Of a stretch of 64,000 bases of DNA, positions 1 to 64,000 are shown one piece after another. Position 1 is the stretch's first letter, and each line of letters starts with the position of its first letter. Under the pieces are notes generated by a model that was given only the letters and a program-made list of their open reading frames with translations, was not told where the DNA came from and made no database searches. Source of the stretch: Candidatus Bathyarchaeota archaeon (lineage in GTDB: Archaea; Thermoproteota; Bathyarchaeia; Bathyarchaeales; Bathycorpusculaceae); the NCBI GenBank assembly GCA_963815095.1, contig CAWFFH010000004.1:192001-256000 (forward strand), in the 5' to 3' direction. Made by a program: the position numbers and the translations under genes.

Positions 1-302
1 TCATGTCTAGTAGGCCTTTCATTAGTTTTGTTGAGACTTGTTTTTGTGAGCTTGCCTTAAACATTTTTTTCTCCCTGACTTGTATTTTTGTTGAACAGTT
101 TTTCTGTTGTACCTGTATACAATATGTCCTTATACGGACATATTACAATTACATAGATACCCCAAACCCCGATATAAACCCTCAGACATAACCCAAGCAT
201 ACCACAACATAACTCCGCAATACATCAATCTAAAAAATTAACATAAACCTAATTAATCCAAACATCAACCCATACACAAACGACACCCTGCAAGGAAACC
301 CT

Positions 303-620
303 ATGTCTGAAACCTACAAAGAAGAAATTGTACAACACATAATCAGAAACCTACTAGACATCCAACTCCTCCGCATTGTCCAAGCAGAGCCAACATGGGG
401 ATACAAAATAAAAAAACAAGTAGAAACTGATTTCAATATAAAACTAAGACACGGTGCACTCTACCCTACGCTGAACAGTCTTGAACAGAAGGGTTTTGTA
501 GAAAGCACAAAACAAAAAAAAGATGGTCGAGCTAGAAAAGTATACAAAATAACGGACAAAGGTAAAATCTACTTGCAAACATACTATAGCATTCTGCGGG
601 GACAACTAGAAAGCACTTAG
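303..620 (+). CDS. PadR-family transcriptional regulator
   Basis: WGYKIKK...GALYPTLNSLEQKGFV...RARKVYKITDKG, the PadR wHTH signature. Confidence 0.9.
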   Translation: MSETYKEEIVQHIIRNLLDIQLLRIVQAEPTWGYKIKKQVETDFNIKLRHGALYPTLNSLEQKGFVESTKQKKDGRARKVYKITDKGKIYLQTYYSILRGQLEST

Positions 621-727
621 CGCAACCCAATTCGATTCATATTTTTTCTGAGAATTTTTCTGTGATTATGAACCTGCATGAAAAAGCTTTTATCTTAAGT
701 ACTGTGACAGAACCTTGAGGAAAAAAG

Positions 728-1369
728 ATGACTTTAGAGTCAAGCAAAACTTTAGGCGGCATAGGCGCATTACTGATGTTCATAGGCGTTTTTCCATACA
801 TCAATTACTTCGGTGTCTTAGAGATAATAGGCGTTATACTCGTTCTGTTTGCTTTGCACGGTTTATCTGATTACTACAAAGAAAAAGGCATATTCAATCA
901 CGCACTTTACGGTGCCTTAACAGTATTAGTTGGCGGTATTTTAGCTGGAGCCCTAGTAGTTATAACTGTTCTTACATCCCTTACCGATCTGCTAAAACAA
1001 GTCTATCCAGGTTGGAACGGTAACTGGTCAACACTTCAAGGTATGACCCCCGACACAAGCAACCTTAACTTATCAACATTAGGTCCACTAATAGCCGGAA
1101 TAGTAGCTTTCTTGGTCCTGATTTGGTTTGTTGCCATAATCGCATCCCTCTTCATTTGGCGTTCACTAAAACAGGTCTCAAATAAATCAGGAACTGGCTT
1201 ATTTGGAACTACCGGACTGATACTGCTGATAGGAGCTATAATTCCTATTGTAGGGTTAATTCTGATGTGGGTAGCTGCACTATTACTAGCCATCGCTTTT
1301 TTCACACTAAAGCCTTCTGAACAATCCATAGCAACGACATATTCGTCTCCTCCACCGCCAACAATCTAA
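728..1369 (+). CDS. DUF996-like membrane protein
   Basis: N-terminal LESSKTLGGIGALL and several hydrophobic helices; GAGG RBS upstream. Confidence 0.75.
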   Translation: MTLESSKTLGGIGALLMFIGVFPYINYFGVLEIIGVILVLFALHGLSDYYKEKGIFNHALYGALTVLVGGILAGALVVITVLTSLTDLLKQVYPGWNGNWSTLQGMTPDTSNLNLSTLGPLIAGIVAFLVLIWFVAIIASLFIWRSLKQVSNKSGTGLFGTTGLILLIGAIIPIVGLILMWVAALLLAIAFFTLKPSEQSIATTYSSPPPPTI

Positions 1370-1446
1370 AAATCCAACAAAATTTTTCTATTTTTTCTTT
1401 TTTTTTAAACCACATTGAATAAATTTCAGAATTACCAATAACTGTT

Positions 1447-1944
1447 GTGAGCAAAATTTTTATGAAGTTAAAGTTACCTAAGGATCCTAGTAAATTTAGT
1501 TTTGGCGCCACATCGTCCACAGTAACTAGCCTAGGCATAATTTTTGGGCTGCTAACCTCAGGTAACCCTCAAGCCAGCGTTATTGGGTCTTTGCTGGTTA
1601 TAGCGGTTGCAGATAACATCGCTGATTCTTTGGGCATACATATCTACAGGGAATCAACAAGAACACAAAAAGAAAACACTCGAATGTTCACCATAAGCAA
1701 CTTCCTCACCCGATTTGGCATAACTTTGACTTTTGTAGTGTTGTTTGCATTTTTACCCATAGATTATGCTGCAGTTGCCTGCACGATAATAGGCATGAGT
1801 ATACTGGTCTTCTTAAGCTACCTCATCGGGGTCCAAACCAAAACCAGTACCCTAAGGGAAATCCTCATCCACATAGGCATCGCCATCCCCGTAATAATAA
1901 TCAGCCACTTCCTGGGACAACTAATATTCAGCATATTTGGGTGA
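1447..1944 (+). CDS. VIT1/CCC1-like membrane protein
   Basis: FSFGATS...IAVADNIADSLGIHI motif and about 5 TM helices. Confidence 0.6.
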   Translation: MSKIFMKLKLPKDPSKFSFGATSSTVTSLGIIFGLLTSGNPQASVIGSLLVIAVADNIADSLGIHIYRESTRTQKENTRMFTISNFLTRFGITLTFVVLFAFLPIDYAAVACTIIGMSILVFLSYLIGVQTKTSTLREILIHIGIAIPVIIISHFLGQLIFSIFG

Positions 1945-2083
1945 ATCTGATTGCAAGATTACTTTATTTGTGGGAGGCACGAAGCCAAATGATGTTGGGG
2001 CATCTTTAGGACCCGATTTGGAAGCTTGCAAGCGACAAAAGAGCCATTATTATAGTACTGCATGCATTAAGTTTGTTATCTCA

Positions 2084-2362
2084 ATGTCTGGTGCACCAAA
2101 AAGAATGGGTAAAATCCGAAAAAGTTCAGTTCAAATTCGTTTTGAGATCTTAGAGTACCTGTTCTTCAACTCAAAAAATCAGTTGCGAACAGGGGTTTGG
2201 CGGAAATCAACAAACCTCTCCTACGATGACTTCCTGAAGCATCTGCTTTTTCTTGAAGAGAGGAAACTAGTTAGAGAAACAAGTGAAGGTTATTGTTCCT
2301 TGACGGATGAGGGCAGAAAACTCTACCTTGAACTTAGTAAGTCGTTGCCGTCAATACTTTGA
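2084..2362 (+). CDS. winged-helix DNA-binding protein
   Basis: RKS..QI..EIL...NLSY..F...L..LEE..LV....Y.LTDEGR pattern; ATG at 2084 in frame with ORF 1937..2362. Confidence 0.7.
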   Translation: MSGAPKRMGKIRKSSVQIRFEILEYLFFNSKNQLRTGVWRKSTNLSYDDFLKHLLFLEERKLVRETSEGYCSLTDEGRKLYLELSKSLPSIL

Positions 2363-2426
2363 ATGAATTCACCTTTGGTGCATCACGTATAAAAAACATC
2401 AAATTTGTAGTAAAGGAGGAAACAAA

Positions 2427-2792
2427 ATGACCCGGGAATCTAACGAGGAAAAAATCTACCCAGTAAAATCCCTACATGACTTCCTATTCGAACTTGACAA
2501 AGAATGGACCAAATTTCGAAACGGCACCATAATAGGGTTGGCATCATCGGGTATACTGTTTCTGCTTGTTGTTTGGCTTCTGATTAGAATCAGGCATTTT
2601 GGATTGGGCTTGATTGATTTTGTTCTTTTATTTATTGCTGGTATCCTTTTGGGCTACAGTATATACGCAATGTACTCACAGTATCGTTTCTTCAGCAAGT
2701 GGGAAAGAAGAGTTGGCCTGCTTTTGCATATGGAAGAAGAAATCTTCGCCCAAAAACTAGATGAAACTAAATCCGACGAAAAGTCTGCTTAG
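2427..2792 (+). CDS. hypothetical 2-TM membrane protein
   Basis: ORF with AGGAGG RBS and two hydrophobic segments. Confidence 0.7.
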   Translation: MTRESNEEKIYPVKSLHDFLFELDKEWTKFRNGTIIGLASSGILFLLVVWLLIRIRHFGLGLIDFVLLFIAGILLGYSIYAMYSQYRFFSKWERRVGLLLHMEEEIFAQKLDETKSDEKSA

Positions 2793-2885
2793 TATTCATT
2801 TGTGGTGCATATCCCACGTGCGTCTTTTTTTTAAAGACGACAACTAAGTCGTCTATATCCAACGAGGGTTGGAGGTGAAAAAAAT

Positions 2886-3389
2886 ATGGTTACTCTAACT
2901 AAGAGAAACAAAATCGCTATTGCGGCAATATTTAGCGTTGCCATCGTTTTGGTGATTGTTGTGCCTCTTGCAAGCGCCCAGATTGTTGCGGACAACGCTG
3001 CCTCAAACATAAGAACCTTTAACGCCAAAGGCAACATTTACCAAACAGTCGACAGCAGCACAATAAAATATTACCAAGCAAACTTAACTCTCACGGTTCA
3101 GCCGACAACAATCAACGGAACAGTTAGGCTTTTTGACGTTACAAGCGGAACATTAGTAGCAAACGGCGTTACATACACCTTCACAAGCGGAAACGGAGGA
3201 GTATTAACACGCAGACACGATATCCTGCTGCAAGCACAAGGCATATACCAAAACGGGCAATCAGTGACACTTAAACTTGCAGGACAATACAGCTACTCTT
3301 GGACTGCTGGACACGTGATTTTAAAAATCGCTGCCAAACTGCAAACGGACAGCGGCAACTACACACTGCTGATGGCTACTGGAATATAG
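2886..3389 (+). CDS. secreted beta-rich hypothetical protein
   Basis: Signal-peptide-like N-terminus (KRNK + hydrophobic + ASA); GGAGGTGA RBS. Confidence 0.7.
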   Translation: MVTLTKRNKIAIAAIFSVAIVLVIVVPLASAQIVADNAASNIRTFNAKGNIYQTVDSSTIKYYQANLTLTVQPTTINGTVRLFDVTSGTLVANGVTYTFTSGNGGVLTRRHDILLQAQGIYQNGQSVTLKLAGQYSYSWTAGHVILKIAAKLQTDSGNYTLLMATGI

Positions 3390-3777
3390 GCACAATCATT
3401 TAACAAAAGCGAATTTTTCTCGAGTTTCTTTTCAAAATTTTCGTCATTTTTAAGTTGTTAATTGAGGTTTTTGCCAAAGCGTTCTGCTTCATATAGAAGT
3501 CGCCTTGATAATGTAAATGAGTGGCGATGCTGAATTTTCAGCGGAATATGTCACTTTCCCTGCCTTAGTGCAAAATAATTTTTAGTTGAGTCGGCGGCAA
3601 CCTTTGTAGTTGTTCGCTTCCAACATTTCTCTCTAATTTTCGGCTAGTTCCCACTTACTTGTAGTGTCACCTTTTAATGAGAATTTTTATTAGTTCTGTA
3701 AAATAACTCAGCTATCGTCTCACTTAAAAAAAAGATGTAGATTGAACTTTATTTGGTCAATTCAACAGATTTATCTC

Positions 3778-4911
3778 TCAACGTTTCTCTATTGGAACAA
3801 ACTGTTTTCCAAATTCTCCAACATAATCTGCAGATGGACGCAGAAGAACAGCATCTTCATATTGCTCTAGCACATGAGCCACCCATCCAGAAATTCTGCT
3901 TGAAGCAAAGAATAACGGGAAAAACTCTTTTGAAACACCTAATGCATCCATAGCTACAGCAGCATAGAAGTCAACGTTTGGATAAATTTTCTTCTTCTCA
4001 AAAACCATATTTTCAATCTTCATACACCTGTTATAAAGAGCCAGAGAACGCTCGCGATGACAATAGTCTTCGACTATGCCTCTGAGATGCTTAGTGCGAG
4101 GGTCTTGTGTTTTGTACATTCGGTGACCAAAACCCATAATCTTCTTCTTTTCATCTAACAAACCTTGAATGTATTCATTCACATCTTTTTCAGGGTGTAT
4201 TTCTTCCAACATATCCATTACTTTTTCGCTAGCGCCACCATGTAGCGGTCCTTTGAGTGTCCCAATTGCTGAAGTTACAGCTGAATACACGTCTGAATTG
4301 GTGCTTGCTGTTACGCGTGCAGCGAAGGTGGATGCATTAAACCCGTGGTCAGCATGAAGCGTCATATAACGATTGATAACGTTAGTCTCTTTCTCATCGG
4401 GAATATCCCCCTTAAACATATACAAGAAGTTTTGAGCAAATCCGAATTCCTTTTTTGGTGTTAGAAGTGGTTTGTTCAGTCTGATTCTATTGATGGTAGC
4501 TACAATCGAAGGTACTTGTGCAATTAATCGTGTTGCTCTTCTAAAGTTTGCTGCGTCAGAGAAATCTCCGTTGTCAGGGTCGTATTCTCCGAGGTGTGAG
4601 ACTTCGGTTCGCAGGATATGCATTGGATGGCATCTTTTTGGAGCATTCTTTATGCTCTCAATAATTGGGTCAGGTAGGTTCATTTCGATGACAAGTTGAT
4701 TTGAAAAGTCATCCAACTCTTGTTTGTTGGGAAGTCTCTTATGAATCAATAGATACGCAATTTCTGAATAAATTACTCTCCCTATAAGATCATCGATGTT
4801 ATACCCTAAGTAGTAAAGCGAACCATTGGGGTCTACATAGCTGATCTTTGTTTCAGCTGCAGCTACATCTCTTAATCCACGAACCACTGATTTTTCGGTA
4901 TTTTCGCTCAT
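3778..4911 (-). CDS. gltA: citrate / 2-methylcitrate synthase
   Basis: HADHGFNASTF, GPLHGGA, MGFGHR and YPNVDFY motifs. Confidence 0.9.
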   Translation of the reverse strand: MSENTEKSVVRGLRDVAAAETKISYVDPNGSLYYLGYNIDDLIGRVIYSEIAYLLIHKRLPNKQELDDFSNQLVIEMNLPDPIIESIKNAPKRCHPMHILRTEVSHLGEYDPDNGDFSDAANFRRATRLIAQVPSIVATINRIRLNKPLLTPKKEFGFAQNFLYMFKGDIPDEKETNVINRYMTLHADHGFNASTFAARVTASTNSDVYSAVTSAIGTLKGPLHGGASEKVMDMLEEIHPEKDVNEYIQGLLDEKKKIMGFGHRMYKTQDPRTKHLRGIVEDYCHRERSLALYNRCMKIENMVFEKKKIYPNVDFYAAVAMDALGVSKEFFPLFFASSRISGWVAHVLEQYEDAVLLRPSADYVGEFGKQFVPIEKR

Positions 4912-5107
4912 CGGCAGTCACTTACCCTATCATCAATTCAACTATATTTAAAGCCCACGCAAAAACAAATTCAATCATTATTGTTTGTCTGGTTTCAATC
5001 AAGGTTCCTTTACTAAGGATTATTTATACAAAAACAATGCCCTTATGTGTGAAGTGATTGTGTCCCAAAGAGTGACCTTTTGTTAAATCTTCTTTTTCTT
5101 AGCAGCA

Positions 5108-5644
5108 TTAGCTTTGTTGATAGTGTAGAGACAAATCTAAATAAGTTACTGCATCTGCCACTGAACAATCTATATTTTTCAAACCCATATCAAATGGCAC
5201 CGTGGAATTGGTTATTGATGGAATAATACCCAAATGTATTGTTGATGTTTGCAGTAAAGTCTCGTTACTGCCGTAGAATCTAACTGTAAGTTCCACATTA
5301 TTAGCAGGGAGATTTCCAATATTGTATATTGTTCCATAGATAGTGAAGGTATTTCTTGATGATGAAACGGGGTCATTGCTTTTGTGTAGATACCAACCCA
5401 TGCTAGTTATGACGTATGGTTGAGAAAGATTTGTCAATTGAGAATTTTCTGCGTTCAATTGTTTATTTTGCTCTGTGAGGCTATCTACTTTTTGCTGTAG
5501 GTCTTTTTCCTTGGTTACGTGTGTATCAATTACGGAGTTATATGAATTTGTAAGGTTTGAGAATGTAATTAGCGGAGCCAAGACCGCTGTAAATACCAAG
5601 ATTAAAACTACACTTGTGACGAAACGTCTGTTAAAGCTTGTCAT
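5108..5644 (-). CDS. membrane-anchored protein with coiled coil and FxLYD-like beta domain
   Basis: N-terminal TM helix, heptad coil, then IYGTIYNIG..ANNVELTVRFYG. Confidence 0.6.
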   Translation of the reverse strand: MTSFNRRFVTSVVLILVFTAVLAPLITFSNLTNSYNSVIDTHVTKEKDLQQKVDSLTEQNKQLNAENSQLTNLSQPYVITSMGWYLHKSNDPVSSSRNTFTIYGTIYNIGNLPANNVELTVRFYGSNETLLQTSTIHLGIIPSITNSTVPFDMGLKNIDCSVADAVTYLDLSLHYQQS

Positions 5645-5885
5645 GAGTGTTGTTTTGATTAATTTCTTTTTTAAGTCTTTTTGTATAGATTTCTTGACTA
5701 AGGTTAGTTCACATTTCTTTACTTGATTCGCTTATCGTTTAAAAAAGAGTTCTTAGTGCGAGGAGAGAGATCTGGGGAACTTACTATCAAATCGTGCTAA
5801 GTAGGGGTTCTTGGGTTTGTTTCTTCATTTTCTTTTCCTCCTTTAACCCCAAGGCTTTATAGTCGGGGACGGTGCATTTTCCATC

Positions 5886-5949
5886 GGGGGATGATGTCGC
5901 CGTCCCAGTCTGATTGGGAAAGATGACGAACAAAATATTGACAGACCCC
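5886..5949 (+). ncRNA. C/D-box 2'-O-methylation guide sRNA (predicted target 23S rRNA G2251, E. coli numbering)
   Basis: GGGG/CCCC terminal stem; C box ATGATGT 5891-5897; D' CTGA 5910-5913; C' ATGACGA 5923-5929; D CAGA 5942-5945; TTTATA at 5856-5861 upstream; guide complementary to ACUGGGGCGG. Confidence 0.6.
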
Positions 5950-6059
5950 ATTAGTCATGTTGCCGCTTTCTTCTGCAGCTGGTGTTCCGCTAAAAGAACA
6001 AGGTGTTCTTTAGGGAGAGTAATATTTTAGTGTTGCCACTTCTTTCTCAGGTGACTGAA

Positions 6060-7886
6060 ATGAACTTTAAAGTCAAATTGGTTCCGGCTTGGAATAATAG
6101 GGAAATTGTCAGTGTTTTCGTGTTAATTGTGATTTTATTGTCGGCAGTTTGGATGTTTAGTTTACCGATCAGTCACGCATTCCAAACGCTGACGGTTCCG
6201 CAGGATTACCCCACAATTGCTCAAGCAATCAGCCACGCCTCTTCGGGCGACACTATAGAGGTGAAACAAGGGGTTTACCATGAAAACATACAAATCACCA
6301 AATCCATCGCCCTCATCGGTGAGGGCAAAGAAAACACCCTGATAATCGGCGAAGGAGGTCCAAATCAACCCGCCGTTCTCACCTTGGCAGCCTCGGATAT
6401 CAAAGTTTCAGGATTCACTATCCAAAGCGCCAACAGTTCAAAACCCGCGCAAAACGCGTTTGGTATAAACATCCAAGGTGACAATTGCACAATCAGCGGC
6501 AACCTCATTAAGAATAACTATATCGGAATTTTCTGCTCCCTGCAATCACACACAACCATAATCAACAACATCATCTCACTAAGCGTAAAAGATGGCATTC
6601 GCTTCTTTGCTGGTTCATCAAATACCGTTTCAAACAACAGTATCGTCTCAAACTCAGTTTCAGGTATTGCTCTGGGAGGTTACTCAAACACGGTTAAAGG
6701 AAATACCGTTCAAAACAACTTCCGCGGCTTAGGTTTAGGCGCATCCAATTCAGTGGTTTTTGATAATACAATAATTTCTAATACTGAATCAGGCATTTTC
6801 TTATCAGGCTCCAAAAACGTCATCGCAGCCAATGAGATTGACAAAAACAAGTACGGGGTCTACATTACAACTCAGGGTGCTGCCCCACGTGAAAATGAAA
6901 TTTACCATAACAATTTTGTAGACAACCTGTATAGTGCCTTCGGCAACTCTTCTTATCTTGTTGAGTCCTGGGATAATGGCTCTAATTCTGGCGGAAACTA
7001 CTGGAGCGATTACCAATCTTCACATTACGTGATTAACTCCAATAACACCGACAACTATCCACTCACCGTGCCCTATAATATCTCAAACCCCGGCAACATA
7101 CCTTCTGCGATTCCATCATCACCAGTAACATCAAACGGCATTGTTGCTTCCTGGACATTTGACGACATTGCATCGGACGGCGTCATACCTGATTCAACCG
7201 GTAACAACCCCGCCATCTTAGCTTCAACGGTAGGAAACATCTCATTCATTCCAGCACATGTACAAGGTAAGTTTGGCCAAGCCCTAAGCTTTGATGGTGC
7301 AGCCTACGCATTTGTCCCCCCCTCTCCTAGCCTGCAAACCCCTCAAGAGGTAACAATAGATGCATGGGTTAATGTGCAACAAATCAAAGACGTAGCTTAC
7401 AACAACATCATAGTTGAATGCGTAAGAACTACATTGCCACTGCCAACTAGAACTCTTGGAGTTGCAGTTAACGGAGAAACGCCACAAAACGCAAGCTCGC
7501 CTCCAGTAGCGGCTATTCGCGGTTACGTTATGACTCAAGATGGGATCCTAAACGAAATAGACACCAAAGAGCCAGTTCCACTAAACCAATGGCTTCATGT
7601 GGTTTTTACCCGCAGCTTAATCACGGGTATGCATATTTACGTAAATGGTCAGGAACAAGCTGTTATAGTGTCCTCCGGAGTAGCTAATCCAGTTGGTTAT
7701 ATTGCGGCTCAAAACGAACTCTACATTGGCCATGACTCAATGACTCAGATAGATCAACTGCAAATAACTAACAAAGTTGAGACACTGACTCAGTCTTTGT
7801 GGATGCAATGGTGGCTTTGGGCTGGAATCATATTTGCTGCGGTGGCAGGAAGTGGAACAATACTATACTTCAAGAAACGCAGTTAA
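6060..7886 (+). CDS. surface protein: NosD/pectin-lyase-like beta-helix + LamG-like domain + C-terminal TM anchor
   Basis: VPQDYPTIAQAI..A..GDTI, N-x-I parallel beta-helix repeats, WDNG..GGNYWSDY, GKFGQALSFDG, W.HVVFT...IYVNG; start may be 6003 or 6060. Confidence 0.85.
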   Translation: MNFKVKLVPAWNNREIVSVFVLIVILLSAVWMFSLPISHAFQTLTVPQDYPTIAQAISHASSGDTIEVKQGVYHENIQITKSIALIGEGKENTLIIGEGGPNQPAVLTLAASDIKVSGFTIQSANSSKPAQNAFGINIQGDNCTISGNLIKNNYIGIFCSLQSHTTIINNIISLSVKDGIRFFAGSSNTVSNNSIVSNSVSGIALGGYSNTVKGNTVQNNFRGLGLGASNSVVFDNTIISNTESGIFLSGSKNVIAANEIDKNKYGVYITTQGAAPRENEIYHNNFVDNLYSAFGNSSYLVESWDNGSNSGGNYWSDYQSSHYVINSNNTDNYPLTVPYNISNPGNIPSAIPSSPVTSNGIVASWTFDDIASDGVIPDSTGNNPAILASTVGNISFIPAHVQGKFGQALSFDGAAYAFVPPSPSLQTPQEVTIDAWVNVQQIKDVAYNNIIVECVRTTLPLPTRTLGVAVNGETPQNASSPPVAAIRGYVMTQDGILNEIDTKEPVPLNQWLHVVFTRSLITGMHIYVNGQEQAVIVSSGVANPVGYIAAQNELYIGHDSMTQIDQLQITNKVETLTQSLWMQWWLWAGIIFAAVAGSGTILYFKKRS

Positions 7887-8023
7887 TAATACCCAGAAAA
7901 TCAACGCTAACCTAATTTAAACCCGATCTTATTGCGAGCTTCTCTTCTTTTTTTATTAATGCATAAAATTTTTTTAGTTATAACCGTAAAAAATGGATTA
8001 ATGATAACACGTAGATTAGAAGG

Positions 8024-8155
8024 CTATTTTTTGCCTTTGCTTGCGTGTTTGGCTGGAAGTGAAACTTGTTTTCTTTCTTTGCGTTTCTGCTCTTTTTCAC
8101 GTACCATTAGCTTATGCTTTTCTAATCCTTCAGCTTTCTTTGCTTTTTTAGACAA
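8024..8155 (-). CDS. 43-aa lysine-rich microprotein
   Basis: Manual translation MSKKAKKAEGLEKHKLMVREKEQKRKERKQVSLPAKHASKGKK; TTG start with GGTTGA upstream. Confidence 0.45.
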   Translation of the reverse strand: MSKKAKKAEGLEKHKLMVREKEQKRKERKQVSLPAKHASKGKK

Positions 8156-8259
8156 AATCTTCAACCTTAGCACGCAATAGAAAACGGCGGCACTCAAAAA
8201 CTTTGCCCCATATCTTGACGCTTGTCGTAATATTTAATAGCAAAACGGTTCAAACTAGA

Positions 8260-8436
8260 ATGGGGAAATAGAAAACGCCTAACGTTGAAATTATTTGTCC
8301 AAAATGTGGATCACCAGCTGTTGAGCGAAACAAAAACCAGGAGTGTCGTTGCTCCAAGTGTGGGGAGGTTTTTTATTTTGTTACTCCAAAGTGTGGTTCT
8401 CAGGCTGAAGATGATTTGGGTAGGTACGACCTTTAA
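8260..8436 (+). CDS. small zinc-ribbon protein with in-frame TAG at codon 4
   Basis: MGK*KTPNVEIICPKCGS...CSKCGEVFYF; TATA-like TTTAAT about 25 nt upstream of the ATG. Confidence 0.5.
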
Positions 8437-8550
8437 ACTACTCGTTTTTCTGAAGTAGTTTGTATTTATCTTAATTTTTAACCGTCAAGTTTAAATGAAT
8501 AAGTATTCATATGAATTATTATTCATTCAATTAAGGTGTGGATGGAAACA

Positions 8551-8871
8551 ATGAAAAAAGGACTAACAAAAATCTGCTACCACTTCTTCACTAACCTATC
8601 AAACCCCACAAGACTCGCCACCATCGAACAACTAATGGACAAACCCATGAGCGTAAACGAACTCGCAACTGCACTCGGACAAGAACAAAGCATGATATCC
8701 CACAACCTAAAACCACTCCTCGAATGCAACCTTATCACAATCGAAAAACAAGGCAAAAAACACATCTACACTGCCAACCAAGAAACCCTCCAACCCATCT
8801 TTGAAGCCATCCAAAACCACGCACAAAAATTCTGCCCAACAGGCGGACAATGCCTAAAAGGAGAAAACTAA
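8551..8871 (+). CDS. ArsR/SmtB-family regulator
   Basis: FFTNLSNPTRL..I...MSVNELA..LG..QSMISHNL; flanking Cys/His residues. Confidence 0.9.
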   Translation: MKKGLTKICYHFFTNLSNPTRLATIEQLMDKPMSVNELATALGQEQSMISHNLKPLLECNLITIEKQGKKHIYTANQETLQPIFEAIQNHAQKFCPTGGQCLKGEN

Positions 8872-8872
8872 C

Positions 8873-9520
8873 ATGAAAAGAAAAATCGTAAACATAAACG
8901 AAAACCTATGCAATGGATGCGGAAGTTGCATCCCCAAATGTGCAGAAGGCGCTCTACAAATAGTAAACGGGAAAGCAAAAATTATCAAGGAAACCTACTG
9001 CGACGGACTCGGCGCCTGCTTAGGACAATGCCCTCAAGGAGCAATAACTATTACGGAACGAGATGCCCCAGCCTTTAGTGAGGCAGAAGTTCACGAACAC
9101 CTCAAAACCAAGGAACCCCAAATTCCGGCAACAACCCACCCAACTAGTACTGCAATACAGAAGCCCCAGTGGCCAATAAAACTGGATCTAGTCCCGCCCA
9201 AAGCACCGTTCTTCGAAAACGCCGACCTCCTCTTCGCCGCAGACTGTGCCCCTGTTGCTTTAAAAAACTTCCACAGCCTTATAGCTGGAAAACGCGTTAT
9301 CATTGGCTGCCCTAAATTCAACGATGCACGAGCATACGCCCAAAAACTAACAGAAATTTTCCAGCAAAACAACATCGCTTCGGTGACCGTGGTCCACATG
9401 GAAGTGCCCTGCTGCACGGGCTTAAAGTGGGCAGTAAACAAGGCACTAGAAGGCTCAGGAAAAAACATTCCCACTAAAGAGTTAGAGGTTAAAATTGGAG
9501 GTGAAATAGTTGAGCTCTAA
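8873..9520 (+). CDS. 2x[4Fe-4S] ferredoxin-domain protein
   Basis: CNGCGSCIPKC and CDGLGACLGQCP; C-terminal QWP..L.LV, AADC, GCPK, MEVPCC. Confidence 0.85.
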   Translation: MKRKIVNINENLCNGCGSCIPKCAEGALQIVNGKAKIIKETYCDGLGACLGQCPQGAITITERDAPAFSEAEVHEHLKTKEPQIPATTHPTSTAIQKPQWPIKLDLVPPKAPFFENADLLFAADCAPVALKNFHSLIAGKRVIIGCPKFNDARAYAQKLTEIFQQNNIASVTVVHMEVPCCTGLKWAVNKALEGSGKNIPTKELEVKIGGEIVEL

Positions 9521-9764
9521 AGACAAACCCATACAAAAAAACCCAGACACCTGCCCTGGACTCCGCGACCTCTTGCAGCCAAAACCAGCTTACATCAAAT
9601 GCCATGTATGTGGAGGCGACCTTGAAATCTGGACCGACGAAGACAAAACCACATGCCCCAGTTGCGGAGCTGAATGGAAACGCCCCGCCAGTAACGCTGC
9701 CTGCCTCGAATACTGCCAATACGCCGACAAATGCAGAGGCATCATTGAATCACGAAAAAAGTGA
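9510..9764 (+). CDS. small Cys-rich metal-binding protein
   Basis: CPG...CHVC...CPSC...CLEYCQYADKC; overlaps the upstream gene; GGAGGTGA RBS. Confidence 0.75.
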   Translation: MSSKDKPIQKNPDTCPGLRDLLQPKPAYIKCHVCGGDLEIWTDEDKTTCPSCGAEWKRPASNAACLEYCQYADKCRGIIESRKK

Positions 9765-10124
9765 TAAAAACTGAGCTATCTTATTTTCTCTTAACATTTT
9801 TGGAAAGCTACAAACCCAAATTTATTTGATGTAAAAGGTTTCTCCAACAACATAAGTTGGTCCTTTTTCCAAAGTAACAGTATCCAGCGCTTTAGTAGGA
9901 TTATTGTTTTAAATGAGAAACCGCTATGCCCGAAAAACTTTCTCAAACAATTGGAATACTCATTCTTATAAAATTTTGAGCCTATGGTAAGCTGGACTGG
10001 GCTTATTCCAAATAGATCTGGTCTTAATATCTTGTTATTTTTTGGTGTTTTGTTGACTCAATTGTTACTCAAACAAAAGTTTACTTATTTTGGAAAAATC
10101 CCAATAGATCACGTGACATTAATT

Positions 10125-10529
10125 TTAGACTAAGGTGCTTTCTTCCTCTTGCTTAATTGACTCTTTGAGTTCGCTTATGCGTTCAGTAACAAGCTTCAAT
10201 AGTTCCTCTCTAAGTTGCTCCCAATGCAGACCACTCTTTATCAGGCACATTCTGTTGCCTAGGACTTCATCTCCAAGAGTCTTAGTTATCCAAAACTGGA
10301 AGTCTCCTCGTGGATAATGAAACTCAACAGAAACAACATCAACGACATCCAATTTCTCAGCAAAATCCGTCAAACTTGCAGCAAACACATTTGTGTACAC
10401 CCCTACGTTGGTGCAGAATTGAAAGCTGTTTTCATAAGGCACTGTGCGCAGAATTTTTGAGACATCAACGCTTTCTAAAACCCGACTCATGACATTTATC
10501 GCCCAAATACTACAATCATCAAAAGCCAT
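10125..10529 (-). CDS. DUF5752-like protein
   Basis: ILRTVP...F.F....G.YT...A.SL..F...L......S.EFH..RGDFQ.WI...LGD. Confidence 0.75.
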   Translation of the reverse strand: MAFDDCSIWAINVMSRVLESVDVSKILRTVPYENSFQFCTNVGVYTNVFAASLTDFAEKLDVVDVVSVEFHYPRGDFQFWITKTLGDEVLGNRMCLIKSGLHWEQLREELLKLVTERISELKESIKQEEESTLV

Positions 10530-10733
10530 AAACTTTTGTTACAGTATTATATCAGTCACATTGTCTTATATTCGATCTAATTTTTTCTATCGTATTTGTT
10601 TGTTTCATCCCTCAAATGACATAACAATTTGTTTGAAAAAATATTCTCCTAGGAACGGAAGTGTCAGTGCTTTTCAGCGGTCTTGCCTATTCTGCATTGA
10701 AGTAATTGAAGCAAAGAATACTGTGCAAAAGCC

Positions 10734-11894
10734 CTAAATTTGATGGATTTTTCCCTTGAAGCCGTTTGCAGTCCTATGAACTAAAAGTGGACTAAACTCC
10801 ATATGGGTAAGCCATCGATACCACGCTATTTCTCGCCCCGAGGAAGAAACGAATCTGTTCGCGATATGTCTAGCCTGCGCTTGGCGGTTAGCAATTTCTG
10901 GCTTCAAAATGGATTCGTAAAGTTCAAGACTTTCTTGTATATCGCTGCTCTTTTTCAATTGATTAGCAAGAATAAAGGCTTCTAGCATTGCCATTGAGGC
11001 CCCTTGTCCGGCAAGAGGGCTCAGACATGCGCATGCATCGCCAATAAGGGCCACTCGTTTTTTGGTCCACTTTGGCATTTGAATTTGTTTCATTATATCA
11101 AAAAAACCTATGCTTTCGTTAGCTGTGCTTTGAATTACTTCTTGGTTTATCCATTTTGAGCTGACGTAAGTGTCTAATAAAATACTTTTGTAGTCTTCTT
11201 TGGGAACCCTCTCAATTTTGTTGTAGGGGAACAGAAAAACGCAGTCCATTGTCTTTTCGGAAACGGGATAATAAATCGCTGAGCGGTTGGGTTCCTGATA
11301 GATCTTTATACTGTTGCCAATTTCATGTCGATATGTAGTTTGAAATGCAGCCACACCATAACCTAAATAGTGGCTGAATTGATGTTCCTCGCCAAAAACT
11401 ATTTTTCTGACACCCGAATGAATGCCATCTGCACCTACAACCAGATCGTACGAGTTTACATCGCCATTTTGAAATGAAACACTTACAGAAGCGGGTGTTT
11501 CATTGATCTCAGCAACTTGTGTTTGGTATCTAACATTAACTGCGAGTTCATTTGAGCGTTCAAGCAGAACATGTTCGAGGTCAGGTCTTCTAAGGTAAGT
11601 ATATTCGTGTTCAAAACCTTTTTTGACAACTTCAAGTTTCACATTGAAGTATGATTTTCCTGAGCTGTCAACATATTGAACTTCTTGAGCAGGGTATCGA
11701 ACTTCTTTGAGCACATTCAAAATTTTCATTTTTTCGGCAACTTTCCAGCCATTTCCAAAAAAAGTGATCATATAACCGCTTTTACGTTCGCCCTCTGACT
11801 TCTCAACAACATCTACGTGCCAACCAGAATCCGCAAGACAACAAGCTAAGGTTAAACCCGCTATACCCGCGCCAGAAATCAAAACCCGTTTCAT
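10734..11894 (-). CDS. FAD-dependent monooxygenase/oxidoreductase
   Basis: GAGIAG, DLVVGADGIHS and LIGDA...PLAGQG motifs. Confidence 0.9.
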   Translation of the reverse strand: MKRVLISGAGIAGLTLACCLADSGWHVDVVEKSEGERKSGYMITFFGNGWKVAEKMKILNVLKEVRYPAQEVQYVDSSGKSYFNVKLEVVKKGFEHEYTYLRRPDLEHVLLERSNELAVNVRYQTQVAEINETPASVSVSFQNGDVNSYDLVVGADGIHSGVRKIVFGEEHQFSHYLGYGVAAFQTTYRHEIGNSIKIYQEPNRSAIYYPVSEKTMDCVFLFPYNKIERVPKEDYKSILLDTYVSSKWINQEVIQSTANESIGFFDIMKQIQMPKWTKKRVALIGDACACLSPLAGQGASMAMLEAFILANQLKKSSDIQESLELYESILKPEIANRQAQARHIANRFVSSSGREIAWYRWLTHMEFSPLLVHRTANGFKGKIHQI

Positions 11895-12025
11895 GGTTAA
11901 TGCTTAATTTAACCATCATATAAAAGCGAATTTATGAAAAGTCTTTGTTAAAAGTTGTCTTAGAATTACTTGTATCTGAAAGTCACAAAACATAAAAACA
12001 TCTTTCATTAAGAAAGCCTCTATAG

Positions 12026-12370
12026 GTGGCCAAAATGAACTTCTGTCCACAATGCGGTGCGTTGCTCCAAGTAGTCAAGAAGGGAACTCCTTTACTTAGG
12101 TGTACTAAATGTAAATACCAAAAACCTCTAGACAAGGAAAAAACAAAACAAAAAATGAACATCCACTGTGGGAAATCAGCGGAAATCGCGGTTATCGACA
12201 AAAAAGCCGCATTGTTAAGACAACTTCCAGTAATTAACGTGGTCTGTCAAACATGCGGCCATACCAAAAGTGAAACTTGGAACGTGGAAGTAGCAGACGA
12301 AACAATCCATTCAACGGTTACCTTCTTTAGATGCACAAAATGTGGAACCACAAAAAGAGAAACCGGATGA
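12026..12370 (+). CDS. transcription factor S (TFS/RpoM)-like paralog
   Basis: N-terminal MNFCPQCG...CTKC ribbon and C-terminal CQTCG...ADE...TFFRCTKCG ribbon. Confidence 0.75.
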   Translation: MAKMNFCPQCGALLQVVKKGTPLLRCTKCKYQKPLDKEKTKQKMNIHCGKSAEIAVIDKKAALLRQLPVINVVCQTCGHTKSETWNVEVADETIHSTVTFFRCTKCGTTKRETG

Positions 12371-13091
12371 CACAAATATTAAACTTGGAAGAACAACAGT
12401 AAACCATTTTGCGACGTTCTTGTTCTTTCACCTCTAACTATCTTTCAAGAGAAGAAGAAGGTTGGTGCAGGGCGCTTCTTCTTCTATCAATAGAAAGTTG
12501 CTGTTCATTACTCTAAGATGCCATCATATGGTTTTGTAAGATTCAGGTTTGTTGATCACTCAGTTAGAATTCGTCAATAAAATTTTGAAAGTATGGGGTA
12601 AGAATTTTTTCTGTATAGACGATCTTTGCAGTCTAGGTTTATTTCTGGTTGTTGCAACCGTTGTGCAGAATTTAGTTGCAGCAACAACAACAACGTCTCT
12701 TGCACCAAGAGGCTCAGACTAATGCTTTAATTTGGGTTAGTTTTGATAGATGATGCTGCTGTTGTGCAAAATCGTTGTCATATCATCATCATTATCATCA
12801 TCTTCTCTAGCTCCTGATATCAATAATTAACTGTTAACTCTGAGTTCTAGAAGTCTTTGAAAGAAGAAGGAGACTTTCCGTAATAACAGCCGTTCTTCTT
12901 CTAGCAAATAGTGGGCATGAAATAGAAGAGCCCCTAATCATTTTGTCGCCCTACGAATTCATCAGAGAGCGAATGTCTGAAACAAAAATAATGTTAGATT
13001 GTATTCGTACTAAATATTTTAGTAAAACTTTTAAGCATCTGTATATATCAAGACATACTATACAATACAAAAATAAGGAAGTGACAAGATC

Positions 13092-13214
13092 ATGGATCGA
13101 GCTTATACAATACCATGCCAGAAAACAAACTTTAGCAGCTGTGAAGGATGCCCAAAAGAAGACTGCCACGCAAAGCATTATCTAAGCATGGAACCTCAAC
13201 AAATTCACGCTTAA
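13092..13214 (+). CDS. 40-aa Cys-rich microprotein
   Basis: MDRAYTIPCQKTNFSSCEGCPKEDCHAKHYLSMEPQQIHA; AAGGAAGTGA upstream. Confidence 0.5.
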   Translation: MDRAYTIPCQKTNFSSCEGCPKEDCHAKHYLSMEPQQIHA

Positions 13215-13501
13215 ATCAAAAAAAGATTAATTGAATTCCAAAATAACCCAAAGAAATTATGGCTTTTAATGCTTTAACTTAAAGTCATATGATCTTATTT
13301 TTTTCTTGACTCAATTTTAGATTACGGAAGTAATTCGTTGATAAGTTTAGCAGCTAATTTTGGGATAAGGGTTCTCTCTTCCAATTTTTCTTTATCAAGT
13401 TTAGCTCAAAGCAAAATCCCGCTCAAATCTAATTTTTCTATTAAAAATAGAGCAAAGACACAAAGTAAGTGAAAATTTAGAATAAGTGACTCCTTTTGCG
13501 A

Positions 13502-14152
13502 CTACAAGCATTTAAGGTAATTAATCAGTTGTTGAAATTCTCCGGTCTTTTTCATCTGTTTCTTCTGAAGCATTTCTACTATGTTGGACTTGATGTAGAG
13601 TCCACCGGGAGGATACAGCTGACGGGCAACTAAGGTAAAGACTTTGCAATTTTTTTTTCCTATTACTTCTTCTTTAAATCGCCATTTGAAAGGGGTACGA
13701 GGTGGAAGCAACGTTTCAGAAAGAACGATAACAGCAAAATTCTTCACGTAGGCAGTTGCTTCAATTTCATTGAACTTAAGACGAAGTACTTTGTTTGGGT
13801 CTTCTCGCTTTCCGTTTTCCAAAGTTTTGCCCGCGACGGCGTTGTTTTTAATCTCAATTACCATCTTCACATTGTCAGAAGTGAAAGTTTTTTGGTTTGG
13901 GTCAACACCGTCTTTTAAAACAAGAAGGTCATTTTTGATTTTAGATCCCTGAATCGTGACGTCAGGAATCAACGAAAGGTTGAGATTTCTTTTAATGAGG
14001 TGATTGCGAATGATTATTTCCGTTGGATTTCCGGATTTCTCACGGGCTGTTTTGTCGATTTTTTGTTTCTCAAATTCTTCACAGACCTCGATTAACATTA
14101 CATATTCTTCTTCGCTCTCTGCTAAGAGTGGGTTCGTGGAATAATTGGGCAT
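13502..14152 (-). CDS. PD-(D/E)xK restriction-endonuclease-like protein
   Basis: E.IIR.HL...KNDLLVLK...MVIEIKN arrangement; start taken at MPNYS (ORF extends to 14275). Confidence 0.5.
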   Translation of the reverse strand: MPNYSTNPLLAESEEEYVMLIEVCEEFEKQKIDKTAREKSGNPTEIIIRNHLIKRNLNLSLIPDVTIQGSKIKNDLLVLKDGVDPNQKTFTSDNVKMVIEIKNNAVAGKTLENGKREDPNKVLRLKFNEIEATAYVKNFAVIVLSETLLPPRTPFKWRFKEEVIGKKNCKVFTLVARQLYPPGGLYIKSNIVEMLQKKQMKKTGEFQQLINYLKCL

Positions 14153-14521
14153 GAATAGAATATTGTGTCTGTAACCTAAAAAACTAATGACCCTCTTCTT
14201 TGCAAATTTCACAATAACGATTCTGGAAGTTTTCCTACTAGCTAAAGGCAAAAAGGGATAAGCATGTAAACACATTTGTTAGTGAAGGAGGGAATAAAAA
14301 TAAAAAGCAAGACTAAAAACAAGCCGAAAAACGAAAAGGTAACAAACCAAACTAAAAACAAAGGCAAGAAGGAATGGAAGCAGAGATAAAAAATTGGCAA
14401 TGTTACCCCTAATCTTTAGGGGATTTGAACCGTGTGGGTTCAAGCCACAATTTTTAAAGAGTAAGAAATTGTCAATAAGAAATTATAGAATTTTGTATTT
14501 TTCTAAAACTTGAATATGATG

Positions 14522-14599
14522 TGGTGGACCGGGCCGGATTCGGACCGGCGACCTTCTGCACGTCAAGCAGATGTCCTAACCAGGCTAGACGACCGGTCC
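14522..14599 (-). tRNA. tRNA-Val(GAC), CCA encoded
   Basis: GGACCGG/CCGGTCC acceptor stem; TCTGC-TTGACGT-GCAGA anticodon arm; T-arm GCCGG-TCCGAAT-CCGGC. Confidence 0.95.
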
Positions 14600-14721
14600 A
14601 CACATTTGCATTGCATTATTTGATTTTCCAGCTGGTATTAAACCATTTCCTAACTGCTTGCTTATTATGACAGCAGTTTTAAGGCGCCTCTCACATATTG
14701 CATGGGATTGGGTAAGAGGCT

Positions 14722-15972
14722 ATGGCTGCAACGGACGAAGTGCTTGCGTTACTAGTAGAATTCATAAACAAAAACAGTAATGTTGTTGACGCCCAATGGG
14801 ATCGACGCATGAGCCCACGGCTACTCTTTAATCCATATTCGGAAAAGTTCGAAGAAAGAAAAATGGCCGCCCATTACTTCCTGCTTGCATCTTCAATCCT
14901 CGACGACACAATTGTTGGGTACCCAGAAAACGCACGTATGCTCCTAGTTTACTTGCATGAAGCGTTTGGTAGCACGTTCTTCGAAATCAAAAAGGCTCAT
15001 CTTTTCGAAGAAGAAATTGTAAAAGCCGACTTTTACCACGACCTTGGTCCCAACAAAAAAGCTGCCTCAGAAATCTTGGCCCAAATCAATCTGTTCGTTA
15101 AAGAAAAAGCAGAAAGAAACCTCCTAAAATACGCTCAAGAATTCACTAAACCCAAAGACTTCATCGAAAACATAGCACATAACATTACTGCCCTTAGCGG
15201 ACCCCACAAGGACCGTGCATGGATTTACATGCGATGGATGGTTCGTCCCCAACCTGACCTCCAAATCTACGACCATCTGCTGCCCGAAGACCTCTATGTA
15301 CCCCTAACAAAGGAGAACGCTAACGTCGCCGCAAGTTTAGGTTTGATAAATTCGGCTTCGCCCTCACTTTGGAGGGACGAAAAAACCGCTGCTGAAGCCC
15401 GCCAAAAGCTAACTGGTTTTGCTAAGCGCCTTTTCCCTCAGGATCCTGCTAAGGTTGATTACCCCTTTTTCCTGTTGGGAAAATGGCTTAAACAAAAAAC
15501 CCTCAACCGATACACCCTCAAAACCGCCCTCGATTTCCTTGAGCGGATGCAAAAAATTACCGGTCAATCCCAAGCGGACTATCATAAGATGAGCCGCTAC
15601 AAAAGCGGATGGGAAAAGAAAACCGCTCTTACTCTTTTGCGGATGCACATTCCTTACGGTTACGAAACGATCAGTTTTCCTTTGCCTGATGAAGTTTATA
15701 CCCCTGACTTTATTTTAGAAAAGACGGTTAATGGACGAAAGATAGTTCTTGAACCCCACTTTGAAATGACTAAAAAACAAGCACGCAAGTACTCGCTCTT
15801 CAAAAGAACTTACGGGCATAAATTCCTCCTGATCCTTATTTTGAAAAACGATTTAATACCTCTCTACCATCAACGCAAAATCTTAACCGACGACGTCTGT
15901 GATGATTTTTGGCCGATTGAGTTTATTCATTTGTTGGCGGAGAAGATTAGACGTGGAACCTACGGGCAATAA
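14722..15972 (+). CDS. DUF2400/HhH-GPD-like domain fused to T7-endonuclease-I-like PD-(D/E)xK nuclease
   Basis: RAWIYMRWMVR...LYVPL...LGL...FPQDPAKVDYPFF then YKSGWE...YGYE...YTPDFIL...VLEPH. Confidence 0.65.
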   Translation: MAATDEVLALLVEFINKNSNVVDAQWDRRMSPRLLFNPYSEKFEERKMAAHYFLLASSILDDTIVGYPENARMLLVYLHEAFGSTFFEIKKAHLFEEEIVKADFYHDLGPNKKAASEILAQINLFVKEKAERNLLKYAQEFTKPKDFIENIAHNITALSGPHKDRAWIYMRWMVRPQPDLQIYDHLLPEDLYVPLTKENANVAASLGLINSASPSLWRDEKTAAEARQKLTGFAKRLFPQDPAKVDYPFFLLGKWLKQKTLNRYTLKTALDFLERMQKITGQSQADYHKMSRYKSGWEKKTALTLLRMHIPYGYETISFPLPDEVYTPDFILEKTVNGRKIVLEPHFEMTKKQARKYSLFKRTYGHKFLLILILKNDLIPLYHQRKILTDDVCDDFWPIEFIHLLAEKIRRGTYGQ

Positions 15973-16011
15973 ATTTGTTAATTAAGTTGCAAACCCTCTT
16001 AGAAGTGATTT

Positions 16012-16383
16012 GTGATGGCGCAGGACAACTTTAAACCCTATGTGGTTTGGCTTATTCTAAGTGGTAAACCCGAACAAGCCATAGATTTGTTAGCGAAAAA
16101 CTACAAGGTAACCGTTCCTGACCTAAAAGTTGGGTTGCCTAAAGGACACAAAATAACTGCATACGGCTGCTACATTTCAAAAAACCAGACTATCACTGTC
16201 CAAAACAGCGACGTGTTAATCAACCCATTTGTAATCCTTCATGAATTCTATCATCATTTACGAAGTAAATCTGTGGATAGACTGCATAAAGGCACCGAGC
16301 GAGGTGCTGACAAATTCGCTTTAGATTTCATCATGGAATATCAATTAGCCGCCGCCAAAAAAGCCTTGGATCACATTCAATAA
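16012..16383 (+). CDS. small HExxH zinc-metallopeptidase-like protein
   Basis: ILHEFYHH...E..ADKFA. Confidence 0.7.
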   Translation: MMAQDNFKPYVVWLILSGKPEQAIDLLAKNYKVTVPDLKVGLPKGHKITAYGCYISKNQTITVQNSDVLINPFVILHEFYHHLRSKSVDRLHKGTERGADKFALDFIMEYQLAAAKKALDHIQ

Positions 16384-16814
16384 AAATCTTCATCATCTTT
16401 GCATTTGATGGGCTCAGTTATTTCTATAGGTAACCTGTCGCCGTTTGAATCGTAAGCTGCAATGCAGCCTTTCCCCTCATAAGGAGGACCCACAATCAAT
16501 AAGACTCGCCCAAAAAAGTAGTTCAAATCTACGTGACTTGGCGAAATGTTGCCAGACGGATGGGAATGCACTGTTCCAACCAACGTATAATCACCCGAAA
16601 ACATGTAAGGGTTAAAATGGACAGCGCTTTCTTCGTGATTGGCAAATGGCGCTAAAACTAAATCGGTGATGCTAATGATGCATTTCTTTTTTTTGCCTCG
16701 CAGCAGCAAGAAACTTTCGCGTGGATAGAGTTCCTTGGCGCCTGCGTAGACAGCGTCTAATATGTTGCTCGGAATATGTATAGTTACTTCTGCGTTCATG
16801 CAATCAACGGTCAT
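16377..16814 (-). CDS. JAMM/MPN+ metalloprotease (Mov34 family)
   Basis: YPRE...GTVHSHPSGNISPSHVD JAMM motif. Confidence 0.9.
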   Translation of the reverse strand: MTVDCMNAEVTIHIPSNILDAVYAGAKELYPRESFLLLRGKKKKCIISITDLVLAPFANHEESAVHFNPYMFSGDYTLVGTVHSHPSGNISPSHVDLNYFFGRVLLIVGPPYEGKGCIAAYDSNGDRLPIEITEPIKCKDDEDFY

Positions 16815-17054
16815 GTTTGAGAGTTAAGTACTTTATCATTATCACCCTTCTGCATCTCCCGCATAATATCCCCTTTTCTTTTTTTTCTAATAACAATAAG
16901 GAGGACTTTCTGTGAAGCAGAAAGAAATTGAGGCTGCCTCCATAACGATGCAAATTTTCCTTACAGGCATGGCTCTCAATTTTAACGCTACCTATCATGA
17001 ACTTGAAGAAATCACTAAAAGAGCTTTACTTGAAATCCAAACGGAGGCCTAATA

Positions 17055-17342
17055 ATGGCTGAAGAATTTCCTCTCTTTAATTTTTGTTCAAACAGACAAA
17101 ATGATGGGTTGCCATTTTGGAAACCTAAAGAAAATACGACAGAAAGAAAGGCAAATGATTTTGTGAGTACTTCTTTAACGGCTGGTTGCTGTGAGTTTAT
17201 CGGTGAATTAATAACAACTGGCAGTGATGGCAGATATTGTTCTGATGGCACTTTCTGTCCAGCAAGAATCTATACTGACGCCAAAGTTTTCGAAGATTGC
17301 CCAACCCGAAAAGATAAACTGAAAACAAAACAGGGAACTTAG
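17055..17342 (+). CDS. Cys-rich hypothetical proviral protein
   Basis: GGAGG RBS; six Cys in 95 aa. Confidence 0.55.
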   Translation: MAEEFPLFNFCSNRQNDGLPFWKPKENTTERKANDFVSTSLTAGCCEFIGELITTGSDGRYCSDGTFCPARIYTDAKVFEDCPTRKDKLKTKQGT

Positions 17343-17355
17343 GAGATCATGTTTT

Positions 17356-18380
17356 TTGGCTGCCTCACCTGATAACAACGCAAACACCTCTAGCAACACC
17401 AGTTTAAACAGTTTAGCGGATAAGCACTGGGGCATCGAAGCGCGGGTCTTTCATGCTATTGATGAATCAGAAATTGAGCTACGACCCATAGAGATTGCCC
17501 GCAAAATCCATGCGCCACACAAACCAACACGTGCCCAATGCACAACGGTTCGTGTGGTCCTAAGAAAACTCTTAGCGAAAGGGCTTAATCCTGCAGCCCT
17601 ATGTTGGAAGTTACTGCAACAAAATCACCTACGGGCTGCGGTTCGTACCACTATGCGTACACAACATAAGCTTACGCAGCTTTGTTTGTCAGGATGTGAA
17701 GTCTTGGGAAAAAGACGAGTTTGTGGGCGGCGTGAAGATTCATGTTTGCTTTGGAGCTGAGAGGCGTAAGATTTCTGGGTATATCGCTTGTGACGTTGGC
17801 GGTATGAGTCATGATGCTTGTCTATTGGCGCTTAACCGTTGGTTTGATATTGTCCAGGATCATCTTGGGCTGGCAACTAAACGACTTGCAGATTTTAACT
17901 TTTGAATGCAACAAAGACTACCACGGCGTACGCATCGATGGCGTTCAATGTGTAACTAAAACGGATCTCTTTGGAATGGTTGAGCGGGTGTACCAGAAAG
18001 AAGAGAACTTGGTTCGCAAAGAACGCAAGACTGTTCGCCCGGTGAGCGTGAATAAGTTTGAAGAGGCCATCGCAATGGGTTTTGCTGGCGTTGACAAGAC
18101 TCAGGAGCATTTTGAGTTAAAGGAAGAAGTTAAGCGAGTTAGTGAAGCTTTGAAGTTTAATAATTCTCGATCGCTGTCGATGGAGCGTTTGCTCGAGGCA
18201 ATTTACAAAAGCAAGGTCGCTGACGTCGAGAAAGTGAAAGGTCTTGAGGGTGAAGTTGCAGCCCTTAGAAGCGACATAGGCAAGCTGACTGCGGCGTTAA
18301 CTCAGGTTTTCAATTTTGAAGGTGAGCCCGATCGGGATCAAGCGGATGCGGGTGCGGGAGGTAAAGAGTATGTCTCTTAA
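17356..18380 (+). CDS. wHTH protein with C-terminal coiled coil, candidate replication protein (2 frameshifts)
   Basis: Joins ORFs 17356, 17696 and 17811 via indels near 17586 and 17868; HTH ELRPIEIARKI...VRVVLRKLLAKGL. Confidence 0.5.
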
Positions 18381-18646
18381 GGTTACTGCGAACATTCATG
18401 CGGTGCAGTTAGAGCTGCTGGTGGGGCGAGTAATGCTAAGCCTACATTCTAGCCTTTGCATTGGGCTGTGTCCAGAGCTTCTGTACAACCGTCATAGTGT
18501 TCGCAGTAACTGGTTTTTGGAAGTTAAAAGGTGTTCAAAGGCACTTTTGGCACCTATTGGAAGGTATGGTAAAAGTCCATGCTTTTCAGAAGTTGCTTTT
18601 CTAAGGTTGCTTGGTCCTGATTACCCATTGTTAGTTTTACCATCTG

Positions 18647-19168
18647 TTGATGGACGAAAAAACATGGAGTGTGCACTCTGAAATGGAAGAAACGAAAAAC
18701 CCTGTTCAAAACCAGAAAAAGAGGCGAACTCAAAGTGATAAGATAGGCCGTTTGAAGTATAACCAGCAGCTCCTCAAACAGACTTTAGCCGAAGTTGAAG
18801 AGGTCAAGCTTATGCTTCGTACGATTTTTGCTGGTTTGAAGGGGTCTTTCAATTTTGAGCAATCCCTCATTGAGCGTGTTGCTTGCGTAGATGAGGTAGA
18901 TCGGGAGATTCTTCATGCTCTTTTTGAGGCTGGTTCTTCTGGGTTACTGCCTAAGGATTTGGCTGCTAAGCTTGAAAGATTTAAGGTTAACAGGCATAAG
19001 GTAAGCAGGAGACTTCTAAGAATGAATAAGCATCTGGAAGAAGAGTTTGGTGAAAATGTAGTAGAAAAACGAGGGTGGCATTGGGCGCTTACAAGCTTTG
19101 CTTCTGAAGCCTGGGGCAAAAGCAAAAGAGAAGTTGAAGAAGACCTAACTAAGTGTTGGAATGAATAA
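18647..19168 (+). CDS. wHTH DNA-binding protein
   Basis: DEVDREILHAL...GLLPKDLAAKL...HKVSRRL.RMN...VEKRGWHWALT. Confidence 0.65.
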   Translation: MMDEKTWSVHSEMEETKNPVQNQKKRRTQSDKIGRLKYNQQLLKQTLAEVEEVKLMLRTIFAGLKGSFNFEQSLIERVACVDEVDREILHALFEAGSSGLLPKDLAAKLERFKVNRHKVSRRLLRMNKHLEEEFGENVVEKRGWHWALTSFASEAWGKSKREVEEDLTKCWNE

Positions 19169-19295
19169 TCAAGATAGAATATTCCTTTTTGCATTAATAT
19201 CTATTTTTTTTCTGTGCAGTTGGTCACGTTTACTCCGAAATAACTTTAAACCATACTTGTATTAAATAACCAAAGATTTACTCAATTTATTTGCT

Positions 19296-22200
19296 ATGGG
19301 TTTGTGTGTGAAGTTAAAAAAAGTCGGTTCGAACCTGCAAATTTCTTCTGATATCAAAGTTGCAAATGTGTTTCCAATTGTTGGGATTGGCGCTTCTGCA
19401 GGCGGATTAGACCCCATCAGGAAGTTTCTGGAGAATTTGCCTATTGATATGGGCATGTCTTTTGTTGTAGTCCAGCATTTGGCTCCGGGACAAGAAAGCC
19501 TTCTTCCTGAAATCCTTTCAAGATCCACTAAAATGAAGGTTTTGCAAGTTCAAGATGGCATGCAAATTGAACAGGATAAGGTCTACGTAATTACTCCAGC
19601 AACAACCATGACGTTGAAAAACGGACAACTCAGACTTGTTCCCAAAGGTTTGGCTCTCAAGCCCATCAACGACTTTATGATCTCCTTAGCATCCGAGCGA
19701 AAAACCAAAGCAATCGGAATTGTTTTGTCAGGAACTGGCAATGACGGAACCGAAGGATTAAAAGCAATCAAAGCCGAAGGCGGATTAACCTTTGCACAAG
19801 ACCCGGAAACAGCACAATATCCCGACATGCCCAAGAACGCCATAGCTGCAGAAGAACCGGATTTTGTCCTTTCACCAGAACAGATAGCCCAAGAAATAGT
19901 TAAGATCGGCAATCACCCTCAACTCAAACATTCCGAAATGTCGGCCAAACAAGAAAAAACCGAGACCGACTTGAAGAAAATTATCATGCTGCTAAAGTCT
20001 TCTTTTGGCGTTGATTTTACCCATTACAGAGACACAACAATTGACCGACGCATTACACGACGCATGGTCATTAACAAGTCAGAAAACATGACGGCATATG
20101 TCGAGTATTTGCGGAAGAATCCGAGTGAGCTGCAGTTATTGTTTGACGACCTGTTAATTGGCGTAACAAGCTTCTTTAGGGAACCGGACACTTTCGTGGC
20201 ATTGAAAGAAAAAGTTTTTCCAGAACTCATCAAGAACAAGTCACCCAACGAATCCATACGAGCTTGGATTCCAGGCTGTTCCACAGGAGAAGAAGTCTAT
20301 TCTTTTGCCATAACAATTCAAGACTTCCTAGAAGAAAAAGGCATACCCGAGATAAGGGTTCAAATTTTTGGAACGGATGCAAATGAGAAAAACATTGAGA
20401 AATCTCGACAAGGAACCTATCCAAAAAACATAGAAGACAACGTCTCCGAAAACAGGCTAAAACGATTCTTCACTTTCTCCAACGAACATTATCGGATAAC
20501 AAAAACTATTCGTGACATTTGCATTTTTGCAAAACAGGACATTACAACTGATCCTCCTTTCTCCAACATAGATCTCATTATGTGCAGAAATGTGCTTATT
20601 TATTTTGATTCTTACCTTCATGAAAAAATATTGCACATTTTCCATTATGGCCTAAAAACGAATGGTTTTCTAGTTCTGGGCGAGGCTGAAAGTGTTGGCA
20701 AGTTTCAGTATCTGTTTCAACCAATTATTCCAGGAAGCCTAATTTTCCGGAAGAAACAAGCCCAACCACAGGTATTGTTAGGTGAAGAAGTCTTTGTTCC
20801 TCACTCTATGAAGAAAACTGCTGAACCGCTTGAAAAAGCAGACTTGATATCGGTTTTGAGCGAGAAAGTTGATCATCTTATAACATCGGAGTATGGACCG
20901 GCGACTTTGTTGTTGAACAACAACTTGGATATACTGGTGTTTCGCGGAGATGTTGCTCCTTTTCTTTCGCCCGAATCGGGAGTCGCGAGCTTTAACGTAA
21001 CCAAGATTGTTCGCAAAGAGTTGAGGTCGCAAGTTCAGACTGCTTTGTATAGGGCAAGAAAAGAAAAGAGAGCTATTAAAGAAACGGTGGGTTTCAAACA
21101 AAAAGGGCAATCAAAGACAGTTAACATCGAGATAAGACCATTAGAAACAGCACAGTTCGAAGAACCGTTCTACCTTGCATTATTTACTGAAGGACCCACG
21201 CGCGATGCTTCTTTAGCTAAAGAAGTTGAATCTGTTGTTTTGCAAGGTGAGGCGGAGAGCCTTAAGGATCGTCAGATTCGTGAACTCGGAGAGGATTTGG
21301 ATGCAACTAAGCGATCTTTGCAGAGTCTTATGGAGGGGCAGCAGGCGACTAATGAGGAGTTGCGGTCGTCTATGGAGGAGGTTCAGTCGAGCAATGAAGA
21401 ATTGCAGAGTACAAATGAAGAGTTGGAAACCGCAAAGGAGGAGCTGCAGTCAGGCAATGAGGAGCTGCAGACTCTTAACGAGGAGCTTAAGAACCGCAAT
21501 CAGGCTCTTGGTCGCCTAAACGATGACCTAACTAACTTGCAAACGAACATTGACCTTCCCGTGGTTATTGTCGATAATGAGCTTAAGATTAGGCGTTTTA
21601 CTGTTTCAGCTCAAAAACTTTTGAAGATTTCGCCATCCGATGTTGGGCGGCCTATTACCGATTTCAATCTGGGCGTTTATGCTGTTGATTTAGGAAAGAC
21701 AATCTTGGATGTTACCACTAAGTTAGCTGGTGTTATTCAAGAAGTTGCTTGCGCCGAAGACCGGTCGTGTGAGATGAGTGTTCGACCGTACTTGACTGAG
21801 GAGAAAAAGATTGACGGGGCAGTTCTATCCTTCACGGACATAACCGAACGCAAGAAAATGGCGCAAGAGTTATCTGTCTCTCTCGAAGATTCACAGCGGC
21901 GTGAGTCTGAGATTTCAGCCTTATTGAAATCATCAAAAGTAGTTTTGCAAAACAAAGAATTTCCGGATTCGGCGCGAGCAATATTTGACGCTGCCAAAGA
22001 ATTAATTGGAGCCACAGCTGGCTATGTCGCCCTCTTAAGTGATAACGGAAGAGAAAACGAAGTCTTGTTCTTGGATGCTGGAGGGCTTCCTTGTACGGTT
22101 GATCCTTCGCTTCCGATGCCTATTCGTGGACTCCGTTCTGAAGCGTACAACTCTGGGAAAGTGGCAGTTGAAAATGATTTTAACAAAAGTGAATGGAAGA

Positions 22201-23180
22201 AATTTATGCCTGATGGTCATGTGCAACTCAAGAGTGTATTGTTTGCACCATTGATGATTGAACAGAGAGCTGTCGGGGTAATCGGGTTAGCTAATAAACA
22301 GGGTGGATTCACCAAACGTGATCGCGAAATGGCAATGGCGTTTGGAGAAATTGCCTCGGTTGCCTTAGCCAACAGTAAAATGCTTGAGATGCTGGAAGAA
22401 AATGAAAAAGAGTTAAAGAAGCACTCTGAGCATTTGGAGGGGCTTGTTGAGGAGCGAACCAAGCAGCTTAAAGATTCTGAACGCTTGGCGGCTATTGGTG
22501 CAAACTGCAGGCATGGTTGGGCATGATATTCGAAATCCTCTGCAAGCTATAACTGGCGATGTATATTTGGCTAAAACAGAATTAGCTTCAACGCCTGAGA
22601 GCGAAGAGAAAAAGAGTGCATTAGAAAGTCTTACAAGAGATTGAGAAGAACATTGATTACATTAACAAGATTGTGGCTGATCTACAAGATTTTGCAAGAC
22701 CACTTAAGCCAAATGCAGAAGAAACCGACCTAAAACCGTAATTGATGAACTTACTATCGAAAAATGGTTTACCCGAGAACGTTAAAGTAAGCGTTAAAGT
22801 TGAAGCTGAAGCTAGAAAAATTGTGGCTGACTCTACTTTCATTAACCGCATTATGTACAATTTGGTTAATAATGCTGTTCAAGCGATGCCAAAAGGCGGC
22901 AAACTAACTATACACGTCTACAAAGAAGCAAAAGATGTCTTAATAACTGTCAAGGATACAGGCGTTGGCATTCCTGAAGTATGTAAAAAGCAAATTGTTT
23001 ACGCCTATGTTCACGACTAAAGCTAAAGGTCAAGGCTTCGGCTTAGCTGTGATTAAACGTATGACTGAAGCATTAGGCGGCACCGTAACTTTTGAGAGCC
23101 AAGAAGGCAAAGGAACAACTTTCAAAGTACGTTTGCCCCCCCCCAAAGAGCTAAACGGTAAATTGGTCTACAAGCATTGA
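19296..23180 (+). CDS. CheB-CheR-PAS-coil-PAS-GAF-histidine kinase hybrid (3' part split by frameshifts)
   Basis: GASAGG/VQH/GTGNDG (CheB), GCSTGEEVYS (CheR), NEELQS repeats, GAF, HDIRNPL, NLVNNA, DTGVGI, GQGFGL across ORFs 19296, 22444, 22742 and 22965. Confidence 0.9.
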
Positions 23181-23229
23181 AATAAGCTTAAAGGAACTCA
23201 AATTCTTAATTCTGAAATTTCTTAATTTA

Positions 23230-23469
23230 TTAGATATTCTGAATTACCACAAACCCTTCCAATTCTTTTAGGAATAGTTTATGTTTTTTCAGAATTGGTG
23301 CAATACTTTGTTTTGAAGTGCTATCGACAGAGCAGTTTATTTTTATCTCGAACTCTTTTGATGAGATGGAAGTTTCCGGGTTATCTAAAGAAACGCTGTT
23401 CATTGTCACGGATTCTTTGAACGCTTCTAGGATTTCGTGAAGCACAGCGAGGGCTTCTGCTCTATCCAT
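23230..23469 (-). CDS. small hypothetical protein (paralog of 43405..43641)
   Basis: MDRAEALAVLHEI... aligns by eye with MDRVQAMNLIKEI... Confidence 0.65.
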   Translation of the reverse strand: MDRAEALAVLHEILEAFKESVTMNSVSLDNPETSISSKEFEIKINCSVDSTSKQSIAPILKKHKLFLKELEGFVVIQNI

Positions 23470-23608
23470 ACTCGCCAGTCCCAGTTGTGATTATTGATTC
23501 AATTTGTATTTATGTTTTGTGCGTACCCACTTGAACCTATTAGATAGTTAAAAATGAGAATCCAATTCTATGTCAACTCTCAGTTTAAATGTTACCTTAA
23601 AATCGTCT

Positions 23609-24149
23609 CTAAATGTGAATGTTTTTTAGACGTTTGATACTCGATTTTAGAGAATTCCTAAAGCAGTAAGAACATGAAAAATTATCACTAAGAAAAACAC
23701 CATAACTAAAGCTGGCGTGAATAAATTGGTTAGTCTTATGGTCTATTTGCTTTACTAAAGGGAATCTTTCTGCGAAACCTGTTGTCACTTCCAAAGTTAA
23801 TGCAATGTACAGGATTAAGCCTGTTCCTAACGCTGGGTAGAATGCTATTGGTCTTCCCAGTTGAGCTGCAAAATGAATTGAGATTAGTGAAAAGAAGAGA
23901 AGGTTTCCAAAGATGTGGTACCTAAGGAGCCCCTTAAACTTTTAAGGGGTAAAAACGCTTTAAGACCACGAATGCTGGAGTATCGATTGCAATGTAGCTT
24001 GTGCCAATTATGGAGAGCCAATGGCTAAAACGAAGAGGACCAACAAAGAAAAGCACGTTTAGAAAATGTAGGTATGCAGAAACCATAAGCGAACCTGCTA
24101 CTAAGACAATTAACAGTGCCAGCAAGAACTCAGAATCTTTGAAATTCAC
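23609..24149 (-). CDS. multi-TM His-containing membrane protein (cytochrome b/ferric-reductase-like), frameshifted
   Basis: Joins ORFs 23934..24149 and 23609..23794; SHWLS, RYHIFG, SIHF and FIHA histidines in TM helices. Confidence 0.5.
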
Positions 24150-24250
24150 TAAAATCCACTAACTTAACTGATGAACAACCGAATATAAAAGTTACTTGAA
24201 GAGCAGCGCCTTGAGATGTCAACTCAACTCGCTCCTTGCAATTTAGCGCT

Positions 24251-24391
24251 CTAATTCTTTTGTTCAGACAAAACGTTCTCAAAATGTAGCTCTATGTATT
24301 CGCTTCTTGATCTTTTCTGCTTGGAAGCTTCTTTGTCTATCTTCTCTAAAACGCGGTTAGAGAGGGCTATGCTTACTGGGTGTTTACGCAT
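24251..24391 (-). CDS. ribbon-helix-helix (CopG-like) regulator divergent from the capsid operon
   Basis: MRKHPVSIALSNRVLEKIDKEA....SRSEYIE. Confidence 0.8.
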   Translation of the reverse strand: MRKHPVSIALSNRVLEKIDKEASKQKRSRSEYIELHFENVLSEQKN

Positions 24392-24492
24392 AAATCCTGA
24401 CCCTTTGAATATTTGCCGCTTGTTAATATTTAACAATTGCTGTTAAGGCTTAACAACAGCCTTTTTCAGCAAAATAAGCCTAATTCTGCCTT

Positions 24493-25244
24493 ATGACCCA
24501 GGATAACTGTAACGGTTGCAAGCATGTTCGAGAACATGTAGCTTCCCTTTTACCCTTCAAAGTTTTAGAATCAATCGCAGACAAACCCTTGCGTATTGGT
24601 GGAGTTGCAATGGCTCCGGGCTGTCTCGAAATTTCAATGTTTACACGCCTGAGGAACTTGGGATTTTCGCAGAGAAGCTAGTTAATGCTCCAGTGTATAT
24701 TGAGCATGTTGCTGTTGAAACTGCCTCTGGAAAAGTCACGAAATGCACATACGATGCGGCAACTCGCAGTCTGCTTTATGAAGCTGAGATTTACGATCAA
24801 GCGATTGCGGATAAAATTCGCAACGGTCTCATCCAGCACGTTAGTGTCGGCGCCGACTATGACTCACTTGATGTAGTTGACGCCAAAGTTCCTCATGGGC
24901 TTTTCAATCCTGAACTGTCCCTTGTAGCTGTTCCGGGCATTCCTGAGACAAACGTGCATGTGATAGAGCGGGTTGAGGAGAAACAGCTTCAGGAAAAGCT
25001 CGCTCAAAGAGAATGCAAGTTAACTGAAGCGCAAACAACAATTGAGGATTTACGCAAGCAATTGCCCAGTGCCAGTTTGCTTAAGAATCCGCCTAAAATG
25101 ATGCCTGTTTCTGAGCATGTTTCTGAGGTAAAGGGCTTGCTGTCACCTTTGATGGTTGAGCGCAGTTCCATGTTTGCCATGCGGAAACAGCAAGAGATTA
25201 GAGCTGTTCTGTTTCGTGCTAAAGAAAAGTATGGAGTGGACTAG
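24493..25244 (+). CDS. prohead protease with C-terminal scaffold-like coil (frameshift near 24617)
   Basis: IGGVAM..G.SRNFNVYTPEEL, VYIEH, HVSVG and ELSLVAVPG. Confidence 0.75.
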
Positions 25245-25327
25245 CTGTGTTTTTGCTCACTTTTGTGGGGAAGAGTACCAAAGGACGAACTTTGGGAAAT
25301 TCAAAAAATTTAATCGATTTGATTTGA

Positions 25328-25756
25328 ATGGCCGATAAAACAGGCAAAGCTTGGATGGCTGCAGGAGAAACAGACGACCCAAACGCTATCATAGAATCTT
25401 TTGAAGCAGCAGTCGGCGTCACTAAAGGCTCACCGGTTTACTTGAGCGCTGACGATAAGGTCTCGCCAAGTCCAGGCGGAGACGACGCAATTGGCATAGC
25501 AACTAAAACTGTTCTGGCAACCGAAATATGCCCAGTTCTAAAGCGTGGACGAGTCAAAGTCACTGTAGATGGAGCTATAACACGTGGAAAAGCGGTGTGT
25601 GGTGCAGCTAACGGGAAAGTTACTCAATTCGTTGACCAAGCGGTGAACGAAGGCGGAGCAGCAACTTTAACCATCTTCTACAATCGCAAATTAGGCACAG
25701 CGCTTGAATCTGCAACAACTGACGGCGATTTCATCTTCATCAATGTGGAGAAGTGA
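25328..25756 (+). CDS. capsid cement/decoration protein (DUF2190-like)
   Basis: FEAA..VTKG.PV...AIGIA...V...G.V.V...GAITRG.AV...LGTALE.A...GD.I. Confidence 0.75.
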   Translation: MADKTGKAWMAAGETDDPNAIIESFEAAVGVTKGSPVYLSADDKVSPSPGGDDAIGIATKTVLATEICPVLKRGRVKVTVDGAITRGKAVCGAANGKVTQFVDQAVNEGGAATLTIFYNRKLGTALESATTDGDFIFINVEK

Positions 25757-25760
25757 TTGC

Positions 25761-26724
25761 ATGAAACCTAAACTATTCGAAGCTCTACAGATAGCACGAT
25801 TCTGAACAGAAGCGCGTCTATGAAGACCTAAAACGCAAACTTGAGGTGAACCCGTTTCTTAAGCGCTATGTTGCTGTGGGCGTAAAAGAAGGATTCTTTA
25901 GCGACTCGGCAAATGCGCTTGGACGCGTGCATGACACTATGGTTGAAGCTGCTTGGCCCGAACTAATAGGTAGAAGCATAATCAACGTTATGCCGACCAA
26001 TGAAGCAATGGAGCGTTTCCCACTCGACGAAGACGCAGTTGCTTATCAATATGCTGAAGGCGCAGTCGTACGCTTAAGCGGCAAAAAACCCAGCAAGGTT
26101 GACATATACACAAATATCACCGTAGAGTCAGGCGATGAATGGACCAAAGAGTTCGATGAAGACGCAACCTGGAACGTTATGGACCGCATGGTGAGCAACG
26201 TTGGCAGAGCAGTCGGAGTCAAGGAAACCCAGAAAATTCATATCCCTCTATGCTGCTATCGCTGATGCTGATTTGGCGACTGGTGCAGTACTTGCCGGCG
26301 GCGGTGCAGTGTTAAGTTGGGCGTCAACTTTTATCGTTACATTATGCGGTGCGCAGTCAGAATTGGAAGCCAAATGTTTTGGCAATCAATGAGATGCAAC
26401 TGCATCAGTTGCTAAACGATGAGAACTTTATGAAACGGAGTTATGCTGCCAAGTACGCAAACTGACATTGACCAAGGATCCATCGGTACGATATTGGGTA
26501 TGAAGGTTCAAGCCAGCACTGGAGATTCCAAACGGAACAGCCTACGCAATTAGACACACGAGTTGCTACTGTGATGCTTCTACGAAGAGACGTCACTGTG
26601 GAAGACTGGGAAGACGTCAAAAACAGGCAAGTACGGCATCCGAGGCACCACCCGCTTTGGGTTAGGCATTTTGCGCTCCAAAGCTATTGCCAAGATGACC
26701 AACATCAAAGCAACACTAACCTAA
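25761..26724 (+). CDS. HK97-fold major capsid protein (several frameshifts)
   Basis: IGRSIINV...EGA...EDATWNVM; C-terminus LLRRDVTVEDWED...YGIRGTTRFGLGILRSKAIAKM. Confidence 0.8.
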
Positions 26725-26794
26725 AAGCGCTTCAAAAACCATCAACATTTCCCTCTTTTTTTGGGATTGAATAAAAATCAAGGTAATCTACGTC

Positions 26795-28042
26795 ATGAGT
26801 AAAGTCATCAGAAAAATCCGTGAGGTCCTCTCTTATGCGCCTGCTTCTGGCGTGGCAACTCCAAATGGCAGAGTGTTCTTTGACACTTCCTGCATTCCCT
26901 TAGCAGATGTTATGAAGCTCTATGACCGAGACCCAACCTGCAAGAGCAGCGTGGATTTATTGGCTGCTTCAACAGTTGGCATGGGCTTCTACACCACTGT
27001 AGATGAGAAATACGAGAAGGCAGAAGCGAAGCCAAAGCCGCCGTTGATAAGTTCTGTGAAGACGTCAACTTGATGGCTTACTAAATGATATGGCTAAGCC
27101 TTTGATTGGCTGCGGCAACGATTTTTGGCTTAAACTCACGCCTGAACAAGCTAACGGATACTCTGCGTATGCCCATCGATGCAGTGCAACGCATTGGACT
27201 AAGCTCTGTTCCCAACTTGAAATTCCCTACAAAGTTACGGGTTACCAACTTCAAAGCACCTATGGCGGCAATGCTGGAAATGAGCTTAAGCCTGAAGCGG
27301 TTATCCATTGGCGCCTTAACGGTGATGTTCCTTCGGGTTTTGGTGTTGGACTTGCTGCAGGTGCTCTTGCACACCTTAACCATTGACACCGATAAGCGCC
27401 CTTCTGACGCTTGGATGAAAGCCAAGATAGAGAAAATTCTGCCCAACATATTCACAAAGTACGCTGGACCGGACGTTGTGGTGCAACTGGAAGGCCAGAA
27501 AGAGGACACCATCAAAAAGTATGAAACGGCAATCAAGAATCGACCTGAAGAGGGGCAGTGGCTTTTCAGTGGCGCCAAAACCGTCGGCGTAAATCCAGTA
27601 ACTATTGACCCAAGAGCACGCTTCGAGTACTACATCGACCACATGGTTAACCAATTCTATCTCGGATGCGAAACGCCATTGCCACGGTTGTTTAGCACTC
27701 CAGGCTTTACCGAAGCAAGCGCAAAAGCTGCGCTAGAACTTCAAGATATGCTCATAAAACCCGTCCAGCGCTACATCAAGCGCCAAGTCGAAAAAGAACT
27801 TTTCGCCCTTGTTGTTGCTCAAGGCGGGTTTGATGCCGCCAAAGCTAAGGTAAGATTGAATTTTGGCTAGTCCCAAAACACCTGAACTAGTCCTAACCGA
27901 TCTCATCAAAGCAGCTGAACTTGGGTTAGTTCGAGCGGAAGAATTCCGAAAGAACGCAGTAAAATTCGGTTGGGAACTCTGGGACGATACTTCACAGAAA
28001 CGTAGTCAAAGTAACACATCAGATAGCAAGGGAGGTGATTGA
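26795..28042 (+). CDS. portal protein (several frameshifts)
   Basis: LY..DPT.KS.VD.LA....G.G, EAVIHWR......FG.G, ASA.AA......IKP.QR.I...VE..LF, GLV..EEFR. Confidence 0.75.
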
Positions 28043-28235
28043 CACGGCAATCTTATCGAACAATGAAGAAGGGTTTATTCTTGGAATCGCAGAAGCAAGC
28101 GGAGCAGGAGCAGCGTTCTTAGCAACACAGCCAGTTGACCCAGCCCTCAAAGTTGCAGCATGCGGCATTTTGGGCTTTATCAGCGTAACGCTCAACGCTT
28201 TCTGGTTCAAATACGTAAAACCAGCTTCTTCTTAG
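28035..28235 (+). CDS. small 2-TM protein (holin-like)
   Basis: Two short hydrophobic helices inside the virion operon; start uncertain. Confidence 0.4.
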   Translation: MIDTAILSNNEEGFILGIAEASGAGAAFLATQPVDPALKVAACGILGFISVTLNAFWFKYVKPASS

Positions 28236-28398
28236 GCTTTTTTGGCTTGACACGGCTCACTTGAGGGGCTGTGCAAGAATCCAAACAAGAGGGAACAAGC
28301 AAGATGACGAGAGAATCAAAAGTTGCAGATGTGGCATTTAGCGGAGCGTTTGGACTTAGCAATCAGTTCATTATTGTTCCTTTGGGGGCATTCATAAC

Positions 28399-28752
28399 TT
28401 GGCTTCTGTTTCAGTTGATGACGTTCGGGATGTCCTTTACATATTAGCGATTCCGATATTCCCGACGCTAAAATCTTAAAAATGATTAAACGCGCATCTG
28501 TGACCTTGGCACTTGAGCTATCTGAAAACATCGATTATTCAAATTGTTCAGACTCTCAAAAGGAAGGCATAACGCTTCTGGCAGCTATCTATGCGGTCTG
28601 CTACTTAACTGGCGGCTCAGCAATCGGCTTAAACTTTCAGCGTCGGCGACCTAACAAGCTCAACATCATCTTTACCAAGCTTAACAGTTTTGCAAACGGA
28701 GTTCGAACGGATTCTTGCTAGCCTCAAAGAGCCTTATGTGGGGAGCGTGTAG
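28399..28752 (+). CDS. head-tail adaptor (gp6/gp15-like), frameshifted
   Basis: MASVSVDDVRDVL...DIPDAKI..MIKRA...AAIYA...FSVGDL; position after the portal gene. Confidence 0.65.
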
Positions 28753-28754
28753 AG

Positions 28755-30150
28755 ATGGGAACCGTTCCTGAAGCCTATTATCAGTTTATAATGGACTATG
28801 CGCCCATACGTTTACATTATTCCGCCAAACACACCAGACCCAGCATATGGAAAAGGCGTTTTAGCAGCTAGCTTCGCTATCGACTTTTTATGTGAAGCGT
28901 ATTCTGCCAATCAGTTTGAGGACAGAAAAGAAAGAGGTCTATGACAAAATCGTAAGTTTAGCTGATTGGGTTCTAACCCAGCAATGCATCGACCCAGCAA
29001 GGAAGGCTTATGGCGGTTTCAAAAGCGCAGAAAACAGCACTTACTATTACAGCGTGGATGCTTGCAGAGTTATTCCTTCACTTCTAAGAGCCTATGAACT
29101 CACAAACTGATAGCCGATATTTAGACACTGCAAAGCTTGCTGGTGGAACTTTTCTTAAAACCATGCAGGACCAGCAATCATACGGCGGCTTCGCTAGAGC
29201 AGTAACTATCGGCGATGCTTGGCTTTTGCAGATGGACGTCGAATGCCTCTATGGATTAATCGGTTTGAATATGTTGGCGGAAAAGCACGATGTCCCAAAC
29301 TCTGTAGTCTACCAGGATATTATGAGTAAAGCGATCGGTTTTCTAGGGAACGGCTTTGAGAACCTTTGGCTAAGCTATGACCCTTCAGATGGAAAATGGC
29401 ACCGGGTTGGCTTAAATGAGAACGAGGTTTATGATGACCCGTTCGCCTATGCTTTGCTTGGATTATATGATTTTGAAGGCTGGAGCGCAAGCTGCCAAAG
29501 AGTCTACAATTGCCTAAACAGCATAAGAGCAAACGCAAAATATCCAGCTTATAATCCTGCAGTTTGCTGGGCAGGATACATAGATATCATTAGCCGATTC
29601 TCAGCATGCGATTATTACGATGCCGTCACAAGCGGAATTTTATGGAAAATCCGCAGCAACCACGACAAACCAAGTCTTGAATTTAGCATCAAAGTCCTCG
29701 AGAAGCATAGCGAGGAATTCATGTTCTGGGGCGCCAAACACGCAGACTACAGTTATGTTGAAAACAAGCAGGCTATGGTTACCGTTTGCTGGCTTGCGCA
29801 CTTATTCCTCAACTATGAAGAACCCTCAACCCACATTCACAAGGATTTTAAAAAGCAAGGGTGAGACAATTCAGCTTTATCCGATCAGGCAAGCTGCCGA
29901 CACTTTGGATTATGGTGAGCCACTGGATTTGTTAGCTACTGTTTCTGCTTTGAAAGAAGAGCAAGTAATGCTTGAAGCAGGCTACTACCTAAACGACTAC
30001 ATCGCATTCTACACGTTTCTTCCAGTTCGGGTTCATGACAAAATAAGGCGCCAAGGCGAAGACTACGAAATCCAAACAGTAACACCCTACATTTTTGCGA
30101 ACCAGCGGATTTACTTCAAAAGCGTAGCAAGGAGGCTGATTGGCAATTGA
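28755..30150 (+). CDS. alpha/alpha-barrel (six-hairpin glycosidase/terpenoid cyclase-like) domain fused to head-closure domain, frameshifted
   Basis: DWVLTQQ...YGGF, LLRAYELT.D.RYLD.A, FL..MQ....GGF; C-terminal ~105 aa DKIRRQGEDYEIQTV stopper-like. Confidence 0.6.
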
Positions 30151-31168
30151 GCGTGGTCGAAGTTGAGAATCCCGTCGTAACTGTTCTGCGCTTAATTGAA
30201 TCCCGAATTAGGGTTGTTAAAGACGATGGCGGATTAGCAAACATCCGGTGTTCGCAAGCAAACTATGACCGCGAACTCCTAAAAGACGTAGACGCCCAAA
30301 TTACACTCTCCAAAACCACTGACCCATGCCTACCCCAAAAACACACCTTGGATGGAAAGTTAAGGCGCCGCATCTATTCGCTAAGAGCAACAATCTTTGC
30401 AATCGATAAGCCAACTCCAAGCGCCGATGTTGGCAGAGTTATGCGAGACAAAATTCTTGAACAGCTGCTTTTGATTGTTCCTGAAAACCGCAACCTACCC
30501 TACAGAACCATCTACAACTTTTACCCACTAAACTCAACGTCTACAACTCACAAAGCCTACACTGCAGCAGCTTTGGCGGAACTTGAACCCTCAAGCGCGT
30601 CTTGGGTAGAACTGTCTGATTTGGAATATCCAAACCTTTGGAGCAGTGACGACGTTAGGCACTCTAAAAGCGCAAGCGGCATCAATGAATTTGCGTTTAT
30701 GCTATTCCGCTTCAAAATCGGTTCTAAAGCTGGAGAAACCCGCAATGAACCCCGAAAACAGTGCTTAAAGCGCGTAGTCTTGTCCTTTGAAGGCTACGGG
30801 ACTGCACCCATGGGAAACGGTTTAACCTGCAAAGTCTGGGATAACGTGGCGGGCGCATGGACTAATCCCCAAAGTAGCGTTTCAGAAACAGATGAAACCA
30901 CAACCATCACACTTAACGTCAAATCTAACCAACTACGTCAATGATGACGGCTACCTCTACTTATTGGCACAGACAACCCATTCAAGCGATGGAAACACAC
31001 CGCCGTTTTGTACTGCGATTTTATCCAAGCAACCGTTGACGTGCGAGGCATAACGTTTTGTGACGTGCACAGTTACCGAGACATCGACGTTGTTGATGTC
31101 AAACCCTTCCTCTACAAAGAAGAAATCATCTCATGGCATGGCTCTTCGAGTCCATAGCCATCTCATAG
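30147..31168 (+). CDS. tail terminator-like protein with inserted beta domain, frameshifted
   Basis: Neck position; ENPV..VLRLI N-terminus and RDID......FLY.E C-terminus flank a ~170-aa beta-rich insert. Confidence 0.5.
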
Positions 31169-31184
31169 TCATAGGTGAAACCGA

Positions 31185-32049
31185 ATGGTTGACACATATC
31201 ACTCCGACCAAGAAAAATTCTATTACGTGACCGAAGGCTCCTTCGGCGTTGTTCCAGCGACTCCAGCGATGCTTGGGCACTCCTGCAGCAACATTGACCC
31301 GGACATAAACCCAAACAACATCAGAGTTCCAGGAACAGGTTCAGTGGATGCGGTAGCGCTTAAACAAGGCTTAAGACAGCCCACGCTGCAATTGAAGTAT
31401 CCGATTCCTTCAGATGCACCAATTAATCTTTTGCAGTATGTTAAGCAGGAGCTAAACAACAGCCTCACCCTCCAGGTGCTCTACTACAAAGACATTTTCG
31501 CCACAGCAACCGACATCATAAGCCTACTCTATAAGGGCGCACGCTTCAACAATGCAACGCTCACATGCGACATAGACGGTCTTTTGGAGTGCGAAGCAGA
31601 ATTTCTAGCCCAAGACATCGAAGTAACCACAGCTAAAATCGCAGATGCAACCTACACCGATTATGCTGGCGCCGTTTCAGGCAGTGAAAGCTACGTCAAA
31701 ATAGGCGGTGTATCTTGTGAGCGGGTTACTTCTTGGAAACTTTCAGATTGACAACTCTTGCAAACCTGTCCCAGTCATCAGATCAGTCAATGGGCACTTA
31801 GCCAAGTACATCCCATGGGGCAAGCGTCTTCTAACTGGAGAATTGAACTTTGAGTTTGAAAGCAAACAAGAAGCCGACGACATTTTAGCCGACACAGAGC
31901 AATCCAGCTTAGAGTTTGGGCTTGGCGGAGCCAACAAAGTTAATGTTGCTTACGCAAAGTGGGATGATTTTTCTTTGAGCGGTAAATCTGAGGATTTGAT
32001 CTATGCCAAAGTTCCTTTCACGGCCAGAGGACCGCTTACAATTTCATAG
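31185..32049 (+). CDS. major tail tube protein (frameshift near 31740)
   Basis: YYVTEGSFGVVPATP N-terminus; W...IDN....V......L...P.G.R..TGEL.FEFE; GGTGA RBS. Confidence 0.75.
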
Positions 32050-32060
32050 GAGCTGAAAAA

Positions 32061-32595
32061 ATGAAGCAAGACAGTCGTAGAGATTGACAATCGATTTGGA
32101 GAGGAATACCAGGGCAAATATGTTTTCAAAGAGATAACCTGGGCGAAACGGAACCGCATAATCCAAAAGCACACAAAGTACAACAAGTTTAAGCGGAGAC
32201 GTTGAAAGCAGCGATTTCATAGCAATTCAAGCAGAAACCATAATCTGCGAGCATGCATGGGCAACCCGACATCTAAGCCAATTACGCTTGAGAAGCTTCT
32301 AAGCGAAGAAGACGGCATTCCTATTGAGCTTGGCGAAATCTTCTCCAAAGCTGTTAACAGCCTAAATGGCATGGGACATGAAGATTTGCGTTTTTTATTA
32401 GAGCAATTAGACGAGGAAAGCCGCATCCGGCTCTTGTCGAGTTTCGGTTATGCAAAGAATTCGGTTGGACCCCAACAGAGCTCGCAAAGCAGCCAGCCCG
32501 AACAGTCGTAGGAGTTCTGCCACATCTTAAAAGAGATGGACGAAATGGCGAAGAAAGAAAAAAAAAAGGCGGAGCGTGAAGCAAAACGGCGATAG
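32061..32595 (+). CDS. tail assembly chaperone pair (G/GT-like) with -1 slippery site
   Basis: Follows the tube gene; T TTT TTA at 32391-32397 leads in the -1 frame to LCKEFGWTPTEL..QP. Confidence 0.65.
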
Positions 32596-32953
32596 AAGTA
32601 ACCTGCGACATCGAAGGCATAGAAGAATTCAAAGTGCCATGCAGCGATTCGATTCAGGGATGCAGCGTGAGGTCCATAGCTTTTTGGCTAGTTGGGCTGC
32701 CGACGTAAAAGCCGAGGCGCAAAGAATTGTTCCTGTCCGTACAGGTTATCTTCGAAGCACAATTTATGCGAAGGTTCAGGAATGGGTCGTGGAAGTTGGG
32801 GCAGATGCCGCTTATGCCTTATTCGTTGAATTAGGTACCAAGTACATGCAAGCGCATCCTTACCTTTACCCTGCCATCCAAGAGTACCTTCCACAATTGG
32901 AATCCGTTGTTATCGCGGCTATTGAGCAAGCAAAAGCGGAGGCTGGGCTATGA
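32588..32953 (+). CDS. HK97 gp10-family tail/neck protein
   Basis: AQRIVPVRTGYLRSTI...YALFVELGT.YM.AHPYLYPA; 5' end frameshifted. Confidence 0.85.
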   Translation, partial: GDRSNLRHRRHRRIQSAMQRFDSGMQREVHSFLASWAADVKAEAQRIVPVRTGYLRSTIYAKVQEWVVEVGADAAYALFVELGTKYMQAHPYLYPAIQEYLPQLESVVIAAIEQAKAEAGL

Positions 32954-33534
32954 GCTTCAGAGAAATTGCCCTCACTATCCGAGCGGTAAACCATGCAAGC
33001 ACCGAGTTTAATAGAATCAAAACTGACGCTGAAACCCTTGCAACACGGGTCAAAAGTTTAGGAGCAACTTTAGCTGGTTTAGGCGCTGCGGGAACAGCAA
33101 TTGGATATGTTGCTAACCAGTTTGGAGTTTTGAACGATTCTGAGATGAAAGTTTTCAACTCTTCCATGATGGTTGTTTCAGTCATGGGCATGTTTCTACG
33201 AACAAGTGCAGGGTTAGCAGTTGCTCAAAAGGTCTATTCTGCGGCTTGTTGGGTGGCTACTGCAGCCCAGAATGCCCTAAACATCAGTTACGGAACCTTT
33301 TTAGCTTTAACAGGTGTCGGGATTGCGGTTATTGTTGCGGCTGCCGCTGCCATGGCTTATTTTGCAACCAGCATGAACAATGCAACAGCTAGCGTTCAGA
33401 ACTTCAACAGTGCAACAGCTGAGACGCCTACGCATACTCGCAGTATTCAAAGGGCGGGCGAATCGGCGGTTACTTCGGGTTCTCGGAGCAGCGGTTCTTC
33501 TGATGCTTCTTTCTATCGGAGGGGCGTTGAATAA
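32950..33534 (+). CDS. very short tape-measure-like protein
   Basis: IALTIRAVNHAS..F N-terminus; Ala-rich ATAAQNALN...GIAVIVAAAAA typical of tape measures. Confidence 0.6.
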   Translation: MSFREIALTIRAVNHASTEFNRIKTDAETLATRVKSLGATLAGLGAAGTAIGYVANQFGVLNDSEMKVFNSSMMVVSVMGMFLRTSAGLAVAQKVYSAACWVATAAQNALNISYGTFLALTGVGIAVIVAAAAAMAYFATSMNNATASVQNFNSATAETPTHTRSIQRAGESAVTSGSRSSGSSDASFYRRGVE

Positions 33535-34010
33535 GTGAGCGTTAATCCGCCAGTTATGACGATTGCTTTGGGTTCAGTAGGCATTCCTCAAGCTGACGTC
33601 ATAGAAGCCTTGGTTCATTTGGCGTCCACTAAAGAGGTCAGCAGCTGGGAGCTTCATTTACAGAATTGGGATGGAAAATACAGCCCAAACGGCACTTACC
33701 CGCTAAACGTAGGCCAAGACGGACACATCTGCATTGGCAGAGGCGCCAATATCCCTCAGCTCATCACCACAAGAACCGAGAGCATAAAGTTTCAGTCAAC
33801 CCCAACCGAACACTACGTTACCGTAGCTGGGCGATGCTGGGGAGAAAAACTCTTCCGCCAAACCGTAACCAAGGATTATTCGGGTTTCAAAGGCGAAGAC
33901 ATCGTCAAGGACCTCTTAGATTACTATTCAGGGTTAAACCATGTCCGTGGTAGCACTGAACTGGTCGAGAACACAGATACAACATTTTCCGATTTAAAGG
34001 TCAAAGATAC
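33535..34010 (+). pseudogene. tail hub/baseplate-like protein truncated by deletion
   Basis: WELHLQNWDGKY...V.GRCWGEKLF..TVTKDY...GEDIVKDLL; sequence switches to integrase coding near 34010. Confidence 0.6.
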
Positions 34011-34382
34011 GCATTTGGGAATGCTTTTCGAACTCTTAAGAATCGAGTTGCTGAAACACAGAAAAACCCTCGCCTATTAGCTGTTGAACTGAGAGGTTTT
34101 CGGCATTGGGGAGGAACACAGATCGCTTACTACACCAACGGAAACGTACTAACCGTAAAGAAGCTGCTGAGGCATAAGGCTATTAAAAGCACTATGAAGT
34201 ACATCGGCAAAATAAACTTTAAACAAGATCAATTTGAAACAACCGCAGTCACTACAAAAGAAGAAATCTTAGCGTTAGGTTCCTCTGGATGGGTAAAGTA
34301 CGACGAGGTTTCTATTAACGGCCAAATATTCCACTGTTACAAAAAGCCGAAAAGATTCAGCAGTTTGCAAGGAGGAACTTAA
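34011..34382 (+). pseudogene. C-terminal fragment of tyrosine integrase
   Basis: Frame read by hand: AFRTLKNRVAETQKNPRLLAVELRGFRHWGGT...VKKLLRHKAIKSTMKYI (R, H and Y catalytic positions); N-terminal part absent. Confidence 0.8.
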
Positions 34383-34521
34383 ACATGTCGAATATCTTAA
34401 AGGATACGAATGTAGGGGTTAAGTTTTCCAGTACGGGGATAAGTACTTTTTCCCAACAATAATCGTTTGGAATTCGGTAAACATTTAAGCTACTGTAGAC
34501 TAGAACTATTGACTTGTCTGT

Positions 34522-34606
34522 GCCGAGGTGGCAGAGTGGTTAACGCGCGGGCCTTGAGAGCCCGTGGACTCTCGAGTCCGCATGGGTTCGAATCCCATCC
34601 TCGGCG
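34522..34606 (+). tRNA. tRNA-Ser(TGA)
   Basis: GCCGAGG/CCTCGGC acceptor stem; CGGGC-CTTGAGA-GCCCG anticodon arm; long variable arm; GGTTCGAATCC; G discriminator. Confidence 0.95.
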
Positions 34607-34815
34607 CTTCCATTTACTTAAAGCAGACTGAATTAAACCCTGATCTGGAATTGAATAAGCGATTCCTATGAAAAGTTGAAGAAGCACCTTAATTCCTTTT
34701 CTTTGGCATGAAGACTTAAAAAAAAATTCAAAATATCGCAAGATGAGAAGAAAAATTAAAAAAACACCTATTCCTTATTTACTCTTGACTTCGTTGTAGT
34801 TTTAGGTGAAAATAT

Positions 34816-34998
34816 ATGAAAGATTTTAAATGCCCCATATGTGGAGCACCCACGGAAAAGATTTGGGAAAATGCAACCAAAACAAAATACGGAATGAAAT
34901 GCACAAAAGGACACACAAAAAAAGGTGGCAAATCAGGTGATTCAATAATAGTGGAGTATCCCGTATTTCTTGTTCCAGAAGAAGAACTTGTGATGTAG
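34816..34998 (+). CDS. small zinc-ribbon protein
   Basis: CPICG...CTKGH; AGGTGA RBS. Confidence 0.65.
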   Translation: MKDFKCPICGAPTEKIWENATKTKYGMKCTKGHTKKGGKSGDSIIVEYPVFLVPEEELVM

Positions 34999-35134
34999 AG
35001 AATAGGCGCTTTTTTTTGATAGTTATAGAATCGTTGTATCTTCTAACAAAAATTTATCCTCACTATAGAATAACCCTTGCACCTAAGAACTCTATTTTTG
35101 AACAAGAAACCAATAAACAAGGAAATTTTTGTAG

Positions 35135-35854
35135 TTAAGATAGCTCTTTAATGTAGCCGTCTACCGCTTCATTAGATAGCATACTCCATTTCTTTGTTGC
35201 TATCGGTATCACGGCAATCTTTATTCTTAGCGGAAGCTGTCTCGTTTGTAACGCTTTTACTAAACATTTTACTGCGAGCTTAATGCTTTTTTCAAGAGTT
35301 AAATCTTCACGATGTTCTTCTTTTAGCATTGATAGAACTGTTTCTGTTCCTGCACCTACGGCTGTAGCTTTGTATCCTGTGTAGTTTCCACTTGGATGAG
35401 TCCCGAAGACATGTGGACCTGTTTTGTCGACCCCAGCTAAGATCATGGCAACTCCGAAGGGTCGTCCACCACCATGTTGCGTATATGTTTGTTGTGTGTC
35501 ACATATTTTTTTGGTTGCAGCTTCTATGTCGATGGGTTCATCATATGTCAGTTTATTGCTTTGGGCGTTGATACGTGCTTGGTCGATTAGGACTCTTGCG
35601 TCCGAACTTAAGCCTATAATAGCTGCTCCGATGTGTTCGTCTACTTGAAAAATTTTCCATGAGCGTCTTTCTTCTTCAAGGACGTCTACATTTTCTTCTG
35701 AACCCAGAACAACGCCTTCTGCACATCGGATACCTAAAATGGTGCCTCCACGATTTACTAATTCTCGGGCATATTCGACTTGGTAAAGTCGTCCATCAGG
35801 CGAGAAAACAGTTGAGTTATAATCATATGCTCCTGGTTGTGCAAATGCCGCCAT
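35135..35854 (-). CDS. psmA: proteasome alpha subunit
   Basis: YD...TVFSPDGRLYQVEYA, GL.SDARVL, YTQHGG.RPFGV. Confidence 0.93.
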   Translation of the reverse strand: MAAFAQPGAYDYNSTVFSPDGRLYQVEYARELVNRGGTILGIRCAEGVVLGSEENVDVLEEERRSWKIFQVDEHIGAAIIGLSSDARVLIDQARINAQSNKLTYDEPIDIEAATKKICDTQQTYTQHGGGRPFGVAMILAGVDKTGPHVFGTHPSGNYTGYKATAVGAGTETVLSMLKEEHREDLTLEKSIKLAVKCLVKALQTRQLPLRIKIAVIPIATKKWSMLSNEAVDGYIKELS

Positions 35855-36038
35855 AGTTTTACCTCTATTTCACAATCTAACTTTACACGTTCTATAGACT
35901 CATATAAGGATGCGCTCGGTTCAAAGTTGATTGATTTTTTATAGCCTGTTGAATTATTTTAAACTGCAAACCTTAAAGGGAGCTTAAATGGTTTTCAAAA
36001 TTATTCTTGTGGTTTGAATCTTAGTTATTTCTTGAAGA

Positions 36039-36251
36039 TTATTCTTTATCACGCTTTGCAATAATAAGACCTAAAACTAAAAATGCGAAAGCAATGATGT
36101 AAAGAAATCCGATGATGAAAACTATCATAATGCTAAGCCAATAAGGTTGATTTTGAATAAATTTTTCGAAGACTGCCAATATTGTCAATACAAAGGCTGG
36201 AACTAAGAAAACCAATCCAATAACAATTAAGAACAGCGACACTTTACCCAT
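36039..36251 (-). CDS. small 2-TM protein
   Basis: MGKVSLFLIVIG... two hydrophobic helices. Confidence 0.5.
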   Translation of the reverse strand: MGKVSLFLIVIGLVFLVPAFVLTILAVFEKFIQNQPYWLSIMIVFIIGFLYIIAFAFLVLGLIIAKRDKE

Positions 36252-36385
36252 AGAAAACTCGATATACTTTGAATTGTTTAAGCTTTTACAAGACTTAACT
36301 AATTCAATTTTCCGCCATCTGCAAACGCTCAAACCCTTCCCGATCAAGCGTTTCCTCTTCAATTTTATCTTCACTTATATTTCTA

Positions 36386-36712
36386 TTATGAAAGACGAAA
36401 AGAAATGTTACTCCGTTTAAGGAGTTGTAGGCGCTTTCCTATTTCTGTTTTAATTTCATAATCGCTTTCTTTGGACAAAGCTTTGGATAATAGTTTTTTT
36501 GCCAAAGGGATGCTTTCTTCACCGAACATTTTTCTAAAAGTAGAGTGACCAGAATGCAATGACTGAGGCAATGGCAATACACAAACAAAATTCATCGGGT
36601 ACTCCTTGGATTTGTCTGAGTCGACAACCACAAAATGTACTTCTGTTTTCGGGTAGTCAAGTCTTCCAACTTCTTTTTTAAATAGAATCAAATGCGGCTT
36701 CATTAAAACCAT
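36386..36712 (-). CDS. hypothetical protein
   Basis: 108-aa ORF with protein-like composition. Confidence 0.6.
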   Translation of the reverse strand: MVLMKPHLILFKKEVGRLDYPKTEVHFVVVDSDKSKEYPMNFVCVLPLPQSLHSGHSTFRKMFGEESIPLAKKLLSKALSKESDYEIKTEIGKRLQLLKRSNISFRLS

Positions 36713-37106
36713 ATCCGTTAAAAAGAATAATATATGTTCGGTAATTGGAGTTTATTTTCTTAGCGATACAATATATGTCAATCAACTAACATGAAAAATC
36801 TAATCTTTATGCGGAAATGTGTAAACTCAACATCATACTGACGATTAAGTCAACGAAACAGCCATACTTTTTACAAATTATTTATAAACTAAAATCAAAG
36901 TCGCCCAATGAGCAATTAATCCTCTTGTCGTTATGGAGTCATTGAATGGTTGGATCCAGACGCGGTTTTCTGCACTGACATAATGGAATTTGATTGAAAA
37001 AAAGAACCGGTTGAACTCCAAATCCATCGGTCGGACCACTATATGAGCATATTATAAGTGCTTAAATTCTAAGGCTGAACAAAGAGTGGATCAACGGTGC
37101 CCTTGA

Positions 37107-37427
37107 ATGGAAATAATTGATGAATCTACTAAGCAATCCCAAGATAAAAATAACAAAACAACTAATCAGAAATCCCTAAAGAAATATATTAGATGCCCAG
37201 AGTGCGGTGAACCAATCCTTATGGTCCCATCTTTGGACGAAATGATTGTGTCAATTGACAATCACTTAACTTCCCATAGAAAACATCTACATAATGACCT
37301 AACAGTTGTTCACCTAAAAAAGCCCGCTCTTCAGCTAGACCTCGCTCAACAAGCCTTACAGCAGGCTTCATACATAATGAATCCCTCTCAGAAACCCAGC
37401 TTTGGCTTTAGAGACCTTCCATTATAA
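37107..37427 (+). CDS. CxxC/HxxxH zinc-finger protein
   Basis: IRCPECGEPIL...IDNHLTSH. Confidence 0.65.
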   Translation: MEIIDESTKQSQDKNNKTTNQKSLKKYIRCPECGEPILMVPSLDEMIVSIDNHLTSHRKHLHNDLTVVHLKKPALQLDLAQQALQQASYIMNPSQKPSFGFRDLPL

Positions 37428-37624
37428 TCAAATCAAAGCGGCACTAGTCAAATTCACCCGTACTACTCAACGGGATTCCTTTTTTGCTTTCCGCGAGCTA
37501 CTTGCACGCTTACCAATTGTTAAAAAGATCCTGATTTAGGGTTATTTCGTTCGTAACAATTAAACTTGAATATTCCAGATTTCCGTAAGGTTACTTAATT
37601 TTCTGAAATTAACTCCGCAATCTA

Positions 37625-37873
37625 TTAGGCGGTTGATTCTTCGTTTTCTTCTTTGTCGGTAGTTCGGTTTATTCTCAAAAGAAAAATCATTAGACAAATG
37701 AAAACAAGTGCCAAGATTGAACTTCCAATGGTTCTTTCAATAGAACTTTGAGATTTGTAAAACCAGATTGCAAAGAGAATTTCTGCCACCAAAAGCATTA
37801 CCGCAAGAAGTGAATATGGACCTGATATTTTGGTCGGGTCAATTCTGTTTCTTTGGTAGATAATTCTTGTCAA
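37625..37873 (-). CDS. small 2-TM protein
   Basis: Two TM segments; AGGTGA RBS. Confidence 0.55.
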   Translation of the reverse strand: MTRIIYQRNRIDPTKISGPYSLLAVMLLVAEILFAIWFYKSQSSIERTIGSSILALVFICLMIFLLRINRTTDKEENEESTA

Positions 37874-38194
37874 GATAATTCACCTTAAGAAACCAAGATG
37901 CGAGGTTGCCTATTACATTGATTAACAACATTTTCAGCGTATTATCCGAGGTAAAATCTTTCTAGACTAGAAATGCTTTGGGCAATATTCCAAAATCAGC
38001 CTTTATATACCGAACTTGCTACCTTTGAAGCAAAATTAAGATTTTTGGTGTACAATGAGGTAGTTTTTGCGGATGTTCTGAGGAGGTGATTTCTAGGCTA
38101 GAATCATTTTAGCGGGAGCATTTCTGAGATAAATGATAAATGGACACGATAATTTTGGTTGCTGCGGGGGCGAAACTCGAAATCAAATGGGCTT

Positions 38195-38416
38195 CTATAA
38201 TGCTTTCTTCGACGGTCCCTTGTCGATTATTTGTATACAGATAATTTTGTCTATTTGGCTTGCTTTAATTTCCAGTTTATGGTTCCGAAGGCATTGCATC
38301 ATTTCGTGAAGTTCTTTTGGAAAGTTTAAAGAAATCTGTTCGTACTGATAAACTCGTTTGCCATTCTTGTACCGTTTTATTATCTTGCTAAATCGTAACT
38401 TCACCATATAATTCAC
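38195..38416 (-). CDS. small basic protein (possible AbrB-like DNA binder) directly after polB2
   Basis: 1-nt gap from the polB2 stop; KRVYQYEQISLNFPKE. Confidence 0.55.
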   Translation of the reverse strand: MNYMVKLRFSKIIKRYKNGKRVYQYEQISLNFPKELHEMMQCLRNHKLEIKASQIDKIICIQIIDKGPSKKAL

Positions 38417-38417
38417 T

Positions 38418-40715
38418 TCATTTTTTACAGTACCTCAAAAGGTTGTTTTGGTTTTTTCCTACAACTGCCTCATAGACCGATTGTGTTGTATAGTCATCAA
38501 AGCTAAGCAAGTTGGCTGCTGAGGCGTAGAGTAAAGACAAGTATCTCTTTGCGTCGGGGTTAGTACGTTCATCTAATAGTTGAGCTGCTTTGACTCTACG
38601 CTCATGCCGTTTATCTTCTGAATGGGTGAAAACAAAGTTTACATTATTGCCCGCGTGAACTTCGGAGCCTTCCTTAATCAGCTGCTCTGCAGCGATAACT
38701 TGGCTTACGTGCTGCTTATAATGCTTGGGGTTTTTTGATAAATGTTTGGAGATAATCAAATCCTCAACAGGGACTTCTCCAGTGAGTAGTTTTTGCCGGT
38801 AAGCCTTTACCACATTGAGGGCTTCAGGAATTTTTTGCATAAACTCCTTTGAGTTATTAGCCTTGGAAAATACGTTGATCATGTCCATTTGTGCATTGTA
38901 AACAAATCGGGGTGTATCGTGTTTGCGTACTTCAATGCCCCTGACTTTTAGTTTTCCATTCTCCATCACTCCATAGTAGCGATTTAAGACGCCGATGTTT
39001 GGGTGCATTTTTGAGGGCAAGAAAACAATCCATTTGTACCTGCCTTCATAAATTAGAGGAACACCAATGTCCTTGCTTACCTTTTCGCAGAGGTCTACAT
39101 AATCTTCGCGGGTAGCATCGTCCTTTTTGAGCCACAAGGAATCCACAATTCCATGCAGAACCTCAAACCCTCGACTCTCAGATATTCTAGCAGCTCTAAG
39201 AAACGCATCTCTGCCAAACGCACAAACCCCAATGTGACCATCCACTGTTCCGAATTTAGCGTTTCTGTATCCCAAATAGCCAAAACAAGTTACCAAAATC
39301 CACTTCAAAGCGTTTTGTCTGTTATCATACATTTCTTTAAGTTTAGAATTCATCACCTCATCTCTCAATCGCTTATACTGCAATCGCTTTTTTACAACAA
39401 GCTTCAGGGCTTTCGGAACAACCCCGATTCTTTTCTCGCAGATGTTATAGTTCAATTCTGGTATGCGTAAGTGCGAGTCTGGGCAGCATTTGCAAAGAAC
39501 GGTTTCAGCTGAGATGTTGTTGTTAACCATTAAACTTGGATACATTGAAGAGAAATCAACCTCTCCGGTGTTGTCGTGGATGCCTACTTTTGGTTCATAG
39601 ACAAAACCTCCACGATCTGCCGCGAGAAGTTCGTAGGCTGATTTGAAGGCTTCAGGGATGCTCTTGTTTCTTGGTATCAAAATTTCTTGTTTAAATGCCT
39701 CGTAAAATTGCAGCGAAGACATGCTTGAGCCGATGGATGAACGTGATGAAGTGTGCAGGGGTGCTCGGCAGATTCTTGCTATTTCAAACAACCCTTGAAA
39801 GCTGGCTTCATTAAGGATGAAAGTATTACCTGCGTCGATGTGAACTCTTCCATAAAGCCGAACGGTTGGAGCTTTGTAAAATGTGCGTCCATAAGAAAAG
39901 AATGTTTTTCCCTGCTGAGCTTTGGGAACAAATGGAACCTCATCGCGGCTTAAGATAAATTTGTCAGCAACGTTGCTTACTATTGCTCGCTGCAGCATGT
40001 ATGAGAAAAGGTATGAGTCTCCACCATTTGTTACAATGATATCTGGGTCAAGTTCCTTTACCATCTTGCTCAACTGAAGAAGTTTATCTGCTTCATCCCC
40101 TGAATCGATAACTACGTTTTTTTCTTCTTGCTCTAAGTTTACACACGCTATAGAATCTTGCAGGCTTGCAATCTTACCCTCTTTTGCGATTTCGATTTTG
40201 AGCTGCATTATTCTTAGCGGTGGAATCACGTAATCTATTCTTTCAACAGAATCCATCAAAGAGTACTTTAATCCAGATTTTGAGGTTTCAACTTCTAAAA
40301 AAGCAAGAGGGAATAGGTCGTGAGTAAAAAAGTAGGTTCGATCGCCGCGTAAATCGCAGTTATGAACTTCAAGCCGCAAGTAGTCGCCTATTTTCAATAT
40401 TTGATTAGTTAAAGATGAAACTCTTCTGCAATCTTTGAGAGTGATCTCTAAAACGCGGGATTTTTCAGCGTCGGTTGGCTGAGCAAATTTGTATACAAAG
40501 TTCCAATTGGCAATATCTGGGTTTGAATAGATACACCCAACCAGTTTTTCAACGTCTTCTTTTTTGCCTGAGACGTAAATCTGCGGTTGAAATTTGTCAG
40601 TTAGTCTGATTCTTTGGCCATTTTCACTTATTATCCAAACTGCCATTTCTCCAACGTTAGATGGATAAACGTCGAATATCCAGCCTCGAATCTTAGGGCT
40701 GGCGTTTGACTGCAT
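38418..40715 (-). CDS. polB2: family B DNA polymerase, PolB2 subfamily
   Basis: Motif A DFSSMYPS, motif B KWILVTCFGYLG, degenerate motif C HGIVDS; exonuclease motifs degenerate. Confidence 0.9.
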   Translation of the reverse strand: MQSNASPKIRGWIFDVYPSNVGEMAVWIISENGQRIRLTDKFQPQIYVSGKKEDVEKLVGCIYSNPDIANWNFVYKFAQPTDAEKSRVLEITLKDCRRVSSLTNQILKIGDYLRLEVHNCDLRGDRTYFFTHDLFPLAFLEVETSKSGLKYSLMDSVERIDYVIPPLRIMQLKIEIAKEGKIASLQDSIACVNLEQEEKNVVIDSGDEADKLLQLSKMVKELDPDIIVTNGGDSYLFSYMLQRAIVSNVADKFILSRDEVPFVPKAQQGKTFFSYGRTFYKAPTVRLYGRVHIDAGNTFILNEASFQGLFEIARICRAPLHTSSRSSIGSSMSSLQFYEAFKQEILIPRNKSIPEAFKSAYELLAADRGGFVYEPKVGIHDNTGEVDFSSMYPSLMVNNNISAETVLCKCCPDSHLRIPELNYNICEKRIGVVPKALKLVVKKRLQYKRLRDEVMNSKLKEMYDNRQNALKWILVTCFGYLGYRNAKFGTVDGHIGVCAFGRDAFLRAARISESRGFEVLHGIVDSLWLKKDDATREDYVDLCEKVSKDIGVPLIYEGRYKWIVFLPSKMHPNIGVLNRYYGVMENGKLKVRGIEVRKHDTPRFVYNAQMDMINVFSKANNSKEFMQKIPEALNVVKAYRQKLLTGEVPVEDLIISKHLSKNPKHYKQHVSQVIAAEQLIKEGSEVHAGNNVNFVFTHSEDKRHERRVKAAQLLDERTNPDAKRYLSLLYASAANLLSFDDYTTQSVYEAVVGKNQNNLLRYCKK

Positions 40716-40953
40716 CTAAAGCCTTCTCTAATCGTTTAATCTTCACTTGCTGGGAAAGTAGAATTGATATGACCATGGGTTCAAAAAGAATAGGGTTAGT
40801 CGCGTTGCTTCCAGCTGAAGCATAGCTTCTGCAGGCATCCATCAAAGCTTCAAAAGCTGCTTTATCTTCAATTCTTAGTGCTTTCTCAAAGCCGTTCCAT
40901 CGATTGATTTCATCTTCCAATGCCATCCGATAGGATTCAACGGTTTTACCCAT
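40693..40953 (-). CDS. small helical PolB2-associated protein
   Basis: MGKTVESYR......W..F..ALR.ED...F..L; lies between the RecA-like gene and polB2. Confidence 0.8.
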   Translation of the reverse strand: MGKTVESYRMALEDEINRWNGFEKALRIEDKAAFEALMDACRSYASAGSNATNPILFEPMVISILLSQQVKIKRLEKALDAVKRQP

Positions 40954-41678
40954 TACGCATTGTCCTCCGTAAAATTAGCTAAGGTTGAAGCTTCGTTTGA
41001 TAACTCTACAGAGCCCGCCGAGAGGTAGGGATGTTTATCCAGCGTTATTCTTCTGGCGTAACTTGTCCTGTTTATCGACAATACAACGTTTGCTCTTTCG
41101 CATGTTTGCTTGTGGAGAAGATCGTTTCTTGAAGTGTCATTGTGCGGGGGATAAGTGGCAATTACAATTGTTTTTGTTTCTCTAGCAAAGTTTGAAAGGT
41201 AAGTCGCGACGTGGCAGAAGATTCTTTGAGTTTCAACTTCTGGAATGTCCTTGTCTAAGAAGAACCCCGCAATATCAGAAATGATAACGAGTTTTGCATT
41301 GTAGTTTTGAATTGTTGCTTTTAATTGGTCCTTGATAAGTGCAGCTGCTTGGTAGGCTGTGAAGGCTCTTGAAATGTAAATATTATCTAAAACTTTCCTG
41401 GGGCTAAGATGGTGAAGCCGCGCCAATTCAGCTATCTGGTAGAGCCTAAAAGTGTTCCCTCCATCAATAAAGATAACACTGCTTTGAAGGCCACCTAGCT
41501 GCACGGGAAGTTGCGCCCTTACACATAACAAAGATGCCAAAGATAAAACAGATGACGACCCATGTAGAACAGCAAAATCACCTAACGCGAATCCAGGAAA
41601 AATCTCGTTAACGCTTCTTAGGTTCAGCGAAAAAACCGGCTGAGACAACGTTTGCTTAACGATAATGTTTTGACTCAA
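40953..41678 (-). CDS. inactive RecA/RadA-like protein
   Basis: FIDGGNTF, IYISRAFTAYQ, LVIISD; Walker A replaced by LHGSSS. Confidence 0.85.
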   Translation of the reverse strand: MSQNIIVKQTLSQPVFSLNLRSVNEIFPGFALGDFAVLHGSSSVLSLASLLCVRAQLPVQLGGLQSSVIFIDGGNTFRLYQIAELARLHHLSPRKVLDNIYISRAFTAYQAAALIKDQLKATIQNYNAKLVIISDIAGFFLDKDIPEVETQRIFCHVATYLSNFARETKTIVIATYPPHNDTSRNDLLHKQTCERANVVLSINRTSYARRITLDKHPYLSAGSVELSNEASTLANFTEDNA

Positions 41679-41837
41679 ATCCTCAATTCTCCCAATTGTC
41701 GAAGAATAGCTAAACGTACTTTTTGGTTTTTAAAGACCCTCTCCAAACGAACTTGCCAGGTAGTGGAGTCTACTGTGAAAATGAACCGAAATTCAGGTTA
41801 ATGAATTGAAAGTGAATTGGATGAAGTGCTTCAAAAC

Positions 41838-41867
41838 TGTTTCATCGACTGTTTCACTCTTGTTTCA
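41838..41867 (+). promoter_or_regulatory. three TGTTTCA direct repeats (candidate TF array)
   Basis: Copies at 41838, 41850 and 41861 in the divergent intergenic region. Confidence 0.5.
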
Positions 41868-41918
41868 GCCAACTGCCATAAGCCTCTATGCACATATGGT
41901 AATATGGTGATAAACAAA

Positions 41919-42239
41919 ATGAACACAAAAAAAATTGTAATAGCTTTGGTCGCAGTAGCGGCCTTAACCTTGGTTGTCGTTGGATTAGCTTCAGCCCAAA
42001 TAGCCGCTGACCAAACGCCAGTTGGCGCTACCCCCAACACAGCATCTCCAAACGGCGGGTTCTTTGGCTGGATAGGACGATGCTTTGGTTATGGAGTAAA
42101 CCAACCATATTACAGCAGTAGCCCAAACACAGCTCAACAAGCGCCTCAATCTGACATCTCAACCCCCTCTCCATATGCGCCCTACCAAGGCAACTACGGC
42201 TACGGATATGGCTATGGACCATGCATGGGCATTCGGTAA
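41919..42239 (+). CDS. secreted low-complexity Gly/Tyr/Pro-rich protein
   Basis: MNTKKIVIALVAVAALT..ASA signal peptide; ends GYGYGYGPCMG; GGTGA RBS. Confidence 0.7.
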   Translation: MNTKKIVIALVAVAALTLVVVGLASAQIAADQTPVGATPNTASPNGGFFGWIGRCFGYGVNQPYYSSSPNTAQQAPQSDISTPSPYAPYQGNYGYGYGYGPCMGIR

Positions 42240-42385
42240 ATAGCCAACAAACCTCTTTTTCTTTTGAACCTATCTCAGAATTGAAATCATGTCACCAATT
42301 TACAAAAAGCTCTATTCAACTAATTACTGACCAGGTTTTCTTTTGTAATTCGAATATCATGTATTATATTACTCGTTTGCTTTTT

Positions 42386-42616
42386 TTAGGCTTTCATTAA
42401 TTGCCCATGGTCTTTTTCCATATGCAAATCAAGGTCATTCTTCGTATTGAAGGATTTTCCGCAAACAGGACAAATAAACTCATCTGTCTCCTGCTTTTCA
42501 ATCGGTTCATGATTAGGCAACGAATTCTTAACATCCGGTGTGGGCGGGATAACTTCATTTGTTTCTGGAGGAATTTCCGGTTCTGGTTTAACGGCTGGCA
42601 CGTCTGGTTCAGTCAT
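42386..42616 (-). CDS. C2H2 zinc-finger protein
   Basis: FICPVCGKSFNTKNDLDLHMEKDH. Confidence 0.85.
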   Translation of the reverse strand: MTEPDVPAVKPEPEIPPETNEVIPPTPDVKNSLPNHEPIEKQETDEFICPVCGKSFNTKNDLDLHMEKDHGQLMKA

Positions 42617-43404
42617 ACTAAATCAAAAAATGTAAGTTGCCCTCTCTATCTTAAGCGTATGTGATAGCCTTCCTACTACAACATGTTATCTGGCGTATAT
42701 TCAAGTTTGGAGTATGAAGGCTTGTATTAGCGTTTTTTTTCTTGGGCAGTGGTCGTCTATGCACCGGCCGCATCTTTGAATTGTTCGGCAGCTGTAGGGT
42801 CTAATTCGTGTTTTTCCAACTTTATTGGTTAAAAACCAAATAATTTGGTGTCGTGTTATGGAAGTTGCTACAAAACGTCCGATTTCATTCTAAACCCGTT
42901 GAAAACCCATTCACAAATTGTTCCAGAGTTATGGCTTCGATATTTTCTAGATGAAAATTGAGAGGTTTTCAATTTAGATGTCTGCCAACTTCTATAAAAA
43001 TTCAAGAAGCAGAGATTAATATTAATTTACCAAACTTAAATGAAGTTAAAAAAAACCTTTTATCACGTGACTTTAAAGTTATGTTTACAATTCTTGCAAG
43101 TATAGGATTCTATGCAGAACATGTGGTTTTTTAGGGTTTTGTCGGGTTTTAAAACCTCTTTCCCGCAGTTAGGACATTTAGCCAATAATGCAACCTGCCA
43201 AACTTCTATAGTAAATCCCGAAAAATCTTATGAATGTTGGTTGGCACAAAAAGAGACAACAAACTACCAAAAAGGTTCTTTTATTAATTCATTAATTATG
43301 ATCAATGGATGCATTAAGATCTATAATCGAAATAGTTTAGCTAAACTTTTCTAGTTTGCAACTCTGAAATTTATCAAATAATGAGGAATATAGTTAAGTA
43401 TTAA

Positions 43405-43641
43405 CTATGGAGTGTAAATAGCTAAGTCAATTTCACTATCCAATATTGCCAATGAACGGTCTTTAACAATCATCTTAATTTGCTCAACGCAATCGGCGGG
43501 TAAACCCTTGAAATGTATCGTACAACCTGTTTGCAGGGGATTGTTGGGTTCACTTTCCTCTATAGACATAGCTTGCGGTCCCAAATCTGGAATTTTGCTT
43601 GCAATTTCTTTTATAAGATTCATAGCTTGAACCCTATCCAC
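43405..43641 (-). CDS. small hypothetical protein (paralog of 23230..23469)
   Basis: Shared MDR..A..L..EI N-terminus and similar length. Confidence 0.65.
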   Translation of the reverse strand: MDRVQAMNLIKEIASKIPDLGPQAMSIEESEPNNPLQTGCTIHFKGLPADCVEQIKMIVKDRSLAILDSEIDLAIYTP

Positions 43642-44139
43642 TATTAATCCCCGTATTGCTTTTTTCTTTAGCTTCTGATGGTTTTTGTTGCTTTAAAAAG
43701 AGGTAAATGCCCCCGTAGTAGCTTTTGTTTAGAAGAGGAGCTTTACGGTTGCTCATATTTTGACTACCTCTGCGTATTCTCTATGGATCATTAGTTTAAA
43801 TTCCATGATCTCAGCCTAATGGCAAGATAGCCTATTTGGTAAATAACACTTCTTAAGAAGCACGATTCTCGCAATCTGCAAAGAAACCTTTGCTTCTTGC
43901 AAACTCTATTTTGCAAATTAAGCGAACAGAGCTTCACAACAAAAATATCGAGACTTGTGTTATGTTAAGTTAAGGCAAAAAATTGTTTCCATTAAGAATG
44001 CCGTAAAACAATTTGAAATTTAGTTCTTGTAAAGATTAATCATCTTTAAGGATAAATTAGTGGTTGCAAGTTGAAGTCACATACCCTAATATGATCTTAT
44101 GAAAACTTTTCTTTGAAGGTAAACAAAATGAACATACAA

Positions 44140-44523
44140 ATCGCATACACGACTCAAACGTCAAAAACTGTGCCGCAGACGTTAGAAGCGTTAACTGGCA
44201 CTCTTAAAGAGCGAAGCTTCAGTATATTAAGCACTATAAATGTAAGCAAAATAATCAAGGAAAAAACAGGCACCGACATCGATGACTACCTCATATTGGA
44301 TGTATGCAACGCCAAAGACGCCAGCCACGCCCTATCACTTCACAAAGAAGTAGGGTTAGTGCTTCCATGTAAAATCATTATCTACAAAGACAACGAAAAA
44401 ACCAAGATTTCCATGTACCGCCCAACAGAATCTATAAAAGTCCTTGGTTTTAGCGACTTAAAAGAGCTTGCGCAAGATGTTGAACATCATTTAAAAGAAG
44501 CTATTGATAGTGCAACAGTTTAA
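44140..44523 (+). CDS. DUF302 protein
   Basis: F.IL..I........K.G.....Y.ILDVCN...A......VGLVLPCKI. Confidence 0.85.
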   Translation: MAYTTQTSKTVPQTLEALTGTLKERSFSILSTINVSKIIKEKTGTDIDDYLILDVCNAKDASHALSLHKEVGLVLPCKIIIYKDNEKTKISMYRPTESIKVLGFSDLKELAQDVEHHLKEAIDSATV

Positions 44524-44540
44524 GCAAAACGTGACTGCAG

Positions 44541-44945
44541 TTATCTATTCCTGAGTTTGAGTCTGTGATTGCGTTTATGTTCTTTAGCTTTTTCCAACAA
44601 CATTTTCTTTAACGTTGTTTTCGAAATAAACGTATTATAAGTTAATTCCCCGTCTATCCGGTTTATTTTAAGCAAGTGCTCAATAACTAACCGTGCTTGA
44701 TAGACCGTTAAGTTTAGTCTTTCAGCAAGATCGTTTAAATAGACTTTTCCGCTGGATAATTCAAAGCTCAAAGCTCCAATTTCGGTTAGCTCAAAGAAAA
44801 TCGTTTCTGTCATGTTAGGAGTAAATATCCCAAGAATTTTCCCCTTGCAAATATCCTCTTCAAAAGAACGTTTGACAGCTTCAATAGAGCAATTGCTTTT
44901 TTGTGCTTCATCTTTTAAGTTAGTTACCTTCAATTTTTCTTCCAA
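44541..44945 (-). CDS. PCI/wHTH-like domain protein
   Basis: GKVYLNDLAERLNL....R.VI..L....RIDGEL. Confidence 0.55.
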   Translation of the reverse strand: MEEKLKVTNLKDEAQKSNCSIEAVKRSFEEDICKGKILGIFTPNMTETIFFELTEIGALSFELSSGKVYLNDLAERLNLTVYQARLVIEHLLKINRIDGELTYNTFISKTTLKKMLLEKAKEHKRNHRLKLRNR

Positions 44946-45043
44946 GCTTTTTGATGACTATTAGTATTTTTTTTCCTCCGTATTCTCTGCAAGTTTTTTC
45001 TTTTAAGAAATGTGTTTAACTGTAAAGCGCTAATTTTGGTCTT

Positions 45044-46210
45044 TTATTTTTTTGACTTTTTACCTGGCACCTTCGCTAATGCGATTAGTATAACTCCTGC
45101 AACAGCAATTGAAGCGGTGATTGTGGCGATAATTGGTAAATCAATATTGTTTGAAGATGTGACTGTTGGAGATTTTAACCGTGAATCCTGGATGGGGGTT
45201 GTCAGACTTAATGCGTTAAGTGGAGAGACGTTCAAGGAGGAATAGCTGTTTGAGAGGTAATAATTTGTTCCGATGCCATCTTTAAAAGACGATAAAGTTG
45301 CAGAGCCTGTTACCGTTAAATCTTTGGAAGGCATCTCCCATATAACAACCGCTTTAATGTAAGGATATTGATTTGGCAACGTATTAGTTAGCAAAGTATT
45401 CCAATATTGTCCTTTATTAGCCCCAGAATACCCTATTTCTGGAATCATTACAGGCTTATTTGTCATTGCATGAATATTTGCAAGTTCAACGTCACCTGAA
45501 TGGACTAAGTCGCCATAGATGTCTGTGCCAACCCAGTCAACATAGTTGTCGCCAGGATAGACAGATTTTAATGTGCTAGTTGAATCTCCAACATCACCTG
45601 GGCACCAAACCCAGCTTATTTGATTTCCACCCGCATTCCTAACAACATTTACTATATGTTGCCATGCTTGAACAAACTTAGCAGGTGTGTTGCCTATTCC
45701 ACTATCCCATGGATAAATTCCATAACCATTATTAATTGTATAGTCCGTCCAGGGTCCAGTAAATTCCCACATTAAACGGACAAAATATGGATGCCCCCAT
45801 TGTGCAGAAGCTTGACCCCATGCCGTTAAGTAAGTATCACATTTACCTTCAATAATATCTTGAAGACTTGAAAATATGCCTCCATTACCTGCTTCAGGTG
45901 ACCAGCTAACCATAGGTATTGCCCCATGATTTCTGCTTTGATCCATCAAAGCATTATCAAAATTGGGGATATTTTCGCTATCTTGCGGTCTGTTCCAAAG
46001 TTGTATCCAGTTCCAGATTGACACGCCTTTGCCGACTTGCCCTTCAAAATTTGTAAGTAAATTGTAGTTACCAATATGGCTACTTCCAACCCATGCACCC
46101 CAATAAATCGGATATCTGCTTGATGAAGCCGCTTTGGTACTTGATGAGAAGATTGCGCAGACTAAAACAATGATAACAAAAAAAGTCAAAGTTTTCTTGA
46201 ATAGATTCAA
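45044..46210 (-). CDS. membrane-anchored GH26 beta-mannanase-like glycoside hydrolase
   Basis: RLMWEF (acid/base), WVWCP, YPGDNYVDWVG.D.Y, KPVMIPEIG (nucleophile); signal peptide and C-terminal TM. Confidence 0.9.
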   Translation of the reverse strand: MNLFKKTLTFFVIIVLVCAIFSSSTKAASSSRYPIYWGAWVGSSHIGNYNLLTNFEGQVGKGVSIWNWIQLWNRPQDSENIPNFDNALMDQSRNHGAIPMVSWSPEAGNGGIFSSLQDIIEGKCDTYLTAWGQASAQWGHPYFVRLMWEFTGPWTDYTINNGYGIYPWDSGIGNTPAKFVQAWQHIVNVVRNAGGNQISWVWCPGDVGDSTSTLKSVYPGDNYVDWVGTDIYGDLVHSGDVELANIHAMTNKPVMIPEIGYSGANKGQYWNTLLTNTLPNQYPYIKAVVIWEMPSKDLTVTGSATLSSFKDGIGTNYYLSNSYSSLNVSPLNALSLTTPIQDSRLKSPTVTSSNNIDLPIIATITASIAVAGVILIALAKVPGKKSKK

Positions 46211-46397
46211 TGTTTCTCCAATCCTAAAACATGCTGGTACTACAATAGTTGATATGATGCCAACAGCTTAACTGATTCTTTCTAATTTAAAGATGCTCAA
46301 TGAAATTCGCGAGAAGCTCTTAGCAAATATGACGAATGAAAGTTGCTCTTGGATTCAATCAGGTATCTCGTATTATCCTATTTTTATGACTTGGTTA

Positions 46398-46523
46398 TTA
46401 ACTGTCTACTAGATGGGCTGTGCCGTCTGGGCAAAAGACTTTTTCGCCTAAGTGGACTTGGGCAAAGCGTCGTTTACATTCTGATAGTTGTCTTTCGCAT
46501 CCGTCACAATCTCGTGATAACAT
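46398..46523 (-). CDS. 41-aa Cys/His microprotein
   Basis: MLSRDCDGCERQLSECKRRFAQVHLGEKVFCPDGTAHLVDS; GGTGA RBS. Confidence 0.6.
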   Translation of the reverse strand: MLSRDCDGCERQLSECKRRFAQVHLGEKVFCPDGTAHLVDS

Positions 46524-46735
46524 ATCATCACCTTATTATGACATGCGTCATAAGTTGCTTATAGGCTTTCTCATTTTTTTTCGATTTTACTATAATTTAA
46601 GCCATCCAATATCATGTACCTGATCTCGCCGACTATTGTTGTCGGCTACTCCCACAAACGTGTTCCCAACTAAACACCTACGAGAAATGCCCTAAATGTG
46701 GCTCCCAAACTTACTTCTTTTTTTATTTTCTGCAG

Positions 46736-48814
46736 TTAGGTTTTGAGTAACTCAAGCATTTTGTCAATTTTGTTGGTAGGTGGCATGCAGGTTTGGTCAC
46801 GGCAAACGTATGCAGTGGGTTTGTGTTGGAGTTTCTCGTAGATTAAAGTTGGATTGGACTTGGCTTTTTCGGGCGTCCACATAGTCACGGTTAAGTTGGG
46901 TAAGTACGGTTTTCTTAAAGCCGCAAGCATTGCTACTATTACCTTGTCCGCTGGGTCACCCACTAAAACAACATTAAATGACGGTCCCAAAGCGAACTCT
47001 AACCCCGCAAGCAAAAACGTATGCCCAAGCGGTTGATTTTTAACTTCTTCTGAAAACGCCTTCAGCAGTTTTGTAGCGTAAGTTTCAAAGTAAACGTCTC
47101 CAGTTAAACGTGACAAACGCAGCAGATTATGCATAGCCACCGAGTTTCCTGAAGGCGCTGCTCCATCATAGATTTGTTTGAGTCTCGGAACCGAATCGTC
47201 ATCGGTTGAGGCAGTGAAGAAAAAGCCGCTTGTTTTCTCATCCCAAAATTGGTTAATCATAGTTTTGGTTAATTCAATGGAAACTTCCAAGTATTTCTCA
47301 TCAAAACCAGCTTCGTAGAGCTCAATTAACCCGAAAACCAGGTACGCGTAATCATCTAAAAACCCATAAATCGCCCTTTCACCCTTCGCATAACGATGGA
47401 ATAGCTTAGAATCAGGGGTTTTCATAGTTTTTAGAATGAAATCTGTTGTTTTTGTTGCCGCTTCTAGATATTTTGGGTTCCCTAAAACTTGACTTGCCCG
47501 AGCTAAAGCAGCAATCATCAATCCGTTCCAATCAACCAGAACCTTATCGTCTTTTGCTGGATGAACCCGTTTCTCTCTATATTGGAAAAGGGCGTTAGTG
47601 ATTTTTGCGAGCTTACCTATAAGTTCATCCATTATTAGTTTTGATTCTGAAGCCACCAGTTCTAGGGGTGTAGCAAGGTGAAGAATATTTTTTCCTGTTT
47701 TGCCTTTTTGTGGCTCATAATAGTTGCCTTCAGATTTTACGCCGAAGAACTTGATTGCTAACTCCGTGTCTTCTTGCGTAGCTTGCCTGATTTCATCAAG
47801 AGTCCAGAGGTAAAATTTTCCTTCTTCTCCTTCACTATCAGCATCTTCAGCTGAATAGAAACCTCCTTCTAGTGACGCCAAATCTCTCAAGACATATTCT
47901 ATTGTTTCCTTTGCTGTTATCATGAATTTTGCCTCGCCCGACTCTTGGTATGCTTCAAGGTAAGCTAACGTTAGCAGTGCTTGGTCATAGAGCATTTTCT
48001 CGAAATGCGGAACCAACCATTGAGCGTCGGTGGAGTAACGATGAAAACCAAGACCTACTTGGTCGAATATACCGCCTAACCTCATTGCGCGCAGGGTTTT
48101 TTCAACCATCGTCCAGGCGGATTTTTCTTTTGTTCTATTATAGTATCTTAAAAGGAATAATAGGTTGTGCGGGGAAGGGAATTTTGGGGCGTTGCCAAAT
48201 CCTCCGTTTTCCTGGTCAAAACGTAAAAACAATTGCTCGTAAGCGTTATCAAGCGTAGCTTTGTCGAGATGATTTTCTGTTTCGGCTCCTGCCTGAATTG
48301 TTAATTGCTCTTTGACTTCTTTGCCTATTGATTCCATCTCTGCTTTTCTGGTTTTCCAAATCTCCCCAATTTGAGGAACAAGGCTCAACATCCCAACTGT
48401 GCCATACCGATTGTCCTTTGGGATGTAGCTGCCTACGAAAAAAGGGTTTTTTTCTGGAGACATTATGACGTTTAGGGGCCAGCCGCAGCTTCGTCCCATT
48501 GATTGGCAAACTGCCATGTATGCAGCGTCAAGGTCTGGGCGTTCTTCGCGGTCAACTTTGATGCAGATGAAAGTTTGGTTCATTAGCTGGGCAACTGGGG
48601 CATCTTCGAAACTTTCTTTTTCCATAACGTGGCACCAGTGGCATGTTGAGTAACCTATAGAAACAAAAACTGGTTTATCCTCCGCTTTAGCCCTCTCAAA
48701 AGCCTCCGGGCTCCATGGGTACCAATCAACAGGGTTGTAAGCATGCTGAAGAAGATACGGACTTTTCTCTTTAATCAGCCTGTTAGGTTTTCTTTCTTCA
48801 GAAATGTTCTGCAT
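46736..48814 (-). CDS. YyaL/DUF255 thioredoxin-domain six-hairpin protein
   Basis: [40 protein letters not shown]. Confidence 0.93.
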
Positions 48815-48885
48815 AAAAGAAGTCTCCTACTATACAAAGAACTGGTAGCTTATTTATCTATTAAACAAAAAAGAAGAATTAGGGC

Positions 48886-49332
48886 TTAATATTTTACGCT
48901 GAGGTAAAGCAACACTGACAAAGCAGCTAACTCAAAGAGTGCAGGGAGAAATGCGAACGGTCCAAGACCGTATACTCTAAATCTAAACAGTCCAGTTACG
49001 AATGGGTGCGATGCAATGTCTTTTAGTAGGAATGCTGCTGCGAAAATTATCAGTCCAACTGTAAAGGGTGACCGAGTTTTATTATAGATGCTTAAATATG
49101 ATATTAAAACGATTACGAGTAATGCGATATTTATTGTCGCTATTATTGTGAAGGCTACGTAGAAGTATTCAAAGTCACCTGGAACGGATCCTCCAGGTGG
49201 TAAAGCGCGTCTTACTAGAAAAGTGGGCTCGTGTAATGCGACTAGTGCCCAAAGAGCGGTAACTACTGCGACAGTTGCTATAATAGTGATAATTATTCCT
49301 ACTTTGAATCTATTGCTCATTTGTTTCTCCAT
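48886..49332 (-). CDS. 4-TM membrane protein co-transcribed with an ArsR-like regulator
   Basis: NI.LL..L...Y...Y....S.FT.GL..F pattern. Confidence 0.7.
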   Translation of the reverse strand: MEKQMSNRFKVGIIITIIATVAVVTALWALVALHEPTFLVRRALPPGGSVPGDFEYFYVAFTIIATINIALLVIVLISYLSIYNKTRSPFTVGLIIFAAAFLLKDIASHPFVTGLFRFRVYGLGPFAFLPALFELAALSVLLYLSVKY

Positions 49333-49350
49333 TTTGGTGTTCTCCTTTTT

Positions 49351-49653
49351 CTACTTTTTCCCGATTTTTTGCATAATCTCCTCAAATAGGAAATAATTGT
49401 CTTCCATTGTTTGAGATAGAAAGTAAGTTGCTCCATACCTGTCACCGACAGAAGTTATTATTTTGTTCTTCTCTAAGACTTCAAGGTGATGCCGCATCGT
49501 TTTGTAATCCATTTTTAGCGAGGTAGCAAGTTGATTTGCGTTCTGTGGAGTCTCTTTGAGCGAAGTGATTATTTTTGCACGGGTTGGTCCGCCTCTGGTA
49601 CCTGCGATTAGCCATCCTAGCAGGTATTTTAAGGAACGTGCATTTGCGGACAT
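49351..49653 (-). CDS. ArsR-like wHTH regulator
   Basis: WLIAGTRGGPTRAKII..L...P.NANQLA..L.MDYKT.RHHL. Confidence 0.9.
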   Translation of the reverse strand: MSANARSLKYLLGWLIAGTRGGPTRAKIITSLKETPQNANQLATSLKMDYKTMRHHLEVLEKNKIITSVGDRYGATYFLSQTMEDNYFLFEEIMQKIGKK

Positions 49654-50347
49654 TTTTTGGGTCTCCGGGCATTCGGGATTCTTTGTCAGATTTAATCTGA
49701 TTCTGGTAATAAATGTGCGCCTTTCAGCGCTTAGACTAAATTGATTTGGATCAAAATTAGGAGTTAATTTGGGTGTAATTTTGAAATATTATTTAATAAT
49801 ACATCGGGGTTTTGGTGAGATAGGTAACTGAGAAGAGATTTGAAATGAAAAAGGCCGTAAGCCCAACAACTGCCCAATCGAAAACCCCTCAAGTTTCTTC
49901 TCAGTTGCCACTTTTGTTTATCCACTAAAAATAGGTGGTAAATGTGGGAATAATCAATATAGCAATAAGATATATTTCGCAACCGAAATTCGTGATTTAC
50001 TAGTAATTCGTGCCGTCAGGTTTTTCGTTGGCAATTATGGGTTTATTCCGTTGAGTGTTTTAGCTAACCAGCAGACAGCCACCAACATTGCTAACGACTT
50101 AACTAACACCAATAAACCAGACAAGCCAATCAATCAATGCCAATTCAACGTAGATAGATTGCAGTTTATCCTCAGGTTTTGAATTTAGAGGAAGCGGAAA
50201 TGGCGGGAGTTATACTCCACGACAGTATGGCCGAGATACTGCTGGTGGATCAGAAACTATCGATTCCATAGCGGTTTCGGCAATCATTAGTATGTTGGAA
50301 CTTTTTGTAAATTAAATAGAAATTTGGGAGGCTGAATTTTCTTTGTG

Positions 50348-51589
50348 TTACTTTCGGATTTGTCCATCACCCAAAATAACGTACTTGGTTGTAGTTAGGT
50401 GCTGAACGCTCATGGGTCCCCTTGCGTGTAGTTTTTGGGTGCTGATTCCGATTTCTGCGCCTAAGCCGAATTGGTTGCCGTCTGTGAACCTTGTGGATGC
50501 GTTCCAGTAGACTGCAGCTGAATCAACTTCGCGGATGAACTGCATGGCTTTTCCAAAGTCTGCTGTGATGATGCTGTCGCTATGTTTGGTTCCGTATTTG
50601 TTGATGTGTGCAATGGCTTCATCTAAGACTTTGACGACTTTGACGCCCATAATTAAATCAAGATATTCAGTGCCCCAGTCAGCTTCCGTTGCGGGTTTTA
50701 CGTCGGAGACGATTTTGCGTGTCTCTTCGTCTCCTCTCACTTCCACACCATTCTTGCGCAACTCCGCAATCACTACGGGTAAGTACTGTTTGGCGATCTT
50801 TTGGTGAACCAGAAGTTTTTCGGCTGCGTTGCAGGTTCCGGGGCGTTGGCATTTTGCGTTTATCACGATGAGTGTTGCCTTATCGAGGTCAGCGTCTTCT
50901 TCTACGTAGATGTGGCAGTTGCCTGTTCCTGTTTCGATAACTGGAATTCTGGATTTCTCAACGACGGTTTTGATTAGGTCTGCGCCGCCTCGGGGAATCA
51001 ACACATCGATGAACTCTCGCATACCCATCAACTCCTCTGCCACCTTGCGATCAGCTGAATTCAACACTTGAATCGCGTCAACAGGCACGTTCGTCCCAGC
51101 CAACGCATCCCGAAGTACCTCGGCAATGGCAACATTAGAGTTTAAAGCATCTGAACCGCCACGCAAAATCACTGCATTGCCCGATTTTACGCAGATACCA
51201 GCGGAATCCGAAGTCACGTTGGGACGCGACTCGTAGATTATGCCGACTACTCCTAAGGGTACGCGAACTTGACTAATTATTAGACCGTTGGGGCGCGTCC
51301 AGCTACTAAGGATGGTACCGATCGGGTCAGGGAGAGCGGAAACCTCCCGAAGTTCATTTGCCATGGTCTGAACCTTCTTTTGGTCTAACGCTAAACGATC
51401 CAGCAACGCTGCTTTAACGCCTTTAGCTTTTGCAGTTTCAACGTCTGCTTTATTCGCCGCCAAAATCTTCTCAGCATTCGCTTCTAAGGCGTTTGCCATT
51501 CTGCAAAGTGCCACATTTTTGGCATCTGCTGAAAGCTTGCCTATTTCAAAGGCTGCAACTTTGGCTTTTACGCATATTTCACGTATCAT
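50348..51589 (-). CDS. proA: gamma-glutamyl phosphate reductase
   Basis: IYESRPNVT, IPRGG, CNAAE, NASTRFTDG..FGLGAEIGISTQKLHARGP. Confidence 0.97.
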   Translation of the reverse strand: MIREICVKAKVAAFEIGKLSADAKNVALCRMANALEANAEKILAANKADVETAKAKGVKAALLDRLALDQKKVQTMANELREVSALPDPIGTILSSWTRPNGLIISQVRVPLGVVGIIYESRPNVTSDSAGICVKSGNAVILRGGSDALNSNVAIAEVLRDALAGTNVPVDAIQVLNSADRKVAEELMGMREFIDVLIPRGGADLIKTVVEKSRIPVIETGTGNCHIYVEEDADLDKATLIVINAKCQRPGTCNAAEKLLVHQKIAKQYLPVVIAELRKNGVEVRGDEETRKIVSDVKPATEADWGTEYLDLIMGVKVVKVLDEAIAHINKYGTKHSDSIITADFGKAMQFIREVDSAAVYWNASTRFTDGNQFGLGAEIGISTQKLHARGPMSVQHLTTTKYVILGDGQIRK

Positions 51590-52710
51590 TTCTCTTCCTC
51601 GATTAGGTGGATGTTTCGATGCTCAATAACGTCCTTGGACTTTTCCGAACCAAGTTTTCTGTGCACTTCTGTTACCTGCAAGCCTTTAATTAGGTTTAAC
51701 TCGCCGCTGCTAAAGTTTGGGTTACCCTTGGCAAACGCTACGCCAGTTTCGTCGATGATGCTTACGACGTCGCCGACGTTGAAGCTGCCAACTACCCGTA
51801 ACATGCCAACGGGGAGCAAGCTGGAACCATCAAGAATAGCTTTTTTTGCGCCTTCATTAACATGGATTTGTCCCTTTACCGCTGCACCGTAAGCTATCCA
51901 GCGTTTCACAGCGGGCATTCGGCTTTGAGGCTTAAAGTAAGTTCCAATATCTTTCCCAGCGAGAATATCCAAAATTACGTTTGCTTTTCGGCTGTTGGCT
52001 ATGACTACGGGGATGCCGCAGGAAGTCGCGATTTCGGCTGCCTTGATTTTGCTTTGGATTCCCCCCCGACCCAATTTACTTTTACCGTTAAGGGAGTTTT
52101 TCAGTTCAGCGGTGATGGCATCGACTGTTTTGATAAGTTCGGCTCCTGGTTGCGAGGGATCCGCTGTATATAATCCTTCAACGTCGGAGAGAATAATCAC
52201 TAAATCTGCGCACACGGCTCCAGCAACAAGAACTGAGAGTATGTCGTTGTCGCTAAAGTTTACTTTGTAGCCTTCTGTACGCATGAGTTCATCTACGGAG
52301 ACTACGTCGTTTTCGTTTATTATTGGGATAACCCCGATTTTGAGAAGTAAAGCCAGCACATCGCATGTGTGAACGTAGGATGCCCTGTTAGAGAGGTCCT
52401 CAGCAGTCAGCAAAATTTGAGCAACTTTCAAACCAAATTTCTTGAAAAGCTCCCGATACTTTGCCATTAAAACGCTCTGACCTGTGGCCGCTGCTGCTTG
52501 CTGGAAAGCTACATCTTTGGGTTTAGGGGGAATTTCAAGTTCTGCGATGCCCGCTGCAACTGCTCCTGAGGTTACGAGTACTATTTTGTCTCCTTGTTTG
52601 GTGGCGCCGGCTATTTGGCTGGCTAAGTTTTCCATTTCTTTTTCATCCAGCTTTCCCTCGCTGGTTATGCCGTTGGTGCCGACTTTAACAACGATTAATC
52701 TTGAAGGCAT
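51586..52710 (-). CDS. proB: glutamate 5-kinase with PUA domain
   Basis: VVKVGT, VTSGAV, INEND, FSDND.LS, GRGG..SK..AA. Confidence 0.97.
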   Translation of the reverse strand: MPSRLIVVKVGTNGITSEGKLDEKEMENLASQIAGATKQGDKIVLVTSGAVAAGIAELEIPPKPKDVAFQQAAAATGQSVLMAKYRELFKKFGLKVAQILLTAEDLSNRASYVHTCDVLALLLKIGVIPIINENDVVSVDELMRTEGYKVNFSDNDILSVLVAGAVCADLVIILSDVEGLYTADPSQPGAELIKTVDAITAELKNSLNGKSKLGRGGIQSKIKAAEIATSCGIPVVIANSRKANVILDILAGKDIGTYFKPQSRMPAVKRWIAYGAAVKGQIHVNEGAKKAILDGSSLLPVGMLRVVGSFNVGDVVSIIDETGVAFAKGNPNFSSGELNLIKGLQVTEVHRKLGSEKSKDVIEHRNIHLIEEEK

Positions 52711-52883
52711 CGGTCAATCACTTTTAGTTAGACTTATTTGAAATAGGGTTGACTTGCTTAAAAATGCAACCAAACACAGAAACAGAAAATTTGTTTTATT
52801 GATTTAAAATTCATATTTTTGATGTGTAACCACTAAATTTTTTTGGAAAAATATATAAGGAATATGGACATGGCGTATGAAAC

Positions 52884-55091
52884 ATGTTCATACCCTTACA
52901 AGCATTAGCTTCATTATCGGTTAATCCGGTTGTCTTTTGGATTGCACCAATCGCTGGCGTCATCGCTGTCATTGCTTCGCTTTTACTCATGTACCGAATA
53001 GGCAAAATGAGTCCAGGCGGACCAAAAACAGTGGAAGTTGGCAACGCAATCAGGGAAGGCGCCTACGCTTTCCTCAAAAGACAATACAAAACAATTGCCA
53101 TAATTACAGTAGTTATTTTCGCTCTACTGTGGGTCGCTTTGCCAAGCGGTCCTTACGGTGTAGGCACCGCAGCGGCATTTTTGGTAGGCGCAGTTGCCTC
53201 CTTAGCTGCAGGCTACATCGCCATGGATAATGCGACAAAAGCAAACGTTCGCACCGTGGCGGCGGCAAAAGATTTCGGCGCAGAAAAAGCGCTGAAAACA
53301 GCGTTTTACGGCGGTGCCACAATGGGAATGGCGGTCGTCGGATTATCCTTGTTGGGTGTAAGTTTTCTCTTCTTGCTCTACGGCGGTTACAATGCATTGT
53401 TTAACACATTGGATGTCACTGCCGCAGCTCAACTTGGAAGAGATGCAGCAAGCGGTATAGTCGGTATGGGTTTTGGAGCCTCACTTATCGCGCTCTTTGC
53501 GCAGCTTGGAGGCGGAATCTACACTAAAGCCGCAGACGTTGGTGCAGACCTCGTCGGCAAAGTGGAAGCAGGCATTCCAGAAGATGACCCACGCAACCCT
53601 GCTGTCATAGCAGACAACGTTGGAGACAACGTAGGTGACTCAGCTGGGAGAGGCGCAGACCTCTTTGAATCAGCCACTGGGGAAAACATTGGTGGCATGA
53701 TTATCGGTGGCTTAATTAGCATCGCCACAGGCAACCTGATCTTCTTGATTTTCCCACTGATTGCCCGTGCTCTCGGAATCTTCGCTACTTTAGTCGGAAT
53801 GCCCTTTGTAAAACTTAATGCATCCGAAGCCAAACACCCAATGAAAGCGCTAAGAAAAGGCCTAATGGTTACAACAATAGTTTCAGGCATATTATTCCTG
53901 TTTGCAACAATATTTCTCTTAGGCAACGGCGAATGGTCCATGACGTTCCTATACCTGTACTTCGCCCTGCTCTCAGGTTTAGGAGCAAGCGTAGCCATCG
54001 ATTACATTACTGACTACTATACTGGCAGCGATAGGGGACCAGTCGGCAGAATCGCTAAAGCAAGCGAAACAGGGGCAGCCACCAACATCATCACAGGCTT
54101 CGCAGTAGGACTCGAAACAACTTTGTTGCCTATAGTTTCGCTCGTAATTGCCCTGATAGTTTCGTATTTCTTTGGAACACAATTCGCAACATCTTGGAAC
54201 GCCACACATACGGCACAAATAGCACCATTCATCGGTGGAATATACGGAACCACCCTTGCAACCATGGGTATGCTCGCAGTCATGGGTATGGTCTTAGCCT
54301 TAGACGGCTTCGGTCCAATCGCAGACAACGCGGCAGGTATAGCCGAAATGTCGGGTGAAGGCGGAGCAGAAGAAACCATGGAGGCACTAGACGCAGTCGG
54401 CAACACTACAAAAGCCTTAACCAAAGGATTCGCACTCGGCTCGGCTTTACTTGCGGCACAGTTGCTATTCCAAACGTACGCTTCAGAAGTTACAGCACGA
54501 ACAGGCGTACCTTTTGTCGTGGACATCTCTAACCCAGCCGTACTGATCGCCGGCTTCTTGGGTGCAATGTTGCCATTCTTCTTCAGCTCACAAGCCATCA
54601 GCGCAGTAGGAAAAGCAGCAGCAGAAATGGTCGAAGAAGTCAGACGTCAATTTAGAGAAATCCCCGGTATCATGGACGGAACAGGCAAACCTGACTATGG
54701 TAAAGCAGTTGACATCAGCACAAAATCTGCACTAAAAGGCATGGTCCTTCCAGGGCTAATCCTAGTGATTTTCCCAATCATAGTCGGTATCCTGTTAGGT
54801 CCAGAAGCAGTAGGAGCATTCGTAATCGGCGCTACACTCTCAGCAGTTCCATTGGCACTATTCATGAACACTGGTGGAGGAGCATGGGACAACGCAAAGA
54901 AATTCATCGAATCAGGTCACTATGGTGGCAAAGGTTCCCCAGCACACGCAGCAGCAGTAGTCGGCGACACAGTTGGAGACCCACTAAAAGACACAGCAGG
55001 ACCAAGCCTACACGTACTCATAAAACTGCTCAGCACACTGTCAATCGTCTTCATCCCACTGTTCTACAATCTGCTACAGCTGATCCACTAA
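52884..55091 (+). CDS. hppA: membrane-bound H+-translocating pyrophosphatase (K+-independent type)
   Basis: DVGADLVGKVE, DNVGDNVGD, GDTVGDPLKD; GNTTKA carries Lys at the K+-determining position. Confidence 0.95.
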   Translation: MFIPLQALASLSVNPVVFWIAPIAGVIAVIASLLLMYRIGKMSPGGPKTVEVGNAIREGAYAFLKRQYKTIAIITVVIFALLWVALPSGPYGVGTAAAFLVGAVASLAAGYIAMDNATKANVRTVAAAKDFGAEKALKTAFYGGATMGMAVVGLSLLGVSFLFLLYGGYNALFNTLDVTAAAQLGRDAASGIVGMGFGASLIALFAQLGGGIYTKAADVGADLVGKVEAGIPEDDPRNPAVIADNVGDNVGDSAGRGADLFESATGENIGGMIIGGLISIATGNLIFLIFPLIARALGIFATLVGMPFVKLNASEAKHPMKALRKGLMVTTIVSGILFLFATIFLLGNGEWSMTFLYLYFALLSGLGASVAIDYITDYYTGSDRGPVGRIAKASETGAATNIITGFAVGLETTLLPIVSLVIALIVSYFFGTQFATSWNATHTAQIAPFIGGIYGTTLATMGMLAVMGMVLALDGFGPIADNAAGIAEMSGEGGAEETMEALDAVGNTTKALTKGFALGSALLAAQLLFQTYASEVTARTGVPFVVDISNPAVLIAGFLGAMLPFFFSSQAISAVGKAAAEMVEEVRRQFREIPGIMDGTGKPDYGKAVDISTKSALKGMVLPGLILVIFPIIVGILLGPEAVGAFVIGATLSAVPLALFMNTGGGAWDNAKKFIESGHYGGKGSPAHAAAVVGDTVGDPLKDTAGPSLHVLIKLLSTLSIVFIPLFYNLLQLIH

Positions 55092-55186
55092 AACATAAAA
55101 AACGGGAAGTTTTTTCTTCTTCCCAAAAAATTTTTATTTTTAAAAGGTAACTTGTTATCTGTTTTTTCTTTATGATAGTTGGCTAG

Positions 55187-55522
55187 TCAAGGTTGCTTTA
55201 TAGGCGCGCTTTCAGTCATTTCATCCACGAAGGATTCTTTTCGGATAATCTGCGCCATTTCTTTGCCTAAATCTGTTAAGGTAAACACTTCGTAGCGGTT
55301 TCGTCCATCTCGGGTAATTTTAGTTTCTGCACGGAAAAGTTTGGCATCAGTCAACATCTCGCAGTTTCTTATATCAATGGAGGGAACAGGAGTGCCTAAG
55401 CTCATATCCAGATAGCTGAGATATTGGTCTTGGTTGTCTAAAGCTGCTAAAAGATACTTTTTAAAGACATTTGTCTGTTCTTGGATGTATTTGCACATAT
55501 AATCTTCAAATTTTTGAGTCAT
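55187..55522 (-). CDS. hypothetical protein (wHTH-like C-terminus)
   Basis: AGGTGA RBS; F.LTDLGKEMA. Confidence 0.65.
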   Translation of the reverse strand: MTQKFEDYMCKYIQEQTNVFKKYLLAALDNQDQYLSYLDMSLGTPVPSIDIRNCEMLTDAKLFRAETKITRDGRNRYEVFTLTDLGKEMAQIIRKESFVDEMTESAPIKQP

Positions 55523-55682
55523 AAAATTTCACCTAAAAATTAGTTATATAAATTTAGTAAGTGATAGGATTTAACTTTTCCTACCTGGTTTTGTTAGGTA
55601 AATTGAGATAACTCGTTGGTTCTTCCGCAGTATATTTTTACTTCGCTATGCATTCACCTAAGCTAACTGAGATGGCACCCGC

Positions 55683-56771
55683 TTGAAAATTATCGAAAAA
55701 AATCTTGCGCAAGGCTTCGTTAAAGTGGTTCCAGATTCGCCAGATGACCTATGGCACTTATACAACGTTATATACAAGGGTGACGAAGTTTATGCTTACA
55801 GTTCCAGAGCCATAAAAAACGACACCGAAACCTCTCGTCCAAAAAGTGCAGAGCGGGTTTCTGCATTTATGGGTGTAAAGGTTGAGTCGGTTGGTTGGGA
55901 CAAGTTCTTGGGGAAGTTGCGGGTTCACGGTTTGATTTGTCATGCTCCAGACATTATACCCACAGGTGCACACCATACTCTTAGCATTGCTTTGAATCAG
56001 CCTATGACGATTGTAAAGAAGGAATGGCCCAAGCATCTCTTAGATAGATTAACTAAGGCAAGTGCAACTGAAAAACCTATACTAATCCTATCCATAGACG
56101 ACGAAGGCTTCGCTGTAGCGGAAACCAAACAGTATGGCGTAGAAACCCGTGTTGAACAACGCATGAGGCTTCCCGGAAAAGTTGAGGCAGAGAAGCGGGT
56201 GGAAGCAACGAAAGCGTATTTCAAACTTGCACTAACTAGTTTGAACAATTTGTGGGCTCAAAACCACAATCCTATTGTTATCATCGGTGCTGGCTACGTT
56301 AAAACTGATTTCGTAAAATATCTCAATGAGGAATCAAAGGAAATGTCTCGAGCGGTGGTTGATGTAAAAAGTGTTAACAATGGAGGGACCGCAGGGGTCG
56401 ATGAGGCATTGCGGTCGGGTGTTTTGTTGAAGGCAGCACATCAACTTCGAGTTGTAGATGAAACGGAAACGATGGAAGAAGTTATGAAACGCTTGGGCAA
56501 GGGCGAAGGCAAAGTGACATATGGTCTCATTGAGGTCGAGAACGCGATTATGATAGGTGCAGTCGAGAAGTTGGTGGTTGCAGACACAACGCTTCGCGAT
56601 GCAGACGAGACACAGCGGCTTAAACTTGAAGACCTAATGCATCAGGTCGAAAAGCGCAATGCACCCATAACTGTGGTCAGTACAGAGCATGAAGCAGGCG
56701 CCAAATTATTATCGCTAGGTGGAATCGTTGCACTTCTAAGGTTTCCTCTATATAGAGACACTCCAGCGTAA
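55683..56771 (+). CDS. pelA: pelota/Dom34 ribosome rescue factor
   Basis: P...DDLWHLYNVI, LRVHG, G.HHT, HEAG.KL..LGGIVALLRF. Confidence 0.95.
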   Translation: MKIIEKNLAQGFVKVVPDSPDDLWHLYNVIYKGDEVYAYSSRAIKNDTETSRPKSAERVSAFMGVKVESVGWDKFLGKLRVHGLICHAPDIIPTGAHHTLSIALNQPMTIVKKEWPKHLLDRLTKASATEKPILILSIDDEGFAVAETKQYGVETRVEQRMRLPGKVEAEKRVEATKAYFKLALTSLNNLWAQNHNPIVIIGAGYVKTDFVKYLNEESKEMSRAVVDVKSVNNGGTAGVDEALRSGVLLKAAHQLRVVDETETMEEVMKRLGKGEGKVTYGLIEVENAIMIGAVEKLVVADTTLRDADETQRLKLEDLMHQVEKRNAPITVVSTEHEAGAKLLSLGGIVALLRFPLYRDTPA

Positions 56772-56898
56772 AAAGTTGTTAGAAATAAAAAAAATTCAAA
56801 TTCCATTTCTAATAACCTTATAAGCTAGCCGTTTATAGCCCTTTAAATAGATGCTTTATATACCCCATTTTCTATTTAAATACTCAACCGTGAGTGAC

Positions 56899-57468
56899 AT
56901 GAGTAAAAGAAAACCAATCATTAACATCCAAAACATAGTGGCCTCAGTCTCACTTAACCAGAAAATCGATTTACAAAAAATCGTCGAAAAATTCCCCCAA
57001 ACCGAGTACAACCCAAGTGTCTTCCCAGGTCTTGTTTTCCGATTAAAAAAACCGAAAACAGCAACTCTCATTTTCGGCACAGGCAAAATGGTTTGCACAG
57101 GTGCCAAATCTGAAAAGGAATCTCGCAGTGCAGTGGAAAAAGTTGTCAAGGAACTTCGCGCCGAAGGCATCCAAATTACCGAGAAACCAATTGTAAATAT
57201 CCAAAACATTGTTGCCTCAGCAGAACTTGGTGGAGAAATCGACTTAGAAAGTCTCGTTTACAAACTCAGCAAGGTCATGTACGAACCAGAACAGTTTCCA
57301 GGTGCAGTTTACCGAATGGATGAACCTAAGGTAGTGTTCTTAATTTTCAGTGCAGGAAAACTCGTATGTGTCGGCGCCAAAAAAGAGGAACAAGTTTACG
57401 AAGCAGTAGACAAAATCCAAGCGCTGTTAGAAGAAAAAGAACTCATCTATTACCCTGCTCCTCCATAA
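56899..57468 (+). CDS. tbp: TATA-binding protein
   Basis: Two repeats NIQNIVAS...YNP..FPGLVFR / YEPEQFPG..YR...LIF..GK.VC.GAK. Confidence 0.97.
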   Translation: MSKRKPIINIQNIVASVSLNQKIDLQKIVEKFPQTEYNPSVFPGLVFRLKKPKTATLIFGTGKMVCTGAKSEKESRSAVEKVVKELRAEGIQITEKPIVNIQNIVASAELGGEIDLESLVYKLSKVMYEPEQFPGAVYRMDEPKVVFLIFSAGKLVCVGAKKEEQVYEAVDKIQALLEEKELIYYPAPP

Positions 57469-57608
57469 ATTCTTCGCAGACTAAGCTCTGCATAAAAATT
57501 TTTTTCATTTTAACTACAAACTTGTTAGGTGTTCCTCTGGTGGAACAGCGTGTTCCATGAGTAGAACTAAATATCTTATTTTGCATTAACCAGAATGGTT
57601 GATGCAAC

Positions 57609-58514
57609 ATGAACTACGTCCAAAAAACTGTTGTTTTTACAATTGCATTTTTGACTTTAGCCTTATGTTTTGGTCAATTATCAGAAATAAAATGTGATTT
57701 AGCGACACCAGCATCTCCTGACATAATTCAGAAAGCCTACACCTGCTTAACTACCGTTTACAATTTAGACTTCAACCACTACACTGTTACACTTGGCGAA
57801 AACTATACATTGCCTTCAGGGCCAAATGACACATCCGTTTGTCAAGGCGTCGATTATTTACTCGACGCCCCAGATAGCAAATTGACAGCGGTATTCGTTT
57901 TCCAAGATGGATTCCTATATCAGTTTGCACTAAGACCCATTAATGGCCCTATAATTGCATCTAGACAATATCCAAATATGACGGCCGCAGCAAACGATTT
58001 CCTCACCCGTTACCAAACTATAAGTGACGTAGATTTGACGCCCCTAATTCGCCTCTTGTACACACTAAACCAAGGCAATACCACATCAGCTACCGCAGGT
58101 AACCTTAAATTAAACATGGATAACGGTACGATTTTTCCCGGTCATTATGCTACAACTTTCACTTGGAGGTACGCATCTGACGATGCCTGCGTCAATTTAA
58201 TTTTTGACAATGGTGCATTTTACACGTTTATGGATGCCCCCAAATTTACGAGCCAAGATAGCGTTCAAGCCATTGCCGATTTAGCCGAATTACCAACCGC
58301 TTCACCTTCGCCGGTAAATTCGCCCTCGTTAACTCCAAGCCTTACCCCGTTTTCATCAACTGTGAAGTCTCAGCAAAATCAAAATACCCAATTAGACCCA
58401 AAAACGCCAACAGAAAACAGCACAGAATACATGATTGTATTTGCGCTCTTAATAGTCATCGCTGTCTGTGTCACTGTTATACTATTCATGAAGAAAAGGG
58501 CGGATCGTCTTTAG
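57609..58514 (+). CDS. secreted protein with Ser/Pro/Thr linker and C-terminal TM anchor
   Basis: Signal peptide, PTASPSP linker, TM helix followed by KKR. Confidence 0.75.
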   Translation: MNYVQKTVVFTIAFLTLALCFGQLSEIKCDLATPASPDIIQKAYTCLTTVYNLDFNHYTVTLGENYTLPSGPNDTSVCQGVDYLLDAPDSKLTAVFVFQDGFLYQFALRPINGPIIASRQYPNMTAAANDFLTRYQTISDVDLTPLIRLLYTLNQGNTTSATAGNLKLNMDNGTIFPGHYATTFTWRYASDDACVNLIFDNGAFYTFMDAPKFTSQDSVQAIADLAELPTASPSPVNSPSLTPSLTPFSSTVKSQQNQNTQLDPKTPTENSTEYMIVFALLIVIAVCVTVILFMKKRADRL

Positions 58515-59215
58515 GTTTTCATTCTTCGCCTAACCGCAGGATTTAGTTCCGAGACTCTTTTTAAGGCCAACTCAAACGTCTCGTCCTGCATCAATTCCTT
58601 TTTAACAAATACTCCTGTTCTCCCGACAGTATCCCGCTTCATCAAAGCATGAACCCTATCCAAAACCGTCTCAGCTGCAACTCCCAAAATTTTGGCTGCA
58701 GACTCTTCTCTTCCGATGACGCCGCTCTCAACGTGCCCAATCTCCGTAGGTTCAATAAGCATAAGTCGTTTATCCACGCCCACAACTCTCACATTCGCTT
58801 TAAGCTGGTTCAGATTGACTTCTCCGCCGAAACGATAAAATTCCCGCTCAACACGGCGCATCTCCATAAGCGGAAAAGAAACCGTTGTTTCCTCATCAAT
58901 TTCGATGTGGGCTTTCATGGCGTAAGATGGTGTTGCTTGGACGATAAACCTTGAATTGATTGGGATTTTGGCTTTTTCAAGAGCGGCTTCAACCAAGAAA
59001 CTGTTCTGCACCTCAGGAATGAAAACGTCAATGTCGCTGCCTTGTTTTACATCGCCTCTTGCTATGCTCCCATGCGTAAGCGACTGTAGATGAAACGCTT
59101 CTAACGCCGACATGACCCAAACCGCTTTTCCCCTAAGAACCTTTAGCTTCTCCCAGCGTGCACTGGAATATGTTACTTCTTTGTATTCTCCATGTCGTGT
59201 GGGTTTAACAGCCAT
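58511..59215 (-). CDS. archaeal Pol-beta-like nucleotidyltransferase (COG2413-like)
   Basis: HGSIARGDV...SDIDVFI, QATP, EFY.FGG, GVDKRL, G.TGVF. Confidence 0.85.
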   Translation of the reverse strand: MAVKPTRHGEYKEVTYSSARWEKLKVLRGKAVWVMSALEAFHLQSLTHGSIARGDVKQGSDIDVFIPEVQNSFLVEAALEKAKIPINSRFIVQATPSYAMKAHIEIDEETTVSFPLMEMRRVEREFYRFGGEVNLNQLKANVRVVGVDKRLMLIEPTEIGHVESGVIGREESAAKILGVAAETVLDRVHALMKRDTVGRTGVFVKKELMQDETFELALKRVSELNPAVRRRMKT

Positions 59216-59503
59216 TTTTACGCGCCAAATCAAAATTGATTAATAGAAATAAATAATAAAGCAAAATAATGTTTGAATTGTTGGTAAACATTATTTTTCT
59301 GTTGGATCTGTTTTTTCTTTGACCTACATAATCCTCATAATGCTTACTTGCGTGTTTCAATAATAAATATTATTTGTTACTTCCAATCACTAGGGAATAT
59401 GAACTTGTTTACTAAGCTGAGGTTAAATTATTTGATGTAAGACAAAAATTCATTATTTGAAATTCATAAAACCTATAATAGACTTCAAACGAAAAGATAG
59501 ACA

Positions 59504-59578
59504 AAGAGTTGCAGTCATGAAACCTTCCCCTTCTCCATTAAGGTTCATCCCAACTTTTATCCCGAGACTGCAACTCTT
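59504..59578. repeat. 13-bp perfect inverted repeat enclosing an inner stem
   Basis: AAGAGTTGCAGTC (59504-59516) / GACTGCAACTCTT (59566-59578). Confidence 0.7.
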
Positions 59579-59754
59579 AAACTAATTACTCGATGAATCG
59601 TCTTAAGATCAAATTGTTAATTTATAGCGTGTTTTTACGGAGAATTGCTTTAAGGAAAATTCAATATTTCATTAACAAAAAGAATGTTTCGTTGATAATG
59701 TTCATGGGAGAAGACATAATTAGTTTAATATCCAATCAAAAGAGAGGAAACCCG

Positions 59755-60693
59755 ATGGATACACTTGTTTGCAGCGCTTGTAAGAGCAAAGAAGCCTTTT
59801 TTTTCAGGCAATACTCAGGTGAGCGGCTATGCAAAAAATGCTTCACCGAATCCATCGAGACAAAAGTCCGCTCAACCATAACTCGTTACCATATGCTTAA
59901 ATTCGATGACAATTTGGCGGTAGCGGTTTCAGGTGGCAAAGACAGCCTCAGCATACTGCACATACTTGCAAAACTGAAGAAGTCCAGACCAAAAACCCAC
60001 CTAACCGCAGTCACTGTAGATGAAGGCATCAAAGGCTACCGCGACGAAGCTTTAGAAATCGCCGCATCAAACTGCCAAAAACTCGAAATCCCACACCACA
60101 TCGTTTCATTCAAAGAACTTTACGGTTTTACACTTGACGAAATGATTTCTAGGGCACGCGAAAGGGGGAAGACAGAGTTAACTGCATGTGCTTACTGTGG
60201 AGTGTTACGGCGTAAGGCCATTAATGCTGGTGCGCGACAGGTTAAAGCCACCAAAGTCGCCACCGGGCATACTCTCGACGACGAGGTGCAGACAGTTCTG
60301 ATGAACATTTTCCATGGCGACATCGCAAGATTAGCAAAAGAAAAACCCGTCACCAGTGAAGTCCATCCATTATTCGTCCAGAAAATTAAGCCCTTCTGCG
60401 AAATTCCCGAAAAAGAAAGCGCACTTTATGCTTACGTTAAAAAAATCAAGTTCCAAGACACACCTTGCCCATATGCTTCCGAAGCCCTTCGCAATGATAT
60501 CAGAGGGATGCTTAACCGAATGGAAGAAAAGCATGCTGGAACCAAATTCACAGTTTCCAAAGCCATTGAACGTTTACGTCCTGCTCTTGAAGAAACCGCT
60601 CGAAAAGAAGATTTCAAAACTTGTACTGAATGTGGAGAACCGTCGGCGTTGGATTTGTGTAAAGCTTGCGAATTGCTCAGGCACGTTCGTTAG
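59755..60693 (+). CDS. tRNA 2-thiolation protein (TtuA/Ncs6/Ctu1, TIGR00269)
   Basis: CxxC...CxxC, SGGKDS PP-loop, CAYCGVLRR, TGHTLDD, CPY and C-terminal Zn finger. Confidence 0.92.
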   Translation: MDTLVCSACKSKEAFFFRQYSGERLCKKCFTESIETKVRSTITRYHMLKFDDNLAVAVSGGKDSLSILHILAKLKKSRPKTHLTAVTVDEGIKGYRDEALEIAASNCQKLEIPHHIVSFKELYGFTLDEMISRARERGKTELTACAYCGVLRRKAINAGARQVKATKVATGHTLDDEVQTVLMNIFHGDIARLAKEKPVTSEVHPLFVQKIKPFCEIPEKESALYAYVKKIKFQDTPCPYASEALRNDIRGMLNRMEEKHAGTKFTVSKAIERLRPALEETARKEDFKTCTECGEPSALDLCKACELLRHVR

Positions 60694-60895
60694 CTCTATG
60701 GTTTTGTTTTTGTTGTCCCTTCAGTTTGCGTAGCATCTCTGAAGCTTCAGAGGCTGTGTTGGCAGCTGTAACTCTTTGGGCTTTCTGAAGATTTATTTGG
60801 GTTCCACAATAAGGGCAAACCTTCGTCTTTTGAGCTTTACCGGTTAAGGTTAAGCCTCCGCATTTTGTGCATTTTATGATGAGTGTTGCGCCCAT
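60677..60895 (-). CDS. DUF1922-like zinc-ribbon protein
   Basis: CTKCG...KTKVCPYCG. Confidence 0.8.
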   Translation of the reverse strand: MGATLIIKCTKCGGLTLTGKAQKTKVCPYCGTQINLQKAQRVTAANTASEASEMLRKLKGQQKQNHRANERA

Positions 60896-60965
60896 TTTAG
60901 GTTGCTTCCGAAAGCCTTTTCATCATACAGCTTCATTAATAGTTTGTTAGGGAAAAGCGAGCATT

Positions 60966-61328
60966 ATGAGCGTTGATGGTGAACAGTTTAAGTCCAGGTC
61001 CCAATTGACCGATTTAGCAGTTGTCTATTTCAAGAAGGAAGGTTACAAGGTCAACAGCGAAAACGTCAAGATAGAAGGCCACAGCGGCGTAGCGCGTCAT
61101 TTTGATTTGATAGTTCAGAAAGGACGTTTGGAGCAAGGCGTTTGGGTCCGCGATTGGAACCGAACCATCGGCGTCAACGTCATCATCAACTTGGACACAT
61201 CCTCCGAAGACGTAGATTTAGCTAGTCCTATTATGATTGGCGAAAAATTCAGCGACCACGCCAAATCCTACAGCAACCGACGCAAAATCACATTGCTAAC
61301 AAAACAAAAAATCGGCAGCTTCCGCTAA
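60966..61328 (+). CDS. Mrr-like restriction-endonuclease-fold protein (degenerate active site)
   Basis: YF...GY.V...G.SG....FDLIV...G..FS..AK.Y.....I.L. Confidence 0.65.
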   Translation: MSVDGEQFKSRSQLTDLAVVYFKKEGYKVNSENVKIEGHSGVARHFDLIVQKGRLEQGVWVRDWNRTIGVNVIINLDTSSEDVDLASPIMIGEKFSDHAKSYSNRRKITLLTKQKIGSFR

Positions 61329-61329
61329 C

Positions 61330-61911
61330 TTAAGTCTTCAAGTACTCGTCGAGAATGCCTTCCTGCTCAAGCAACCCAAGCCAATCCACTATTCCAATGT
61401 AACATTGTTTGCGTTTCTCCAAAACATCGAGGATTTCCCTCACGTTTTCATCCACAGTTTTTCCTGTTATATCTAATTCACAGACTTTTCCTCTCTGTGT
61501 CTGTATAGCTTCGATGAGGCAGCTGTCAATGATTTCTGCGGATAGGTTTTCGTAGAGTTTGGCATCACTGAAATCGCTTTTCTGCATAAACACTTTGAGT
61601 TCTTTGGGGTTACGACGTAAAACAAAGACATTGGATACAAGTTTTGTTGGTGTGACTGCGGCTGCATAGTGTCCGTCGACGATAATGTTGGCGTTAGCTG
61701 AAGATTCGATAGTTTCTTGGAGTCTTTGCTGCATGGCTTCTTCGTCGATTATGGTGGTTTGGCGTTCAGCATCTTCGCCTAAAGTTAGGTGGTTGGTTTT
61801 AGCGAAGTCTGTGAGGTTGATGTATTCGGCTTGGAGTTTGGTCGCAAGTTGTTTTGCAGTGGTTGTTTTGCCGACGCAGGGAGTTCCCGTAATTAGGATG
61901 ACACGGTTCAT
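61330..61911 (-). CDS. AK6/Fap7-type adenylate kinase
   Basis: ITGTPCVGKTT, VDGH, VFVLR, EN..AEI.D.C. Confidence 0.9.
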   Translation of the reverse strand: MNRVILITGTPCVGKTTTAKQLATKLQAEYINLTDFAKTNHLTLGEDAERQTTIIDEEAMQQRLQETIESSANANIIVDGHYAAAVTPTKLVSNVFVLRRNPKELKVFMQKSDFSDAKLYENLSAEIIDSCLIEAIQTQRGKVCELDITGKTVDENVREILDVLEKRKQCYIGIVDWLGLLEQEGILDEYLKT

Positions 61912-62010
61912 AGGCTAATGTTTGCTGTGCGTATAGTTATTGGTTTTGGGTTTTTTGTTGGTTAAGTTGCCTATAAACAAATATATTCCAAACCTCAAAC
62001 AGAGTTATAT

Positions 62011-62544
62011 ATGTACATCCGAGAAACTATTGCAGCTGACCTCAACGACATCCTATATGTCGAAAAAGCGGCGTTCACCCGCGATATCGAAGCCAACCTG
62101 ACAAAGGAACTATTAACTGATCTATCGGCAAAACCACTAATTTCCCTAATAGCATACATCGACGAACAACCGGTAGGACATATATTGTTCACCAACGCAT
62201 ACCTAACCAATCATCCAGAGGTTTCGGTTTCCTTTTTGGCTCCCCTCGCAGTCATACCCAAATATCAAAAGCAAGGCATCGGTGGTAAACTGATCCAAAG
62301 AGGCTTACAACTGTTATCAAAAAACAATTTTGACTTGGTCTTTGTGGTAGGTCATCCGCAGTATTATCCGCGAAGTGGATTCTCCCCAGCCACTAAACAG
62401 GGCTTTGAAGCAACGTACCCAATCCCTGAGAAACAAATTGACGCTTGGATGGTTTTAGCCCTTAGCCCAAACATAATTGGCAAGGTCTCAGGCAGAGTCA
62501 TTTGTTGTGACACTTTAAATAAACCTGAACTTTGGAGAGAATAA
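62011..62544 (+). CDS. GNAT N-acetyltransferase (YhbS-like)
   Basis: VGHILF...LAPLAV.P.YQKQGIG..L...V.GHP.YYPR.GF. Confidence 0.9.
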   Translation: MYIRETIAADLNDILYVEKAAFTRDIEANLTKELLTDLSAKPLISLIAYIDEQPVGHILFTNAYLTNHPEVSVSFLAPLAVIPKYQKQGIGGKLIQRGLQLLSKNNFDLVFVVGHPQYYPRSGFSPATKQGFEATYPIPEKQIDAWMVLALSPNIIGKVSGRVICCDTLNKPELWRE

Positions 62545-62626
62545 TCTAAAGCTCCGTATTTGTCATTCTCTCGATTAGAATTCCGTAAAGAGTATGTTTA
62601 TTGCTTTCGTTATCGCATTTTGGTGT

Positions 62627-62936
62627 GGGCTGGCGAGTTGGTGTGTGGCTTTCGGACCCAAATTTGGGTCTGAGGAAACTCCGCCCACATGTAGAATTGC
62701 AGTCCTCCGGGACAGCGCGAGAGCGTTGGCAACGGAGCAGAAACGAAACGTCCACCCAGACAGGCAATGACACATTTGTGATGTCGAGTGCGCTGGATTG
62801 GAAGCGGTGAAACGGCCGTCCTGCAAGTGGAAAGGGCAAACAGTCGCCGATGAAGCATCTACCGGAAGGCGCGGGTAGCCCGATTAGCCGAATGCCACAG
62901 ACAACAGAAGGCGGGTTACTGCCAACACACCAGCCC
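62627..62936 (+). ncRNA. rnpB: RNase P RNA
   Basis: GGGCTGG/CCAGCCC P1; GAGGAAACTCCGCC and ACAGAAGGCGGGTTAC (P4); CAGAAAC and GGTGAAAC conserved elements. Confidence 0.95.
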
Positions 62937-63104
62937 AAATCTTTGATCCATATCCACTTTTCCAGCGTCGTAGAAAAAGTCGCCCTAATTCTTGAACATC
63001 TGAGTTAGATATATTTAGCCAGCTTCTAATTTTTACCTCGATTTCTATCAGTTTCTATTAATCCAAATCAAGGCTTTACAGAAATGACAATTAAAAGAAT
63101 ATTG

Positions 63105-63479
63105 TTAATCCAGTGTTTTACTAGTAAATGGCGTTTCACAGTAAGGACAAAAAGAAAAATTCGTAGATTGCAATTCGTTACCACAGTTTCTACATTTAAC
63201 TAGCATTCCGTTTGCGGGTTTAAATTTGGCACCCAGAATTCTTGGTTCGGATTGCTTGATATTTTTCGCTGCATATGCTGCTGCTATTCCGATGGCCAAA
63301 GAAATAGCTGAGCTAATTGCTAATGAGAAAAAATATTCTTTGTAAGGGTATTGAGGATAAGTTCCTAATGGACCGAGGTCGACTTTAATCACATAATATT
63401 GGGTGAAGACAGTTGCAACAATTAAGATTAGAAAGATACTAGTGGCAATATTTCCAATTATTTCAGCTGAGTTACCCAT
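63105..63479 (-). CDS. 2-TM protein with C-terminal zinc ribbon
   Basis: CRNCG...FCPYCE. Confidence 0.75.
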   Translation of the reverse strand: MGNSAEIIGNIATSIFLILIVATVFTQYYVIKVDLGPLGTYPQYPYKEYFFSLAISSAISLAIGIAAAYAAKNIKQSEPRILGAKFKPANGMLVKCRNCGNELQSTNFSFCPYCETPFTSKTLD

Positions 63480-63729
63480 AATTTAATTCTCAAACATTAT
63501 TTATCAAATTCTAATTTAAATTTATAACATCTCTGGTTGTCAAATGCAAGACACCTCGCTTAACGAGTGCACTTCCCTAATGCTTACCCACCTCGCAAGG
63601 AAGGGCTTTAACTTGCAACATTCTAATCCTATTACAATGCAATTTTGAGTCTATCCAGTAAGACGCGAAAGCGAATAGAAAAGAGAATGCATATATTTAG
63701 AACAAATCTACATTATATTAGTGAATTTT

Positions 63730-64000
63730 ATGATTAATTTTGAAGAAATTATGGGGTTAAAGGTAGTAACTTCAGAAGCGCATATTATTGGAGAAGTGAA
63801 AGGAGCAAAAATTGATACCGCAACTTGGACTATAAAGTTCTTGAACGTGAAACTTACCGGTGACGCTGCTGAGAGTCTTGGATTCAAAAAGAGATTTAGA
63901 AGTTCCAAAATTTGTATTCCAGTTGGTATGGTTCGAGCAGTTGCGCATGTCGTGACGATCTCAAGGACTATAGCAGAGTTGGAAAGCTCTCAAGAAATTG
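63730..64000 (+). CDS. PRC-barrel domain protein (runs off the window end)
   Basis: Manual translation MINFEEIMGLKVVTSEAHIIGEVKGAKIDTATWTI...IPVGMVRAVAHVVTI; GTGA RBS. Confidence 0.8.
   Translation, partial: MINFEEIMGLKVVTSEAHIIGEVKGAKIDTATWTIKFLNVKLTGDAAESLGFKKRFRSSKICIPVGMVRAVAHVVTISRTIAELESSQEI

Follow-up and report, generated by a model that had tools for sequence, protein, structure and literature searches.

A 17.6-kb insertion occupies positions 16825-34449 of the window, the 64-kb stretch of a Bathyarchaeia archaeon genome (G000) analysed here, and is bounded by a 10-bp direct repeat, TAAGTACTTT, at both ends (Table 1). These are the only two exact copies of the 10-mer in the 64 kb, against 0.21 expected by chance. 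Two genomes of the same genus as the source genome (G009, locus L111, and G001, locus L109) present the empty site, in which window position ~16837 immediately adjoins ~34436 and the motif is present once. The empty sites and the terminal repeats thus define the interval as a bounded insertion, at exactly the coordinates that an initial annotation had given to an integrated archaeal head-tail provirus, and both the insertion and its head-tail genes confirm that reading. The tRNA that this annotation placed after an integrase fragment was also found, by ARAGORN, though 72 nt outside the insertion; since the tRNA and the 86 nt upstream of it are host sequence in the empty sites, it was rejected as the integration target itself.

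Table 1. Features of the insertion and its right flank (window coordinates; L numbers designate the related loci compared; aa, amino-acid identity).
Feature	Coordinates	Strand	Evidence
Left 10-bp direct repeat TAAGTACTTT (attL / target duplication)	16825..16834	+	Empty-site junction of G009 and G001
Regulatory region, two ORFs (17356-17760, 17811-18380)	17356..18380	+	Relatives' wHTH/MarR-like protein
Conserved 173-aa family protein, frame intact	18647..19168	+	72% aa to L027, no frameshift
CheB-CheR-PAS-GAF-HisKA-HATPase sensor kinase, cargo slot 1	19296..23180	+	Pfam
Ribbon-helix-helix (RHH) regulator, 61 aa	24251..24436	-	RHH_1, E 2.6e-4
Putative prohead protease/scaffold fusion	24493..25229	+	76% aa to L052; one frameshift near 24615
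Cement/decoration protein, intact	25328..25756	+	Phage_cement, Phage_cement_2, phrog_673 at 5e-12; no frameshift
HK97-type major capsid protein (MCP), seven +1 frameshifts	25719..26721	+	90% aa to L026 after frame correction
Portal protein, six frameshifts	26795..28039	+	91% aa to L037; fold match
Two small ORFs (66 and 58 aa), one hydrophobic segment each, variable slot 2 position	28035..28447	+	Hydropathy
Small neck-module protein, two frameshifts	28399..28749	+	82% aa to L028
462-aa-type neck protein, five +1 frameshifts	28736..30150	+	80% aa to L040
339-aa-type conserved virion-module protein (AF_1625_C-like), three frameshifts	30147..31165	+	84% aa to L039
Tail tube protein, two frameshifts	31138..32049	+	PF18906 and phrog_290 match both pieces; 87% aa to L032
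154-aa-type protein between tube and gp10, up to six frameshifts	32003..32527	+	80% aa to L037
HK97 gp10-like tail-completion/neck protein, intact	32576..32953	+	PF04883 5.8e-7, phrog_5 2e-18; no frameshift
Hydrophobic 194-aa protein, intact	32950..33534	+	92% aa to L029; hydrophobic segments; no frameshift
Hub/baseplate-like tail protein, N-terminal ~163 residues	33535..34021	+	86% aa to L029 residues 1-163
Tyrosine integrase C-terminal stub	34026..34379	+	tblastn 36% identity, E 1e-12
Right 10-bp direct repeat TAAGTACTTT (attR)	34440..34449	+	Repeat count, empty site
tRNA-Ser(UGA), intact	34522..34607	+	ARAGORN

The left arm opens with a regulatory region in which a Pfam search of the window ORFs returned no match. 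The end of its second ORF resembles the C-terminus of a 297-321-aa wHTH/MarR-like protein of related proviruses: residues 240-321 of a relative match 18087-18377 at 36% by tblastn, and DP alignment gives 53% over 18228-18377. The wHTH name derives from weak MarR/HTH_45 matches, together with phrog_2440, of the relative's protein. The 173-aa protein is the homologue of a 187-aa gene, collinear in relatives, and two stops lie just upstream of its ORF when read against a longer relative. The domains of the sensor kinase bear out the signalling cargo of the initial annotation, and homologous cargo is also present in four other family loci. The RHH regulator proposed there is likewise upheld, its RHH_1 score of 21.3 bits exceeding the cut-off of 20.5; an overlapping segment (24276-24487) recurs in G001 loci at 85-88% nucleotide identity.

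Among the head genes, the first is a putative protease, as suggested by weak matches of its relatives to Peptidase_S78 (5/23) and Phage_scaffold (4/23). The cement, MCP and portal assignments of the initial annotation are backed by family matches, direct for the cement protein and through a relative for the MCP (L021:6510-7481; PF05065 at 1.2e-6, phrog_267 at 2.9e-14), and by the portal fold. In fold, the family portal model (pLDDT 65) resembles the portals of lambda (8xot_B, E 5.6e-9) and HFTV1 (8qsy), which confirms its identity, and 68 of 68 invariant portal residues are retained.

The name "membrane protein" for the two small ORFs following the portal derives from hydropathy alone (Kyte-Doolittle windows of at least 1.6), and Pfam family searches returned no match for either. 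The small neck-module protein, without Pfam or PHROG match, is the homologue of a 116-149-aa gene of the relatives. The 462-aa-type protein combines an N-terminal (alpha/alpha)6 glycosidase-like barrel with a C-terminal head-closure/stopper-like beta domain: its model (pLDDT 72) resembles in fold the GH76 mannanase 4d4b_A (E 5.8e-6), and models of a "closure knob", a "head-tail adaptor" and a "stopper" give weak matches to the C-terminal domain. The "stopper" of the initial annotation therefore holds, weakly, for this domain and not for the barrel. The 339-aa-type protein matches ESM Atlas clusters that carry PF27237 (score 0.98) and retains 29 of 29 invariant residues. In the 154-aa-type gene, a single tblastn HSP (66%) crosses one in-frame stop, which may be read as an alternative to three compensating shifts. 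The tube (PF18906), gp10 (PF04883/phrog_5) and hub assignments stand, as does the position of gp10 between the 154-aa-type gene and the hydrophobic 182-aa gene; the hub is recognised through the full-length protein of a relative (531-536 aa), which matches YQBQ-like PF24032 and tail PHROGs and, weakly, gp5/VgrG OB-fold and baseplate-hub models. No family or fold support was found for the names "adaptor", "terminator", "chaperones" and "tape measure", with no family match for the 154-aa-type protein ("chaperone") and no Pfam or PHROG family match for the hydrophobic protein ("tape measure").

At the right end, hub homology stops at 34021 and integrase homology begins at 34026. The integrase fragment, recognised in the initial annotation and confirmed here by tblastn, aligns over 34026-34292 to residues 318-405 of a 421-aa relative, itself matching PF00589 at 6.7e-23, and its frame stays open to 34379. 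That annotation saw nothing like a terminase ahead of the head genes, and none was found in the whole interval (Pfam, PHROG and tblastn with relatives' proteins); p137, TerS, TerL and ABC479 of the relatives have no match in the window. We attribute the missing terminase to a deletion fusing the hub at residue ~163 to the integrase at residue ~318. This single event put the start of the hub gene in contact with the final quarter of that for the integrase. Lost with it were TerS, TerL, the ABC/GNAT gene and cargo slot 3, together with the greater part of the hub and three quarters of the integrase. In its present form, the element would be unable to package DNA, finish a tail or excise alone.

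A search for intact relatives, suggested with the initial annotation, returned elements of 32.8-33.3 kb flanked by tRNA-derived repeats (20 and 22 bp in two relatives), about twice the length of the window copy, as well as 167 IMG/VR contigs with a confirmed family portal. From left to right, the intact relatives comprise attL, wHTH regulators, cargo slot 1, RHH, protease/scaffold, cement, HK97 capsid and portal; cargo slot 2, neck proteins (including the glycosidase-like/stopper fusion), tube, gp10-like, hydrophobic protein and hub; and, after these tail genes, TerS, TerL, ABC-ATPase/GNAT, cargo slot 3 (defence genes) and a full integrase (421-442 aa) adjoining the tRNA 3' end that holds attR. 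In the 80 loci examined, the protease-cement-MCP-portal order is found in all 70 with the four head genes, and TerL lies downstream of the hub in 8/8 loci holding both. The portal after the MCP, which the initial annotation had read as atypical, is thus real but normal for the family, and so is the placing of gp10 behind the tube.

The portal fragment has matches in 22 of the 61 related genomes (G000 included; 12/36 in the same genus), with up to eight matches per genome at different sites. With 151 confirmed portal loci in species-representative genomes, nearly all labelled Bathyarchaeia or Bathyarchaeota, the poorly sampled host of the initial annotation does not hold for this element; the closest relatives of the window copy show only ~77% DNA identity. 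Taken together, these data indicate that the interval is very probably a temperate head-tail provirus of Caudoviricetes type that has lost its right arm and is defective; its family is widespread in Bathyarchaeia and includes BATPV1. We regard the element as an unremarkable defective copy from a group of proviruses already known, though unclassified. Its 10-bp repeats (20-22 bp in intact relatives), its intergenic target (tRNA 3' ends in intact relatives) and an integrase stub only 36% identical to the relative tested mean that its integration specificity is unlike that of the relatives examined. On arrival, a tyrosine integrase would have inserted the element into the intergenic site upstream of tRNA-Ser, duplicating 10 bp at the target.

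In the sequence as given, 9 of the 12 structural genes are out of frame, and so is the cargo kinase. The element holds ~36 frameshifts, located only approximately by DP alignment: 33 in structural genes (24 of them +1) and three more +1 shifts in the kinase (near 22500, 22630 and 22979, by frameshift-aware alignment to a host paralogue), the latter all within the conserved HisKA/HATPase end, with the unique 3.2-kb N-terminal part spared. One-nucleotide insertions outnumber one-nucleotide deletions 27 to 5, the rest being three +2 and one -2, and the shifts do not fall in homopolymers. After frame correction, all 13 genes are free of in-frame stops, the 154-aa-type gene permitting one as an alternative reading, and 254 of 259 family-invariant residues are retained after read-through. 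A second remnant on the same contig shows a like bias towards +1 and +2. The lack of in-frame stops, the excess of insertions and the retained invariants make consensus or polishing errors, or very recent changes, likelier than old decay, and we consider them the probable source of the frameshifts.

The less likely reading takes the frameshifts as real: the element would be an old relic, pseudogenised throughout once the deletion had taken its terminase and integrase. The many genes out of frame and an ORF coverage of 0.66 (genome median 0.83) agree with such a relic, as do several other family fragments in G000, which indicate that these elements do decay here. Furthermore, 23 query ORFs from sister genomes match 19 distinct G000 genes (~18 kb), all in a single open frame, so that a quality problem would not be genome-wide. 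However, neutral decay lasting long enough to gather some 36 indels would be expected to bring many substitutions and several nonsense codons as well, at odds with the absent stops and conserved invariants, and the deletion bias usually reported for prokaryotic pseudogenes is opposite to the insertion excess seen at these non-homopolymer sites.

Should the frameshifts be artefacts, the genes for head, neck and tube could be functional, with packaging, hub and excision borrowed from other elements in the cell. G000 does encode an uninterrupted TerS/TerL pair elsewhere (C3:852973-854920, 65% identity to family TerL) and a second neck-tail module (C4:29401-35706), and the invariant residues are retained; but this module is itself frameshifted, the relatives yielded no conserved short form, and the junction cuts two genes mid-frame and looks accidental, making a helper-dependent element very unlikely. 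The initial annotation's own view, a naturally compact, terminase-less and uncharacterised virus lineage with novel architecture, draws on the missing terminase, on the genuinely unusual gene order and on a family portal unmatched in a search of 50,697 deposited genomes of phages and viruses, to which may be added a family TerL at most ~30% identical to deposited viruses. The intact relatives of ~33 kb, however, encode TerS and TerL, and the window copy, which breaks off inside the hub and resumes inside the integrase gene, is truncated by deletion rather than compact. Members of the family are, moreover, already in IMG/VR and in print (BATPV1 in PMC11705971, a related provirus in PMC11697101), so that the lineage stands apart in portal and TerL sequence but is not undescribed, and such a compact lineage is extremely improbable. 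A domesticated, GTA-like particle-producing locus retained by the host would account for head and tail genes unaccompanied by recognisable replication genes (none was recognised in the two relatives' right arms scanned), an RcGTA portal among the fold matches and the retained invariants, but hardly for an insertion absent from the two closest genomes examined, family matches at different sites within a genome, relatives with integrases, tRNA att repeats and variable cargo, and a window copy with a truncated hub and no terminase, and we give it almost no credence.

The family can be compared with several known systems. An HK97-type capsid, a portal and a T4-type TerL are shared with cultivated archaeal tailed viruses such as Haloferax tailed virus 1 (HFTV1) and the arTV families reportedly described by Liu and colleagues in 2021. 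The portal of HFTV1 ranks with the best fold matches of the family portal model, and the TerL of Halorubrum phage Hardycor1 is 23% identical to that of the family. The usual order is terminase, portal, protease, capsid; in the provirus family, by contrast, the portal lies downstream of the capsid gene and the terminase behind the tail genes. "Fuxiviridae" and "Kunpengviridae" (Duan et al., ISME Commun 2024, PMC10848311) are likewise head-tail viruses that have been assigned to Bathyarchaeia; their genomes are not among the family loci examined.

According to PMC11697101 (ISME Commun 2024), genomic region 1 of the complete Bathy-6 MAG contains a 46.8-kb provirus with terminase, integrase and structural genes, Siphoviridae-like by the authors' Virfam run and called "common in Bathyarchaeia". 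In Bathy6-F90_cMAG_MillC (CP170178.1), which to judge by the Bathy6/Mill isolate names is probably that MAG, the portal at locus L041 is 78% identical to the family query; L041 is a candidate for this provirus, longer and intact where the window copy (17.6 kb) is defective.

BATPV1 (Bathyarchaeia tailed provirus 1, JAAKEZ010000002_pro; Xu et al., Microbiol Spectr 2024, PMC11705971) is a published member of the same family. On its contig, locus L048 shares the gene order of the window between the 173-aa gene and the hub, both included (75% nucleotide identity over 9.7 kb), with a portal 89% identical to the family query. BATPV1 is complete, with TerS/TerL, the ABC/GNAT gene, defence cargo and a full integrase, all absent from the frameshifted window copy at its non-tRNA site. 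Its contig carries 22-bp repeats in tRNA-Pro, 33.3 kb apart, in agreement with the 33,358 bp printed for BATPV1. The same cargo slot holds a HEAT "CpcE" gene in BATPV1, as found in L048, and the sensor kinase in the window.

The boundaries proposed in the initial annotation, 16825 and 34449, coincide with the two copies of the 10-mer TAAGTACTTT, the only ones found when the whole window was searched, and with the empty-site junction in two congeneric genomes (G009 and G001), in which the sequence left of ~16837 is joined straight to that right of ~34436 with one TAAGTACTTT copy. The empty sites and the two 10-mer copies thus identify the 17.6-kb stretch as an insertion with a 10-bp duplication in the source genome (G000; 2.69 Mb, 9 contigs, ~41% G+C). 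The window corresponds to C4:192001-256000 of this genome. The insertion lies 72 nt upstream of tRNA-Ser, which it leaves untouched. Because the proteasome paralogue found right of tRNA-Ser occupies another place in G001 and G009, the tRNA-Ser junction was used for site comparison. A search for long att repeats shared by the left side and the tRNA-Ser region returned just 11-12-mers elsewhere; the true 10-bp repeat was located through the empty-site comparison. As a candidate left end, tRNA-Val plus a 416-aa ORF was rejected, the ORF encoding DUF2400, not an integrase, and being host sequence in the sister genomes.

To delineate the family to which this provirus belongs, the longest portal piece was used as a query. 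Matches came from 22 of 61 related genomes, a count that includes G000; 12 of these are among the 36 of the same genus, and others fall in five further families of the order. Each genome has up to eight matches, in open frames measuring 400-440 aa. Of 178 pattern hits in contigs sampled at one genome per species, 151 loci were confirmed by a portal profile, and 167 IMG/VR contigs of up to 37.7 kb were confirmed as well. The 80 retained loci are nearly all titled Bathyarchaeia or Bathyarchaeota, the exceptions being a few 'uncultured archaeon' entries, two 'Methanocella sp.' MAG contigs and one 1.6-kb 'Pirellulales' contig. By tblastx and tblastn the window is collinear with five relatives and with L048, the locus on the contig of the published provirus BATPV1. 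The closest fetched relative shows ~77% DNA identity, and each window gene shows 72-92% amino acid identity to its best relative. The copy retains the BATPV1-like gene set and order (173/187-aa, protease, cement, MCP, portal, 462-aa, 339-aa, tube, 154-aa, gp10, 182-aa and hub genes).

Seventy of the 80 loci contain protease, cement, MCP and portal genes together, in that order and on one strand in every case (70/70). TerL is seen in 14/80 loci, for which flanks were limited to 10 kb, and lies downstream of the hub gene in all eight loci holding both. Two genomes present rearranged loci: in G014 the TerL homologue is inverted and ~20 kb upstream of its usual place, and in G052, which belongs to a different host family, it is the portal gene that is inverted, its position being upstream of the protease gene.

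The anatomy of intact members is illustrated by locus L021 of the related genome G013, in which 20 steps follow one another on one strand: a wHTH-like protein of 321 aa, a 187-aa protein, variable genes, an HTH protein, a 263-aa protease/scaffold candidate, cement, MCP (PF05065), a 411-aa portal, a 149-aa protein, the 462-aa protein, the 339-aa protein, tube, the 154-aa protein, a gp10-like protein, a hydrophobic 182-aa protein, a 536-aa hub-like (YQBQ-like) protein, a 137-aa protein, a TerS-like HTH protein, TerL (PF03237, 59.3 bits; phrog_2, 1.4e-38) and a 479-aa ABC-ATPase/GNAT protein. The latter gene, encoding 479-498 aa (L021, L025, L029, L035, L038, L039, L048 and others), directly follows TerL in the relatives with this region in view. 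The right arm then carries variable defence genes (type I R-M and Mrr in G013; a UvrD-PD-(D/E)XK helicase-nuclease, a methylase and a PIN protein on the BATPV1 contig), followed by a tyrosine integrase of 421-442 aa immediately next to a tRNA 3' end (tRNA-Ala, -Pro or -Leu). The tRNA end is repeated at the far left, as 20 bp at a distance of 32.8 kb in G013 and as 22 bp at 33.3 kb in JAAKEZ010000002.1. A scan of two right arms brought no recognisable replication module to light. This organization suggests that intact members would be temperate, with the integrase recombining attP with the tRNA 3' end, the left end given over to regulators, one long operon reading rightward through head, neck and tail genes to the terminase, and three cargo slots presumably bearing host-like sensor, HEAT and defence genes.

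Against this arrangement, the window copy is readily interpreted. Hub homology ends at residue ~163 of 531, integrase homology begins five nucleotides further on (residues 318-405 of 421, 36%, E 1e-12), and p137, TerS, TerL and ABC479 have no match anywhere in the window. As judged from these alignments, one deletion would explain the compactness of the element, and the terminase has probably been lost from this copy, its absence being atypical of the family. The idea of a compact virus natively devoid of a terminase is thus corrected by the family-wide map: intact relatives measure ~33 kb and encode TerS/TerL, whereas the window copy is broken inside its hub and integrase genes. What stands of the proposed atypical architecture is the placement of portal after MCP and of gp10 after tube, both real and both the usual order in the family. 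Integration at a tRNA 3' end with 20-22-bp repeats and a full integrase is found in the relatives G013a and BATPV1; the window copy is intergenic, with a 10-bp repeat and an integrase stub. It would be unable to package, to complete its hub or to excise unaided.

Coordinates of features in the window and, where a locus is named, in fetched relatives
Feature	Coordinates	Strand	Basis or state
tRNA-Val (rejected left end)	14522-14599
10-mer, left copy	16825-16834
CheB-CheR-PAS-GAF kinase			Pfam; HisKA and HATPase parts in other frames
RHH	24251-24436	minus	supported
RHH gene + upstream, repeated in G001	24276-24487
Cement	25328-25756		Pfam/PHROGs; intact
MCP	25719-26721		90% identity to family MCP after frame correction
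Portal, longest piece	27106-27870		portal query
462-aa gene	28736-30150		homologues e.g. L025:11582-12970
Tail tube	31185-32049		Pfam/PHROGs; split
HK97 gp10-like	32576-32953		Pfam/PHROGs; intact
End of hub homology	34021
Start of integrase homology	34026
10-mer, right copy	34440-34449
tRNA-Ser(UGA)	34522-34607		ARAGORN
Stretch missing from G009 site	34608-45042
Second proteasome-alpha paralogue	35135-35854
Family B DNA polymerase	38418-40715
Rad51/RadA-like gene	40953-41678
HK97-type MCP, relative	L021:6510-7481		PF05065, phrog_267
ABC-type ATPase with GNAT region, relative	L021:17974-19413

In the window copy, Pfam and PHROGs searches with the ORFs between 16.3 and 34.4 kb identified the cement, split tail tube, HK97 gp10-like and kinase genes. 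Among the features of Caudoviricetes, an HK97-fold MCP is indicated by profile matches of a relative (PF05065, 28.6 bits against a cut-off of 24.2; phrog_267, 2.9e-14), and the large terminase subunit, absent from the window copy, is present in the family. Because Pfam, PHROGs and PDB profiles were all silent on the portal, its assignment required a fold: an AlphaFold model built on 39 sequences, of moderate confidence (pLDDT 65), matches the portals of lambda, HFTV1, G20c and RcGTA (Foldseek probability 1.00, best E 5.6e-9), which confirms the gene as a portal. PDB sequence-profile searches with the portal, 462-aa, 339-aa, hub and protease proteins gave no significant match, the best scores, all non-significant, being a C5-epimerase (0.038), a gp5/VgrG OB-fold (0.0024) and WD40 (7e-4, no passing stretch). 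The protease/scaffold assignment is tentative. The 339-aa protein clusters with AF_1625_C groups, and the hydrophobic protein, recognised by hydropathy, is short for a tape measure at 182-194 aa. The names adaptor, terminator, chaperones and tape measure in the initial annotation are provisional.

The model of the 462-aa protein (pLDDT 72) presents an (alpha/alpha)6 barrel like those of GH76 mannanases, glucuronyl hydrolases and sugar epimerases, and its C-terminal beta domain (~100 aa) bears a weak likeness (E 0.02-0.3) to models of small phage proteins labelled 'closure knob', 'head-tail adaptor' and 'stopper'. This conserved neck-module protein is therefore predicted to be a six-hairpin glycosidase-like barrel fused to what might be a head-closure/stopper-like domain. 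It has 93 invariant columns over 25 relatives, many of them aromatic and acidic. Together with three cargo slots and a terminase placed after the tail genes, this putative fusion belongs to the family-wide map.

Frameshift-aware alignment of each gene with its best relative revealed 33 frame changes in 12 structural genes, with a strong bias in sign (+1, n=24; +2, n=3; -1, n=5; -2, n=1), and three further shifts, all +1, in the kinase. The cement, gp10 and 182-aa genes show none. After correction the structural genes reach 76-92% identity and contain no in-frame stop detectable in these alignments; a single in-frame stop in the 154-aa gene is an alternative to three shifts, and comparison of the 173-aa ORF with a longer relative shows two stops upstream of it. 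Read-through retains 254/259 family-invariant residues (portal 68/68, 462-aa 90/93, 339-aa 29/29, protease 67/69). We favour local consensus errors, introduced for example via reads of related elements, which abound in G000 and its community, since prolonged neutral decay should also have produced nonsense codons and cost the genes invariant residues; the alternative is that the changes are very recent. A homopolymer error model was rejected, the shift contexts not being homopolymers, and an alternative genetic code was set aside, the breaks being frame changes, not stop codons. The densely spaced single-base insertions might instead be genuine and other than random decay, pointing to a novel process in which small insertions inactivate integrated viruses, or to a very recent indel-only mutational burst aimed at foreign DNA. 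Both the +1 bias and the lack of nonsense codons are in keeping with such a process, as is the confinement of shifts to provirus DNA in two separate G000 remnants: in the second, C4:29401-35706, 14 shifts with the same bias and one stop were counted, the placement being noisy at 45-52% identity, and sampled host genes are clean, 23 sister-genome ORFs matching 19 distinct G000 genes (~18 kb), each in one open frame. We nevertheless regard such a process or burst as very improbable. If local consensus errors are indeed responsible, provirus regions of MAGs can carry errors that mimic pseudogenes, and efforts to repair and annotate them should begin from reads.

A gene transfer agent of the RcGTA type, a vertically inherited single-site locus lacking integrase and att sites, is very unlikely given a site empty in G009 and G001, relatives carrying integrases and att repeats, and many copies per genome. 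The suggestion of an uncharacterised lineage holds in part. None of 50,697 deposited virus records matches the portal and TerL reaches at most ~30% identity to deposited viruses, yet a member is already in print: the accessible sections of PMC11705971 give the 33,358-bp JAAKEZ010000002_pro the name 'BATPV1' and report in it a HEAT gene, 'CpcE', along with a pPIWI gene. In agreement with them, L048 bears a HEAT/PBS-lyase gene in cargo slot 1, and its repeats give the printed length. The group is thus known but formally unclassified. A 46.8-kb provirus of a complete Bathy-6 MAG, Siphoviridae-like by Virfam and 'common in Bathyarchaeia', is described in the part available of PMC11697101; CP170178.1 (Bathy6-F90_cMAG_MillC), which bears a family portal (L041), is probably that MAG, judging from the isolate names. 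Other Bathyarchaeia head-tail viruses come from other host orders, according to the accessible text of PMC10848311. We conclude that the element is a defective but otherwise ordinary representative of a provirus family that is known yet unclassified; as a broken copy from a published, database-abundant group it matters little in itself.

The sensor kinase lies inside the insertion, in a slot where relatives bear other genes. Homologues with 56-68% identity occur near the portal in 4/190 loci, in slots 1 and 2, making such cargo recurrent in the family; host paralogues show 53-59% identity, and a CheB fragment 90% identical lies at C6:2252-2776, beside other family fragments. Further family pieces in G000 outside the window (C4:29401-35706, C3:852973-854920, C1:180-1777, C6:396-3005 and C3:1181831-1188393) include a second neck-tail module (40-69% amino acid identity), itself frameshifted, an uninterrupted TerS/TerL pair (TerL 65%), two wHTH+187-aa pairs (81% identical) at contig ends, and scattered protease and portal fragments. 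Such elements seem to be where contigs C1 and C6 break.

The RHH gene and its upstream region are repeated at 85-88% nucleotide identity in two stretches fetched from G001, once in L108 and twice in L109, and may be a regulatory cassette conserved at the point where the head operon begins. The stretch directly right of tRNA-Ser, which holds the proteasome, polymerase and Rad51/RadA-like genes, is missing from the syntenic site in G009, where tRNA-Ser adjoins the homologue of ~45042 onward, and may be another island or a rearrangement. The G001 contig bearing L109 has no detectable portal; L109 itself (G001:C4:350000-369999) places family-related sequence on the other, 3' side of the same tRNA-Ser, comprising a 187-aa gene homologue, a HisKA/HATPase segment (77% nucleotide identity) and an RHH segment, and the region around this tRNA resembles a hotspot.
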